Shown here one piece after another: positions 1-34,626 of a stretch of 34,626 bases of DNA. The stretch comes from Trueperaceae bacterium (lineage in GTDB: Bacteria; Deinococcota; Deinococci; Deinococcales; Trueperaceae). Under the pieces are notes generated by a model, which did no database searches, was not told the origin of the DNA, and was given only the letters and a program-made list of their open reading frames with translations. Each line of letters starts with the position of its first letter. Within the stretch, counting starts at the first letter, position 1. The DNA lies in the NCBI GenBank assembly GCA_007128755.1, contig SKWV01000455.1, positions 1 through 34,626 of the forward strand, in the 5' to 3' direction. Made by a program: the position numbers and the translations under genes.

Positions 1-813
1 CGCGTAGCGGATGAACTCGTCGACGGCCTTGATCCTTCCGGGACGTCCGGCCATGCGCAGGTGCAGCCCGACGGACATCATCCTGGGCCAGCGCCGGCTC
101 TCCTCGTACAGCACGTCGAAGGAGTCCTTGAGGTAGGTCACGAAGTCACTCTCGAAGCCGGGTCCCGCCCAGGTATGCGAGTCGTTGACGTCGCCCGTGT
201 AGGGCACCACCACGTGCTGCCGGCCGTCGACCTCGACGAGGTAGGGCACGTCGTCGTTGTAGGCGTCGGAGTCGTAGACGAAGCCGCCCTCCTCCACCAG
301 CAGCGCCCGCGTGTTCATGCTCGGCGCCGTCCGGCAGTACCAGCCCTGGGGGCGTACGCCGGTCGTGGTGCGGATCGACTCGATCGCCATCGCGATGCGC
401 TCGCGCTCGAAGTCGCGCTCCATCGTGAAGTGCTCCTCCCAGCGGTAACCGTGGGCGGTGACCTCGTGGCCGGCGGCCACGATCGCCTTCGCCGCGGCGG
501 GGTTGCGCTCGAGCGCGACGGCGCAGACGCCGAAGGTCACCTTGACCTGGTGCCGGTCGAACAGGTCGAGCATCCGCCAGACGCCGACGCGGGAGCCGTA
601 CTCGAAGAACGACTCGTTCGCCAGGTTGCGCACGCCCTTCGGGAACTCCTTGACGCCCCACTCACCGAGCGTCTCCTGGCGGTCGCCACCGTCCGTGAGG
701 GTGTACTCGGATCCCTCCTCGTAGTTGACGACCAGGCTGATGGCCAGGCGGTTCCCGCCGGGCCAGTCGAACACCGGGGGTTGGTTGCCGTAGCCGACGT
801 AGTCACGATCCAT
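1..813 (-). CDS. puuE: Polysaccharide-deacetylase-fold allantoinase (PuuE-like); C-terminal end cut by the window edge
   Basis: Absent from the ORF track because it runs off the left edge. The minus strand from ATG 813..811 (AGGAGG about 9 nt upstream) reads MDRDYVGYGNQPPVFDWPGGNRLAISLVVNYEEGSEY...FEYGSRVGVWRMLDLF...AHGYRW...GLHLRMAGRPGRIKAVDEFIRYA. It is open for all 271 codons to position 1. It is collinear with my recollection of Pseudomonas PuuE. Confidence 0.8.
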   Translation of the reverse strand, partial: MDRDYVGYGNQPPVFDWPGGNRLAISLVVNYEEGSEYTLTDGGDRQETLGEWGVKEFPKGVRNLANESFFEYGSRVGVWRMLDLFDRHQVKVTFGVCAVALERNPAAAKAIVAAGHEVTAHGYRWEEHFTMERDFERERIAMAIESIRTTTGVRPQGWYCRTAPSMNTRALLVEEGGFVYDSDAYNDDVPYLVEVDGRQHVVVPYTGDVNDSHTWAGPGFESDFVTYLKDSFDVLYEESRRWPRMMSVGLHLRMAGRPGRIKAVDEFIRYA

Positions 814-861
814 CGCTGCATGCCTCCTGGGGCCGATCGAGCGGCGCGCGCGCTGCGTCGA

Positions 862-2088
862 TCATGCGTAGGTGAAGGGGTCGAACGGCTGGCCGCTGGC
901 CTCGGCCACGGCGGTCACGAAGGTGCTGGTGGAGTGCGGCGTGCGGTAGATGAGGTCGAAGAAGCGCTGCCGATCGCCTTCGCTGCCCTCGAAGCGCTTG
1001 AAGGCCTCGTTCACGATCCGGCGCCCGTAGTAGTACTGCGCGTAGTTCGTGCGCGCCAGCGAGTCGGTGAAGAACTCGTAGGCCCGTTCGGCGTCGTCGC
1101 GCAGCACGAAGTGGTCGACCATCAGGTCGACGGCCTCCGTGCGCGTCATCTCGCCGGTGTTACAGGCGAGACAGGCGTTGTTCATGGCGATCCGACCGAG
1201 ATCCATGTAGGCCAGCCCCATGCGGAGCGCAAGGGCCTCCTTCGTGTCGCCCTCATCCCAACCGAGGAAGTGCATGGCGACCTCGGGGCCCCCTTCGAAG
1301 ACGGCGTTCGTGGGGTTGTTGAGCTGGTAGTACGCCGCCTCGACGGGCCAGCGACCTTGCCCGTAGAGGGAGTCCCAGAGGGCGTAGAAGGTCTGGTGCC
1401 CCGGGTACGCCTCGTGACAGAGCACGTGCACGAAGAGGTCGCGCTGCCACGACTTGTCGATGTTGAAGTGCAGCCACCCACGCGCGTTGCCCGTGTACTG
1501 CGAGCGGCCGCTGTAGTGGACGTCACGGATGCCGGTGAAGGAGTCGACGCCCTCACCGGGCGGCAGCTTCAGGACCTTCAGCTCCGTGTCGCGCCGCGCG
1601 TCTTCGAGGATCTGCTTGCCCCAGTCGATCACCGCGTCCCCCGTGAGGCTCGTGTCAGCCAGCCACGTGTCGACCTGCCGCTCGAGCGGGCCCTCGTACC
1701 CGAGGGCGCCGAGGCCCTCGTGCAGCTCGGCGCGGAGCCGGTGCGTCTCGCTCTCCGGGATCGGGACGTGATCGATCTCGAGGATGCCACGAACGAGCTC
1801 CCGATACGGTCGGTCCTCGTCGCGCAAGACGCTGACGACGGTCCGCGAACCGCGGAGGAGCGCCGCCATGTAGGCGTGCGGGTGGCCGGTCGTGCCGGCC
1901 ACGACGGACTCGACGGTGTCGAGCGCCCCCTCGACGGCATCGAGGCTCGTGAGCGTCGGCGTGACGTCGGTGTAGTTCGTCAGGACGAGCGGGCGCCCGA
2001 AGCGTGGCCGCCCCAGCTCGCTGAGGCTCGTGACGGCGTCGACGTAGAGCCGAGCGGTTGCGGGATCGGTGTAGACGAGCGGTGGCAT
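862..2088 (-). CDS. DUF885-like putative metallopeptidase (HExxxGH motif), function unknown
   Basis: 408-aa ORF with GAAGGAG SD just upstream of ATG 2088. The HEAYPGH motif and the length recall DUF885-type proteins. No closer assignment is possible by eye. Confidence 0.6.
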   Translation of the reverse strand: MPPLVYTDPATARLYVDAVTSLSELGRPRFGRPLVLTNYTDVTPTLTSLDAVEGALDTVESVVAGTTGHPHAYMAALLRGSRTVVSVLRDEDRPYRELVRGILEIDHVPIPESETHRLRAELHEGLGALGYEGPLERQVDTWLADTSLTGDAVIDWGKQILEDARRDTELKVLKLPPGEGVDSFTGIRDVHYSGRSQYTGNARGWLHFNIDKSWQRDLFVHVLCHEAYPGHQTFYALWDSLYGQGRWPVEAAYYQLNNPTNAVFEGGPEVAMHFLGWDEGDTKEALALRMGLAYMDLGRIAMNNACLACNTGEMTRTEAVDLMVDHFVLRDDAERAYEFFTDSLARTNYAQYYYGRRIVNEAFKRFEGSEGDRQRFFDLIYRTPHSTSTFVTAVAEASGQPFDPFTYA

Positions 2089-2124
2089 GTGACTCCTTCG
2101 GGAGGGCGACGGGATCGGTCGGCC

Positions 2125-3798
2125 TCAGGGGCGGTCGGTCGCCGCGCCGGGCGCGGCGAGGGGGGTGGCGAGCGTGCCGCCCGGGGGGACGGCGTACGGG
2201 GGCGTGAAGCGCAAGGCTGGTTCGAGCGCGATGGTGCGCGCCGGCCGGAGGGCCGCGAGACCCTTTCGCACGCCGTCGACGAGGCGCTGGATGCGCGCGA
2301 GGTCGGTGTCGTCGAGGGGGAGAGCTTGCCGCTCCGCCTCGTCACGCAACGCGTCCGTGATCGGCGTCGCCGCGCGCGTGGGCATCATCGCATCCGGCGC
2401 GGGCGTCACGACCGTCGTCACCAGCGTCGGCCGCCGCGCGTGCCATGTGGTAGCACGCTCGAACGCGTGCGCGACGCGGAACATCATCGACTCGTCGAAG
2501 TGACGGGCTACGACCTGGAGGGCCACGGGGAGGCCGTCGCCGTCGACACCGCACGGGAGCGTGATGGCAGGGTGTCCGGTGAGGTTCCAGTGTCGCGTCC
2601 CCCAGCTCGTGTCCGGGGGCGACTGGACCCACGCCTCGCGGGTGACGCGCGTGAACGGGAGCGTGGGTGTGACGAGTGCGTCGATGTCGGCGAACGCCGC
2701 CGCGGCCTCGTGGGCCCAGAGGGTGCGGAGTTGCTGGGCGAGGGCGACGTCGGCGCCGGAAGCGAAGGCGCCGGAGGCGATGTGGGCTCGGGCCTTGGGG
2801 CCGTAACGGCGACCTTCGCTGCGGAGCGTGGCGGCGTGCAGGGCGAACGCCTCCCACATCGAGATCAGGTTGCCGGCAGGTGCGACGGAGCCGGCCGAGG
2901 GGAGGTGGACGGGGACGATGGTGGCGCCCAACGCGCGCAGCACCTCCAGCACCTCGCCGAAGGCGGCTTCGACGGAGCGTTCGAGCCCCTCGTGGAAGTG
3001 GTCGAGGCTGACGCCGACGCGCACACCCCGAAGGTCGTCCGTCAGCGCGTCCAGGTAGCGCGGGACGGCGACGTCCGCCGACGTCGGGTCGCGCGGATCG
3101 TGCCCCGCCATCGCCTCCAGCATGAGCGCTGCGTCGGTCACGGTGCGCGTCATCGGTCCGACGCTGTCCATCGACCACGAGAGCGGCACGAGCCCGAACC
3201 GGCTCACGCGTCCGTAGGTGGCCTTGAGCCCGACGATGCCGCAGAGCGCGGCGGGCGCGCGGATCGATCCGCCGGTGTCGCTGCCGGTGGCGATGGTCGT
3301 GAGGCCGCCCGCGATCGCCGAGGCGGACCCGGCGCTCGACGCGCCGCTGTAGAGCGTGGGATCCCACGGGTTCGGCGTGTCGCCGTGCTCGATCATGTCG
3401 CCGCAGGCGAACTCGGTGGTGTTGGTCTTGCCGAGCAGGATCGCGCCGGCCGCCTCGAGGCGCGCCACGGCCGTGGCGCCCTCGGTCGGCGCGTGCGCGA
3501 ACGACGTGCGGGAGTGCACCCCGGTGCGGACGCGGCGCGTCCAGAGGTTGTCCTTGTGCGAGACCGGCACGCCGAAGAGCGGAGCGTCTCCACGCCCCTT
3601 GCCGATCTCGTACTCGGCGAACCTCGCGGCGGACATCGCCGCGTCGGCGGTGACCAGCACGTGTGAGCGGTAGACGCCATCGAACGTGTCGAGGCGGCGG
3701 AGCAGCGCCGCGACCACCTCCACGGGCGAGACCTCGCGCGCGGTGTAGGCGGCGCGCAGTTCGGTGGCGCTCAGGAACGCGAGGCCGTCGTCAGTCAC
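2125..3798 (-). CDS. Amidase-signature (Ser-cisSer-Lys) amidase with about 95-aa C-terminal extension
   Basis: 557-aa ORF with GTG start preceded by AAGGGGTGAAGG. Motifs HKDN, GASSAGSASAIAGG and GSDTGGSIRAPAALCG are typical of GatA/AtzE/allophanate-hydrolase relatives. The AS domain seems to end near ...AHAFERATTWH, leaving an extra tail. Confidence 0.85.
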   Translation of the reverse strand: MTDDGLAFLSATELRAAYTAREVSPVEVVAALLRRLDTFDGVYRSHVLVTADAAMSAARFAEYEIGKGRGDAPLFGVPVSHKDNLWTRRVRTGVHSRTSFAHAPTEGATAVARLEAAGAILLGKTNTTEFACGDMIEHGDTPNPWDPTLYSGASSAGSASAIAGGLTTIATGSDTGGSIRAPAALCGIVGLKATYGRVSRFGLVPLSWSMDSVGPMTRTVTDAALMLEAMAGHDPRDPTSADVAVPRYLDALTDDLRGVRVGVSLDHFHEGLERSVEAAFGEVLEVLRALGATIVPVHLPSAGSVAPAGNLISMWEAFALHAATLRSEGRRYGPKARAHIASGAFASGADVALAQQLRTLWAHEAAAAFADIDALVTPTLPFTRVTREAWVQSPPDTSWGTRHWNLTGHPAITLPCGVDGDGLPVALQVVARHFDESMMFRVAHAFERATTWHARRPTLVTTVVTPAPDAMMPTRAATPITDALRDEAERQALPLDDTDLARIQRLVDGVRKGLAALRPARTIALEPALRFTPPYAVPPGGTLATPLAAPGAATDRP

Positions 3799-3804
3799 GT
3801 GCCT

Positions 3805-4647
3805 TCACCCCTTGATCCAGGCGCCCCAGGCGGGCTGCCAGGCCTCGACGGCGATCGAGTAGGCGGCGTAGGCCTCGACCATGGTCGCCGCCTCGAACGC
3901 CACGGTGTCGTCGTCGACGAGACTGGCCCCGAGCTGCCGCGCGGCGCTCTCCGCCGAGCCGGTCTCCTTGAACTGCAGCCGGATCGCGACCGGCGCGCTC
4001 GATGCCTCCGGCTTCACGCGTGAAGCGTGCCCCACGCCCGCCGCGGCGCCGCGCCGGATCGCGGCGCAGGCGAGCGAGGGGTGGAGGCAGCGCGCGGCGT
4101 AGCGGCCGAGGGCCCACTTGACGGTCACCAGTTCGGCGTCCGGGCAGTCGAGCGCCGCCTCGGCGGTGGTGAGGTCGTCGCCGGTCACCAGCATCGTCGG
4201 CACGCCGAGCGAGGCGGCGACGCGCGCGTTCAGACCGATCTCGCCGACGACCCGGCCATCGACGGAGAGGTTCGCCACCGCCTGCCCGTTCGTGGTGTGG
4301 CTGAGCACGCCCGCGCGGCCGTGGCGCGTGTGATACCCGACGAGCAGGAGCGCCGAGAAGCTCCCGTCGAGGCCGTCGATCTGACCGAGGCGCCGCGGCG
4401 AACCGGTGATCAGCTGCGCGCGGGGGTCGAGATCGGCGATGCGCATGTTGCGCATGCCGTTCCCGCCATGCGAGTCGCTCACGACTACCTCGGTCGCTCC
4501 CGCATCGAAGGCTCCCTGCACGGCGGCGTTCGCCTCCTGCGCCATCGCGGTACGGCCGAGCTCGTAGTCGAAGCCCTTCGGGTCGGTCTGCTCGCGGTGC
4601 ACGATGCCGGCGCACCCTTCCATATCGACGGAGACGTAGACCTTCAT
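3805..4647 (-). CDS. Peptidase M55 family D-aminopeptidase (Bacillus DppA-like)
   Basis: 280 aa. The N-terminus MKVYVSVDMEGCAGI, the SDSHGGN motif and the length are collinear with M55 D-aminopeptidases. GAAGGAG SD lies before ATG 4647. Confidence 0.8.
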   Translation of the reverse strand: MKVYVSVDMEGCAGIVHREQTDPKGFDYELGRTAMAQEANAAVQGAFDAGATEVVVSDSHGGNGMRNMRIADLDPRAQLITGSPRRLGQIDGLDGSFSALLLVGYHTRHGRAGVLSHTTNGQAVANLSVDGRVVGEIGLNARVAASLGVPTMLVTGDDLTTAEAALDCPDAELVTVKWALGRYAARCLHPSLACAAIRRGAAAGVGHASRVKPEASSAPVAIRLQFKETGSAESAARQLGASLVDDDTVAFEAATMVEAYAAYSIAVEAWQPAWGAWIKG

Positions 4648-4676
4648 GTGGGTGCTCCTTCTCGGGGTGTCTCGCG

Positions 4677-5882
4677 TCAGGCGCCGATGTTGGCGAAGGT
4701 CCGGAAGTCGCGGGGGTCGGGAAGCCGCGCCGAGCCGCCGACGACGCTGAGGCGCCCATCCACCCAGACGTGCTCGACACGCTCGATGACCGTCAGGTCG
4801 GCCGAGAGGTCGCCGCCGAGGATGACGATGTCGGCCGTCTTGCCCTCATCGAGGCTGCCGGTCCGGTCGGACTGGCGGATCAGCTCCGCCCCACGGATGG
4901 TGATCGCCTGCAGCACGTCGATCTCGCGCTCGAACACCCCGAACTCGAGGAGCTGCTGCATCTCGGCGAGGATCGCGCCGTGCGGAACCACGGGCGAGCC
5001 CGAGTCGGTGCCGAACGCGAGCTTCGCGCCGGCGCGGCGCGCGCGCCCGAGGCCCTCGTGGCGACCCTTGTCGGCGAGCTGGGCGCGACGGCGGTCGATG
5101 ACGCTCTGCTTCATGCCCCAGGCGGCTCCCTCGCGGGCCTGCAGCACGACCGGCGACAGCGTGGGGACGATCCAGACGCCGCCCTCGACGATCTTGGCGA
5201 TCAGTTCGTCGCTGTAGTCGCCCCCGTGCTCGATGCAGTCGACGCCCGCGTCGACGGCCAGCTCGGCCCACACGCCCGCGTCGGTCGTGACCGGCACGCC
5301 TTGATCATGGGCCTGCTCAACGCATGCCGAGAGCTCGGCGGGCGTGTAGGAGTGCGCCATCAGCTTGATCCAGTCGGCGCCGTCGCGTATCTGCTCGCGC
5401 GTCGCCTTGCGGACCTCGTCCGCTCCATCGGCCTCGCGGTTCCCGTACCAGATGTGCCCGCCGGTCCGGCAGATCGCGCGACCGCAGGTGATGACCTTCG
5501 GCCCGGCGATGAGGCCGCCCTGCTGCGCCTGGCGTGCCACCAGTCCGGTGTCGTGGACGCCCCCGAGATCGCGGAACGTCGTGACGCCCGCCTCGACGGC
5601 GGAGATGAGCCCGCGAGCGACCTTGACGTAGCCCATCGGCCCATCGTGGCGGCTCTGTCCCTCGAGGTCCGAGAACCCATCCCAGGCGAGATGCCCGTGC
5701 AGGTTCATCAGGCCCGGCATGACGGTCTTGCCACCGGCGTCGATGACGTTCCCGCGTTCGCCGACCTCGCCGACCTGGGCGATCGTTCCACCGTCGATGA
5801 CGATGCCGGGGTTCGGTCTGAACACGCCCGCGACGGCGTCGAACAGCGTGCCCCCCTTGATGGTGAAGGTCGTGCTGCTCAT
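4677..5882 (-). CDS. Amidohydrolase-superfamily metal hydrolase (COG1228 / imidazolonepropionase-prolidase-like)
   Basis: 401 aa with MPGLMNLHGHL (HxH), WIKLMAH, CIEHGG and FGTDSG. The start ATG overlaps the upstream stop as ATGA (5879..5882). It is a paralogue of 33274..34506. Confidence 0.8.
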   Translation of the reverse strand: MSSTTFTIKGGTLFDAVAGVFRPNPGIVIDGGTIAQVGEVGERGNVIDAGGKTVMPGLMNLHGHLAWDGFSDLEGQSRHDGPMGYVKVARGLISAVEAGVTTFRDLGGVHDTGLVARQAQQGGLIAGPKVITCGRAICRTGGHIWYGNREADGADEVRKATREQIRDGADWIKLMAHSYTPAELSACVEQAHDQGVPVTTDAGVWAELAVDAGVDCIEHGGDYSDELIAKIVEGGVWIVPTLSPVVLQAREGAAWGMKQSVIDRRRAQLADKGRHEGLGRARRAGAKLAFGTDSGSPVVPHGAILAEMQQLLEFGVFEREIDVLQAITIRGAELIRQSDRTGSLDEGKTADIVILGGDLSADLTVIERVEHVWVDGRLSVVGGSARLPDPRDFRTFANIGA

Positions 5883-7348
5883 CGGGTGGTCCTCCCTGAG
5901 ATCTGGGGTTCGGGTGGTTCGGCGGCGGTCGCCGGTTCACGCACGACGACTTCCCCGCGTCCTGGTTCGGCGAGGATGCGTCCCGCTTCGACGACGCACG
6001 CTCCTCGTGACCAGACCGAGACGATGGCACCCTGGCAGCGCCGACCGAGCACGTGTCGGATCGCATCGGCGCTGCGACTGTGGAAGGTCTCGGGCGTCAG
6101 CACCGTCTCCGCCTCGGGATCGAGGAGCACGAGGTCGGCGTCGGCTCCCTCGCGGACGTGCCCCTTGCGAGTGCCGATGCCGAACAGGGTCGCCGGCCGC
6201 TCGGAGGTCCAGGCGACCACCTCTTCGAGGGTCGAGGCGCCTCGCAGCGCCTCGTCCCAGAGCAAACGACCGGTGAGCTCCACGCCGGGGATGCCGGACC
6301 CGACGTGCCAGATATCACTCCAACCCATCTCCTTCTCGTCGCCGCGGAAGGGCGCGTGATCGCTCGCGATGGTGGCGATCGTGCCGTCGCGCAGCGCCGC
6401 GCGCAGGGCGGCCTGATCGGCGCTCGTGCGCATGGGGGGGTTGATCTTGACGAACGGCCCGTGCGTGCGGATGTCGTCCTCCGAGCCGAAGAGGTAGGCG
6501 GGCGTCGTCTCGGCCGTCATCTCCTGGCCGCGCGAGCGGAACCAGCGGATGTACTCGACGGCGCGACCCGAGCTGAGGTGCACGACGTGGACGCGGGCGC
6601 CGATCACCTCGTTCATGGCACCGAGCCGCGCCACCGCGATCGCCTCGGCCACGTCGGGCCGGGAGCGGGCGTGCGCGATCGGGTCGGAGCGACCGGCCGC
6701 CTGCTGACGGGCCTCGAAGAGGTCGATCAGCCCCTGGTCCTCGGCGTGGACGCACATCAGGAGGCCGGTGTCACGCACCAGCTCGAGCGCTCGGTACACG
6801 TCCCGGTCCTCGGTCATCGCGAGGCCGGCGAAGGAGGACTCGCGCCCCGGCGGGAAGCCGTGCATCATCACCTTGAACGCCACGGCACCGGCGTCGGCCA
6901 TCTCCTGCAGCCGCGGGGCGTCGAGGTCGCCCGGAGCGGCGAAGAAACCGACGTCGATGCGCGCCTGGTCACGCGCGAGCCGCATGCGGCGCTCCAGCAC
7001 CTCGGGCGTGGCGCAGGCGGGCTCGCTGATCGGCATCTCCAGGATCGTGGTGACGCCGCCGGCCGCCGCCGCCGCCGTGCCGGAGTCGAAGTCCTCGCGC
7101 TCGGGGTGATCGGGTGCCCGACAGTGGAAGTGCGTGTCGACGATGCCGGGGAGCACGAACAGCCCGCGGGCGTCGACCGTGCGGTGGGCGCTCAGGAGGG
7201 TGCCGGGCGCGGCCACCGCGACGATCCGTCCATCGCGGACGCCCACGTCGAGGAGCGCGCGACCGCCATCGCCTACTACCGTGCCGCCGACGATCTTCAG
7301 GTCGAGGGGCTCGGCCACCTCAGCCTCGCCTGACCGGGTTCCGATCAT
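5879..7348 (-). CDS. Cyclic amidohydrolase (allantoinase / D-hydantoinase / dihydropyrimidinase / dihydroorotase family)
   Basis: 489 aa. It carries the full ligand set of this family: DTHFH, AFKVMM (carboxylated Lys), VHAED, VVHLSS and IASDHAP. ATGA overlap with the upstream aminotransferase stop (7345..7348). Confidence 0.85.
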   Translation of the reverse strand: MIGTRSGEAEVAEPLDLKIVGGTVVGDGGRALLDVGVRDGRIVAVAAPGTLLSAHRTVDARGLFVLPGIVDTHFHCRAPDHPEREDFDSGTAAAAAGGVTTILEMPISEPACATPEVLERRMRLARDQARIDVGFFAAPGDLDAPRLQEMADAGAVAFKVMMHGFPPGRESSFAGLAMTEDRDVYRALELVRDTGLLMCVHAEDQGLIDLFEARQQAAGRSDPIAHARSRPDVAEAIAVARLGAMNEVIGARVHVVHLSSGRAVEYIRWFRSRGQEMTAETTPAYLFGSEDDIRTHGPFVKINPPMRTSADQAALRAALRDGTIATIASDHAPFRGDEKEMGWSDIWHVGSGIPGVELTGRLLWDEALRGASTLEEVVAWTSERPATLFGIGTRKGHVREGADADLVLLDPEAETVLTPETFHSRSADAIRHVLGRRCQGAIVSVWSRGACVVEAGRILAEPGRGEVVVREPATAAEPPEPQISGRTTR

Positions 7349-8493
7349 GCGTGCGCGTCGGCTTCAGCGCGGATCCGTCGCACCAGCGCCTGCAGCCGCT
7401 CCAAGCCCTCCTCGAGCCGGGGCGACGCCTGCATGAGCGAGCCACGGATGCAGCCGTCACCACCCGCGCCGAGAATCAGGCCCGCCTCGCGTGCCAGCCG
7501 CATGAACGTCTCGAGGTCGACACCGCTCGGCCGGACGTCCGCGAAGATGTAGTAGGCGCCCCGCGGCCGGGCGTACGGCAGCTCGATCTCGTCGAGTGCC
7601 TGCATCCAGGCGATCCGTCGCCGGTCGTACTCGGCGAGGATGGGGACGAACCAGTCGCGCGGCGCGTTCAGCGCCGCGGCTGCACCGTACTGCGCCGTGA
7701 TCGGCGCGCAGATCGTCATCGCGTGGTGGAACGGCAGCATGGCGTGGATGAGATCCGGTGGCGCGACGACGTATCCGAGGCGGACGCCCGTCAGCGCGTA
7801 CCCCTTCGACAAGCTGTTGATCGTCACCGTGCGCTCGCGTGCGGCAGGCAGCGTGGCGACCGAGGTGTGGACGGCGCCGTCGAACACGTAATGCTCGTAG
7901 ATCTCGTCGGAGACGATCACGAGATCGTGCTCTTCGGCTACACGCACGATCGACTCGAGCACGTCGCGGGGGAAGACGGCGCCCGTCGGGTTGCTCGGCG
8001 ACACGAGGATGACCGCCTTGGTGCGCGGAGTGATGGCTGCGGCGATCGCCTCGGCCGTCGGCACGAAGCCCGACGCGAACGTGGTGGGGACCCGCACCAT
8101 CGTGCCGCCGGCGATCGTGGCCGCACGAGTGTAGACGCCGTAGTGCGGGTCCGTGATGAGGACCTCGTCGCCGGGATCGAGCAGCGTCATGAGGACCGTC
8201 ATCAGAGCTTCCTGCGCGCCGGCGGTGACGAGGACCTCGGATTCGGGATCGATGCGGAGGCCGTTCTCGCGCTCGAGCTTCGCGGCGATCGCCTCGCGGA
8301 GCGCCGGTATGCCCGCCCAGGCGGTGTACTGGAGCTTCGCGGCCAGGAGCGAATCGACCATCGCGTCGATGATGAACGACGGCGTCGTGAAGTCGGGCGT
8401 GCCGGACGCGAGATTGATGGACCCTGACGTGTCGATCGACGTCTGGGGCTGGATCGCGATCGATCTGGCCCGAGCGGATACGAAGTCGCGCAT
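7345..8493 (-). CDS. Class I/II (fold-type I, AspC-like) PLP aminotransferase
   Basis: The track ORF extends to 8727, but that extension crosses the promoter and operator. ATG 8493 has a GGGAGAGG SD and gives 382 aa. Motifs SPSNPTG, SDEIYEH and SLSKGYALTGVRLGY (PLP lysine). Confidence 0.85.
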   Translation of the reverse strand: MRDFVSARARSIAIQPQTSIDTSGSINLASGTPDFTTPSFIIDAMVDSLLAAKLQYTAWAGIPALREAIAAKLERENGLRIDPESEVLVTAGAQEALMTVLMTLLDPGDEVLITDPHYGVYTRAATIAGGTMVRVPTTFASGFVPTAEAIAAAITPRTKAVILVSPSNPTGAVFPRDVLESIVRVAEEHDLVIVSDEIYEHYVFDGAVHTSVATLPAARERTVTINSLSKGYALTGVRLGYVVAPPDLIHAMLPFHHAMTICAPITAQYGAAAALNAPRDWFVPILAEYDRRRIAWMQALDEIELPYARPRGAYYIFADVRPSGVDLETFMRLAREAGLILGAGGDGCIRGSLMQASPRLEEGLERLQALVRRIRAEADAHA

Positions 8494-8583
8494 GCCTCTC
8501 CCTGTCGGCGCACGGGACCGAACCGGGCGCGGGTCGGGGTTGACGACACGAGACATGCAGTGCGTGCAGGAAGCTGCGCCAAG

Positions 8584-8601
8584 CTGTCGATTGTCGACAA
8601 T
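8584..8601 (-). promoter_or_regulatory. 18-bp GntR-type operator ATTGTCGACAATCGACAG (read on the minus strand), copy 1
   Basis: Exact reverse complement of 9520..9537, and the flanks diverge immediately. It contains the perfect 12-bp palindrome ATTGTCGACAAT, which fits the GT-Nx-AC core typical of GntR/FadR operators. It lies 12 nt downstream of the -10 of the promoter at 8614..8642. Confidence 0.7.
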
Positions 8602-8613
8602 CACCCGCCGAGC

Positions 8614-8642
8614 AGTATCGGCCGTCAGGAAGGCATTGTCAA
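8614..8642 (-). promoter_or_regulatory. Sigma-70/SigA-type promoter for the aminotransferase-led operon
   Basis: The minus strand reads TTGACA (8642..8637), a 17-nt spacer, then GATACT (8619..8614). It sits in the 253-bp gap between the gntR stop and ATG 8493. Confidence 0.55.
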
Positions 8643-8746
8643 GGTGACGAGGTCGTGAACGGTCTCCACCCGTATCGCCGCCGCGCTGGCGCGACCAGAT
8701 CGCGGTTCCCTCTTGGAGCCGCTCCACCAGTCGACGGCCGCGCGAC

Positions 8747-9472
8747 TCAGCTGGCCGCAGGCAGCTCCCCAGGATCGGCGCCTGCGTGCTCCTCGCCGTC
8801 GAGAGCGGCGACGAGGTCGGCCGCGGTCGCGATGTGCCGCTCGAGCCCCCGCACCGCGCGCTCGACGTCGCCCGCCTCGACGGCGTCGACGATCGGGAGG
8901 TGGTTGTAGACGATGGTCATCGTGTCGTCGTTCTGCAGGTTCCGTAGCGCCATGATCTGCCGAACCCGCATGTTGAGATCCCGCCAAGCCTCTCGCAGGA
9001 GCCCGTGATCGGCCATCTCGATGAGGCGCTCGTGGAAACGCTCGTCCTCCTCCGACAGCCGCGCCCAGTCGCCTGCCGCCGCCGAGGCCTCCATCGCGTC
9101 GCATCCGGCCCGCAGCACCCGCCCCGTCTCGGCGGCGTCGCGCGCCATCGCACGGCGCAACGCGAAGGTCTCGAGGAGGCTGCGAAGGCTGTACACCTCC
9201 TCGACGTCGGCAGCCGTCAAGCGACGCACGGTCGTGCCCCGGTACGGAATCGTCTCGACGAGGTGACTGTTCGCGAGCAGCTGCAGGGCCTCTCGCACGG
9301 GGGCGCGGCTCACGCCGAGGCGCGCGGCGATGTCGGTCTCGACGAGGGCGTCGCCCGGCTTGAACTCGCCCCCGAGGATCGCGGCTTGCAGCGCGTCGGC
9401 GATCTGTTGCCTGAGGGGCCGCGTGTCGATGCCGGCCAGGTTGGATCGCGGGGTCTGGAGGTCGCCCATCAT
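8747..9472 (-). CDS. GntR-family transcriptional regulator, FadR-like (winged HTH plus helical FCD-type C-terminal domain)
   Basis: HTH segment ETDIAARLGVSRAPVREALQLLANSHLVE, followed by a helical C-terminal domain. I prefer start ATG 9472 (GGAAGGA SD) over the track start at 9493. Confidence 0.85.
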   Translation of the reverse strand: MMGDLQTPRSNLAGIDTRPLRQQIADALQAAILGGEFKPGDALVETDIAARLGVSRAPVREALQLLANSHLVETIPYRGTTVRRLTAADVEEVYSLRSLLETFALRRAMARDAAETGRVLRAGCDAMEASAAAGDWARLSEEDERFHERLIEMADHGLLREAWRDLNMRVRQIMALRNLQNDDTMTIVYNHLPIVDAVEAGDVERAVRGLERHIATAADLVAALDGEEHAGADPGELPAAS

Positions 9473-9484
9473 GCAGTTCCTTCC

Positions 9485-9513
9485 TTGACACATCCCGGTC
9501 GGGACCCTATCCT
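9485..9513 (+). promoter_or_regulatory. Sigma-70/SigA-type promoter for the plus-strand operon
   Basis: TTGACA (9485..9490), an exactly 17-nt spacer, then TATCCT (9508..9513). The operator starts 6 nt after the -10. Confidence 0.65.
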
Positions 9514-9519
9514 AACGCT

Positions 9520-9537
9520 ATTGTCGACAATCGACAG
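9520..9537 (+). promoter_or_regulatory. 18-bp GntR-type operator ATTGTCGACAATCGACAG, copy 2
   Basis: Identical 18-mer to the minus-strand reading of 8584..8601. It sits between two face-to-face -10 boxes (9508..9513 on plus, 9542..9547 on minus). Confidence 0.7.
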
Positions 9538-9541
9538 GGCG

Positions 9542-9570
9542 AGCATAGGCAGCGCCCGAGTCGGTGTCAA
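9542..9570 (-). promoter_or_regulatory. Sigma-70/SigA-type promoter for the gntR gene (autoregulated candidate)
   Basis: The minus strand reads TTGACA (9570..9565), a 17-nt spacer, then TATGCT (9547..9542). The predicted transcription start falls inside the operator. Confidence 0.6.
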
Positions 9571-9644
9571 GGGCATTCGAACCCGGTTTCGTCGCGCACC
9601 TTCTGCGCCGACGTCTCGGTACCCGAACAACCCGGAGGTACGTC

Positions 9645-11069
9645 GTGGCCGCACCAGATCCCGCAGAGAAGTTCGTCGCCGTCCAGATCAGCCCGGTCAG
9701 CTTCATCGACGAGGGCGTCGATCAGGTGCTGGACACGCTCCAGGAGCGCATCGGCGTGAACGTCCTGATGATCGGCACCGTATCATGGCTCGGCTTGAAG
9801 GCCGGACGCTCGATCTCCCACAAGCTCGACGGCTGGCCCGACCATGGCGTCCCGGAGCCTTTCGCCATGAAGGGTGGCGCCTACTTCGATCCCGACCCCG
9901 CCTACTACGGCAAGACCCTGATCAAGGACTTCAAGGCGAAGGACCCCGAGATGGCCGGGCGCAACGTCCTCGAGATGGTCATCCCAGCGGCGCGCGCCCG
10001 GGGCATGCAGGTCTTCATCGAACTGATGGAGCCCTTCTTCAAGTACGCCGGGCACGGCTCGGTGAACAACGTCGCGATCCCGAACCTACCGCAGCTCCTC
10101 GAGGTCGACCTGTTCGGGCGGATCGGCGGCGAGCCGAGCACGAGCAATCCCGACTACCGCAACTGGATCCTGTCGATGGTCGAGGACCAGGTGCGCAACT
10201 ATGACCTCGACGGCGTGATGTGGTGCAACGAACGCCGCAGCCCGCTCGACCAGATGATCGCCGGGCAGGCGCCGACCGACTTCGGCCCCGCAGCGCGGCG
10301 CGAGGCGATCGAACGCGGCATCGACGTAGAGCGAGTCCGCATCGCCTTCCAGGAGGTCTGGACGTACTTCCAGCAGGCGCGATCGGGGACCGCGTTCGTG
10401 GACGGTGCGTTCATCGAGTTCCTACGCGTGCTCTTCCGCAACCCCGAGATCCTCATCTGGGAGCGCTTCTGGCTGGAGCGCAACAAGGACCTCGACCGGG
10501 AGCTCTACGGCCTGGTGAAGTGGTGCGACCCGAACCTCTCCTTCGGCCTCAACGTCTGGAACCGCAACCACTTCAACCCGTTCCGCAAGGCGCAGTGGCC
10601 GTGGGAGGAGCAGACCCTCTATGCCGACTGGGTCAAGCCAATCACGTACCAGCACCAGTCCGGCCTCATCTACCACAACGAGCAGTCCGACCTGCACAAG
10701 AGCATCCTTCGCGACCTCACGCCCGAAGAGTTCACGCCCATCATGTACAAGCTTCTCGGCCTGCAGGAGGCGCCGTGGGAGGAGGTCGTGCAGACCGGTA
10801 TGGACCCCGACACGTACGTGCGCGGCCAGTGCGCCGACGCCGTGCGCGGCGTCGACGGCAAGGCCAAGGTCTACATGGGCATCGGCGTCGACGCCCCGCG
10901 GTCGCGCGAGGACCAGGCGGTCTGCACGCCCGACATCGTGCGCCGCAGTGTGCTCGCGACCTACGAGGCGGGCGGTGAAGGCGTCGTCTTCTCCCCCAAC
11001 TACGCCAGCATGAAGCTCACCAATCTCGACGGCGCCGCCGAGGCGCTCACGGAACTAGGGCTCAGGTAG
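9645..11069 (+). CDS. Uncharacterised protein, possibly a TIM-barrel (glycoside-hydrolase-like) hydrolase
   Basis: Start GTG 9645 with GGAGG 6 nt upstream. The track start at 9564 has no SD and overlaps the gntR promoter. 474 aa with no signal peptide. Alternating strand/helix-like segments (FVAVQISP, GMQVFIELMEP, LDGVMWCNERRSP, KVYMGIGVD). The CNE motif resembles the acid/base NE of clan GH-A enzymes. I recognise no family with confidence. Confidence 0.5.
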   Translation: MAAPDPAEKFVAVQISPVSFIDEGVDQVLDTLQERIGVNVLMIGTVSWLGLKAGRSISHKLDGWPDHGVPEPFAMKGGAYFDPDPAYYGKTLIKDFKAKDPEMAGRNVLEMVIPAARARGMQVFIELMEPFFKYAGHGSVNNVAIPNLPQLLEVDLFGRIGGEPSTSNPDYRNWILSMVEDQVRNYDLDGVMWCNERRSPLDQMIAGQAPTDFGPAARREAIERGIDVERVRIAFQEVWTYFQQARSGTAFVDGAFIEFLRVLFRNPEILIWERFWLERNKDLDRELYGLVKWCDPNLSFGLNVWNRNHFNPFRKAQWPWEEQTLYADWVKPITYQHQSGLIYHNEQSDLHKSILRDLTPEEFTPIMYKLLGLQEAPWEEVVQTGMDPDTYVRGQCADAVRGVDGKAKVYMGIGVDAPRSREDQAVCTPDIVRRSVLATYEAGGEGVVFSPNYASMKLTNLDGAAEALTELGLR

Positions 11070-11187
11070 CCGTCCCATCGCAGGCACGAAGCATGGCCGC
11101 TCCCGGCCGTCGCACGCCCCCTCCCCCTTCGGCACCACCCGCTCGACACCGCATGCCGCTCCACGGCAGCGGTCCTCAGGAGGTTCC

Positions 11188-12744
11188 ATGCGCTCTCTAC
11201 TCATCGCCCTCGTCCTCGTCTTAGCGACCACCGCCGGCGCGGCGTTCGCCCAGTCCCGCGATGCCGATACCCTGGTGATCGCCCAAGGCGCCGACGCCAC
11301 CTCGCTCGACCCCTCCAGCATCGGCTCGATCGTGGCCGACAACATCGCCAAGCACCTCTGGGCGAGCCTGCTCGAGATCACGCCCGACGGCGAGATCGTG
11401 CCCTACCTGGCAGAGTCCTTCGAGGTCTCGGACGACGGCACCGAGATCACCTTCCGGCTCTTCGAGGGTCTGCAGTGCCACGACGGTGAGGCGCTCACCG
11501 CCGAGGACGTGGCGTACACGTTCCAGCGCGCCGCGGACCCCGCCAACGCCTTCACCGGCAACACTCCCGGATTCATCTTCAACAGCCTCGGCTACGTCGA
11601 CGCGCGCGTCGACGACGAACTCACCGTCACGATCCTGACCGACGCGTACAGCTCCATCGCGCCCGGTCTCATCGCCGAGGTCCGCATCCACTGCAAGGAC
11701 TCCTACGAGGCCATGACGCTCGACGAGGCCGCCCTCCGCCCGATCGGCTCCGGTCCGTACCGGTTCGTCGAGTGGGTCCGCGACGAGCGTCTCGTGATGG
11801 AGCGCGCCGACACCTTCGATCTGCGTGAGGCGAACTTCGAGCGACTCGTCTGGCGGGTCATCCCCGAGGCGAGCACGCGCGCCGCGGAGCTCATCGCCGG
11901 CAACGTCGACATCGTGGACGCGATCGCGCCCGATCAGATCGACGCCGTCAACGCCGGTCCGGTCTCGCGCGTGCTGCCCGTCCCCGGCACGACCCGCGTC
12001 TTCCTCGGCTTCAACATGGGCGAGGCGTTCGACGGCGCGGAAGGCGGCGCTCAGGCGATCCGCGACACCGCGGTGCGTGTCGCGCTGCAGTACGCGGTCG
12101 ACGTCCCCACCATCTGCCGTACGCTCCTCGCCACCGAGTGCGACCGCGCCACCGGCATGGTCAACCCGCCCAACGCCCACCCGACGCTCGAGCCGTACCC
12201 GTTCGACCCGGAGCTCGCCGAGCAACTCCTCGACGAGGCCGGCTACCCGCGCGGCGCCGACGGCGTGCGCTTCAGCATCGACCTCGAGGTCCCGAGCGGC
12301 CGCGCCTACACCGACACCGCGCTCGTGATCGGCCAGTACCTGAGCGACATCGGCGTCCAGACGAACGTCGCCCTGCAGGACTTCGCCACGGTGTTCGTGC
12401 CCGCACTCATCGGCAAGACCGCCGGCCCCCTCTTCATGATCGGCTCGGGCGGCGCCATCTGGAGCGCCCAGTACGACATGGCCGACCTGCGGGCCCCAGA
12501 AGGCGCCACGAACTACGCCAGCTGGACCAACCCCGATTGGTTCTCGGGCTGGGACCGCCTTGGCCAGACCCGCGATCCCGCCGAGCAGGACGCGATCGTC
12601 AACGAGATGCTCGAGGTCTTCTACAACGATCCGCCTTGGCTCATGCTCTACTTCCAGCCGCTCTACTACGGCGCCTCCGAGCGCATCGAGTGGGAGCCGC
12701 GGCGCGACGCCCGGATCATCGTCGGCGGGGCGCGAGCGCGCTGA
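11188..12744 (+). CDS. ABC transporter substrate-binding protein, family 5 (peptide/nickel/opine type)
   Basis: 518 aa with signal peptide MRSLLIALVLVLATTAGAAFAQ. The mature N-terminus DTLVIAQGADATSLDP and the length are typical of DppA/OppA-type SBPs. CAGGAGG SD. Confidence 0.85.
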   Translation: MRSLLIALVLVLATTAGAAFAQSRDADTLVIAQGADATSLDPSSIGSIVADNIAKHLWASLLEITPDGEIVPYLAESFEVSDDGTEITFRLFEGLQCHDGEALTAEDVAYTFQRAADPANAFTGNTPGFIFNSLGYVDARVDDELTVTILTDAYSSIAPGLIAEVRIHCKDSYEAMTLDEAALRPIGSGPYRFVEWVRDERLVMERADTFDLREANFERLVWRVIPEASTRAAELIAGNVDIVDAIAPDQIDAVNAGPVSRVLPVPGTTRVFLGFNMGEAFDGAEGGAQAIRDTAVRVALQYAVDVPTICRTLLATECDRATGMVNPPNAHPTLEPYPFDPELAEQLLDEAGYPRGADGVRFSIDLEVPSGRAYTDTALVIGQYLSDIGVQTNVALQDFATVFVPALIGKTAGPLFMIGSGGAIWSAQYDMADLRAPEGATNYASWTNPDWFSGWDRLGQTRDPAEQDAIVNEMLEVFYNDPPWLMLYFQPLYYGASERIEWEPRRDARIIVGGARAR

Positions 12745-12758
12745 GCGTCTCGACCCCC

Positions 12759-14705
12759 ATGCACCTCGACGCACTGCTCGAGCTCCGCACCGTCTCCGAC
12801 CACGCACTCTCGCCCTCCGGTACGCACGCGGCCGCCGTCGTGACCCGCATCGTGCGCGACGCTCCGCCACGCTACGCGAGCCACATCCACCTCTACGACA
12901 CCTCGACCCTTGCCGGGACCGTGCTCACGCACGGTCCCGGCAAGGACACGCAGCCCGCCTTCAGCCCCGACGGACGCACCCTGGCGTTCCTCTCGGACCG
13001 GCAAGGAGGAGCACCGCAGCTCCACGTCATCGCGCTCGCCGGAGGCGAGGCGCGCTGCGTGAGCGACCTCCCCGCCGGCGTGACCGAGTTCGCCTGGCAC
13101 CCGAGCGGCGACTGGTGCGCGGTGGTGAGCCGCGGCGAGAAGGACCCGGACCTGGGCGGCCTAGGCCGCGTGATCACCCAGCCGTACTACAAGCAAGACG
13201 GCAACGGGTTCCGCTCCGATCGACCGGCGCAGGCTTGGCGGGTGGAGACGGACGGTACGACGACGCAGCTCACCGATGGCCCCACGAGCGTCTCCGACGT
13301 GATCTTCGACGCCGCCGGCGCGCTGCTCTTCGCGGCGGCGCGCACGGTCCGGGACGAGGGCTACTACTACCGCGACGTCTGGCGCCTCACCCAGGGCGAC
13401 GACGCGCCGAGCCCGCTCGTCGCCCAGGCGAACCCCCTCATCGCCAGCAAGCCGAGCGCAGCGCCGGGCCGCGCCGCCATCGCTTACCTGGCCCCCAGCG
13501 ACCCAGGTCGCATCAGCTCCCCGACCGGGCTCTGGGTCGTGCCGACCGCCGGCGGCATGCCGCGCCTGCTCACGCAAGACCTCGACTGCACCCCGCTCGT
13601 CGGCGGCGACGCACGCTACGGCCGCTACCCCTACGCACCGGCCTGGATCGACGACGACACGATCCTCGTCCTCGCGAACCGCCGTGGCAGCGCCTGCGTG
13701 GCCCGCGTCGACGTGGTGTCGGGCGAGCGCACCGACCTTCAAGAACCCGGCCGCGTGGTCACGGGTTTCGTCGCCTCCGGAGGCGTCATCGCCTTCACCT
13801 CCGAGACGGCCAACGCACCGGGCGAACTCTTCGTCCGGACGGCCTCGGGCGACGAGCTTCGGCTCAGCCGCGAGAACGACGCGTGGTCGGAGCGACACGC
13901 GCCGATCGCCGTCGATCCCGAGATCGTGCTCCCCACCGACGACGGCGAGGCGGAGATCTCGTACTGGACCCTCACGCCCCGGGAGCCGCGCTCCGATCGC
14001 GCGCTCGTGCTGCAGATCCATGGCGGCCCACGCACCACGTACGGCCACGGGTTCTCGTTCGAGATGCAGATCCTGGCGGCGCGGGGCTACACGGTCGTGT
14101 TCGGCAACCCGCGCGGCGGCGCCGGCTACGGCTACGCCTTCTCGGAGGCCATCACCGGCCGCGTCGGCACCATCGACGCCGACGACGTCATGGCGATCGC
14201 GCGGCACGCACGTGCGCGGCATACCGACGCAGGCGCGCCGATGCACGTGACCGGGGGCTCCTACGGCGGGTTCATGACCAACTGGCTGGTCGGGCAGACC
14301 GACACGTTCACCTCGGCCGTCACCCAGCGCTCGATCAGCAACTGGTCGTCGTTCTACGGCACGTCCGACGTCGGCTTCAGCTGGATCCACATCGAGACCG
14401 GTGGCAACCCCTGGGAGCACACGCAGCGCCTCTGGGACCAGAGCCCCATGAAACACGTGGCGAACGTCACCACGCCGCTGCTCATCCTCCACGCCGAGGA
14501 GGATCACCGCTGCCCGATCGAGCAGGCCGAGCAGTTCTTCGTCGCGCTCTGCGTGCTTGGCCGCGCTCCCGTGGAGCTCGTCCGCTTCCCGGACGAGGGG
14601 CACGACCTCTCTCGGTCCGGCCGTCCCGACCGACGCATCCATCGGCTCGAGGCGATCCTCGGTTGGTTCGAGCGGCACCCAGAGAGGAGGGCGCCCGGTG
14701 GCTGA
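12759..14705 (+). CDS. S9 family serine peptidase (prolyl oligopeptidase / acylaminoacyl-peptidase type)
   Basis: The track ORF starts at 12138 inside the SBP gene. The first ATG after the SBP stop is 12759. Beta-propeller-like N-terminal half (PAFSPDGRTLAF). Catalytic elements GGSYGGFM, EEDHRCP and DEGHDL. Confidence 0.85.
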   Translation: MHLDALLELRTVSDHALSPSGTHAAAVVTRIVRDAPPRYASHIHLYDTSTLAGTVLTHGPGKDTQPAFSPDGRTLAFLSDRQGGAPQLHVIALAGGEARCVSDLPAGVTEFAWHPSGDWCAVVSRGEKDPDLGGLGRVITQPYYKQDGNGFRSDRPAQAWRVETDGTTTQLTDGPTSVSDVIFDAAGALLFAAARTVRDEGYYYRDVWRLTQGDDAPSPLVAQANPLIASKPSAAPGRAAIAYLAPSDPGRISSPTGLWVVPTAGGMPRLLTQDLDCTPLVGGDARYGRYPYAPAWIDDDTILVLANRRGSACVARVDVVSGERTDLQEPGRVVTGFVASGGVIAFTSETANAPGELFVRTASGDELRLSRENDAWSERHAPIAVDPEIVLPTDDGEAEISYWTLTPREPRSDRALVLQIHGGPRTTYGHGFSFEMQILAARGYTVVFGNPRGGAGYGYAFSEAITGRVGTIDADDVMAIARHARARHTDAGAPMHVTGGSYGGFMTNWLVGQTDTFTSAVTQRSISNWSSFYGTSDVGFSWIHIETGGNPWEHTQRLWDQSPMKHVANVTTPLLILHAEEDHRCPIEQAEQFFVALCVLGRAPVELVRFPDEGHDLSRSGRPDRRIHRLEAILGWFERHPERRAPGG

Positions 14706-16212
14706 GTCGGCGTTCGAGCACCTTCGTGCCCGTCTGGCCGACGTGGTCGACATCCGGGGGGCGGAGTACCTCCTCAAGTGGGACCAGTCGACCTACATGC
14801 CACCTGGGGGCGCGCCTGCCAGGGCGCGCCAGCGTGCGCTGCTGAGCCAACTCGCCCACGAGCGGCTCGTCGATCCCGAGGTCGGTCGGCTCCTCGAGCG
14901 GGCCGAGCGGGAGGTCGCGGACGAACCGCCCGACGGTTTCGAGGCGGCCTTCGTGCGGGTGGCGCGACGCGACTTCGAGCGCGAGGCCGCGATCCCCCCC
15001 GCGTTCACACGCGCCTTCGGGGCGCACACGGCCGCCACCTACCAGACGTGGACGGAGGCCCGTCCCGCCGACGACGTGGCGCGCATGCTCCCACTGCTCG
15101 AGCGCACGCTCGACATGAGCCGCACCCTCGCGGGGTTCCAGGGCGCCGCCGAGCACGTCGCCGACCCGCTCATCGCGCGCAGCGACTTCGGCTTCACCGT
15201 GGCCATGCTGCGTCCGCTCTTCGCGCGCCTGCGCGCGACGCTCGTGCCGCTGGCGCGGCGCGTGCAGGCGTGCGAAGCGCCGCGCGACGACTTCGTGCGG
15301 CGCACGTACGCACTCGACGAGCAGTTCGCGTTCGCCGCGGCGCGCGTCGCGGAGTTCGGGTACGACATGCGCCGGGGGCGACTCGATCCGACCCACCACC
15401 CGTTCGCGATCGAGTTCAGCATCGACGACGTCCGCATCACCACGCGCGGGCGGCGCGATTACTTGGTCGAGGCGTTGGCGTGCACGTTCCACGAGAGCGG
15501 CCACGGCATGTACCACCAGGGGCTCGATCCACGCCTCGAAGCGACGCTGCTCGCCGACGGCACCTCGGCCGGCGTGCACGAGAGCCAGTCGCGCATGTGG
15601 GAGAACCGGATCGGCCGCTCGCGAGCGTTCTGGTCCTACGCCTTCGGCCCGCTGCAGGACGCCTTCCCCGACCAGCTCGCGGACGTCGACGCGGAGTCCT
15701 TCTACCGGGCCATGAACGTGGTACGCCCCGGCGTGATCCGGACGCGGGCCGACGAGCTCACCTACGACCTCCACGTCATCGTGCGCTTCGAGCTCGAGCT
15801 CGAGTTGCTCGAGGGCACGTTGGCGGTGGCGGACCTGAGCGAGGCCTGGCACGCGCGCTACGAAGAGGTGGTGGGCGTGCGCGCCGACACCGATCGCGAC
15901 GGCGTCCTGCAGGACGTGCACTGGTTCGCCGGCCCGATCGGCGGCGCCTTCCAGGGGTACACGCTCGGCAACGTCCTCGCGGCGCAGTTCTGGGACGCCG
16001 CCGTTGGTGAGCACCCGGAGGTTCCCGACGACGTGGCGCGCGGGCGGTTCGACACCCTGACGCGCTGGACGCGCGAGCGCATCCATCGGCACGGTCGTGC
16101 AATCGATCCCCTGGCGCTCATCGAGCAGGTGGCTGGCGGCCCCCTCGACACAGGCCCCTACGAGCGCTATCTGCGCGACAAGTACGAGGACCTCTACCCG
16201 AGCGCCGGCTGA
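14698..16212 (+). CDS. M32 carboxypeptidase (carboxypeptidase Taq family)
   Basis: GTG 14698 with AGAGGAGG SD, overlapping the S9 stop by 8 nt. HESGHGMYHQG (HExxH) and IRTRADELTYDLHVIVRFELE match M32 signatures. Confidence 0.85.
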   Translation: MAESAFEHLRARLADVVDIRGAEYLLKWDQSTYMPPGGAPARARQRALLSQLAHERLVDPEVGRLLERAEREVADEPPDGFEAAFVRVARRDFEREAAIPPAFTRAFGAHTAATYQTWTEARPADDVARMLPLLERTLDMSRTLAGFQGAAEHVADPLIARSDFGFTVAMLRPLFARLRATLVPLARRVQACEAPRDDFVRRTYALDEQFAFAAARVAEFGYDMRRGRLDPTHHPFAIEFSIDDVRITTRGRRDYLVEALACTFHESGHGMYHQGLDPRLEATLLADGTSAGVHESQSRMWENRIGRSRAFWSYAFGPLQDAFPDQLADVDAESFYRAMNVVRPGVIRTRADELTYDLHVIVRFELELELLEGTLAVADLSEAWHARYEEVVGVRADTDRDGVLQDVHWFAGPIGGAFQGYTLGNVLAAQFWDAAVGEHPEVPDDVARGRFDTLTRWTRERIHRHGRAIDPLALIEQVAGGPLDTGPYERYLRDKYEDLYPSAG

Positions 16213-16401
16213 GCGCGGTCGCCGGTCCCGCCGTCGATCGCCAGCGAGGCGAGGCGCCCGGAAGACGACCGGCTACCACGTCGCGCGGGCTCGGGGCGGA
16301 GGGCCGACGCGCATGCTGCACCGTGTGGCCCGCACGCTCGGACGTCGGGGCCGGCATGCGACGATGGGTGGCGTGCACGACGAGAGTGGAGGGTCACGAC
16401 G

Positions 16402-17634
16402 GTGAACGTAGACGGAGCGCGCCTGTGGGATCGTATCCAGCGCCTCGGACGCATCGGCGAGGTCGCCGCAGGCGGCATCGTGCGTCCTGCATACGGAGAC
16501 GCGCACGCGGAGGCCGCCGGCAGGGTGGCTGGCTGGATGCGCGAGGCCGGCCTCGAACCGGGCCTCGACGCGACCGGCAACCTGATCGCGGTGCTGCCGG
16601 GCTCGCGCCCCGAACTCGGGGCGATCGGCATTGGCTCCCACCTCGACACCGTCCCGAACGGGGGCGCCTTCGACGGCGCCCTCGGTGTGTTGGCGGCCCT
16701 CGAGGTGGCGCAGGCGCTGCACGAGCGGGGCGTGCGGCCTAAGCGGTCGGTCGCGGTGATCGGCTTCGCGGACGAGGAAGGCAACAACTTCGGCATCGGC
16801 GTGCTCTCGGCGCAGCTCTGGATCGACGAGATCTCGCCGGCCGACTACGGGTCCATCACCGACACGAAGGGCCGCGGGCTCGACGCGTACCTCGCTGCGT
16901 TCGGGGTCGCAGGCGTCCCGCGGGTGGCGCGCCCCGAGCTCGCCGGCTACCTCGAGCTGCATGTCGAACAGGGCCCCGTGCTCGACGCGGACGGCGGACG
17001 CGCCGCCGCGGTGGAGGGGATCGTCGGGATCTCGCGCACGACGGTGCGCTTCATCGGCGAGGCGAACCACGCCGGCACCACCCCCCTCGCCCTGCGCAAG
17101 GACGCGCTCCTCGGCGGCGCCGAGCTGGCACTCGCGGTCCGCCACCTGGGCGAGTCCACCGGCGATCGCGCCGTGACGACCGTCGGCGTGTTCGAGACCC
17201 TCCCGGGCGCCACCAACGTCATCCCCGGCGAGGTCCGCATGCGTGTCGAGATGCGCTCTCCCGACGAGGCCCTGATGGACGATCTGCGCGGACGCGTCGA
17301 GCGCGCCGCATGCGCGGCCGCGGAGCGTCACGGCCTCGAGGTGTCGCTCGAGGCATGGCACCACGCCCCGGCCGTTCCCATGCACCCAGCGGCGCTGCGG
17401 GCCACCCAGGAGGCGCTCGCCGACGCGGGCCTGCCCGTACGCACCATGCCCTCCTGGGCGGGGCACGACGCGAAGGTCCTCGCCCGGCGCATGCCGACCG
17501 GGATGCTCTTCGTGCCCAGCAACGGCGGGATCAGCCACGCACCGGGCGAGGCGACCGACCCGGAGGCGTGCGCGCTCGGCGCGGAAGCGCTCTTCCACGC
17601 CGTCGTCCGGCTGGCCCAGAGCGACGACCTCTGA
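16402..17634 (+). CDS. M20-family amidohydrolase (allantoate amidohydrolase / N-carbamoyl-L-amino-acid hydrolase / beta-ureidopropionase branch)
   Basis: GTG start with GGAGGG SD. GSHLDTVPNGGAFDGALGV and GFADEEG are typical of the AllC/AmaB branch. Confidence 0.8.
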   Translation: MNVDGARLWDRIQRLGRIGEVAAGGIVRPAYGDAHAEAAGRVAGWMREAGLEPGLDATGNLIAVLPGSRPELGAIGIGSHLDTVPNGGAFDGALGVLAALEVAQALHERGVRPKRSVAVIGFADEEGNNFGIGVLSAQLWIDEISPADYGSITDTKGRGLDAYLAAFGVAGVPRVARPELAGYLELHVEQGPVLDADGGRAAAVEGIVGISRTTVRFIGEANHAGTTPLALRKDALLGGAELALAVRHLGESTGDRAVTTVGVFETLPGATNVIPGEVRMRVEMRSPDEALMDDLRGRVERAACAAAERHGLEVSLEAWHHAPAVPMHPAALRATQEALADAGLPVRTMPSWAGHDAKVLARRMPTGMLFVPSNGGISHAPGEATDPEACALGAEALFHAVVRLAQSDDL

Positions 17635-17687
17635 CGCCTGCCGGCGCCCCGGTGTGATTCCCCCGATCCCCCCGCCGAGGAGGCACC

Positions 17688-18743
17688 ATGCCGTACGGCC
17701 GTACGACCTCCGGACCCCACGCCGCGACGGAGCTCGTCGCGCTCTACGCACGGCAGCTCCGCGGCTGCGCGCTCCACGCCGATGAGACCTGCCTCATCGT
17801 CACCGACACCGCCTACGACCCCGTCGCCTCCGCCGCCTGCCTCGGCGCGGCGCTGCAGGTCGGCGCGCGCGCCTTCGTCCTCACCCTCCCCTACGACCGG
17901 CCCCTCCCCGGCGCGTCCCTGGCCGCGGCGATGGCCGACGCCGACCTGATCGTCGGCGTCACCACGCACCTCCTGCACTACGACCCACACGTGCGTGCCG
18001 CCTTGGACGGAGGAGCGCGCGCGCTCCTGGCGGTGCAGCCGACGCACGTCCTGCGTAGGCTCCCGTTCGACCCGGCGGTGATGGCGCGCACGAAGCTCGG
18101 AGCCGAGCGCCTCGCGCGGGCCCGCTCGGTGCGCATCACCTCGCCGGCCGGGACCGATCTCGTCATGGACGTCGCGGAGCGGCCCGCCCTCGCCCACTAC
18201 GGCGTCGCGGACGTCCCGGGCCACTTCGACTTCTGGGGCGGCGCCATGGTCGAGATCGCGCAGCACGAGGGGACGCTCGAGGGGACGCTGGTGCTCACGC
18301 GTGGCGACCAGGTCTTCCACCTCGGGCGCTACGTCGACGACGACGTGCGTATCACCTTCGAGGGAGGGCGCGCCGTGGCGATCGAGGGTGGGCTCGACGC
18401 CCTCCTCCTACGTCGCCACCTCGCCTCGTACGGCGACCCCAACGCCTTCCTGGGGGGCCACATCGCCTGGGGGACGGACCACCGGGCGCTCTGGACGGCG
18501 CCGCTCGTCCAGTTCCCGGAGGCGGGCGCCGGCAACGCCGACAGTGAGGGTGTGCTCGGCAGCGTGCAGGTCCAGCTCGGGTCGAACGACGACCAGTACT
18601 TCCGGGGACGGATCAGCAGCCGGGCGCACATCGGGCTCTGCACCCTCGGCAGCAGCCTCGCGCTCGACGGCGAGGTCGTGATCGACGCGGGCACGTTCGT
18701 GAGCTCGCTCGCCGCGTGCCAACCGGACGACGCCCCCGCCTGA
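17688..18743 (+). CDS. M29 aminopeptidase-like / NicX-like protein (function uncertain)
   Basis: 351 aa with GAGGAGG SD. The length and general pattern recall the aminopeptidase T/S (M29) fold and its approximately 350-aa NicX-type relatives. This assignment is from memory only. Confidence 0.55.
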   Translation: MPYGRTTSGPHAATELVALYARQLRGCALHADETCLIVTDTAYDPVASAACLGAALQVGARAFVLTLPYDRPLPGASLAAAMADADLIVGVTTHLLHYDPHVRAALDGGARALLAVQPTHVLRRLPFDPAVMARTKLGAERLARARSVRITSPAGTDLVMDVAERPALAHYGVADVPGHFDFWGGAMVEIAQHEGTLEGTLVLTRGDQVFHLGRYVDDDVRITFEGGRAVAIEGGLDALLLRRHLASYGDPNAFLGGHIAWGTDHRALWTAPLVQFPEAGAGNADSEGVLGSVQVQLGSNDDQYFRGRISSRAHIGLCTLGSSLALDGEVVIDAGTFVSSLAACQPDDAPA

Positions 18744-18812
18744 CGTGCAGCGGGGGCGTGCCTCGGGAGCGTCGTGGGCGCACGGCGTGACGCCGGTCGA
18801 CCACGCCGCCCG

Positions 18813-20498
18813 TCAGGCGGTCAGTTCGACGTCCTGCGCGTCGCGCCCGGCGCGTTCGGACAGGGCGCTCACCGTCACGCGGGCGCCCGCGGGGCCGCGC
18901 ACGAGCCACTCGACGATCTTCGTCGTCGGCGACCAGGTGGGCCCCCAGGGAGACCAGGGGAAGGGCCGCTCGTTGCGGCCCGCGAGGTGGCCGACGTCGA
19001 CCTCGCGCGGGTTCATCACCAGTTCGGCGTCGCCCGGCTCGAGCGCGACCCGCACCGTCTTGGCCACGCCGCGACCGATCGCCACGTCGGTCAGGTTGGT
19101 CGGCAGGTAGCCGTGGTTGGCCACGACGGCGCGCACGCGGTGCAGGTCGCTCCCGAGCGCCTCGGTCTCGACGCGCTCCACGCGCACGCGGGGCGCGGCC
19201 GCGGCGTGCTCGAGGTTGAAGAGCACGTTGTCGTGGCAGATCTTCTCGAGCAGCGCGGGCGGCGGGTTGCGGTAGGTCCAGATGTAGACCATGCCGCCGA
19301 TCTCGACGCTTCCGAGCTGTGGGTGGTCGAAGGCCTTCCAGGGGCGCACCCCGTGCTCCCCGAGGTGCTCCTGTACCCACTCGAACACCTTGAGCTGAGC
19401 CTCCTCGGTGCGCGGGTGGAGGTTGTAGTAGGCGGTCTTCTCGACCCCCGCCTCGGTCTCGACGTCCCAGACCTCGGTGGCGAAGGAGGGGATGCCCATC
19501 TTCTCGTAGGTCCAGTCCATCAGCCCGCCGCGCCGCGGCTTCGACTTGTCGGGGGTGAACTCCTCGTAGATCGAGATGGTCGGGTAGCCCGTGAGGGCGG
19601 TGCCGACCTTGCCGAGCGCCGTGTAGAGGCCGAGGTCCTTGGCCGACATGGCGCTGTCGGGGAGCGTCATCGACGGGCGCAGGATGATGCCGCCGTGCGT
19701 GTGGTACGCGTTCATGCCCGCGATGTTCGGGTGGTCGAGGATGAACCGCGCGATCGCGGCCGCCTCGGGCTCCGAGAGCGGCGCCTCGCCGGCTCCGTAC
19801 TCGTCGGCGTCCCAGTTGGCGGGGAAGTTGCGGTTGAGGTTCCCGTCGAAGGGCTTGTCGATGCGCACGTGCGCGCCGTCGAAGTCCTCGATGAAGCCCT
19901 CGGGGTAGAGGCGGTAGTACTCGCCGCCGTACTCGCCGGGCTCGCGCTGCACCATGATCCGCTCGTCGAGCGTACTCTTCTTCCACTCGCCGAGCGGGTC
20001 GCGCACGCGCATCGAGACGATGTAGCCGTCACCGTCGACGTCCTCGGTCTTGAGGCCGCCGAGGCGGTCCTGGCCGGGGGCGAAGCGGCCGTTGCCGCAC
20101 CAGAGGTAGTAGGGCGGCTTGAGCGAGGCCTCGGCGCCATCGGGGTTGATGCGCGGCACGATGTAGAACACCTGCTCGTCGACGAGGCGCGTGACGCTCT
20201 CGTCGCGGCCGTAGCCGCTCAGCAGGTGGTGGATGGCGTAGAGGGCCACGGCCGAGGTCGCGTGCTCCTCGGCGTGGATCTGCGCGTCGAGGTAGTAGCC
20301 GGGCTTGTGCTCACCCGGTCCGGTCGCGCGGTTGGTGATCTCCATGACCCAGACGTCGCGGTCGCCGAAGCTCTTCCCCAGGGAGCGCAGGGTGGCGAGC
20401 TCCGGATGGTCGGCTGCCAGGGCGTGGAGGCGCTCGGTCAGCTCGTCGTAGTCGTAGTAGCGATCGAAGCGGACGTCGGTGGGAGCGGCGACGCTCAC
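18813..20498 (-). CDS. M14 family zinc carboxypeptidase with extra C-terminal domain
   Basis: GTG 20498 overlaps the upstream stop as GTGA. The track start at 20951 lies inside the Ldh_2 gene. Motifs FDRYYDYDELT, HAEEHATS (HxxE), NRNFP and AYHTHGG. 561 aa. Confidence 0.8.
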   Translation of the reverse strand: MSVAAPTDVRFDRYYDYDELTERLHALAADHPELATLRSLGKSFGDRDVWVMEITNRATGPGEHKPGYYLDAQIHAEEHATSAVALYAIHHLLSGYGRDESVTRLVDEQVFYIVPRINPDGAEASLKPPYYLWCGNGRFAPGQDRLGGLKTEDVDGDGYIVSMRVRDPLGEWKKSTLDERIMVQREPGEYGGEYYRLYPEGFIEDFDGAHVRIDKPFDGNLNRNFPANWDADEYGAGEAPLSEPEAAAIARFILDHPNIAGMNAYHTHGGIILRPSMTLPDSAMSAKDLGLYTALGKVGTALTGYPTISIYEEFTPDKSKPRRGGLMDWTYEKMGIPSFATEVWDVETEAGVEKTAYYNLHPRTEEAQLKVFEWVQEHLGEHGVRPWKAFDHPQLGSVEIGGMVYIWTYRNPPPALLEKICHDNVLFNLEHAAAAPRVRVERVETEALGSDLHRVRAVVANHGYLPTNLTDVAIGRGVAKTVRVALEPGDAELVMNPREVDVGHLAGRNERPFPWSPWGPTWSPTTKIVEWLVRGPAGARVTVSALSERAGRDAQDVELTA

Positions 20499-21553
20499 GC
20501 GCGCCCCCCCGCACGCAGCGCGGACGCGTCGACGCCGAGGTCGGCGCCGAGGCGCACGAGGTCGTCGACCTCGCGCTGCGGCAGCGGCACGCCGTCGGTC
20601 CGCTTCGCACGTTCGCGTCGATGCTCGAGCTCGCCGGGGACGAGCACCTCGTCGAAGCCGGGCCGCAGCTCGCTCGCCTTGACCATGGCGATGAACGCCT
20701 GCATCCGCTCGTGGAAGGTATCGATCGGCATGAACCAGCCGACGTCGTACGCCACGAACGTGTGCGACACGTCGAGCTTCGCGGGGTCGCTGTAGGGCGT
20801 GGTCCCGAAGCCGCCCCCGGAGAGGACGCCCGTGAGCACGTCCGTGAAGAACGAGAGCCCGACGCCCTTGTACTGCCCGATGCCGAGCAGCGCGCCCGCC
20901 ATGGCCGCGGTCGGGTCGTCGGTCTCGTGACCGTCGGGCGTGAGCGCCCAATCGCGCGGCATGCTCTGCCCGCGGTCGGCGAGGAAGCGCATCATGCCCT
21001 TGCCGGCGGTCGTGAGGGCGATGTCGAGCACCACCGGGAAGTCACCGCCGGTGGGCGCGGCGATCCCCCAGGGGTTGGTGCCGACGACCGGCGTGCGGCC
21101 GCCCCAGGCGGCCATCTCGGGGCCCGCGTTCGTGAACGCGAGGCCGATGTGGCCGTGCGCGAGCGCGGCGCGCGCATGCACCGACGAGGAGCCGTAGTGG
21201 GTGCTGCCGCGCACGACGACGGTCCCGACGCCGCAGGCGGCGGCCTTCTCGCTCGCGAGGTCCATCGCGCGGCGGCCGATCACCGAGCCGAGGCCGTTGT
21301 GGGCGTCGACGAGCGCCAGCGCCGGGCTCTCCTTGACGATCTCGAACGGCGCGGCGAGGTTCACGCGGCCCTGCGCGATCCTGTCGCGGTAAGCCACGAG
21401 CCGGCGGATGCCCTGCCCCTGTCCGGGGTGGTAGCGCAGCTCGCTCTGCATGAGCGCGTCCGCGCAGATGCGCGCGTCACCGCTCGTGAGGCCCATCGCC
21501 TCGAAGCAGGCGACGCCGAAGCGCTCGAGCGCCTCCGCGTCGACCCGCGGCAT
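20495..21553 (-). CDS. Ldh_2 family (malate/L-lactate dehydrogenase 2 family) oxidoreductase: ureidoglycolate dehydrogenase / cyclic imine (pyrroline- or piperideine-2-carboxylate) reductase type
   Basis: The N-terminus MPRVDAEALERFGVACFEAMGL aligns by eye with E. coli AllD MKISRETLHQLIENKLCQAGL. Also TNPWGIAAP and GQYKGVGLSFF. ATG 21553 has a GAGG SD. An alternative start GTG 21598 would give a GTGA overlap with the upstream stop. Confidence 0.8.
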   Translation of the reverse strand: MPRVDAEALERFGVACFEAMGLTSGDARICADALMQSELRYHPGQGQGIRRLVAYRDRIAQGRVNLAAPFEIVKESPALALVDAHNGLGSVIGRRAMDLASEKAAACGVGTVVVRGSTHYGSSSVHARAALAHGHIGLAFTNAGPEMAAWGGRTPVVGTNPWGIAAPTGGDFPVVLDIALTTAGKGMMRFLADRGQSMPRDWALTPDGHETDDPTAAMAGALLGIGQYKGVGLSFFTDVLTGVLSGGGFGTTPYSDPAKLDVSHTFVAYDVGWFMPIDTFHERMQAFIAMVKASELRPGFDEVLVPGELEHRRERAKRTDGVPLPQREVDDLVRLGADLGVDASALRAGGRA

Positions 21554-21594
21554 GTCCGCCTCGGCGCCCATGCCCTGCGTGGGGAGGGCCGTCG

Positions 21595-22470
21595 TCACGC
21601 GACCACGTCGAACAGCGTCGACAGGTTGGTGCCGGGCGTGTGCACGGGCGCGAGGCCGCCGTCGTGCGAGGTCATGAGCAGGGTGAGTCCGGGCCCGTAG
21701 CCGGGGCGGGGGCTGTCGCCCTGGCCGACGACGCCGATGCCGACCGCGCCGCGGAAGTAGCCGTGGGAGTAGCGGCTGTCGAAGTCCTGCAGCGCCACGA
21801 GATCGCCGAGCCTGAGGTCGGTGAGGCCGGCTTCGGCCAGGGCGTCCTTGTCTACCGTCTGCACGTGCAGCGAGCCGCCGTCGCTCACCAGGCCCGCGCC
21901 GGCGCCGAGCAGGTGCGACGGGACCGTCGCGACGACCTTCACCTTGAGCTTGCCGCCTTCGTCGACGCCGTCGACGATCCGCTCGAGCAGCTCGGGCGCG
22001 CAGCCCTTGAGCTTGACGCTCGGGTGCTCGGGGATCTCGAGGCCGACGCCGGCGGCGCGGATGAGCACCTTGTCGCCGATCGCCATGTTCTCGCGGTCCG
22101 CCTTCGAGAAGTGCACGATCACGTGCTCCGAGAAGCGACCCGACTTGCCCGTCACCATGCCGCGGGCACCCTTGGCGGCGCCGGACATGACCTTCGCCTC
22201 GTTGCCGACGCACGCGAGGACGTTGAGGCCCTGGTTGGCGCCGGCGTCCTTGAGGTGGATGCTGACGCTCGGGTGGATGGTGTCGGCCAGCCAGCCGTAG
22301 GCGGAGTCGCCGATGGAGACGTTGTAGACGATGCTGCCGTGCGTCGGGTAGAGGAACGCCTTGCCGTCGGCGTCGAGGCGGTAGGGCTCGGCGGGGAGGC
22401 CGGGGAGGGTGGGGCTGGCGATGAGCCCCATGACGGAGACGTGGACGAGCTTGTCCTTGTTGGTGCGCAT
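21595..22470 (-). CDS. Uncharacterised protein, paralogue B of a tandem pair (possibly DUF4438-like)
   Basis: ATG 22470 shares 1 nt with the upstream stop (TGATG). 291 aa, MRTNKDKLVHV... It has clear blockwise similarity to 22470..23333. No catalytic motif that I recognise. Confidence 0.7.
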   Translation of the reverse strand: MRTNKDKLVHVSVMGLIASPTLPGLPAEPYRLDADGKAFLYPTHGSIVYNVSIGDSAYGWLADTIHPSVSIHLKDAGANQGLNVLACVGNEAKVMSGAAKGARGMVTGKSGRFSEHVIVHFSKADRENMAIGDKVLIRAAGVGLEIPEHPSVKLKGCAPELLERIVDGVDEGGKLKVKVVATVPSHLLGAGAGLVSDGGSLHVQTVDKDALAEAGLTDLRLGDLVALQDFDSRYSHGYFRGAVGIGVVGQGDSPRPGYGPGLTLLMTSHDGGLAPVHTPGTNLSTLFDVVA

Positions 22471-23333
22471 CAGAGGGTCTCCCGGATCTTCAGGTACCGA
22501 GCGATGTTGGCCTGCGGGTCGATGACCCACTCGATCTCGGCGTCGGTGGCGGCCATCAGGGTGAGGATGCCGGGGCCGTGCCCGGTCATGACCGAGTCCC
22601 CGTGGATGCACAGGGCGATGGCGACGTAGCCCTTGCGGTAGGAGCGGCCGAAGTGGTGGTCGGCGTGGTGGATGGCCACCACGTCGCCGAGGCGCAACGC
22701 GTCGATGCCGAGCTCCTGCATCAGACGGCGGTCACCGGAGGTGATGTCCTGGTCGACGTACTCGGCGTTCAGCTCGGCGCCCGAGGCCATCACGCGCACG
22801 GGCAGCTCCATCGCGACCGGCACGCGGAGCTTGCCCTCGGCGGTCGTCTCGAGGCCCATGGCGTGCAGCAGCCGGGGGCTCATCTTCTTGAGTTCGACGC
22901 CCGGGTGGTCGAGCAGTGCCAGGCCCCGCCCGAAGGCGCGGATCTGGATGGTGTCCTCGACGCAGAGCTGCTCGTGGACCTCGGGATCGAAGTCGACGAG
23001 GATGCGCGCGTGCTCGCCGATCACGACGCCCTCGGCGCCGGCCGCCTCGCCGCTCGTCACCACGGCGCGGTTGCCCATGCACGTGAGGTAGTGGAGCGCG
23101 TGGTGGATGCCGCCGTCGTCGTGGTCGATCGACGCGCCGGGCTCGACGTGGTCGCCCTGCCAGCCGAAGGCGGGGTCGCCGACGCGGACGTTGTAGACGT
23201 AGCCGAACATGCCGGGACGGACGACGGAGAGCCCGTCGTTGTCGGGGATGAACGGCCCGCGCCGGAACGCGGGTGCGCTGATGGAGCCGGCGATGGCGAG
23301 CTCGACGAGTCGATCTTCGTTGGTCCTGATCAC
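22470..23333 (-). CDS. Uncharacterised protein, paralogue A of a tandem pair (possibly DUF4438-like)
   Basis: GTG 23333 with GAGAGG SD. 287 aa, MIRTNEDRLVEL... Shared blocks with paralogue B are YVYNVRVGDPAFGW / IVYNVSIGDSAYGW, LTCMGNRAVVTSGEAAGAEG / LACVGNEAKVMSGAAKGARG, LRLGDVVAI / LRLGDLVAL and GHGPGILTLMA / GYGPGLTLLMT. Confidence 0.7.
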   Translation of the reverse strand: MIRTNEDRLVELAIAGSISAPAFRRGPFIPDNDGLSVVRPGMFGYVYNVRVGDPAFGWQGDHVEPGASIDHDDGGIHHALHYLTCMGNRAVVTSGEAAGAEGVVIGEHARILVDFDPEVHEQLCVEDTIQIRAFGRGLALLDHPGVELKKMSPRLLHAMGLETTAEGKLRVPVAMELPVRVMASGAELNAEYVDQDITSGDRRLMQELGIDALRLGDVVAIHHADHHFGRSYRKGYVAIALCIHGDSVMTGHGPGILTLMAATDAEIEWVIDPQANIARYLKIRETL

Positions 23334-23367
23334 GTCTGCACCTCTCGGATGTCGATGGTCGTCGTCT

Positions 23368-24543
23368 TCACGCGCGCGCCGCGGCTTCCGCGGCGTAGCG
23401 CTTCACGACCGGGGTCATGCGCTCGACGGCCTCGCGCAGCACGTCGGTGGGCTGCAGGGTCGTGATGCGGAGGTAGTCGCTCCAGCGTTCGCCGAACCCG
23501 GTGCCGGGGAACACGAGCACCCGCGCCTCCTTGAGCAGGAGGTAAGAGAGCTCGAGCGAACGGAGGCCGGTCGAGGAGCTCTTCGCCCAGAAGAAGAAAC
23601 CGCCGCGCGGGTCCGTGTACTCCAGGCCCATGTCGGTGAGGCCCTTGGCGAGCAGGTCTCGGCGCTCTCCGTAGATCACCTTGAAGTCCTCGATGCAGGC
23701 GTCGTCGGCCTCGGCGGCCGCCAGCGCGGCGGCCTGGCTGACGTTGGCGACCGGGCCGGTGGTGGCCCCCTTGATGGCCGTCATGCCGAGGATCGCGTTC
23801 TGCTCCGCGATGACGTACCCGACGCGCCATCCCGTCATCGCCCACGCCTTGGAGAAGCCCGAGAGCGTGATGGTGTGGCGCTCCATGCCCGGGAGCGACC
23901 CGATCGAGACGTGCTCGTGTGGGGGCCAGACGAACTTGCCGTAGATCTCGTCGGAGATCACCACGAAGTCGTGCTTCTTGGCGAGCGCGGCGATCTTCTC
24001 CGCCTGCTCGCGCGAGATGATCCCGCCCGTCGGGTTCGAGGGGGTCACGAGGAGCAGCGCCTTGGTCTTGGGCGTGATGAGCGACTCGATCGCCTCGGCG
24101 CGCAGATCGAACGCGTCCTCGGGGTGCGTCGGCACGGTGACGCTGACGCCCCCGGCGTGCTCGATCGCCTGATCGTAGCTGGTGTAGCGCGGGTCGGGGA
24201 CGAGGATCTCGTCACCCGGGTCGAGGAGCGCGGACATCACCAGGAAGAGCCCCTCCTGGCCGCCGGTCGTCACGAGCACCTGCTCCGCGCCGACGTCGAG
24301 GCCGTGATCCGTGCGGGCGCGCTTCGCGATGGCGGCGCGCAGCGCCGGCATCCCCGCCACGGGCTGCAGGGGCTGCACGCCCTGCGCGAGCGCCTGCTTG
24401 GCCGCGACCACCACGTGATCGGGCGTGGCGAGGTCGGGATCCCCCCGACCGAGCGCGATGGCGTCGGGGATCGTCTTGGCGAGGTCCATCAGCGCGTAGC
24501 GCAACTTGGCGCCGTCGAGGTTGCGAAGTTCGTCGAGGGTCAC
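23368..24543 (-). CDS. Class I/II PLP aminotransferase
   Basis: GTG 24543 (GGAGGAG SD) overlaps the upstream stop as GTGA. 391 aa with TPSNPTGG, SDEIYGKF and SGFSKAWAMTGWRVGY (PLP lysine present). Confidence 0.85.
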   Translation of the reverse strand: MTLDELRNLDGAKLRYALMDLAKTIPDAIALGRGDPDLATPDHVVVAAKQALAQGVQPLQPVAGMPALRAAIAKRARTDHGLDVGAEQVLVTTGGQEGLFLVMSALLDPGDEILVPDPRYTSYDQAIEHAGGVSVTVPTHPEDAFDLRAEAIESLITPKTKALLLVTPSNPTGGIISREQAEKIAALAKKHDFVVISDEIYGKFVWPPHEHVSIGSLPGMERHTITLSGFSKAWAMTGWRVGYVIAEQNAILGMTAIKGATTGPVANVSQAAALAAAEADDACIEDFKVIYGERRDLLAKGLTDMGLEYTDPRGGFFFWAKSSSTGLRSLELSYLLLKEARVLVFPGTGFGERWSDYLRITTLQPTDVLREAVERMTPVVKRYAAEAAARA

Positions 24544-25262
24544 GCGTGCTCCTCCATGAGCGCCAGCGCGCCCCATTGCGAGAGGTTGGTGGTGCAGAGC
24601 GTGAGCGACTGCTTGAAGTCGCGCAACGGTCCGGCGGTGGCGGCGGGCGCCGCGAGGTAGCCGACGCGCCACGCCTCGAGGCCCTGGCCTGCGCCGATGC
24701 CGCCGACCGTCACGGTCGCGTCGGCGAGGCCGGCGGAGGCGGGGTGGAAGCCGCTCTCCTCGGCGGCCTCGAAGACGACGGCCCAACCCTCGTCGGCCGC
24801 GCGCGCCAGCCAGGGATCGCGCGTCTCGGCGGGCGTGTCGGAGGTGAGGTAGACGAGCGCGGGGCCGTGGGCGTCGGCATCGGGCCCGACGAGGCGCACG
24901 TCGCGCACGATGCAGGCCGCGGCGACGCGCTCCGGGTGCGAGAGCGCGACGACGGTGCCCGAGCCCGCAGGGACGAGCTGCTGGATCGCGACGAAGCGGG
25001 CCTCGACGACGCCGCAGGTGATCACGACGCCCTTGCCGGCGTCGACCTCGACACCGTGACGGGTCCGCAGGGCGTCGGCCACCGCTTGCCGCAGTGGGAG
25101 GATCCCGGGGCGGTCGGTGTAGTGCGTCTCACCGCGGTCGAGTGCCGCGATCGACGCATCGCGCGCCGAGGCCGGCACGGTGGCCTCGGCTCCGGCGGCA
25201 CCGTCGCCGGCCAAGCCCTGCAGGAGCGCGACGCGTGCGGCGAGCGGTACGGCGAGCGCCAT
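24540..25262 (-). CDS. Truncated, lysine-less aminotransferase homologue (probable pseudoenzyme or accessory subunit)
   Basis: ATG 25262 (AGGGGA SD) shares 1 nt with the upstream stop (TGATG). 240 aa. It aligns with the N-terminal two thirds of class-I aminotransferases (HYTDRPGILPLRQAVADAL...VVITCG). The NPTG box is degenerate (SDTPAET). The S-x-S-K box reads GGIGAGQGLEAWRVGYL with no Lys. The C-terminal small domain is missing. Confidence 0.7.
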   Translation of the reverse strand: MALAVPLAARVALLQGLAGDGAAGAEATVPASARDASIAALDRGETHYTDRPGILPLRQAVADALRTRHGVEVDAGKGVVITCGVVEARFVAIQQLVPAGSGTVVALSHPERVAAACIVRDVRLVGPDADAHGPALVYLTSDTPAETRDPWLARAADEGWAVVFEAAEESGFHPASAGLADATVTVGGIGAGQGLEAWRVGYLAAPAATAGPLRDFKQSLTLCTTNLSQWGALALMEEHA

Positions 25263-25732
25263 CAGATCCCCTGCACGGCGTACTGGGCGAGCTGTTCGGG
25301 CGTGTAGACCTGCATGAACTCGATCTCGATGCCGCCGACGTCGTCCTCGAGGAACGCGACCCAACCCTCGGGGTGCACGTGGCTCCCGGTGATCTTGCAG
25401 GCCGAGCACTCCTTCAGCTTGGCCCCGCGCGCCTGCGCGGTCTCGAGGGCCGCATCGATGTCGTCGACGGCGTAGCAGATGTGGTGGAGCCCTTCGCCGC
25501 CGCGGTCGGCGATCCAGGCGGCGAACCGACCGTCGGGATCCATCGACTGGGAGATCTGGTACTCGATGCCGCCCAAGTCGAAGATCGCGACGCGGTTGCG
25601 CGACTTCGCGAACTCCGTGACGGTGACCTCCTCCGGGACTCCGAGCAGGCGCTTGTAGTTCGCCAGCGTGGTGTCGACGTCGTGGACGGCGAACGACATG
25701 TGCTTGACCTGCGTGACGTGGATGTCCTTCAT
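25262..25732 (-). CDS. VOC (glyoxalase / bleomycin-resistance / methylmalonyl-CoA-epimerase-like) family protein
   Basis: ATG 25732 with AAAGGAA SD, 156 aa. The pattern VKHMSFAVHDVD...GLHHICYAVDDIDAALE...GIEIEF is a typical paired beta-alpha-beta-beta-beta VOC pattern. The track start at 25978 is over-extended. Confidence 0.75.
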   Translation of the reverse strand: MKDIHVTQVKHMSFAVHDVDTTLANYKRLLGVPEEVTVTEFAKSRNRVAIFDLGGIEYQISQSMDPDGRFAAWIADRGGEGLHHICYAVDDIDAALETAQARGAKLKECSACKITGSHVHPEGWVAFLEDDVGGIEIEFMQVYTPEQLAQYAVQGI

Positions 25733-25931
25733 GATGGTTCCTTTCCCCTCGGGTGAGGGCACCCTCACGAGCGAGGGTGGTGGGATGCCTTGGAGAGACA
25801 CGCGGCTGCGTGATGGATCGTCGAGACTCGTGCTCGCACTCTCAGAGAACCACGTGCTCGAGGGGCCTGTCGGGGCCGGCGCGGAGTCGGGGGAGAACGC
25901 TTGGGGACGATGGTTCCAGATCGACGGCTCC

Positions 25932-26831
25932 TCAGACCTGACCGCGGAGGCGTGGGTCGAGCGCGTCGCGGAGTCCATCGCCGATGAGGTTGACCGCGAG
26001 GACCGTCACCATGATGGCGAGGCCCGGGAACGTGGCCACCCACCAGGAGCGCCGGAGCACGCCGCGGCCGTCGCTGATGAGCAGTCCCCACTCCGGCGTG
26101 GGGGGCGCCGCGCCGAGCCCGAGGAACGAGAGGGCAGCCACGGACAGCACCGCGCTGCCGAGCCCCAGCGTCGCGAGCACCAGCACGGGAGCGAAGACGT
26201 TGGGGAGGATGTGCCGGCCCATCACGGCGCCGTCGCCGGCCCCGGCCGCACGAGCCGCCTCGACGTACGGCAGCTGCTTGGCCGAGAGCACCGAGGCACG
26301 AACCACCCGCGCGTACTGCGGCATGGTCGAGAAACCGACCGCGATCATCACGTTCACGAGGCTGGGCCCGAGCGCGAAGACGATGGTGATGGCGAGCAGG
26401 ATGCCCGGCATCGCCAAGACGAAGTCCATGAACCGCATCAGGGCGTTGTCGATCACGCCGCCATAGAACCCGGAGATCAGGCCGAACACCGTGCCCAGGA
26501 TGGAGCCGATGGCGACGGCGACGACCCCGACCAGGAGCGAGATGCGGCCGCCGTAGACGACCCGCGTGAAGATGTCGCGCCCGTTCCGATCGGTGCCGAA
26601 CCAGTGCTCGGCGGTCGGCGGCGAGAAGCGTGCGGCGTAGTTCGGCTCGACCGGATCGAAGCGCGTGACGTACGGCGCGAAGATGACCAGGAGGATCAGG
26701 ATGGCGAAGAGCACGGTTCCGACCACGGCTCCGCGGTTGCGGCGGAACTCGCGCAGGAAGATCTGGGTGGGCGTACGCTCGTGCCCGATGGTTCGGTGTG
26801 CCGCGGGGGCGGCGGAGGCGGCTTCAGCCAT
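25932..26831 (-). CDS. ABC transporter permease (DppC/OppC type)
   Basis: 299 aa with multiple hydrophobic spans. WFGTDRNGRDIFTRVVYG (OppC N-terminal motif) and an EAA-like loop (AARAAGAGDGAVMGRHILPN). Confidence 0.85.
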   Translation of the reverse strand: MAEAASAAPAAHRTIGHERTPTQIFLREFRRNRGAVVGTVLFAILILLVIFAPYVTRFDPVEPNYAARFSPPTAEHWFGTDRNGRDIFTRVVYGGRISLLVGVVAVAIGSILGTVFGLISGFYGGVIDNALMRFMDFVLAMPGILLAITIVFALGPSLVNVMIAVGFSTMPQYARVVRASVLSAKQLPYVEAARAAGAGDGAVMGRHILPNVFAPVLVLATLGLGSAVLSVAALSFLGLGAAPPTPEWGLLISDGRGVLRRSWWVATFPGLAIMVTVLAVNLIGDGLRDALDPRLRGQV

Positions 26832-26864
26832 GCTGTCTCCGGTCGGAGCCGATGGAGGCGCCGT

Positions 26865-27788
26865 TCATGCGTAGCTGATTCGAGGATCGAGGATCCCGTA
26901 GGTGAGATCGACGATCAGGTTGACGAGGACGAACAGGGCCGCGGTCACGATGATGCCGCCCTGTACGAGGTAGAAGTCGTGGGCGAAGATCGCCTTGATG
27001 ATCAGGTTGCCGATCCCCTGGCGCGCGAACACGATCTCGATGATCACCGAGCCTCCGAGCAGGAAGCCGAAGTTGATGCCGATGACGGTCACGATGGGGA
27101 TGAGCGCGTTCTTGAGCGCGTGCCGGTTGATCACGCTGGGCTCGGCGACACCCTTGGCCCGGGCGGTCCGAACGAAGTCCTGCCCCAGGACCTCGAGCAT
27201 GGTCGACCGGAAGAGCCGCGCGAGCAGACCGGCGAACGACAGCCCGAGGGCGAAGGCCGGAAGGACGACGTGCCATAGGGTGTCGGAGCCCTGGACGGGG
27301 AACCAGCCGAGGTTGAGGGAGAACACGAAGATAAAGATCAGGCCGAGCCAGAAGTTGGGCATCGACAGGGCCAGCAGTGAGATGAGCATGCTGATGCTGT
27401 CCCACCAGGTGTTGCGCATGACCGCCGCGGTGATCCCGAAGAACGCTCCGAAGAGGACGCCCACGATGGTCGCGGCCACCGCGAGCTCGAGGGTCTTGGG
27501 GAGCTGTTCGAAGATCTGCGGCAGCACCGGTCGCCGGCTGAAGAGCGAGGTGCCGAAGTCACCCTGCACCGCGTTGGCCAGGAAGCGCCCGTACTGGACG
27601 AGGATGGGATCGGTCAGCCCCAGCTGCTCCCGCAGCTGCTGCTCCTCGACCGCCGAGGCGCCGAACTCCGAGAGCATGATGGTGACGGCGTCCCCGGGCA
27701 GCAGGTGGAGCATGAAGAAGACCAGGCTGCTGACGCCGAACACGACCACCACGGCGGCGAGCGTGCGGTTGACGACGTACCCGATCAT
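26865..27788 (-). CDS. ABC transporter permease (DppB/OppB type)
   Basis: 307 aa. The N-terminus MIGYVVNRTLAAVVVVFGVSSLVFFMLHLLPGD and the segment FVRTARAKGVAEPSVINRHALKNA are typical of OppB/DppB permeases. Confidence 0.85.
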   Translation of the reverse strand: MIGYVVNRTLAAVVVVFGVSSLVFFMLHLLPGDAVTIMLSEFGASAVEEQQLREQLGLTDPILVQYGRFLANAVQGDFGTSLFSRRPVLPQIFEQLPKTLELAVAATIVGVLFGAFFGITAAVMRNTWWDSISMLISLLALSMPNFWLGLIFIFVFSLNLGWFPVQGSDTLWHVVLPAFALGLSFAGLLARLFRSTMLEVLGQDFVRTARAKGVAEPSVINRHALKNALIPIVTVIGINFGFLLGGSVIIEIVFARQGIGNLIIKAIFAHDFYLVQGGIIVTAALFVLVNLIVDLTYGILDPRISYA

Positions 27789-27844
27789 GACGTGAGCTTC
27801 AGGGACATGATTGGCTCTCTACGCGGCCACGGTTGGTGGGAGAT

Positions 27845-27871
27845 CGAGCGGGGGCCGATGGCCCCCGCTCG
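27845..27871 (-). promoter_or_regulatory. Intercistronic perfect 12-bp GC-rich stem with 3-nt loop (mRNA-stabilising hairpin or partial terminator candidate)
   Basis: CGAGCGGGGGCC-GAT-GGCCCCCGCTCG. Every position from 27845 to 27856 pairs with 27871 to 27860. It lies in the 103-nt gap between the SBP stop (27892) and the permease start (27788). No U-tract follows on the transcribed strand. Confidence 0.55.
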
Positions 27872-27891
27872 CGTGGAGTCGAAGCGTCCGA

Positions 27892-29493
27892 TCAGTCGTG
27901 CTCGTGCAGGTTCAACAGGTAGCCGAACCAGCCGGTCGCGTCCGAAGGGGTCCAGCCGTCGACGCCCTGGCGGGCCGCGACGAGGATCTTGACGTTGTAG
28001 AGCGGCACGATGGTCGCGTCGCCCATCAGGATGTGCTGGAGCTCGGAGAAGAGCTCGGCACGGACGTCCTGGTCGGTCTCGGCGCGGGCCTCCGCGAAGA
28101 TCTCGGTGACGCGCTCGTTGCAGTAGTGGGCGAAGTTCCAGCCCCCACCGATGTTCTCGCACCCGTAGCGACCCTGCAGCGCCGAGGGATCCACGCCGCC
28201 CCACTGGCTCCACACGACGTTGTGCAGCCCCTGCTGGGCGGTGCCCTGCTGGGCGGGGTTGTCCTGGACCAGCACGTTGGTATGGATGCCGACGCGGCGC
28301 CACTCGGCCTCGAGGACCTCGGCCTGGTTGGCTACGCCGCTCAGGGTGAGGTACTCGATCGACAGGCGCTCGCCGTTGCGCTCGCGGAACCCGGTCGACG
28401 CGTTGAGGGTCCAGCCGGCCTCATCGAGCAGTTCACCGGCGCGCTCGGGATCGAACGGGTACATCTCGCCCGCCTCGGGGTCGTAGCCGAAGGAGAAGCG
28501 GGACATCACGCCGCCCGAGGCGTCGTAGATACCCTCGAACACGATGTCGCGCACGAGTTCCGAGTCGGTCGCGTGGATGAGTGCGCGGCGCACGAGCACG
28601 TCGTCCGTGGGCGACTTCGTCACGTTGATGAAGAGGCCCGCGGGCGGGTAGCCGAGGCGGTCGTAGCCGTGGGTCTCGAAGTTCGCGTCGGCCTCGAAGT
28701 CGAGCCAGTCGAAGGCGTCGAGGTAGAGGGCCATGCCGATCTCGCCACGCTCGAGCGCGGCGGCGCGGGTGGCGTCCTCCTCGATGAAGCGGAAGGTGAT
28801 GGTGTCGAAGTAGGGCGCGGTCCGGGCCTGGAAGTCGGCGGCCCAGGCATAGTCGGGGTTCTTCTCCACGACGACCGACTGGCCGGGCGTGTAGGAGACG
28901 AAGCGGTACGGGCCGGTGCCCACGGGGTTCCAGCTGATCTCGTCGCCGAGGCGTTCGACGGCGGTCGGCGACATCATGCCCATGCCGTAGGTCGACAGGG
29001 CGCTCGGGAGCAGGCCGTAGGGCGAGGTGAACTCGAGCTCGAGGGTGTGCGAACCGACGGCGCGCGCGGCGGTGAACGGCCCGATCTCGAAGCGGGCGTA
29101 CTGGGACTCGGTAGCCGGGTCGACCATGCGCTCGAAGTTGAACGCGGCGGCCTCGGCGTCGAACGGCGTGCCGTCGTGGAACACGACGTCGTCGCGCAGC
29201 TCGAAGGTCCACACCAGGCCGTCGTCGGAGACGGACCAGGAGGTGGCGAGGTTCGGGTAGAGCTCACCGGTGTTGCCGTCGCGCTGGATCAGGTTGTCGA
29301 AGATCCCGAAGAACAGCGGTGCGTCGAAGGCGGCGGAGGACTTGTGCGGATCGAGGACCGTGAACTCCAGTCTGGATCCGATCGTGAGCGAGCTCTGTGC
29401 CTGCGCGACGCTGAGTGTGAGCGCGAGCGTCGACAGGAGCATGACGGCGGCCATGAGAACTGGCCACCTCAGGCGGTGCGGGGTCGTGGTCAT
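27892..29493 (-). CDS. ABC transporter substrate-binding protein, family 5 (peptide/nickel/opine type)
   Basis: ATG 29493 with GGAAGGAG SD. The track start at 29652 runs into the gntR gene. Signal peptide MTTTPHRLRWPVLMAAVMLLSTLALTLSVAQAQ. 533 aa, with the family-5 SBP pattern (YRFVSYTPGQSVVVEKNPDYW). Confidence 0.85.
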   Translation of the reverse strand: MTTTPHRLRWPVLMAAVMLLSTLALTLSVAQAQSSLTIGSRLEFTVLDPHKSSAAFDAPLFFGIFDNLIQRDGNTGELYPNLATSWSVSDDGLVWTFELRDDVVFHDGTPFDAEAAAFNFERMVDPATESQYARFEIGPFTAARAVGSHTLELEFTSPYGLLPSALSTYGMGMMSPTAVERLGDEISWNPVGTGPYRFVSYTPGQSVVVEKNPDYAWAADFQARTAPYFDTITFRFIEEDATRAAALERGEIGMALYLDAFDWLDFEADANFETHGYDRLGYPPAGLFINVTKSPTDDVLVRRALIHATDSELVRDIVFEGIYDASGGVMSRFSFGYDPEAGEMYPFDPERAGELLDEAGWTLNASTGFRERNGERLSIEYLTLSGVANQAEVLEAEWRRVGIHTNVLVQDNPAQQGTAQQGLHNVVWSQWGGVDPSALQGRYGCENIGGGWNFAHYCNERVTEIFAEARAETDQDVRAELFSELQHILMGDATIVPLYNVKILVAARQGVDGWTPSDATGWFGYLLNLHEHD

Positions 29494-29648
29494 GAACGTG
29501 CTCCTTCCTTCTCGGACGAGGGATGGCGGGCGGGTCTGGCCCACCGAACAGCTTGGGCGACGGGCCCGCGCCTCGGCGCTGCGACGCAGCGTGAGGACGC
29601 GCTCGAGGGGCGTGGGCGACGCCGTTCGTGCTTCGGGTGCGAGACCCG

Positions 29649-30383
29649 TCACGAGGACGACGCCGTGGTGGGCGGCGCAGGCTCGTCATCGCCGATCGAG
29701 GAGACGACGACGAGCGTGTCGAGGTGAGCGATGACGTTCTCGATGTGACGGCATGCGGCGCGTTCGGCGGCGTCGGCATCGCGCGCCACGAGCGCCTCGT
29801 AGATCCTGCGGTGCTCACCAGCCACGTCGGCCGCCGTCCGAGGCGCGGGGCCGTCGGAGCCGGTGCGCAACTGACGGATGGTGCTGTGACGGTAGACCGC
29901 GACGATGTCCGCGGCGATCTGCGCGAAGCGGACCAGGTGGTGGTTGTCGCTCATCTCGTAGATGCGGGCATGGAAGCTCAGGTCGGCGACCCAGAGTGCC
30001 TGAGTCTGATCGACCGATTCGCCGTCTCCGCCGTCCCACACCGCTAGGTCGTCGGCGAGCGCCTCGAGATCGCGCACGGTGGCGTGCTCGGCTGCGAGAC
30101 GCGTCGCCAGCCCGTCGAACGCAGCCCGGCAGCGATAGAGGTCGCGCACGTCCTTGATCGCCAGCCGGGGTACGGCGAGTCGTCCCTGCCGCCCTTCGAC
30201 GAGGCCACGCTCCTTGAGCATGATGAGCGCGTTGCTGACCGGTGTGCGGCTGACGGCGAGCTGGGTCGCCAGCTCGGACTCGTTGATGATCTGCCCAGGC
30301 CGATAGAAGCCGCCGACGATGCGGTCGCGTACGAAGGCGTACACCTGATCTCCGAGACTGGGTCCTCGTGCGACGACGGTCAT
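29649..30383 (-). CDS. GntR-family transcriptional regulator, FadR-like (second copy in the window)
   Basis: ATG 30383 with GAAAGG SD, 244 aa. HTH segment ESELATQLAVSRTPVSNALIMLKERGLVE, followed by a helical effector domain. Confidence 0.8.
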   Translation of the reverse strand: MTVVARGPSLGDQVYAFVRDRIVGGFYRPGQIINESELATQLAVSRTPVSNALIMLKERGLVEGRQGRLAVPRLAIKDVRDLYRCRAAFDGLATRLAAEHATVRDLEALADDLAVWDGGDGESVDQTQALWVADLSFHARIYEMSDNHHLVRFAQIAADIVAVYRHSTIRQLRTGSDGPAPRTAADVAGEHRRIYEALVARDADAAERAACRHIENVIAHLDTLVVVSSIGDDEPAPPTTASSS

Positions 30384-30519
30384 TGGCACCTTTCCGCTCC
30401 TCCGGCATGCGGCACGCTGCATGCAGGTGCCGTTGCTCGGCAGTGTACGGAGCACGCTGGCGCCCACCGAGTCGTTCCCGGCGCCGGAGTACACAGGGGC
30501 TCTCGGCGTGCCGCGCGCC

Positions 30520-30921
30520 TCACGTGCGACGGCGATACGCGACCACCTCGACCTCGACTCGGACCTCCGGACCACCGAGCGCGGCGACGACGATCCCCGT
30601 GTGCGGCGGGCGGTGGTCGCCGAAGAAGCTGAGCCGTTCGGCCGTCACCGCCGCGCCATCGGCACCGTCGACCAGGTAGGTGGTCACCTTCACCACGTGC
30701 TCGGGCGAGAGGCCGGCCGCCTCCAGGACCCGGGCGAGGTTGGTGTACACCTGGCGCGCTTGCCCGGCCGCGTCACCCGGCGCCACCAGTGCCCCCGTGG
30801 CGTCGCGCGCGACCTGCCCCGCGACGTACAACGTCTCCCCCGCCCACATCGCGTGGTCGTAGGTCGCCGGTGCGTAGATGCCGTCGGGACGGATCGCCCC
30901 CCGCGCGTCGTCGTCGTGCAC
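30520..30921 (-). CDS. RidA/YjgF/UK114 family protein (enamine/imine deaminase family)
   Basis: 133 aa. The pattern YDHAMWAGETLYVAGQVA...QARQVYTNLARVLEAAGLSPEHVVKVTTYL...VEVEVVA is the canonical Rid-family pattern. GTG start. Confidence 0.8.
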   Translation of the reverse strand: MHDDDARGAIRPDGIYAPATYDHAMWAGETLYVAGQVARDATGALVAPGDAAGQARQVYTNLARVLEAAGLSPEHVVKVTTYLVDGADGAAVTAERLSFFGDHRPPHTGIVVAALGGPEVRVEVEVVAYRRRT

Positions 30922-30959
30922 GTCGTGCCTGCTCTCTCGGCCCGCCGTTCAGGCCGCAA

Positions 30960-32189
30960 CTACTTCCGGAGCTTCGGGTCGAGGGCGTCACGGAGGCCAT
31001 CGCCGAGGAAGTTGAACCCCAGCACGGCGATGAAGATGAAGAGGCCCGGCAGCAGCATCCACGGCCGCTGGGTGAAGGTCTGGATGCCGCCCTCCTGCGC
31101 CACGGCGAGCATCAGCCCCCAGCTCGACGCAGGCTCGCTGATCCCGAGCCCGAGGAAGGAGAGCCCCGCCTCCGTCAGGATGAAGCTCGGGATGAGCAGG
31201 CTGAAGGCGACGATGGCGTAGGCGGCCGTGCCGGGCAGCACGTGTCGGAGCAGCACCCGCGCATCGCGCCCGCCCAGCGCCTTGGCCGCCAAGACGTACT
31301 CCTCCTCGCGCAGGGACAGCGCCAGTCCCCGCACGACCCGCGCGATCGAGCCCCAACTGATGAAGCCCAGGATCGTCACGAGCACCACGAAGATCGCGGT
31401 GGGATTGATCTCGATCGGGAAGAGCGCCCGCAGGGCGAGCAGCAGGAACAGGCTGGGGATCGTGGCGAAGACCTCGACGAGCCGCATGATCACGTCGTCG
31501 ACCACACCCCCGACGTAGCCGGCGATGCCGCCCAGGATCGTGCCGAGCACGAGAGCGATCAGCGACGCGAGGATGCCGATCGTGAGGCTGATGCGGGCGC
31601 CGAACAACACGCGACCGAACACGTCTCGCCCGAACTGGTCGGCGCCCCAGAGGTAGATCGTGGCGGGGAACTCCACCCCGTAGAGCCGCGTCGTCGCCGA
31701 CCAGTCCCAGCCCAAGGCGTTGCGGATGCCGACCGGCACGAGCGAGAGCGGCGGCGGCACGTACGGCCGCCCCTCGACGAAGAAGCGAATCGGATACGCA
31801 CGCGTGCGGTCTTCCACGTAAGCCACACGCAGGGTCTGCGCGTCGCGGACCGGGGCGACCGGGTGGACGTAGGGCCGCGTGAGGCGACCCGTCTCGGGGT
31901 CCGTCCAGTAGATGGTCGTCGGCGGCGCGTAGGAGCGGTTCATCTCGCCGCGCCGGAACGACTGCCCCTCGCCGTAGGGAGCGATGAAGTCGGCGAAGAG
32001 CGCGGCACCGTAGAGGGCGGCCATCAGGTAGAGGCTGAACATCGCCAGGCGGTGCTTGCGGAACTGACCCCACACGATCGAGGATTGGCTCGTGCCGAGG
32101 GGAGCGGCGGGTCCCGGACTCGGAGCGGCAACCGCCTCGGGGAGCGGAGCCTGCGTCGCCGCGGCCGGATCGCTACCACGGTCCGTCAC
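30960..32189 (-). CDS. ABC transporter permease (OppC/YejE type) with enlarged first periplasmic loop
   Basis: GTG 32189 overlaps the upstream stop as GTGA. The track start at 33032 lies inside the neighbouring permease gene. 409 aa. About 110 residues separate TM1 (FSLYLMAALYGAALFADFIAP) from the conserved GADQFGRDVFGRVLFG motif, against about 25 in the permease at 25932..26831. Confidence 0.8.
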   Translation of the reverse strand: MTDRGSDPAAATQAPLPEAVAAPSPGPAAPLGTSQSSIVWGQFRKHRLAMFSLYLMAALYGAALFADFIAPYGEGQSFRRGEMNRSYAPPTTIYWTDPETGRLTRPYVHPVAPVRDAQTLRVAYVEDRTRAYPIRFFVEGRPYVPPPLSLVPVGIRNALGWDWSATTRLYGVEFPATIYLWGADQFGRDVFGRVLFGARISLTIGILASLIALVLGTILGGIAGYVGGVVDDVIMRLVEVFATIPSLFLLLALRALFPIEINPTAIFVVLVTILGFISWGSIARVVRGLALSLREEEYVLAAKALGGRDARVLLRHVLPGTAAYAIVAFSLLIPSFILTEAGLSFLGLGISEPASSWGLMLAVAQEGGIQTFTQRPWMLLPGLFIFIAVLGFNFLGDGLRDALDPKLRK

Positions 32190-33244
32190 GAGTACCGGAT
32201 CCGCGGGTCGACGAGCCCGAGCAAGACGTCCGAGAGGAAGTTCCCGAGCATGAGCAGCACCGCCGAGACGGTGAGCAGCCCCATGACGATGTAGAGGTCC
32301 TGCGCCTTCACCGCGGCGACGAACGCCGGCGTGATGCCGGGCCAGCGGATCACGAACTCCACCAGGCCCGCGCCGCCGATGAGCGAAGGCAGCAGCGTGC
32401 CGATCCCCGAGATGAGCGGGTTGAGGGCATTGCGCAGGGCGTGCTTGTAGACCACCGTGCGGGGGTGAAGGCCCTTGGCCGACGCGGTGCGCACGAAGTC
32501 GGACCGGAGGTACTCGAGCATCTGGCCGCGCAGTACCCGCACCAGGCTCGCGAGCGACGCGGTGGTCACCACCAGGACCGGCAGCACCAGGTGCCACATC
32601 CGGTCCTGGAGCCGGCCGAGCGGCGAGAGCCCCTCGTAGACCTGGCTCGTCCGCATGCCTCCCACCGGGAAGGCGAGGCCGCGATCGATGTCGTAGGTGA
32701 TCGGCCGGAGCACCTGCTCGAGCACGGTCCCCGATCCCGCCACCTCGCGCAACGTCGGCTGCATCAGGAGGACCCCCGTGATCAACACGAGGATGAAGAA
32801 GAAGTTCGGGATCGCCAGCCCCAGGAACGACAAGAACGTCACGACCTTGTCGCCGATCGAGTACTGCCGCACCGCGGAGTAGACGGCGATCGGGATCGTC
32901 AGCAGGTAGGTGAAGAAGAGCGAGACGACGACGAGCGACATGCTGTTCAGCACCAGCGGGTAGATGACGGCGTCGACGGGCGCGCGGTAGCTGAACGACT
33001 CGCCGAAGTACCCGTAGCGCACGATGCTCCACATCCAGTTCGCGTACTGGACGAGCACGGGTTGATCGAGCGCGAAGCGCTCGCGCATGCGCTGCAACTG
33101 TTCGGGGTCGATGTTCGGGTCGAGCGCGAAGCGATCCGTGAAGTCACCCGGCGCAGCCTGGATGATCAGGAAGGCGAGGAGCGTGGCGCCGAGGAACGTC
33201 GGCACCATCTGCAGGAACCGCCGGAACACGTAGCTGATGACCAT
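32186..33244 (-). CDS. ABC transporter permease (OppB/YejB type)
   Basis: 352 aa. N-terminus MVISYVFRRFLQMVPTFLGATLLAFLIIQAAPGDF and the segment FVRTASAKGLHPRTVVYKHALRNA. Confidence 0.85.
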   Translation of the reverse strand: MVISYVFRRFLQMVPTFLGATLLAFLIIQAAPGDFTDRFALDPNIDPEQLQRMRERFALDQPVLVQYANWMWSIVRYGYFGESFSYRAPVDAVIYPLVLNSMSLVVVSLFFTYLLTIPIAVYSAVRQYSIGDKVVTFLSFLGLAIPNFFFILVLITGVLLMQPTLREVAGSGTVLEQVLRPITYDIDRGLAFPVGGMRTSQVYEGLSPLGRLQDRMWHLVLPVLVVTTASLASLVRVLRGQMLEYLRSDFVRTASAKGLHPRTVVYKHALRNALNPLISGIGTLLPSLIGGAGLVEFVIRWPGITPAFVAAVKAQDLYIVMGLLTVSAVLLMLGNFLSDVLLGLVDPRIRYS

Positions 33245-33273
33245 CGCGGCGTCCGCCTAGGGATCGAGACCCC

Positions 33274-34506
33274 TCAGGCGCGGACCTCCCGCCCGTCACG
33301 CCAGACGCGCAGCGTCTCGGTGGCCTGGAGCGCCCGGATGTCGCTCGTCGGGTCGCCGGGCACGAGCACCAGATCGGCGGCCGCGCCCACGCGCACGCTG
33401 CCCCCGTCGATGCCGAGCAGGCGCGCGGCGGTCGACGTCGCGGCGGTGATCGCCTCGAGCGGCGTGAGGCCGCCGTGCACCAGCAGCTCGAGCTCGCGGG
33501 CGCTCGTGCGGCCATGGGGCAGCATGAAGCCGGCGTCGGTCCCGACCACGATCGGCGCGCCGGCGCGGTGGACGCGCTCCAGGCTCCCCCACTTGTCCTC
33601 GCGGCAGCGCTCGAGCCACGCCCAGGAGTCGTCGGAGCCGCCGAGGGCGTCGCGGCCGATCTCGAAGTTCATCTCGTTGACGAGCAGCGTCGGCACGTAG
33701 AAGGTGCCGCGCTCCGCCATCAGGTCGGCCGTCTCCTCATCGATCCAGTGCCCGTGCTCGACGCTGTCGAGGCCGGCGCGCACCGCCATGGTCACGCTCG
33801 GGCCGCCCGACGTATGCGCGGCGACGTGACGCTCGAGCCGGTGCGCCTCGTCGATCGCTGCGACGACCTCCTCGTCGGTCATCTCTTGTTTGTACGGCCT
33901 CGACAGGTCGCGGCTCGAGCCGCCGCAGAGGTTGATCTTGATGCAGTCCGCGCCCCGCTTGACCTGCTCGCGCACACCGCGCCGGAAGCCGTCCGCGCCG
34001 TCGCAAGGGGCGTTCACGTCACGAAGCCCGACGTGATCGGCCCAACCGCCCTTGTCCATGTGTCCGCTCGTCACCGAGAGACCTTGGCCGCAGGCCACGA
34101 TGCGCGGGCCCGGGACGTGGCCGTGCGCGATCGCGTCGCGGAGCGCGAGCACGACACCGCCGGGGGCGTTCAGGTCGCGGACGGCCGTGAACCCCGCGCG
34201 CAGCGTCTCCATGGCGTGGTGCGCGGCCTCGAGGGCGAGCGCCGGATAGCTCCGCGAGAGCGTCGCGAGCTTGTAGTCGATCGGCCGTGGAGAACCGTCG
34301 TACGCGAGGTGGACGTGCGCGTCGATCATCCCCGGCATGAGCGTGGAGTCGGGAGCGTCGATCGTGACGACGGTGTCGGGGAGGCGGCCGAGCTCGGCCA
34401 CGGCCCCGATCCAGGAGACGGAGCTCCCCTCGACGACCACGGCCATGCCGTGCCGTGCGGGCGTGCCGTCGCCGATCACGAGACGTTCAGGACGGATGAC
34501 GATCAT
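33274..34506 (-). CDS. Amidohydrolase-superfamily metal hydrolase (COG1228-type), paralogue of 4677..5882
   Basis: 410 aa with MPGMIDAHVHLAYDG (HxH), CIKINL (Lys), HVAAHTSG, SVEHGH and VGTDAG. GAGGAGA SD before ATG 34506. Confidence 0.8.
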   Translation of the reverse strand: MIVIRPERLVIGDGTPARHGMAVVVEGSSVSWIGAVAELGRLPDTVVTIDAPDSTLMPGMIDAHVHLAYDGSPRPIDYKLATLSRSYPALALEAAHHAMETLRAGFTAVRDLNAPGGVVLALRDAIAHGHVPGPRIVACGQGLSVTSGHMDKGGWADHVGLRDVNAPCDGADGFRRGVREQVKRGADCIKINLCGGSSRDLSRPYKQEMTDEEVVAAIDEAHRLERHVAAHTSGGPSVTMAVRAGLDSVEHGHWIDEETADLMAERGTFYVPTLLVNEMNFEIGRDALGGSDDSWAWLERCREDKWGSLERVHRAGAPIVVGTDAGFMLPHGRTSARELELLVHGGLTPLEAITAATSTAARLLGIDGGSVRVGAAADLVLVPGDPTSDIRALQATETLRVWRDGREVRA

Positions 34507-34626
34507 GTGGGGTCTCCTCGGGTCACGCGTGGGCCGTGCGGAGGGTGCGATACGGGCACCGCGGTGGGGGCAAGATAGGTCGAGCGCCGGGCGCGCGGCC
34601 GGCGTCCGGGCGACGATGCGCCCGGA

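Follow-up and report, generated by a model that had tools for sequence, protein, structure and literature searches.

A DUF4438-containing gene cluster conserved in several bacterial phyla, a candidate catabolic pathway for an imported peptide-like compound

In the MppA-Opp/MpaA pathway for murein tripeptides, an importer is combined with an M14 enzyme, and the same importer-plus-M14 logic applies to the locus described here. Another known combination pairs a 3-hydroxyproline dehydratase, either proline-racemase-like or AcnX, with an Ldh_2-type reductase (DpkA/LhpD).

We analyzed a 34,626-nt stretch of DNA from a Trueperaceae bacterium (the window). Ten minus-strand open reading frames lie between positions 18813 and 29493, where a sequence-only reading of this DNA had placed them, and every domain call of that reading was confirmed by Pfam. 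Its proposal that the genes represent an undescribed pathway is supported: profile searches linked the set to no characterized pathway, and in those against NCBIfam no component reached a curated functional (equivalog) cut-off.

Organization and conservation of the cluster

Three importer genes are followed by seven enzyme genes, which code for a VOC-fold enzyme, a truncated aminotransferase (tAT), a full-length aminotransferase (AT), two DUF4438 proteins (DufA and DufB), an Ldh_2-family oxidoreductase, and an M14 carboxypeptidase. The tight packing is confined to the enzyme genes (gaps of −1, −4, +34, −1, −4, and −4 nt from VOC to M14), while the importer genes are spaced by 33–199 nt, with 199 nt between the second permease and VOC. 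The stop/start overlaps reported earlier, TGATG at 25260–25264 and 22468–22472 and GTGA at 24540–24543 and 20495–20498, are all present on the minus strand, as is an optional GTGA at 21595–21598 (the DufB/Ldh_2 junction). The overlaps by themselves are unremarkable, since other operons of the window, whose GC content is 70%, also contain four-base overlaps (for example, at 5879–5882 and 7345–7348); it is the cross-phylum synteny, rather than the overlaps, that exceeds chance. The co-directional run reaches upstream to position 34506 and comprises 15 genes, not exactly ten, and the unit as a whole is larger than the ten-gene operon initially proposed, being distributed over three operons of the window.

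Close relatives were found in hundreds of species-level genomes of Trueperaceae, Chloroflexota, Alphaproteobacteria, and Acidobacteriaceae. Gene order, whose conservation outside this strain had been set in advance as a test of the proposal, is preserved across these groups. Co-occurrence was counted in 53 loci whose flanks were complete and which represent four or five phyla: DufA was present in 53, DufB in 52, Ldh_2 in 48, AT in 46, and VOC and two genes located elsewhere in the window, AH2 and u501, in 43 each. It is specific orthologues, and not just families, that recur in equal order across phyla, with 55–77% identity, while accessory genes differ between lineages. Cultured strains of Rhizobium and Pelagibacterium possess the complete set, with M14, RidA, and GntR genes. 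Minimal clusters, such as that of Microvirga, lack AT and VOC, which raises the possibility that these two act in a side branch and not in the core. The cluster is a genuine one, shared by several bacterial phyla, across which it has probably spread horizontally.

The importer genes, all on the minus strand, encode an SBP_5 solute-binding protein (27892–29493; 533 aa; Pfam SBP_bac_5, 282 bits), which has a signal-like segment at its N-terminus and whose closest solved structures are GsiB/YliB, NikA, and DppA, and two ABC permeases, one of the DppB/OppB type (26865–27788; BPD_transp_1 and BPD_transp_1_N) and one of the DppC/OppC type (25932–26831; OppC_N and BPD_transp_1). No ABC ATPase gene was found in the window. 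A GC-rich hairpin is located 3′ of the stop codon of the binding protein gene. Upstream of that gene and co-directional with it are genes for a GntR/FCD transcription regulator (29649–30383; Pfam GntR and FCD), a RidA/YjgF-family imine/enamine deaminase (30520–30921; Ribonuc_L-PSP, 90 bits), permeases C2 (30960–32189) and B2 (32186–33244), and amidohydrolase AH3 (33274–34506), the last three assigned by Pfam; the nearest NCBIfam model of AH3 is a Caulobacter-type Xaa-Pro dipeptidase. In a related locus, L009, genes of the AH3/B2/C2 type lead directly into RidA-VOC-tAT-AT-DufA-DufB-Ldh2, with RidA immediately before VOC, and RidA is also found within a Rhizobium cluster (L088). The suggestion that a dedicated GntR regulator and a RidA gene lie upstream is correct with respect to their location, but this GntR and the adjoining importer are not the conserved ones: neither this GntR type nor this binding protein type occurs in any of 53 other loci, and both are lineage-specific. 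The types conserved with the cluster are those of the second pair of the window, the family-5 binding protein SBP2 (11188–12744, plus strand; Pfam SBP_bac_5), with counterparts of 50–64% identity in 35 of 53 loci, and a second GntR (8747–9493).

Catalytic residues and paralogous partners

AT (23368–24543, minus strand; 391 aa; Pfam Aminotran_1_2, 242 bits) is a class-I PLP aminotransferase of the AspAT I-gamma type, and among solved structures, those of ArAT from P. horikoshii and AspAT from T. thermophilus come closest to it (E values of roughly 1e-82 to 1e-76). The gene of its truncated class-I paralogue, tAT (24540–25262, minus strand; 240 aa), begins within the VOC stop and shares a 4-nt overlap with the AT gene. 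The earlier description of tAT as catalytically dead was borne out: the PLP lysine is replaced by Ala, and the C-terminal domain is gone. The lysine is present in none of 40 orthologues; tAT has also lost N175, Y206, and the C-terminal Arg, and the cross-subunit Tyr64* is retained in 40 of 40. The dN/dS of tAT is 0.21–0.50. In AT, the K, N, D, Y, and R residues are all there, while Tyr64* is replaced by Leu; this tyrosine is missing in all 33 ATs that adjoin a tAT, and present in 48 of 56 other ATs. Judged from these residues, the complementary loss implies that tAT and AT would form an obligate heterodimer with a single active site, in which tAT is the proposed non-catalytic subunit and AT the proposed catalytic subunit.

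The two proteins that had been left without a function are DUF4438 paralogues with 35% mutual identity, whose genes share a 1-nt overlap. DufA (22470–23333, minus strand; 287 aa; Pfam PF14505 and PF20999) is a member of the TM1086 family and matches PDB entries 3dcl/3n99 (E 1e-58). DufB (21595–22470, minus strand; 291 aa; assigned by Pfam and alignment) adjoins DufA in 47 of 52 loci. DufA retains the ancestral polar site: its residues H62, E64, H108, D194, D196, H244, and H252 are shared with single-copy TM1086-type proteins, and this invariant His/Asp/Glu set looks like a metal site. In DufB, the ancestral site is wholly replaced (by C, H, S, A, S, H, Q, and Y), and the substitutions are kept within the B group, where seven of them, each the majority residue, occur in 90% or more of the proteins, and the Cys that takes the place of H62 occurs in 75%. 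This asymmetric conservation, together with the complementary active-site loss in AT and tAT, strengthens the view that coupled genes of the cluster encode partners.

The structure of TM1086 has been solved; no functional literature on DUF4438 was found, nor any structural analogue besides TM1086 itself. The fold, made of small beta-barrels, resembles no known enzyme, the 5 and 30 chains in TM1086 crystals point to a possible large oligomer, and single-copy TM1086-type genes lie in non-metabolic contexts. DUF4438 could be non-catalytic. Such a role (scaffold, cage, or regulator) is part of an explanation in which there is no single pathway and the locus is a general peptide-scavenging island of unrelated genes, which would also fit the variable accessory content and the presence of at least ten different peptidase/amidase genes and two importers within the window. 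We regard this as improbable, because the ordered recurrence of specific orthologues, the reciprocal residue losses in AT and tAT, the metal-site-like set of DufA, and motifs specific to the Ldh_2 subfamily argue against unrelated genes.

The NAD(P)-dependent oxidoreductase of the Ldh_2 family (20495–21598, minus strand; Pfam Ldh_2, 339 bits) has an ambiguous start, either GTG at 21598 or ATG at 21553, and scores under the cut-off of all equivalogs of the family (ComC, 198 vs. 500 bits; AllD, 138 vs. 496 bits). In all 70 linked Ldh_2 proteins there is a PGQGQG motif, where the SHG of the family has become GQG with a two-residue insertion; other family-conserved residues are retained. By these motifs, the linked proteins are a distinct PGQGQG subfamily. 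Ldh_2 lies no more than three genes from DufA in 47 of 52 loci.

The VOC-fold metalloenzyme (25262–25732, minus strand; 156 aa) is Glyoxalase_4/methylmalonyl-CoA-epimerase-like (Pfam PF13669, 61 bits), with a match of 62.7 bits to TIGR03081, under the cut-off of 114.95. Its metal ligands are intact: H11, Q59, H84, E136, and E138 are invariant across 60 orthologues, as are C109, C112, H118, and H120 of a CxxC...HxH insertion. In the cytoplasmic M14 metallocarboxypeptidase (18813–20498, minus strand; 561 aa; Pfam Peptidase_M14, 137 bits), which has an insertion of ~100 residues and a C-terminal extension, H75/E78, N222-R223-N224, H266/H268, and E342 are invariant across 22 orthologues. M14 is present in 20 of 53 loci and M32 in 22, and most loci that lack M14 have M32, so that the two are mostly alternative carboxypeptidases. 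This exchange and the invariant catalytic residues of M14 suggest that a carboxypeptidase step is needed.

The proposed pathway

We consider it moderately probable that these genes encode the core enzymes of a catabolic cluster that is induced by its substrate, an imported small peptide-like compound. The pathway is most likely GntR-controlled and directed at a peptide or glycopeptide-like conjugate, which probably contains a non-proteinogenic residue. A catabolic direction of flux is suggested by the binding-protein-dependent importers, GntR/FCD regulators, RidA, and many hydrolases, with no ligase, synthetase, or exporter found among the window genes. We infer the following order of steps. 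Uptake of the compound would depend on the family-5 binding protein together with the two permeases of the Dpp/Opp type and would be powered by ATPases encoded elsewhere, with expression controlled by the GntR/FCD regulator. In the cytoplasm, M14 would trim it and set free an unusual amino acid, a task that would fall to M32 in other lineages, aided by hydrolases of the M24, M20, and amidohydrolase types. The heterodimeric aminotransferase would then convert the amino acid to a 2-oxo acid, AT contributing the PLP lysine and substrate-binding residues and tAT only the cross-subunit tyrosine of the one site per dimer; transamination is an assumption here, because the AT family also includes beta- and gamma-lyases. 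RidA would clear reactive imine/enamine by-products. A DufA-DufB hetero-oligomer, with DufA as the catalytic and probably metal-binding subunit and DufB as its diverged partner, may carry out the pathway-specific step, a hydration/dehydration, isomerization, or C-X bond cleavage. The PGQGQG-type Ldh_2 would interconvert a 2-oxo acid (or cyclic imine) and a 2-hydroxy acid (or cyclic amine) with NAD(P)H, and the VOC metalloenzyme may be an epimerase or isomerase that sets stereochemistry. The DUF4438 pair, the unusual Ldh_2, and an aminotransferase with a dead partner make the cluster a good target for the discovery of a new pathway.

Comparison with known pathways

The wider cluster includes u501 (9645–11069, plus strand), a glycoside-hydrolase-like TIM-barrel protein encoded in a separate operon and 64–77% identical across phyla. 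Pfam gave nothing over cut-off for u501 (GHL10 at E 0.002), and the best Foldseek matches of its AF2 model (pLDDT 84) are Cwp19 (GHL10) and PgaB GH153. Cwp19 is a peptidoglycan lytic transglycosylase of the GHL10 family (PMC6016235). This likeness favors a more specific version of our explanation, the recycling or catabolism of peptidoglycan fragments, in which stem peptides or muropeptides would be imported by the Opp-type system, u501 and a CE4 deacetylase would act on amino sugars, M14/M32 would trim D-Ala, D-Glu, and DAP, and AT, DufAB, and Ldh_2 would dispose of meso-diaminopimelate/D-glutamate carbon. Also in its favor are the importer-plus-M14 parallel with the murein tripeptide pathway, the CE4 gene, which the window shares with 18 of 21 alphaproteobacterial loci, an M55 D-aminopeptidase within the window, M20_388, which attains the ArgE/DapE subfamily cut-off, DapC/DapL-type and N-succinyl-DAP aminotransferases among the matches of AT, a DapA-like DHDPS in 13 of the 21 loci, and the location of two of three single-copy DUF4438 genes beside genes for cell-wall enzymes, one next to an S11 DD-carboxypeptidase and the other next to M23 and MurJ. 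However, u501 resembles Cwp19 in structure alone (TM about 0.5–0.6, 14% identity), M55 and amidase accompany the cluster in 0 of 53 loci, and the Pfam annotations of six loci contained none of the canonical recycling genes NagZ, AmpD, AnmK, MurQ, LdcA, and YcjG. The hydantoinase-like AH2 would have no explanation, and we judge this version rather unlikely.

AH2 (5879–7348, minus strand) is a cyclic amidohydrolase of the allantoinase/hydantoinase/dihydroorotase type, with NCBIfam scores of 316 bits for allantoinase and 312 bits for D-hydantoinase, both under cut-off. It could open a cyclic ureide or an N-carbamoyl conjugate in a ureide/hydantoin-type nitrogen scavenging route that would parallel allantoin degradation, with decarbamoylation next and the product passing to AT, an AllD-like Ldh_2, and an AllA-like lyase. 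AllD belongs to the Ldh_2 family, the CE4 family takes in PuuE allantoinase, an M20 of the window scores 349 bits, above the 204-bit cut-off of the hydantoinase/carbamoylase family, and a PF04115 ureidoglycolate-lyase-like gene is found in 20 of 21 alphaproteobacterial loci. Such a route is nevertheless very improbable, with all allantoin-pathway equivalogs, AllD included, under cut-off, the carbamoylase-type M20 in 0 of 53 loci with the cluster, and the carboxypeptidases, peptide-type importer, and sugar enzymes left unaccounted for; sugar oxidoreductases are part of the wider cluster elsewhere, though none is present in this window.

We also considered the use of proline- or hydroxyproline-rich peptides. 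In that case, DufA-DufB would act as a new dehydratase of two subunits yielding a cyclic imine (pyrroline- or piperideine-2-carboxylate), which Ldh_2 would reduce to proline or pipecolate. Proline-specific peptidases are enriched (AH1, like AH3, is nearest to an Xaa-Pro dipeptidase model, a PepQ-like M24 is present in 31 of 53 loci, and an S9 prolyl-oligopeptidase-family gene lies at 12759–14705), and hydroxyproline loci typically have RidA and GntR/FCD. We give this reading a low probability, since the S9 gene occurs with the cluster in 0 of 53 loci and AT/tAT, VOC, AH2, the glycoside-hydrolase-like protein, and the sugar oxidoreductases would be without a role. The invariant DufAB-Ldh_2 triad speaks for this reading, as it fits the dehydratase-plus-reductase logic of hydroxyproline pathways; against it, archaeal malate/sulfolactate dehydrogenases match the Ldh_2 far better (E 1e-57 to 1e-49) than DpkA does (E 1e-23).

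Gene organisation and conservation of the cluster

ORF and Pfam checks of the window, which has a G+C content of ~70%, recovered exactly the ten genes that the sequence-only reading had assigned to one coupled operon (18813-29493) of an undescribed pathway, all on the minus strand. Pfam matches identified an SBP_5 gene (27892-29493), two Dpp/Opp-type permease genes (26865-27788 and 25932-26831), and genes for a VOC/Glyoxalase_4 protein (25262-25732), a class I aminotransferase of 391 aa (AT, 23368-24543), an Ldh_2 oxidoreductase (20495-21598), and an M14 carboxypeptidase of 561 aa (18813-20498). Between the VOC and AT genes lies an ORF for an aminotransferase fragment of 240 aa (tAT, 24540-25262), and between the AT and Ldh_2 genes lies a pair of paralogues, DufA (287 aa, 22470-23333) and DufB (291 aa, 21595-22470). 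The stop/start overlaps on which the coupling had been based were all present (TGATG at 25260-25264 and 22468-22472, GTGA at 24540-24543 and 20495-20498, and an optional GTGA at 21595-21598); the start codon of Ldh_2 is uncertain. Tight packing is limited to the seven enzyme genes, with gaps of -1, -4, +34, -1, -4, and -4 nt, while the importer genes are spaced by 33-199 nt, 199 nt preceding the VOC gene. The predicted GntR/FCD regulator (29649-30383) and RidA (30520-30921) genes were found upstream on the same strand, and the co-directional run goes on to position 34506 with two further permease genes and an amidohydrolase gene.

The same 4-nt stop/start overlaps were observed elsewhere on the minus strand, between the amidohydrolase genes AH1 and AH2 (5879-5882), between AH2 and AT2 (7345-7348), and between permease genes B2 and C2 (32186-32189). 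The overlaps are thus not special in themselves: translational coupling is a general feature of this genome's operons, and no peculiarity of the ten-gene operon. An Rfam scan of the window revealed no riboswitch or other RNA family, promoter and terminator scans gave no signal over the shuffled expectation, and Trueperaceae relatives share no conserved motif in the 199-nt spacer 5' of the VOC gene. A GC-rich hairpin, GAGCGGGGGCC-ATC-GGCCCCCGCTC, is located directly after the SBP gene and before the permease start (~27795-27890, minus strand). Such stem-loops often raise the ratio of binding protein to permease expression in ABC operons.

The nearest relatives of the window were Trueperaceae (Deinococcota) MAGs. 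One such locus (L005, from MAG MGR_bin147) carried the same genes, with protein identities of 83-99%. GntR (83%) and RidA (89%) were markedly more diverged there than their neighbors (93-99%; DufA, 98-99%), suggesting that the regulatory block evolves faster or was exchanged. In another Trueperaceae relative, L009, the RidA gene is followed directly by the VOC gene, so the GntR-SBP-permease block is a lineage-specific insertion or deletion.

More than 4000 DufA relatives were found at E < 1e-10 among clusters at 90% identity, and none in the plasmid collection. With one genome taken per species, a pattern scan yielded at least 599 matching stretches, at least 567 of them confirmed relatives. 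The best 80 of these at least 567 loci came from Trueperaceae, Chloroflexota (Anaerolineae, Aggregatilineales), Acidobacteriaceae, Alphaproteobacteria (Rhodobacteraceae, Microvirga, Methylobacterium), and one cyanobacterial MAG. The window proteins, together with accessory proteins from annotated loci, were mapped onto these best 80 loci, and gene counts were taken from the 53 with full 10-kb flanks. DufA was present in all 53, DufB in 52, Ldh_2 in 48, and an aminotransferase in 46, with tAT in 28. GFO/IDH/MocA oxidoreductases were also frequent (type b in 45 and type a in 43 loci), while an NAD-dependent epimerase-family protein, VOC, the hydantoinase-like amidohydrolase AH2 (5879-7348), and u501, a glycoside hydrolase-like protein (9645-11069), each occurred in 43. 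Permeases were found in 35-38 loci, the second family-5 binding protein (SBP2, 11188-12744) in 35, and the peptidases M24, M32, and M14 in 31, 22, and 20, respectively. DufB adjoined DufA in 47 of 52 loci, and Ldh_2 lay no more than three genes from DufA in 47 of 52. M14 (Chloroflexota, Trueperaceae) and M32 (Alphaproteobacteria, Acidobacteriaceae) were largely alternative to each other, a non-orthologous replacement which argues that the carboxypeptidase step is required.

The core gene order recurs across phyla in the full-flank and annotated loci, and this conserved synteny shows the genes to be one functional unit. The importer and the GntR regulator stand apart. Both are present in the window, as stated in the sequence-only reading, but the operon's own SBP and GntR types occurred in none of the 53 other loci. 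Conserved components of the larger cluster are spread over three window operons (1-9493, minus strand; 9645-18743, plus strand; 18813-34506, minus strand). Pfam-annotated contexts from Rhodophyticola, Aggregatilineales, Microvirga, and a Chloroflexia MAG agreed with the mapping. Among cultured strains, Rhizobium straminoryzae and Pelagibacterium lentulum possess the full set, with M14, M32, RidA, GntR, and ABC ATPases; further carriers in culture include Microvirga arvi, M. antarctica, Limimaricola pyoseonensis, and Pseudooceanicola antarcticus. Minimal clusters, such as that of Microvirga, are reduced to DufAB, Ldh_2, the importer, an SDR, one GFO enzyme, and an M20 dipeptidase-like enzyme.

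The aminotransferase pair, the DUF4438 pair, and Ldh_2

AT (Pfam score of 241.9 bits) is of the AspAT I-gamma type, and has the Schiff-base Lys, the equivalents of the PLP-binding residues N175, D203, Y206, and R242, and that of the carboxylate-binding C-terminal R361. At the Tyr64*/Tyr70* position, whose Tyr in a homodimer makes the active site of the other subunit complete, the window AT has Leu. In class-I aminotransferases, this cross-subunit Tyr reaches into the active site of the partner subunit. The column is Tyr64 in the numbering of T. thermophilus AspAT; it was fixed independently by PDB alignments and by the other aminotransferases. The proposal that tAT is catalytically dead was borne out: Ala stands in place of its Schiff-base Lys, a residue missing from all 40 orthologues. 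The protein is devoid of the C-terminal domain, its large domain is shortened, and only Tyr64* and R242 are retained. The PLP-holding Asn and Tyr and the C-terminal Arg are missing in 40/40 tATs, while the cross-subunit Tyr is kept in all 40. Conversely, the cross-subunit Tyr is lost in all 33 full-length ATs located directly downstream of a tAT, and retained in 48 of the 56 aminotransferases without a tAT neighbor. Six of the eight Tyr-less exceptions belong to the tAT-linked AT lineage (Trueperaceae, Chloroflexota, the cyanobacterial MAG); several of these either have a tAT in the same locus or lie too near a contig end for the adjacency test.

The tAT gene is under purifying selection (dN/dS of 0.21-0.50). 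On this ground, and because of its occurrence in 40 loci across phyla and the complementary retention of residues, the reading as a pseudogene was rejected. The simplest reading, we infer, is an obligate AT-tAT heterodimer in which the two chains together form one active site. A precedent is serine palmitoyltransferase LCB1/LCB2 (PMC6148460), a PLP enzyme of which one subunit is without the Schiff-base lysine. As would be the case here, LCB1/LCB2 is a fold-type-I enzyme whose lysine-less subunit serves as partner only, with one active site per heterodimer. However, it is a eukaryotic, membrane-bound member of the alpha-oxoamine synthase subfamily, to which AT/tAT does not belong, and in the putative heterodimer tAT is shortened by ~150 residues and AT has reciprocally lost the cross-subunit Tyr. 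As for the function of AT, its best NCBIfam match, GntC cyclodehydratase, was rejected, since the score (312 against a cut-off of 415) barely exceeded those of generic aminotransferase models.

The two proteins left without a function in the sequence-only reading were confirmed as paralogues (35% identity), both with the PF14505 N-terminal and PF20999 C-terminal domains of DUF4438 (154.6 and 142.8 bits for DufA, 166.2 and 116.8 bits for DufB, with cut-offs of 24.9 and 27). DufA is related to TM1086 of Thermotoga maritima (PDB 3dcl, 3n99) over residues 2-281 (phmmer E of 1.3e-58). The AF2 model of DufA (pLDDT 72) matched TM1086 with a Foldseek E of 5e-27 and a TM score of 0.73, and this was its sole match in the PDB; next came small beta-barrels (L35Ae, KOW, the F1 N-terminal domain) at E > 0.04. 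The fold therefore gives no functional analogy. Searches of the indexed literature for DUF4438, PF14505, PF20999, and TM1086 returned nothing functional: DUF4438 is named in no paper, the only mention of TM1086 is in a crystallization-methods paper, and the sole PF14505 match proved to be a mislabelled CAP_assoc_N domain.

DufA shares H62, E64, H108, S184, D194, D196, H244, and H252 with single-copy TM1086-type proteins. In DufB, all eight are replaced by conserved residues of its own; for seven of them, at least 90% of B sequences share the majority replacement, while at the eighth position, H62, Cys occurs in 75%. A further residue set is common to DufA, DufB, and the single-copy proteins. 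DufAB thus looks like one catalytic subunit, probably metal-binding, with a specialized partner. TM1086 resembles the pair in that both DufA and DufB match both DUF4438 domains and DufA keeps the His/Asp/Glu residues of TM1086. TM1086-type genes, in contrast, are single-copy and found in housekeeping or cell-envelope contexts, whereas here there is a duplicated A/B pair linked to Ldh_2, with the site rewritten in DufB; TM1086 itself has no function on record. Single-copy genes of this type in Thermotoga, Caloranaerobacter, and Zhenhengia had no conserved metabolic context, and two of the three adjoin cell-wall enzymes. TM1086 crystals contain five chains in one form and 30 in the other (PDB 3dcl, 3n99), which hints at a large, pentamer-based assembly. 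If DufA and DufB assemble as these crystals suggest, the A/B stoichiometry becomes of interest.

Ldh_2 matched PF02615 with 339.5 bits, over positions 1-332 of the 333-position profile. The S-H-G motif of every solved relative is changed to PGQGQG, a His-to-Gln change with a two-residue insertion, in the window Ldh_2 and in 70/70 cluster-linked orthologues, while other family-conserved residues are retained. The PGQGQG enzymes are a distinct subfamily. The nearest relatives of the window enzyme are archaeal malate/sulfolactate dehydrogenases (E of 1e-57), with DpkA far (E of 1e-23). Its scores were below every equivalog cut-off: 198.5 against 500 for ComC, 161 against 336 for PRK10098, 138-145 against 356-496 for AllD, and 116 against 316 for DlgD. 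No other operon component reached an NCBIfam equivalog cut-off either.

Accessory proteins and the proposed pathway

M14 (137.5 bits with Pfam) is carboxypeptidase-T-like with a large insertion and has no signal peptide. It possesses the HxxE...H zinc ligands, the NRN motif for the substrate carboxylate, and the catalytic Glu; H75/E78, N222-R223-N224, H266/H268, and E342 do not vary among 22 orthologues. The VOC protein retains four metal ligands but scored only 62.7 bits with methylmalonyl-CoA epimerase model TIGR03081 (cut-off of 114.95); it is therefore a VOC metalloenzyme, not assignable to that epimerase by score. Beyond the four ligands, an additional insertion at residues 109-120 contains invariant C109-x-x-C112...H118-x-H120, which looks like a putative second metal (zinc?) site, unusual for Glyoxalase_4. 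Opp/Dpp-type ABC importers consist of a family-5 binding protein, two permeases, and two ATPases. Of these parts, the window encodes two binding proteins of family 5 and two pairs of Dpp/Opp-type permeases. Comparisons of the binding proteins with solved structures gave loose pointers to GsiB, NikA, DppA, and AccA, and singled out no ligand. ABC ATPase genes were absent from the 34.6-kb window, where all frames were free of Walker A and LSGGQ motifs; the clusters of Microvirga, Rhizobium, and Pelagibacterium do include such genes.

The 474-aa u501 protein (9645-11069, plus strand) had no Pfam or NCBIfam assignment (GHL10 at E of 0.002), yet its versions in Trueperaceae, Alphaproteobacteria, and Acidobacteriaceae share 64-77% identity. 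Its AF2 model (pLDDT 84) is a TIM barrel, with Cwp19 (GHL10) and the GH153 domain of PgaB as nearest structures; Cwp19 is a peptidoglycan lytic transglycosylase (PMC6016235). From the model, u501 is a probable new member of a glycoside hydrolase-like family. Together with a CE4 deacetylase (1-861), the two GFO/IDH/MocA enzymes, and the epimerase, it indicates a sugar or amino-sugar moiety in the substrate. AH2 is allantoinase/hydantoinase-like, the M20 enzyme (16402-17634) attains the hydantoinase/carbamoylase family cut-off, and amidohydrolases AH1 and AH3 are nearest to an Xaa-Pro dipeptidase model. Also encoded in the window are M32, a NicX-like protein, an S9 peptidase, an amidase-signature enzyme, and an M55 D-aminopeptidase. 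The last three showed no conservation with the cluster in the 53 full-flank loci, and the NicX-like protein recurred only in Trueperaceae relatives.

The NicX-like protein (17688-18743, plus strand, 351 aa) has no Pfam match; it is similar to 2,5-dihydroxypyridine dioxygenase NicX (PDB 7cn3, E of 2e-32), which has an M29-aminopeptidase-like fold. In the Trueperaceae loci L006 and L007, the orthologue directly follows Ldh_2, at the place that M14 holds in the window. A 408-aa ORF at 862-2088 (minus strand) has a strong coding signal (GC3 of 0.91), no family match beyond a faint one to DUF885 (E of 0.007), and an orthologue with 69% identity in L009.

Judged from its gene families, the cluster is catabolic in content: importers, GntR/FCD regulators, RidA, and hydrolases are present, and ligases and exporters are absent. 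For the importers, the hydrolases, and this absence, the reading as a biosynthetic cluster was rejected. According to a general model that we consider reasonably probable, a peptide- or glycopeptide-like conjugate would be taken up and trimmed by the carboxypeptidase and other hydrolases to a non-proteinogenic amino acid, which the AT/tAT heterodimer would deaminate. DufAB and the PGQGQG Ldh_2 would then carry out the pathway-specific conversion, with VOC serving as an epimerase or isomerase. That the genes serve no single pathway is disfavored, being opposed by the orthologue-level synteny across phyla and by the complementary residue losses. A bolder version of the general model can be put forward only tentatively. 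In it, DufAB would found a new enzyme class with the TM1086 fold, as a metalloenzyme of unlike subunits, one of them catalytic and the other rewritten. DufAB, the His-to-Gln Ldh_2, and the one-site aminotransferase heterodimer would account for the key steps of a hitherto unknown pathway that is shared horizontally across phyla and degrades an abundant peptide- or glycopeptide-derived compound of the environment, for example one derived from cell walls.

Catabolic clusters without an assigned role are common in genomes. The present one is a nutrient-catabolic operon with a so far uncharacterized core, consisting of the DUF4438 pair, the variant Ldh_2, and the aminotransferase with its pseudoenzyme partner. 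If the model is true, it would provide the first function for DUF4438, a family of more than 4000-7000 clusters at 90% identity that has had a solved structure since 2008 and no known role, and would define a new Ldh_2 subfamily. AT/tAT would be, to our knowledge, the first bacterial class-I aminotransferase known to depend on a pseudoenzyme as its obligate partner in a heterodimer. Carriers of the cluster number in the hundreds of species from soil, wastewater, and marine habitats, with Chloroflexota, Rhodobacteraceae, Trueperaceae, and Acidobacteriaceae among them, and this wide occurrence suggests that the substrate is probably an abundant, overlooked component of dissolved organic nitrogen. 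Since several carriers are cultured, the pathway question is directly testable.

Comparison with known systems

The expectation that the operon would match no characterized one agreed with literature searches on combinations of Ldh_2, aminotransferase, hydantoinase, carboxypeptidase, and GntR, in which no description of the cluster turned up. By equivalog scores and the Pfam lists of six annotated loci, defining features of each of the cysteate/sulfolactate, hydroxyproline, murein-recycling, and allantoin systems were absent, and readings with a specific substrate are rated much lower than the general model.

The cysteate/sulfolactate pathway consists of an aminotransferase, the ComC sulfolactate dehydrogenase, and the two-subunit SuyAB lyase. 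The cluster resembles it in combining an AspAT-type aminotransferase and an Ldh_2-family dehydrogenase, for which ComC is the best NCBIfam match, with a pair of genes in the place of the two-gene lyase. However, the ComC score is low (198 against 500 bits), Ldh_2 has an altered SHG motif, SuyAB and DufAB are not related, and no sulfite-handling genes were seen.

In hydroxyproline catabolism, a 3-hydroxyproline dehydratase, either proline racemase-like or the two-subunit AcnX, is paired with an Ldh_2-type pyrroline-2-carboxylate reductase (DpkA/LhpD). A lyase gene or gene pair beside an Ldh_2 reductase, a GntR regulator, and a peptide or amino-acid importer are the points of likeness, and they would make a proline- or hydroxyproline-type substrate conceivable. 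We consider it quite improbable. DufAB is unrelated to both dehydratase families, Ldh_2 is far from DpkA, and no Pfam families of the proline racemase-like or AcnX dehydratases or of D-hydroxyproline dehydrogenase were found in the window or in six annotated loci.

Murein tripeptide recycling employs the MppA-Opp importer, the M14 amidase MpaA, YcjG, and PepD. It shares with the cluster the use of a family-5 binding protein, a cytoplasmic M14 enzyme, and M20 peptidases on an unusual peptide brought in from outside, and analogues of peptidoglycan recycling are present at the family level only (M14, M20, CE4, and the glycoside hydrolase-like protein). A peptidoglycan fragment-like substrate, which these analogues would suit, is nonetheless unlikely. 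Murein recycling has no counterpart to the DufAB, Ldh_2, AT, and VOC core, the M14 enzyme is carboxypeptidase-T-like with a large insertion, unlike MpaA, and no YcjG-type epimerase was seen; Pfam families corresponding to NagZ, AmpD, AnmK, MurQ, LdcA, MpaA, and YcjG were absent from the window and the six annotated loci.

Lastly, allantoin degradation (AllB/PuuE, AllC, AllD, AllA) is similar to the cluster at the family level in having a cyclic amidohydrolase, an M20 "hydantase" amidase, an Ldh_2 enzyme, a PF04115 lyase-like protein, and CE4. A ureide-type substrate would fit this set, but all equivalog scores here are under the cut-offs, and we regard such a substrate as very improbable. The carboxypeptidases, the peptide importer, the aminotransferases, DUF4438, and the sugar oxidoreductases are foreign to allantoin degradation.

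Follow-up and report, generated by a model that had tools for sequence, protein, structure and literature searches.

A tandem pair of DUF4438 proteins, one canonical and one remodelled, as candidate subunits of a hetero-oligomeric enzyme in a conserved bacterial catabolic cluster

Several described systems offer points of comparison for paralogous gene pairs and catabolic clusters in bacteria. In the 20S proteasome, active and degenerate paralogues of one fold form a hetero-oligomer of alpha and beta rings. The cysteate/sulfolactate route proceeds from an aminotransferase to an Ldh_2-family sulfolactate dehydrogenase (ComC) and then to the two-subunit lyase SuyAB, and hyu/ureide-type clusters comprise a hydantoinase, an M20 carbamoylase, a racemase, an AllD-type Ldh_2 protein and a PF04115 lyase. 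For the DUF4438 family, a crystal structure has been available since 2008 and a function is still lacking. Here, we describe two DUF4438 genes, termed A and B, in a 34,626-nucleotide stretch of Trueperaceae DNA, the whole of which is referred to as the window. Comparison of the two sequences and their relatives leads us to put at about even the chances that a single obligate hetero-oligomeric enzyme with the DUF4438 fold is built from A and B as its two subunits.

The gene pair, its family and its fold

Both genes are read from the minus strand. A (22470..23333) is the canonical copy and presumed to be catalytic; it starts with GTG 8 nt past a GAGAGG motif and encodes 287 aa. B (21595..22470), a remodelled paralogue, starts with ATG and encodes 291 aa. 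At their junction (...ACC CTC TGATG CGC...), the TGA of A and the ATG of B have one base in common. The two proteins share 35% identity over 289 columns (BLASTP, E = 5e-57), a similarity far above chance, and the pair is flanked by a class-I/II aminotransferase gene upstream and an Ldh_2 gene downstream. The original prediction, which had described two ORFs homologous along their whole length, joined by a 1-nt stop/start overlap and placed between these two neighbours, was accurate on each of these points, and every sequence block that it quoted is found in A and B. GC3 is 0.96 in A and 0.90 in B (the window has 70% GC), and two plus-strand ORFs overlapping the pair (21640..22629 and 22578..23465) were rejected, being without the GC3 signature of real genes.

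A and B each align with both DUF4438 Pfam models over their whole length, and the scores are well over the gathering cut-offs (24.9 bits for PF14505, the N-terminal domain, and 27 bits for PF20999, the C-terminal domain). A scores 154.6 bits over the full PF14505 profile (E = 1.5e-45) and 142.8 bits with PF20999 (E = 6.5e-42), and the corresponding values for B are 166.2 bits, also over the full profile (E = 4e-49), and 116.8 bits (E = 7e-34). In a PDB sequence search, A matches TM1086 at E = 1e-58. Foldseek comparison of the AF2 models with TM1086 gave TM-scores of 0.80-0.83 for A (0.82 with 3DCL; E = 2e-30) and 0.87-0.91 for B (0.88-0.91 with 3DCL; rmsd 2.5 A, E = 7e-35; pLDDT 87.5), so the predicted structures of A and B have the same fold as the TM1086 crystal structure. 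The earlier assignment to a TM1086-like DUF4438 family is thus correct by HMM search as well as by sequence and fold match. The original prediction had also stated that no function is established for the family. This is still the case in Pfam, in NCBIfam release 20 (June 2026), in PDB molecule names and in the full-text literature, where searches on DUF4438/TM1086 (PF14505, PF20999, IPR027874, 3DCL, 3N99) returned no functional paper, the matches being C. elegans alleles, imaging acronyms and one paper on crystallisation methods.

No confident match to a family of demonstrated function emerged from Pfam, NCBIfam, the PDB or Foldseek. A Pfam-A hmmscan at E <= 1 returned PF14505 and PF20999 only, for each protein; at this threshold, domains of SuyAB, AcnX and the proline/hydantoin racemases (SAF/altronate-dehydratase-type, DUF521/DUF126, Pro_racemase, Asp_Glu_race) were absent from the pair. 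NCBIfam gave nothing for A and one meaningless match for B. In the PDB, TM1086 was the sole significant Foldseek match of both models, and the remaining matches were small beta-barrels (L35Ae, the F1-ATPase N-terminal domain, KOW), all at E > 0.02, so that no functional analogy can be drawn from them. A pyruvoyl self-processing enzyme was considered and rejected, as both models align full-length to single TM1086 chains, which argues against self-cleavage. The TM1086 crystals hold 5 chains (3DCL) and 30 chains (3N99), and the pentameric asymmetric unit does not prove the dimer-based assembly that A/B pairing would need.

A is followed by B in 81 of 82 related loci, and the sole exception, an apparent A without B in locus L009, was rejected because B is interrupted there by a masked run of N, an assembly gap. 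Carriers belong to six or more phyla, including Deinococcota, Chloroflexota, Alphaproteobacteria, Acidobacteriota, Gemmatimonadota and one cyanobacterial MAG, and range from cultured Rhodobacterales and Rhizobiales to uncultured Chloroflexota and Trueperaceae; the plasmid collection contained no homologue. Among the cultured carriers are Rhodophyticola porphyridii, Limimaricola pyoseonensis, Microvirga arvi, Aureimonas jatrophae and Rhizobium straminoryzae. The stop and start codons overlap at 54 of the 81 A/B junctions, and nearly all others have a gap of <= 9 nt. For both genes dN/dS is below 0.45 (0.15-0.43 for B), and mean divergence is equal for A, B and Ldh_2 (0.32-0.34), with correlated distance matrices (r = 0.90-0.93). 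Purifying selection therefore acts on both copies, and their divergence keeps pace with that of Ldh_2, indicating that neither is decaying.

The catabolic neighbourhood

The genes around the pair are also on the minus strand. The class-I aminotransferase (AT; 23368..24543; PF00155, E = 3e-71) lies 34 nt upstream of A, has its best PDB matches in the Pyrococcus aromatic and Thermus aspartate aminotransferases, and carries the PLP-lysine motif SGFSKAW. It is preceded by sAT (24540..25262), a truncated aminotransferase paralogue of 240 aa with a weak PF00155 match restricted to N-terminal profile positions 18-96. sAT is without the PLP lysine, GGIGAGQG being aligned to the SGFSKAW of AT, and its gene shows translational coupling with that of AT (GTGA) and with that of a VOC/Glyoxalase_4 protein (TGATG). 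The operon thus contains a second pair of a live enzyme and a degenerate paralogue, and such pairing may be a design feature of the pathway. The VOC protein (25262..25732; 156 aa; PF13669, E = 6e-16) is methylmalonyl-CoA-epimerase-like, scoring 61 bits with TIGR03081, under the cut-off of 115, and matching methylmalonyl-CoA epimerases in the PDB at about E = 1e-9. Farther upstream are Pfam matches to two Dpp/Opp-type permeases (25932-26831 and 26865-27788), an SBP_bac_5 binding protein (27892-29652) and a GntR/FCD regulator (29649-30575); a promoter and terminator scan found nothing above chance, including terminator-like signals in the 25932..30575 stretch.

Downstream of B, at a distance of 23 nt, lies the gene of the Ldh_2-family NAD(P) oxidoreductase (20495..21571, with an alternative ATG at 21553; PF02615, E = 3e-101). 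It is closest to sulfolactate and type-2 malate dehydrogenases, in every case under the NCBIfam equivalog cut-off, and its best score is with the sulfolactate dehydrogenase model (198 bits against a cut-off of 500). The Ldh_2 stop overlaps (GTGA) the GTG start of a peptidase M14 gene (18813..20498; PF00246, E = 2e-39), whose product is carboxypeptidase T/A-like, with PDB matches to carboxypeptidase T.

Among the 82 loci, Ldh_2 is found near A/B in 71, the aminotransferase in 70 and VOC in 62; sAT is conserved in 48-64, and homologues of the regulator, SBP_bac_5 protein and permeases accompany the pair in 33-47. Chloroflexota have the order A-B-VOC-Ldh_2-sAT-AT, Rhodobacterales keep A-B-Ldh_2 apart from the aminotransferase and VOC genes, which lie on the opposite strand, and certain loci have no Ldh_2 or no aminotransferase within 10 kb. 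The proposal that A and B supply the central step otherwise missing from between the aminotransferase and Ldh_2 had been derived from the position of the genes. Its basis in co-localisation is strongly conserved, whereas gene order is not, and the position of the pair is therefore uninformative on the order of steps.

The surroundings also bear on an alternative that we consider unlikely, namely that A and B constitute a new ring-shaped peptidase or amidase acting directly on imported peptides or cyclic amides and not on an aminotransferase/Ldh_2 intermediate. The window and related loci are rich in peptidases (M14, M20, M24, M32, S9, M55), amidase and hydantoinase-like amidohydrolases, and in Methylobacterium the pair adjoins an amidohydrolase gene and HyuA/HyuB-type hydantoinase/oxoprolinase genes, while neither Ldh_2 nor a class-I aminotransferase was detected up to 10 kb away. 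A His/Asp/Glu-rich site and a universal Cys (see below) would fit a metallo- or cysteine hydrolase, and the TM1086 chain counts are compatible with rings. The signal peptide of a fused clade, described below, suggests that the chemistry of that clade works without cytoplasmic cofactors. However, the peptidase set differs between loci, whereas Ldh_2, the aminotransferase and VOC are constant companions, and neither a peptidase fold nor any known peptidase or amidohydrolase family was matched by A or B in Pfam, NCBIfam, the PDB sequence search or Foldseek.

Conserved residues and the proposed enzyme

A canonical constellation, which is our own definition and not a curated one, was taken as the majority state of 80 full-length family representatives at 50% identity: D61, H62, E64, S68, C85, N88, H108, D127, S184, D194, D196, D201, D217, D225, H244, D246 and H252. 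A has all of these residues, and B has lost H62, E64, H108, S184, D194, D196, H244 and H252 while keeping the rest, which makes A a canonical member and B, a member by fold and homology, a degenerate one. Both the single-copy TM1086 clade and the A sequences sampled show next to no variation at these eight residues, and the earlier statement that no recognisable catalytic motif is present is, as worded, not supported. In B, they are replaced by C/T64, H66, S110, A190, S200, H202, Q250 and Y258, of which all except C/T64 and A190 are almost fully conserved in the B clade; these fixed replacements would fit a second, different site as well as a non-catalytic role. The universal motif C87-x-G-N90 is kept in B, and C85/N88 are likewise kept in the several degenerate B-like clades of the family.

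Loss of ancestral residues is complementary. S12, R31, H116 and K134 are kept in B and lost from A; what A lacks here, an H-V insertion together with R, K and S, is present in both B and the TM1086 clade. Among 137 positions conserved at >= 90% in that clade, 11 survive in A alone, eight of them polar (including four His, two Asp and one Glu), and 12 in B alone (including S, R, H and K). When A is modelled as a monomer, confidence is reduced in the segments that carry seven of the eight A-only polar residues, all but H108 (means of 60-80 per 10-residue block, against 83-97 in the core), and the deepest trough, residues 22-63 (below 50), includes the family-wide motif YNV.VGD..GW..D.

Single-copy TM1086-type genes occur in Thermotogae and Clostridia, and their contexts in Thermotoga, Caloranaerobacter, Zhenhengia, Clostridium and Lutispora show no recurrent neighbour. 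A further clade, represented by P0361, joins a degenerate and a canonical DUF4438 unit in one protein of 636 aa (about 620-660 aa across the clade) and has 45 metagenomic relatives, with one split version in which the genes abut. Its context contains methyltransferases and unrelated genes, with no Ldh_2, aminotransferase or VOC neighbours, and is uninformative. Genomic context consequently lends no support to a general chemistry for the family. Another protein, P0363, was rejected as a natural A-B fusion, since it resembles adjacent genes read through by way of a frameshift.

According to the hetero-oligomer reading, a homomeric TM1086-like ancestor would have duplicated, and the copies would have divided the ancestral residues. 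The canonical set of A (D61-H62-x-E64, H108, S184, D194-x-D196, H244, H252) is probably a catalytic site and, judging by residue types, may bind a divalent metal. B would either complete this site across a subunit interface or play a structural or regulatory part, and the full ancestral residue set would be restored in the A/B assembly alone. Such an enzyme would need no organic cofactor and would act on a small-molecule intermediate of the conserved catabolic cluster, with hydrolysis, elimination or isomerisation as candidate reaction types. The cluster, linked to the GntR/FCD regulator gene, may import peptide-like or cyclic-amide compounds via the Dpp-type ABC transporter and hydrolyse them with its peptidases and hydantoinase-like amidohydrolases, the products then passing through the class-I aminotransferase, the VOC isomerase-like protein and Ldh_2 as a 2-hydroxy/2-oxo-acid dehydrogenase.

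The heteromer suggested by the original prediction gains backing from the invariant tandem order, translational coupling, complementary residues and the fused clade; we also count in its favour selection on both genes, the degenerate clades, the low-confidence segments of the A model and the companion genes. Counted against it are the fixed replacements in B, the absence of a family-wide context, the loci without Ldh_2 or aminotransferase, and the TM1086 chain counts. The near-invariance of H66, S110, S200, H202, Q250 and Y258 could instead mean that A and B are two separate homo-oligomeric enzymes for different, sequential or parallel, reactions of one pathway, B having a new active site and not being a partner. 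That B evolves as slowly as A and that several distinct degenerate clades exist speak for this possibility. We nevertheless think it quite improbable, given that A-B order is strictly kept with overlapping stop and start codons, that ancestral-residue loss is complementary, that fusion proteins unite degenerate and canonical units, and that none of the sampled loci has just one copy, the L009 assembly gap aside. A non-enzymatic scaffold, ligand-binding or regulatory protein accompanying Ldh_2 would agree with the lack of a cofactor motif or fold relative of known chemistry and with domains that are small beta-barrels showing KOW-like features, as binding modules commonly are, but is very unlikely in view of the roughly 17 polar positions conserved across clades in 290 aa (including 4 His and 8 Asp/Glu), a pattern typically seen where a protein has a catalytic or metal site, and of the location of the genes inside tightly coupled metabolic operons.

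Significance and comparison with described systems

The A/B locus is the best handle so far on DUF4438, as the protein occurs in this clade in a defined metabolic setting (Ldh_2, aminotransferase, VOC, amidohydrolases, transporter and regulator), and the canonical/degenerate split names residues for mutation. The predicted obligate heteromer would also explain why expression of a single subunit might fail. Identification of the substrate would provide annotation for about 900 sequence clusters and for a widespread soil and marine catabolic cluster. With somewhat less than even confidence, we propose further that A/B founds a new class of heteromeric, cofactor-less and possibly metal-dependent enzyme, with a fold that has no characterised relative and a reaction for which no gene has so far been named. 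It would belong to a conserved cluster of ~15-25 genes that breaks down a peptide-linked or cyclic-amide compound and occurs in at least several hundred bacterial species of six or more phyla. If this is true, solving the reaction would assign a function to DUF4438 as a whole and bring a currently unannotated pathway to light. Other pathway identities, namely SuyAB-like desulfonation, hydroxyproline routes of the AcnX or proline-racemase type, a hydantoin racemase, and the catabolism of muropeptides, Amadori compounds or opines, were considered and set aside, as for none did the support go beyond a similar context.

The cysteate/sulfolactate route resembles the locus in combining genes for a class-I aminotransferase, an Ldh_2 protein and a cofactor-less enzyme of two subunits, in the locus the putative A/B enzyme. 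Unlike SuyAB, A and B hold DUF4438 domains only, the Ldh_2 of the window falls far under the sulfolactate dehydrogenase cut-off, and sulfite exporter and sulfite oxidase families had no Pfam match among the window ORFs scanned. With hyu/ureide clusters, the wider A/B cluster shares Ldh_2, M20 enzymes and an amidohydrolase of hydantoinase/allantoinase-like type; many loci add a PF04115 protein, and Methylobacterium has the HyuA/HyuB neighbours. However, all these matches are under equivalog cut-offs, the Asp/Glu/hydantoin racemase family is unrelated to A and B, and the Dpp-type transporter and many peptidases point to peptides. The 20S proteasome likewise has paralogous subunits from adjacent genes, one catalytic and the other with assembly or auxiliary features only, although it has no sequence or fold relationship to A/B.

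Within the family, the fused P0361 clade is like A/B in presenting one degenerate and one canonical unit (the latter with DHVEP, CIGN, GRH, DYD, IHG and GHGPG) as a single entity. It differs in its order, degenerate then canonical, which is the reverse of A then B, in its N-terminal signal peptide and in the loss of the universal Cys from the degenerate unit, and is probably an independent duplication. TM1086 (3DCL, 3N99), the structural representative of PF14505 and PF20999, has the same two-domain architecture and fold as A and B, and the eight polar residues invariant in its clade are all shared by A. Whereas TM1086-type proteins are single-copy, presumably homomeric and without conserved metabolic neighbours, here the gene is duplicated, with ancestral residues divided between the copies, and the pair lies inside a conserved catabolic operon beside Ldh_2.

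Gene pair, family, and fold

In the window, where G+C content is 70% and a GC3 of ~0.9 marks real genes, two minus-strand genes encode paralogous proteins: A (22470..23333, GTG start, 287 aa) and B (21595..22470, ATG start, 291 aa). The proteins are 35% identical over their full length (BLASTP, E = 5e-57), their genes meet at a TGATG junction in which stop and start share one base, and the plus-strand ORFs overlapping them lack the coding GC3 signature. These results bear out the tandem homologous arrangement with a 1-nt stop/start overlap first read from the sequence, and every sequence block quoted in the original prediction was found in A and B. Two DUF4438 models, PF14505 (N-terminal) and PF20999 (C-terminal), match both proteins end to end (E = 1e-34 to 1e-49). 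The sole solved relative is TM1086 from Thermotoga maritima (E = 1e-58), crystallized as 3DCL (5 chains) and 3N99 (30 chains), for which the deposition names no function. Superposed onto 3DCL, the AF2 model of A (pLDDT 79.8) reaches a TM-score of 0.82 and that of B (87.5) one of 0.88-0.91; among other PDB folds, none matched better than E = 0.02, the weaker matches being generic small beta-barrels. DUF4438 is a small family; in a set of 1.84 billion proteins it has 917 representatives at the 50% identity level. No DUF4438 model was found in NCBIfam release 20 (June 2026), source names among the listed matches are always "DUF4438 domain-containing protein" or "hypothetical protein", and full-text literature searches on DUF4438 function returned no paper. 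Because of these Pfam, PDB, NCBIfam, source-name, and literature results, the original prediction proved correct both in its DUF4438/TM1086-like assignment and in describing the family as lacking an established function.

Within Trueperaceae, A has a dN/dS of 0.03-0.40 and B one of 0.15-0.43. Across 65 loci, the mean divergence of A, B, and the neighbouring NAD(P) oxidoreductase Ldh_2 is equal (0.32-0.34), and their distance matrices are correlated (r = 0.90-0.93); cross-phylum identity is 65-70% in the A and B subfamilies alike. The dN/dS values and equal divergence rates speak against the decay of one copy, an outcome the original prediction had considered, and these comparisons show that neither A nor B is decaying.

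Operon context and conservation across phyla

The minus-strand order is a GntR/FCD regulator, SBP_bac_5, two Dpp-type permeases, VOC (a Glyoxalase_4 protein, 25262-25732), sAT (24540-25262), AT (23368-24543), A, B, Ldh_2 (20495-21571), and peptidase M14 (18813-20498). The class-I aminotransferase AT lies 34 nt before A, with a GAGAGG motif within this interval, and Ldh_2 follows B by 23 nt and joins the peptidase gene at a GTGA junction. A scan of 17.5-31.5 kb for terminator-like or promoter-like signals found none exceeding chance. Ldh_2 most resembles sulfolactate and type-2 malate dehydrogenases and is only distantly similar to the piperideine-2-carboxylate reductase type, every match falling short of its equivalog cut-off, and the nearest relatives of AT are archaeal aromatic aminotransferases and Thermus aspartate aminotransferases. 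Judged from sequence, AT/sAT is a second pair of a live and a degenerate paralogue within the A/B operon. sAT is a truncated class-I aminotransferase of 240 aa that lacks the PLP lysine, its GGIGAGQG aligning against SGFSKAW of AT, and is translationally coupled on both sides, through a GTGA overlap with AT and a TGATG overlap with the upstream VOC gene. For AT and a second aminotransferase (7345-8727, minus strand), the best NCBIfam match is the GntC (guanitoxin cyclodehydratase) model, with 311 and 303 bits, below the cut-off of 415 and slightly above generic aspartate aminotransferase models; this resemblance is probably not meaningful.

One genome per species was scanned for relatives of A, and at least 580 stretches encode one. 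The best 80 of these loci came from Trueperaceae, Anaerolineae/Aggregatilineales/Phototrophicaceae, Rhodobacterales, Rhizobiales, Acidobacteriaceae, Gemmatimonadota, and a Pleurocapsa MAG. B directly follows A in 81 of 82 loci, the lone exception being explained by a masked assembly gap inside B, and a stop/start overlap (ATGA or TGATG) occurs at 54 of the 81 junctions, nearly all others having gaps of ≤9 nt. In the long-read MAG L006, the B gene stops at 223 aa, which looks like a frameshift or assembly artefact rather than biology. Within 10 kb of A/B, the 82 loci encode Ldh_2 (71), an aminotransferase (70), VOC (62), and sAT beside AT (48-64), and the 59 full-length loci additionally encode two GFO_IDH_MocA oxidoreductases (35-40), an NAD-epimerase (39), an unknown protein of ~470 aa (39), a hydantoinase-like amidohydrolase (38), and an M24/creatinase-like protein (29). 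A/B had been placed between an aminotransferase and Ldh_2; across the loci, cluster membership is conserved and the position between the two is not. Gene order varies by phylum, and one or other enzyme is missing from a few loci. For the TM1086-type genes, which occur as single copies in Thermotoga and Clostridia, a search of the neighbourhoods found no recurrent gene.

Outside the operon, the window is a hydrolase island (1-9500 and 11188-18743) comprising a polysaccharide-deacetylase-like gene fragment (10-807), an amidase (2125-3798), an M55 D-aminopeptidase (3805-4647), Xaa-Pro-dipeptidase-like (4677-5882) and hydantoinase/allantoinase-like (5879-7348) amidohydrolases, the second aminotransferase, a second GntR regulator, a second SBP_bac_5, more Dpp components, and peptidases S9, M32, and M20. 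This gene content suggests a role in breaking down D-residue peptides or cyclic amides. A conserved plus-strand gene (9564-11069) encodes a ~500-aa protein with 70% identity to a copy in Rhodophyticola (Alphaproteobacteria), a cross-phylum conservation exceeding that of A; Pfam gave only a weak GHL10 match below cut-off, and NCBIfam and a PDB sequence search gave none. Of the 59 full-length A/B loci, 39 have this protein. A 351-aa plus-strand ORF (17688-18743) is coding-like (GC3 0.94), matches nothing in Pfam or NCBIfam, and has homologues in just 4 of 82 related loci. In the Methylobacterium MAG L028 (2550-10056), A/B adjoins HyuA/HyuB-type ATP-dependent hydantoinase/oxoprolinase genes, alongside a GntR/FCD regulator, an EamA exporter, and an amidohydrolase; Ldh_2, VOC, and a class-I aminotransferase were not detected within 10 kb. 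A/B might itself be a new ring peptidase or amidase that targets the imported substrate, a reading we consider unlikely.

Residues divided between A and B

In an alignment of 120 A-type, 119 B-type, and 120 TM1086-type sequences, 137 positions, each ≥90% conserved in the TM1086 clade, were classified as common to A and B (48), A-only (11), B-only (12), in neither (23), or intermediate (43). Eight A-only polar residues (H62, E64, H108, S184, D194, D196, H244, and H252) are essentially invariant across A and the TM1086 clade, whereas B carries C/T, H, S, A, S, H, Q, and Y, respectively, most of them fixed. Among the positions retained by B alone are S12, R31, K134, and the H116-V117 pair deleted from A. 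Most of the 80 full-length representatives of the family show the canonical pattern DH.E ... C..N ... H ... D.D ... H ... H, and several independent degenerate clades retain little beyond C85/N88. In the A monomer model, the eight polar A-only residues, H108 excepted, lie in lower-confidence segments (10-residue block means 60-80; core 83-97), and the deepest confidence trough (residues 22-63) includes the family-wide YNV.VGD..GW..D motif. That A and B are two separate enzymes seems distinctly improbable. The His/Asp/Glu set would form a putative catalytic site, possibly metal-binding; in a homomeric ancestor, a neighbouring subunit may have completed this site, and after duplication the full residue complement would be left only in the A/B assembly.

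The top match of the profile search is P0361, a 636-aa protein in which a signal peptide is followed by a degenerate and then a canonical DUF4438 unit. Its 45 metagenomic relatives share 41-68% identity with it (57-68% in most cases); many of them sit on short contigs and are only partly covered. As an independent degenerate-canonical link, this fusion supports the idea that the units of such pairs may work as one entity. Members of the fused clade (loci L090-L134, e.g., L115, 8001-9974) are ~620-660 aa long, with an N-terminal signal peptide and the degenerate unit preceding the canonical one. A split form in L131 (8007-9794) has separate abutting genes of 311 and 283 aa. Neighbours of the fused clade (methyltransferases, an MFS transporter, GNAT) showed no conserved theme. 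The ORF P0363 joins an A-type C-terminal part to a B-type N-terminal part via an out-of-frame stretch and looks like a frameshift or assembly artefact.

Proposed role and relation to known systems

The most likely reading, held at about even odds, is that A/B is an obligate hetero-oligomeric enzyme in which A would be the catalytic subunit, working beside Ldh_2, AT/sAT, and VOC on some small-molecule intermediate in a conserved GntR-linked catabolic cluster. Candidate reactions without an organic cofactor would be hydrolysis, elimination, or isomerisation, which fit both the residues and the existence of a secreted fused form. A non-catalytic role for A/B is very improbable. The DUF4438 family and fold are already known; no prior description was found of the paired, subfunctionalised A/B architecture, of its tight association, across hundreds of species, with a gene cluster centred on Ldh_2, or of the candidate active-site residues. 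Within this known family, A/B represents a well-defined, testable target for function discovery.
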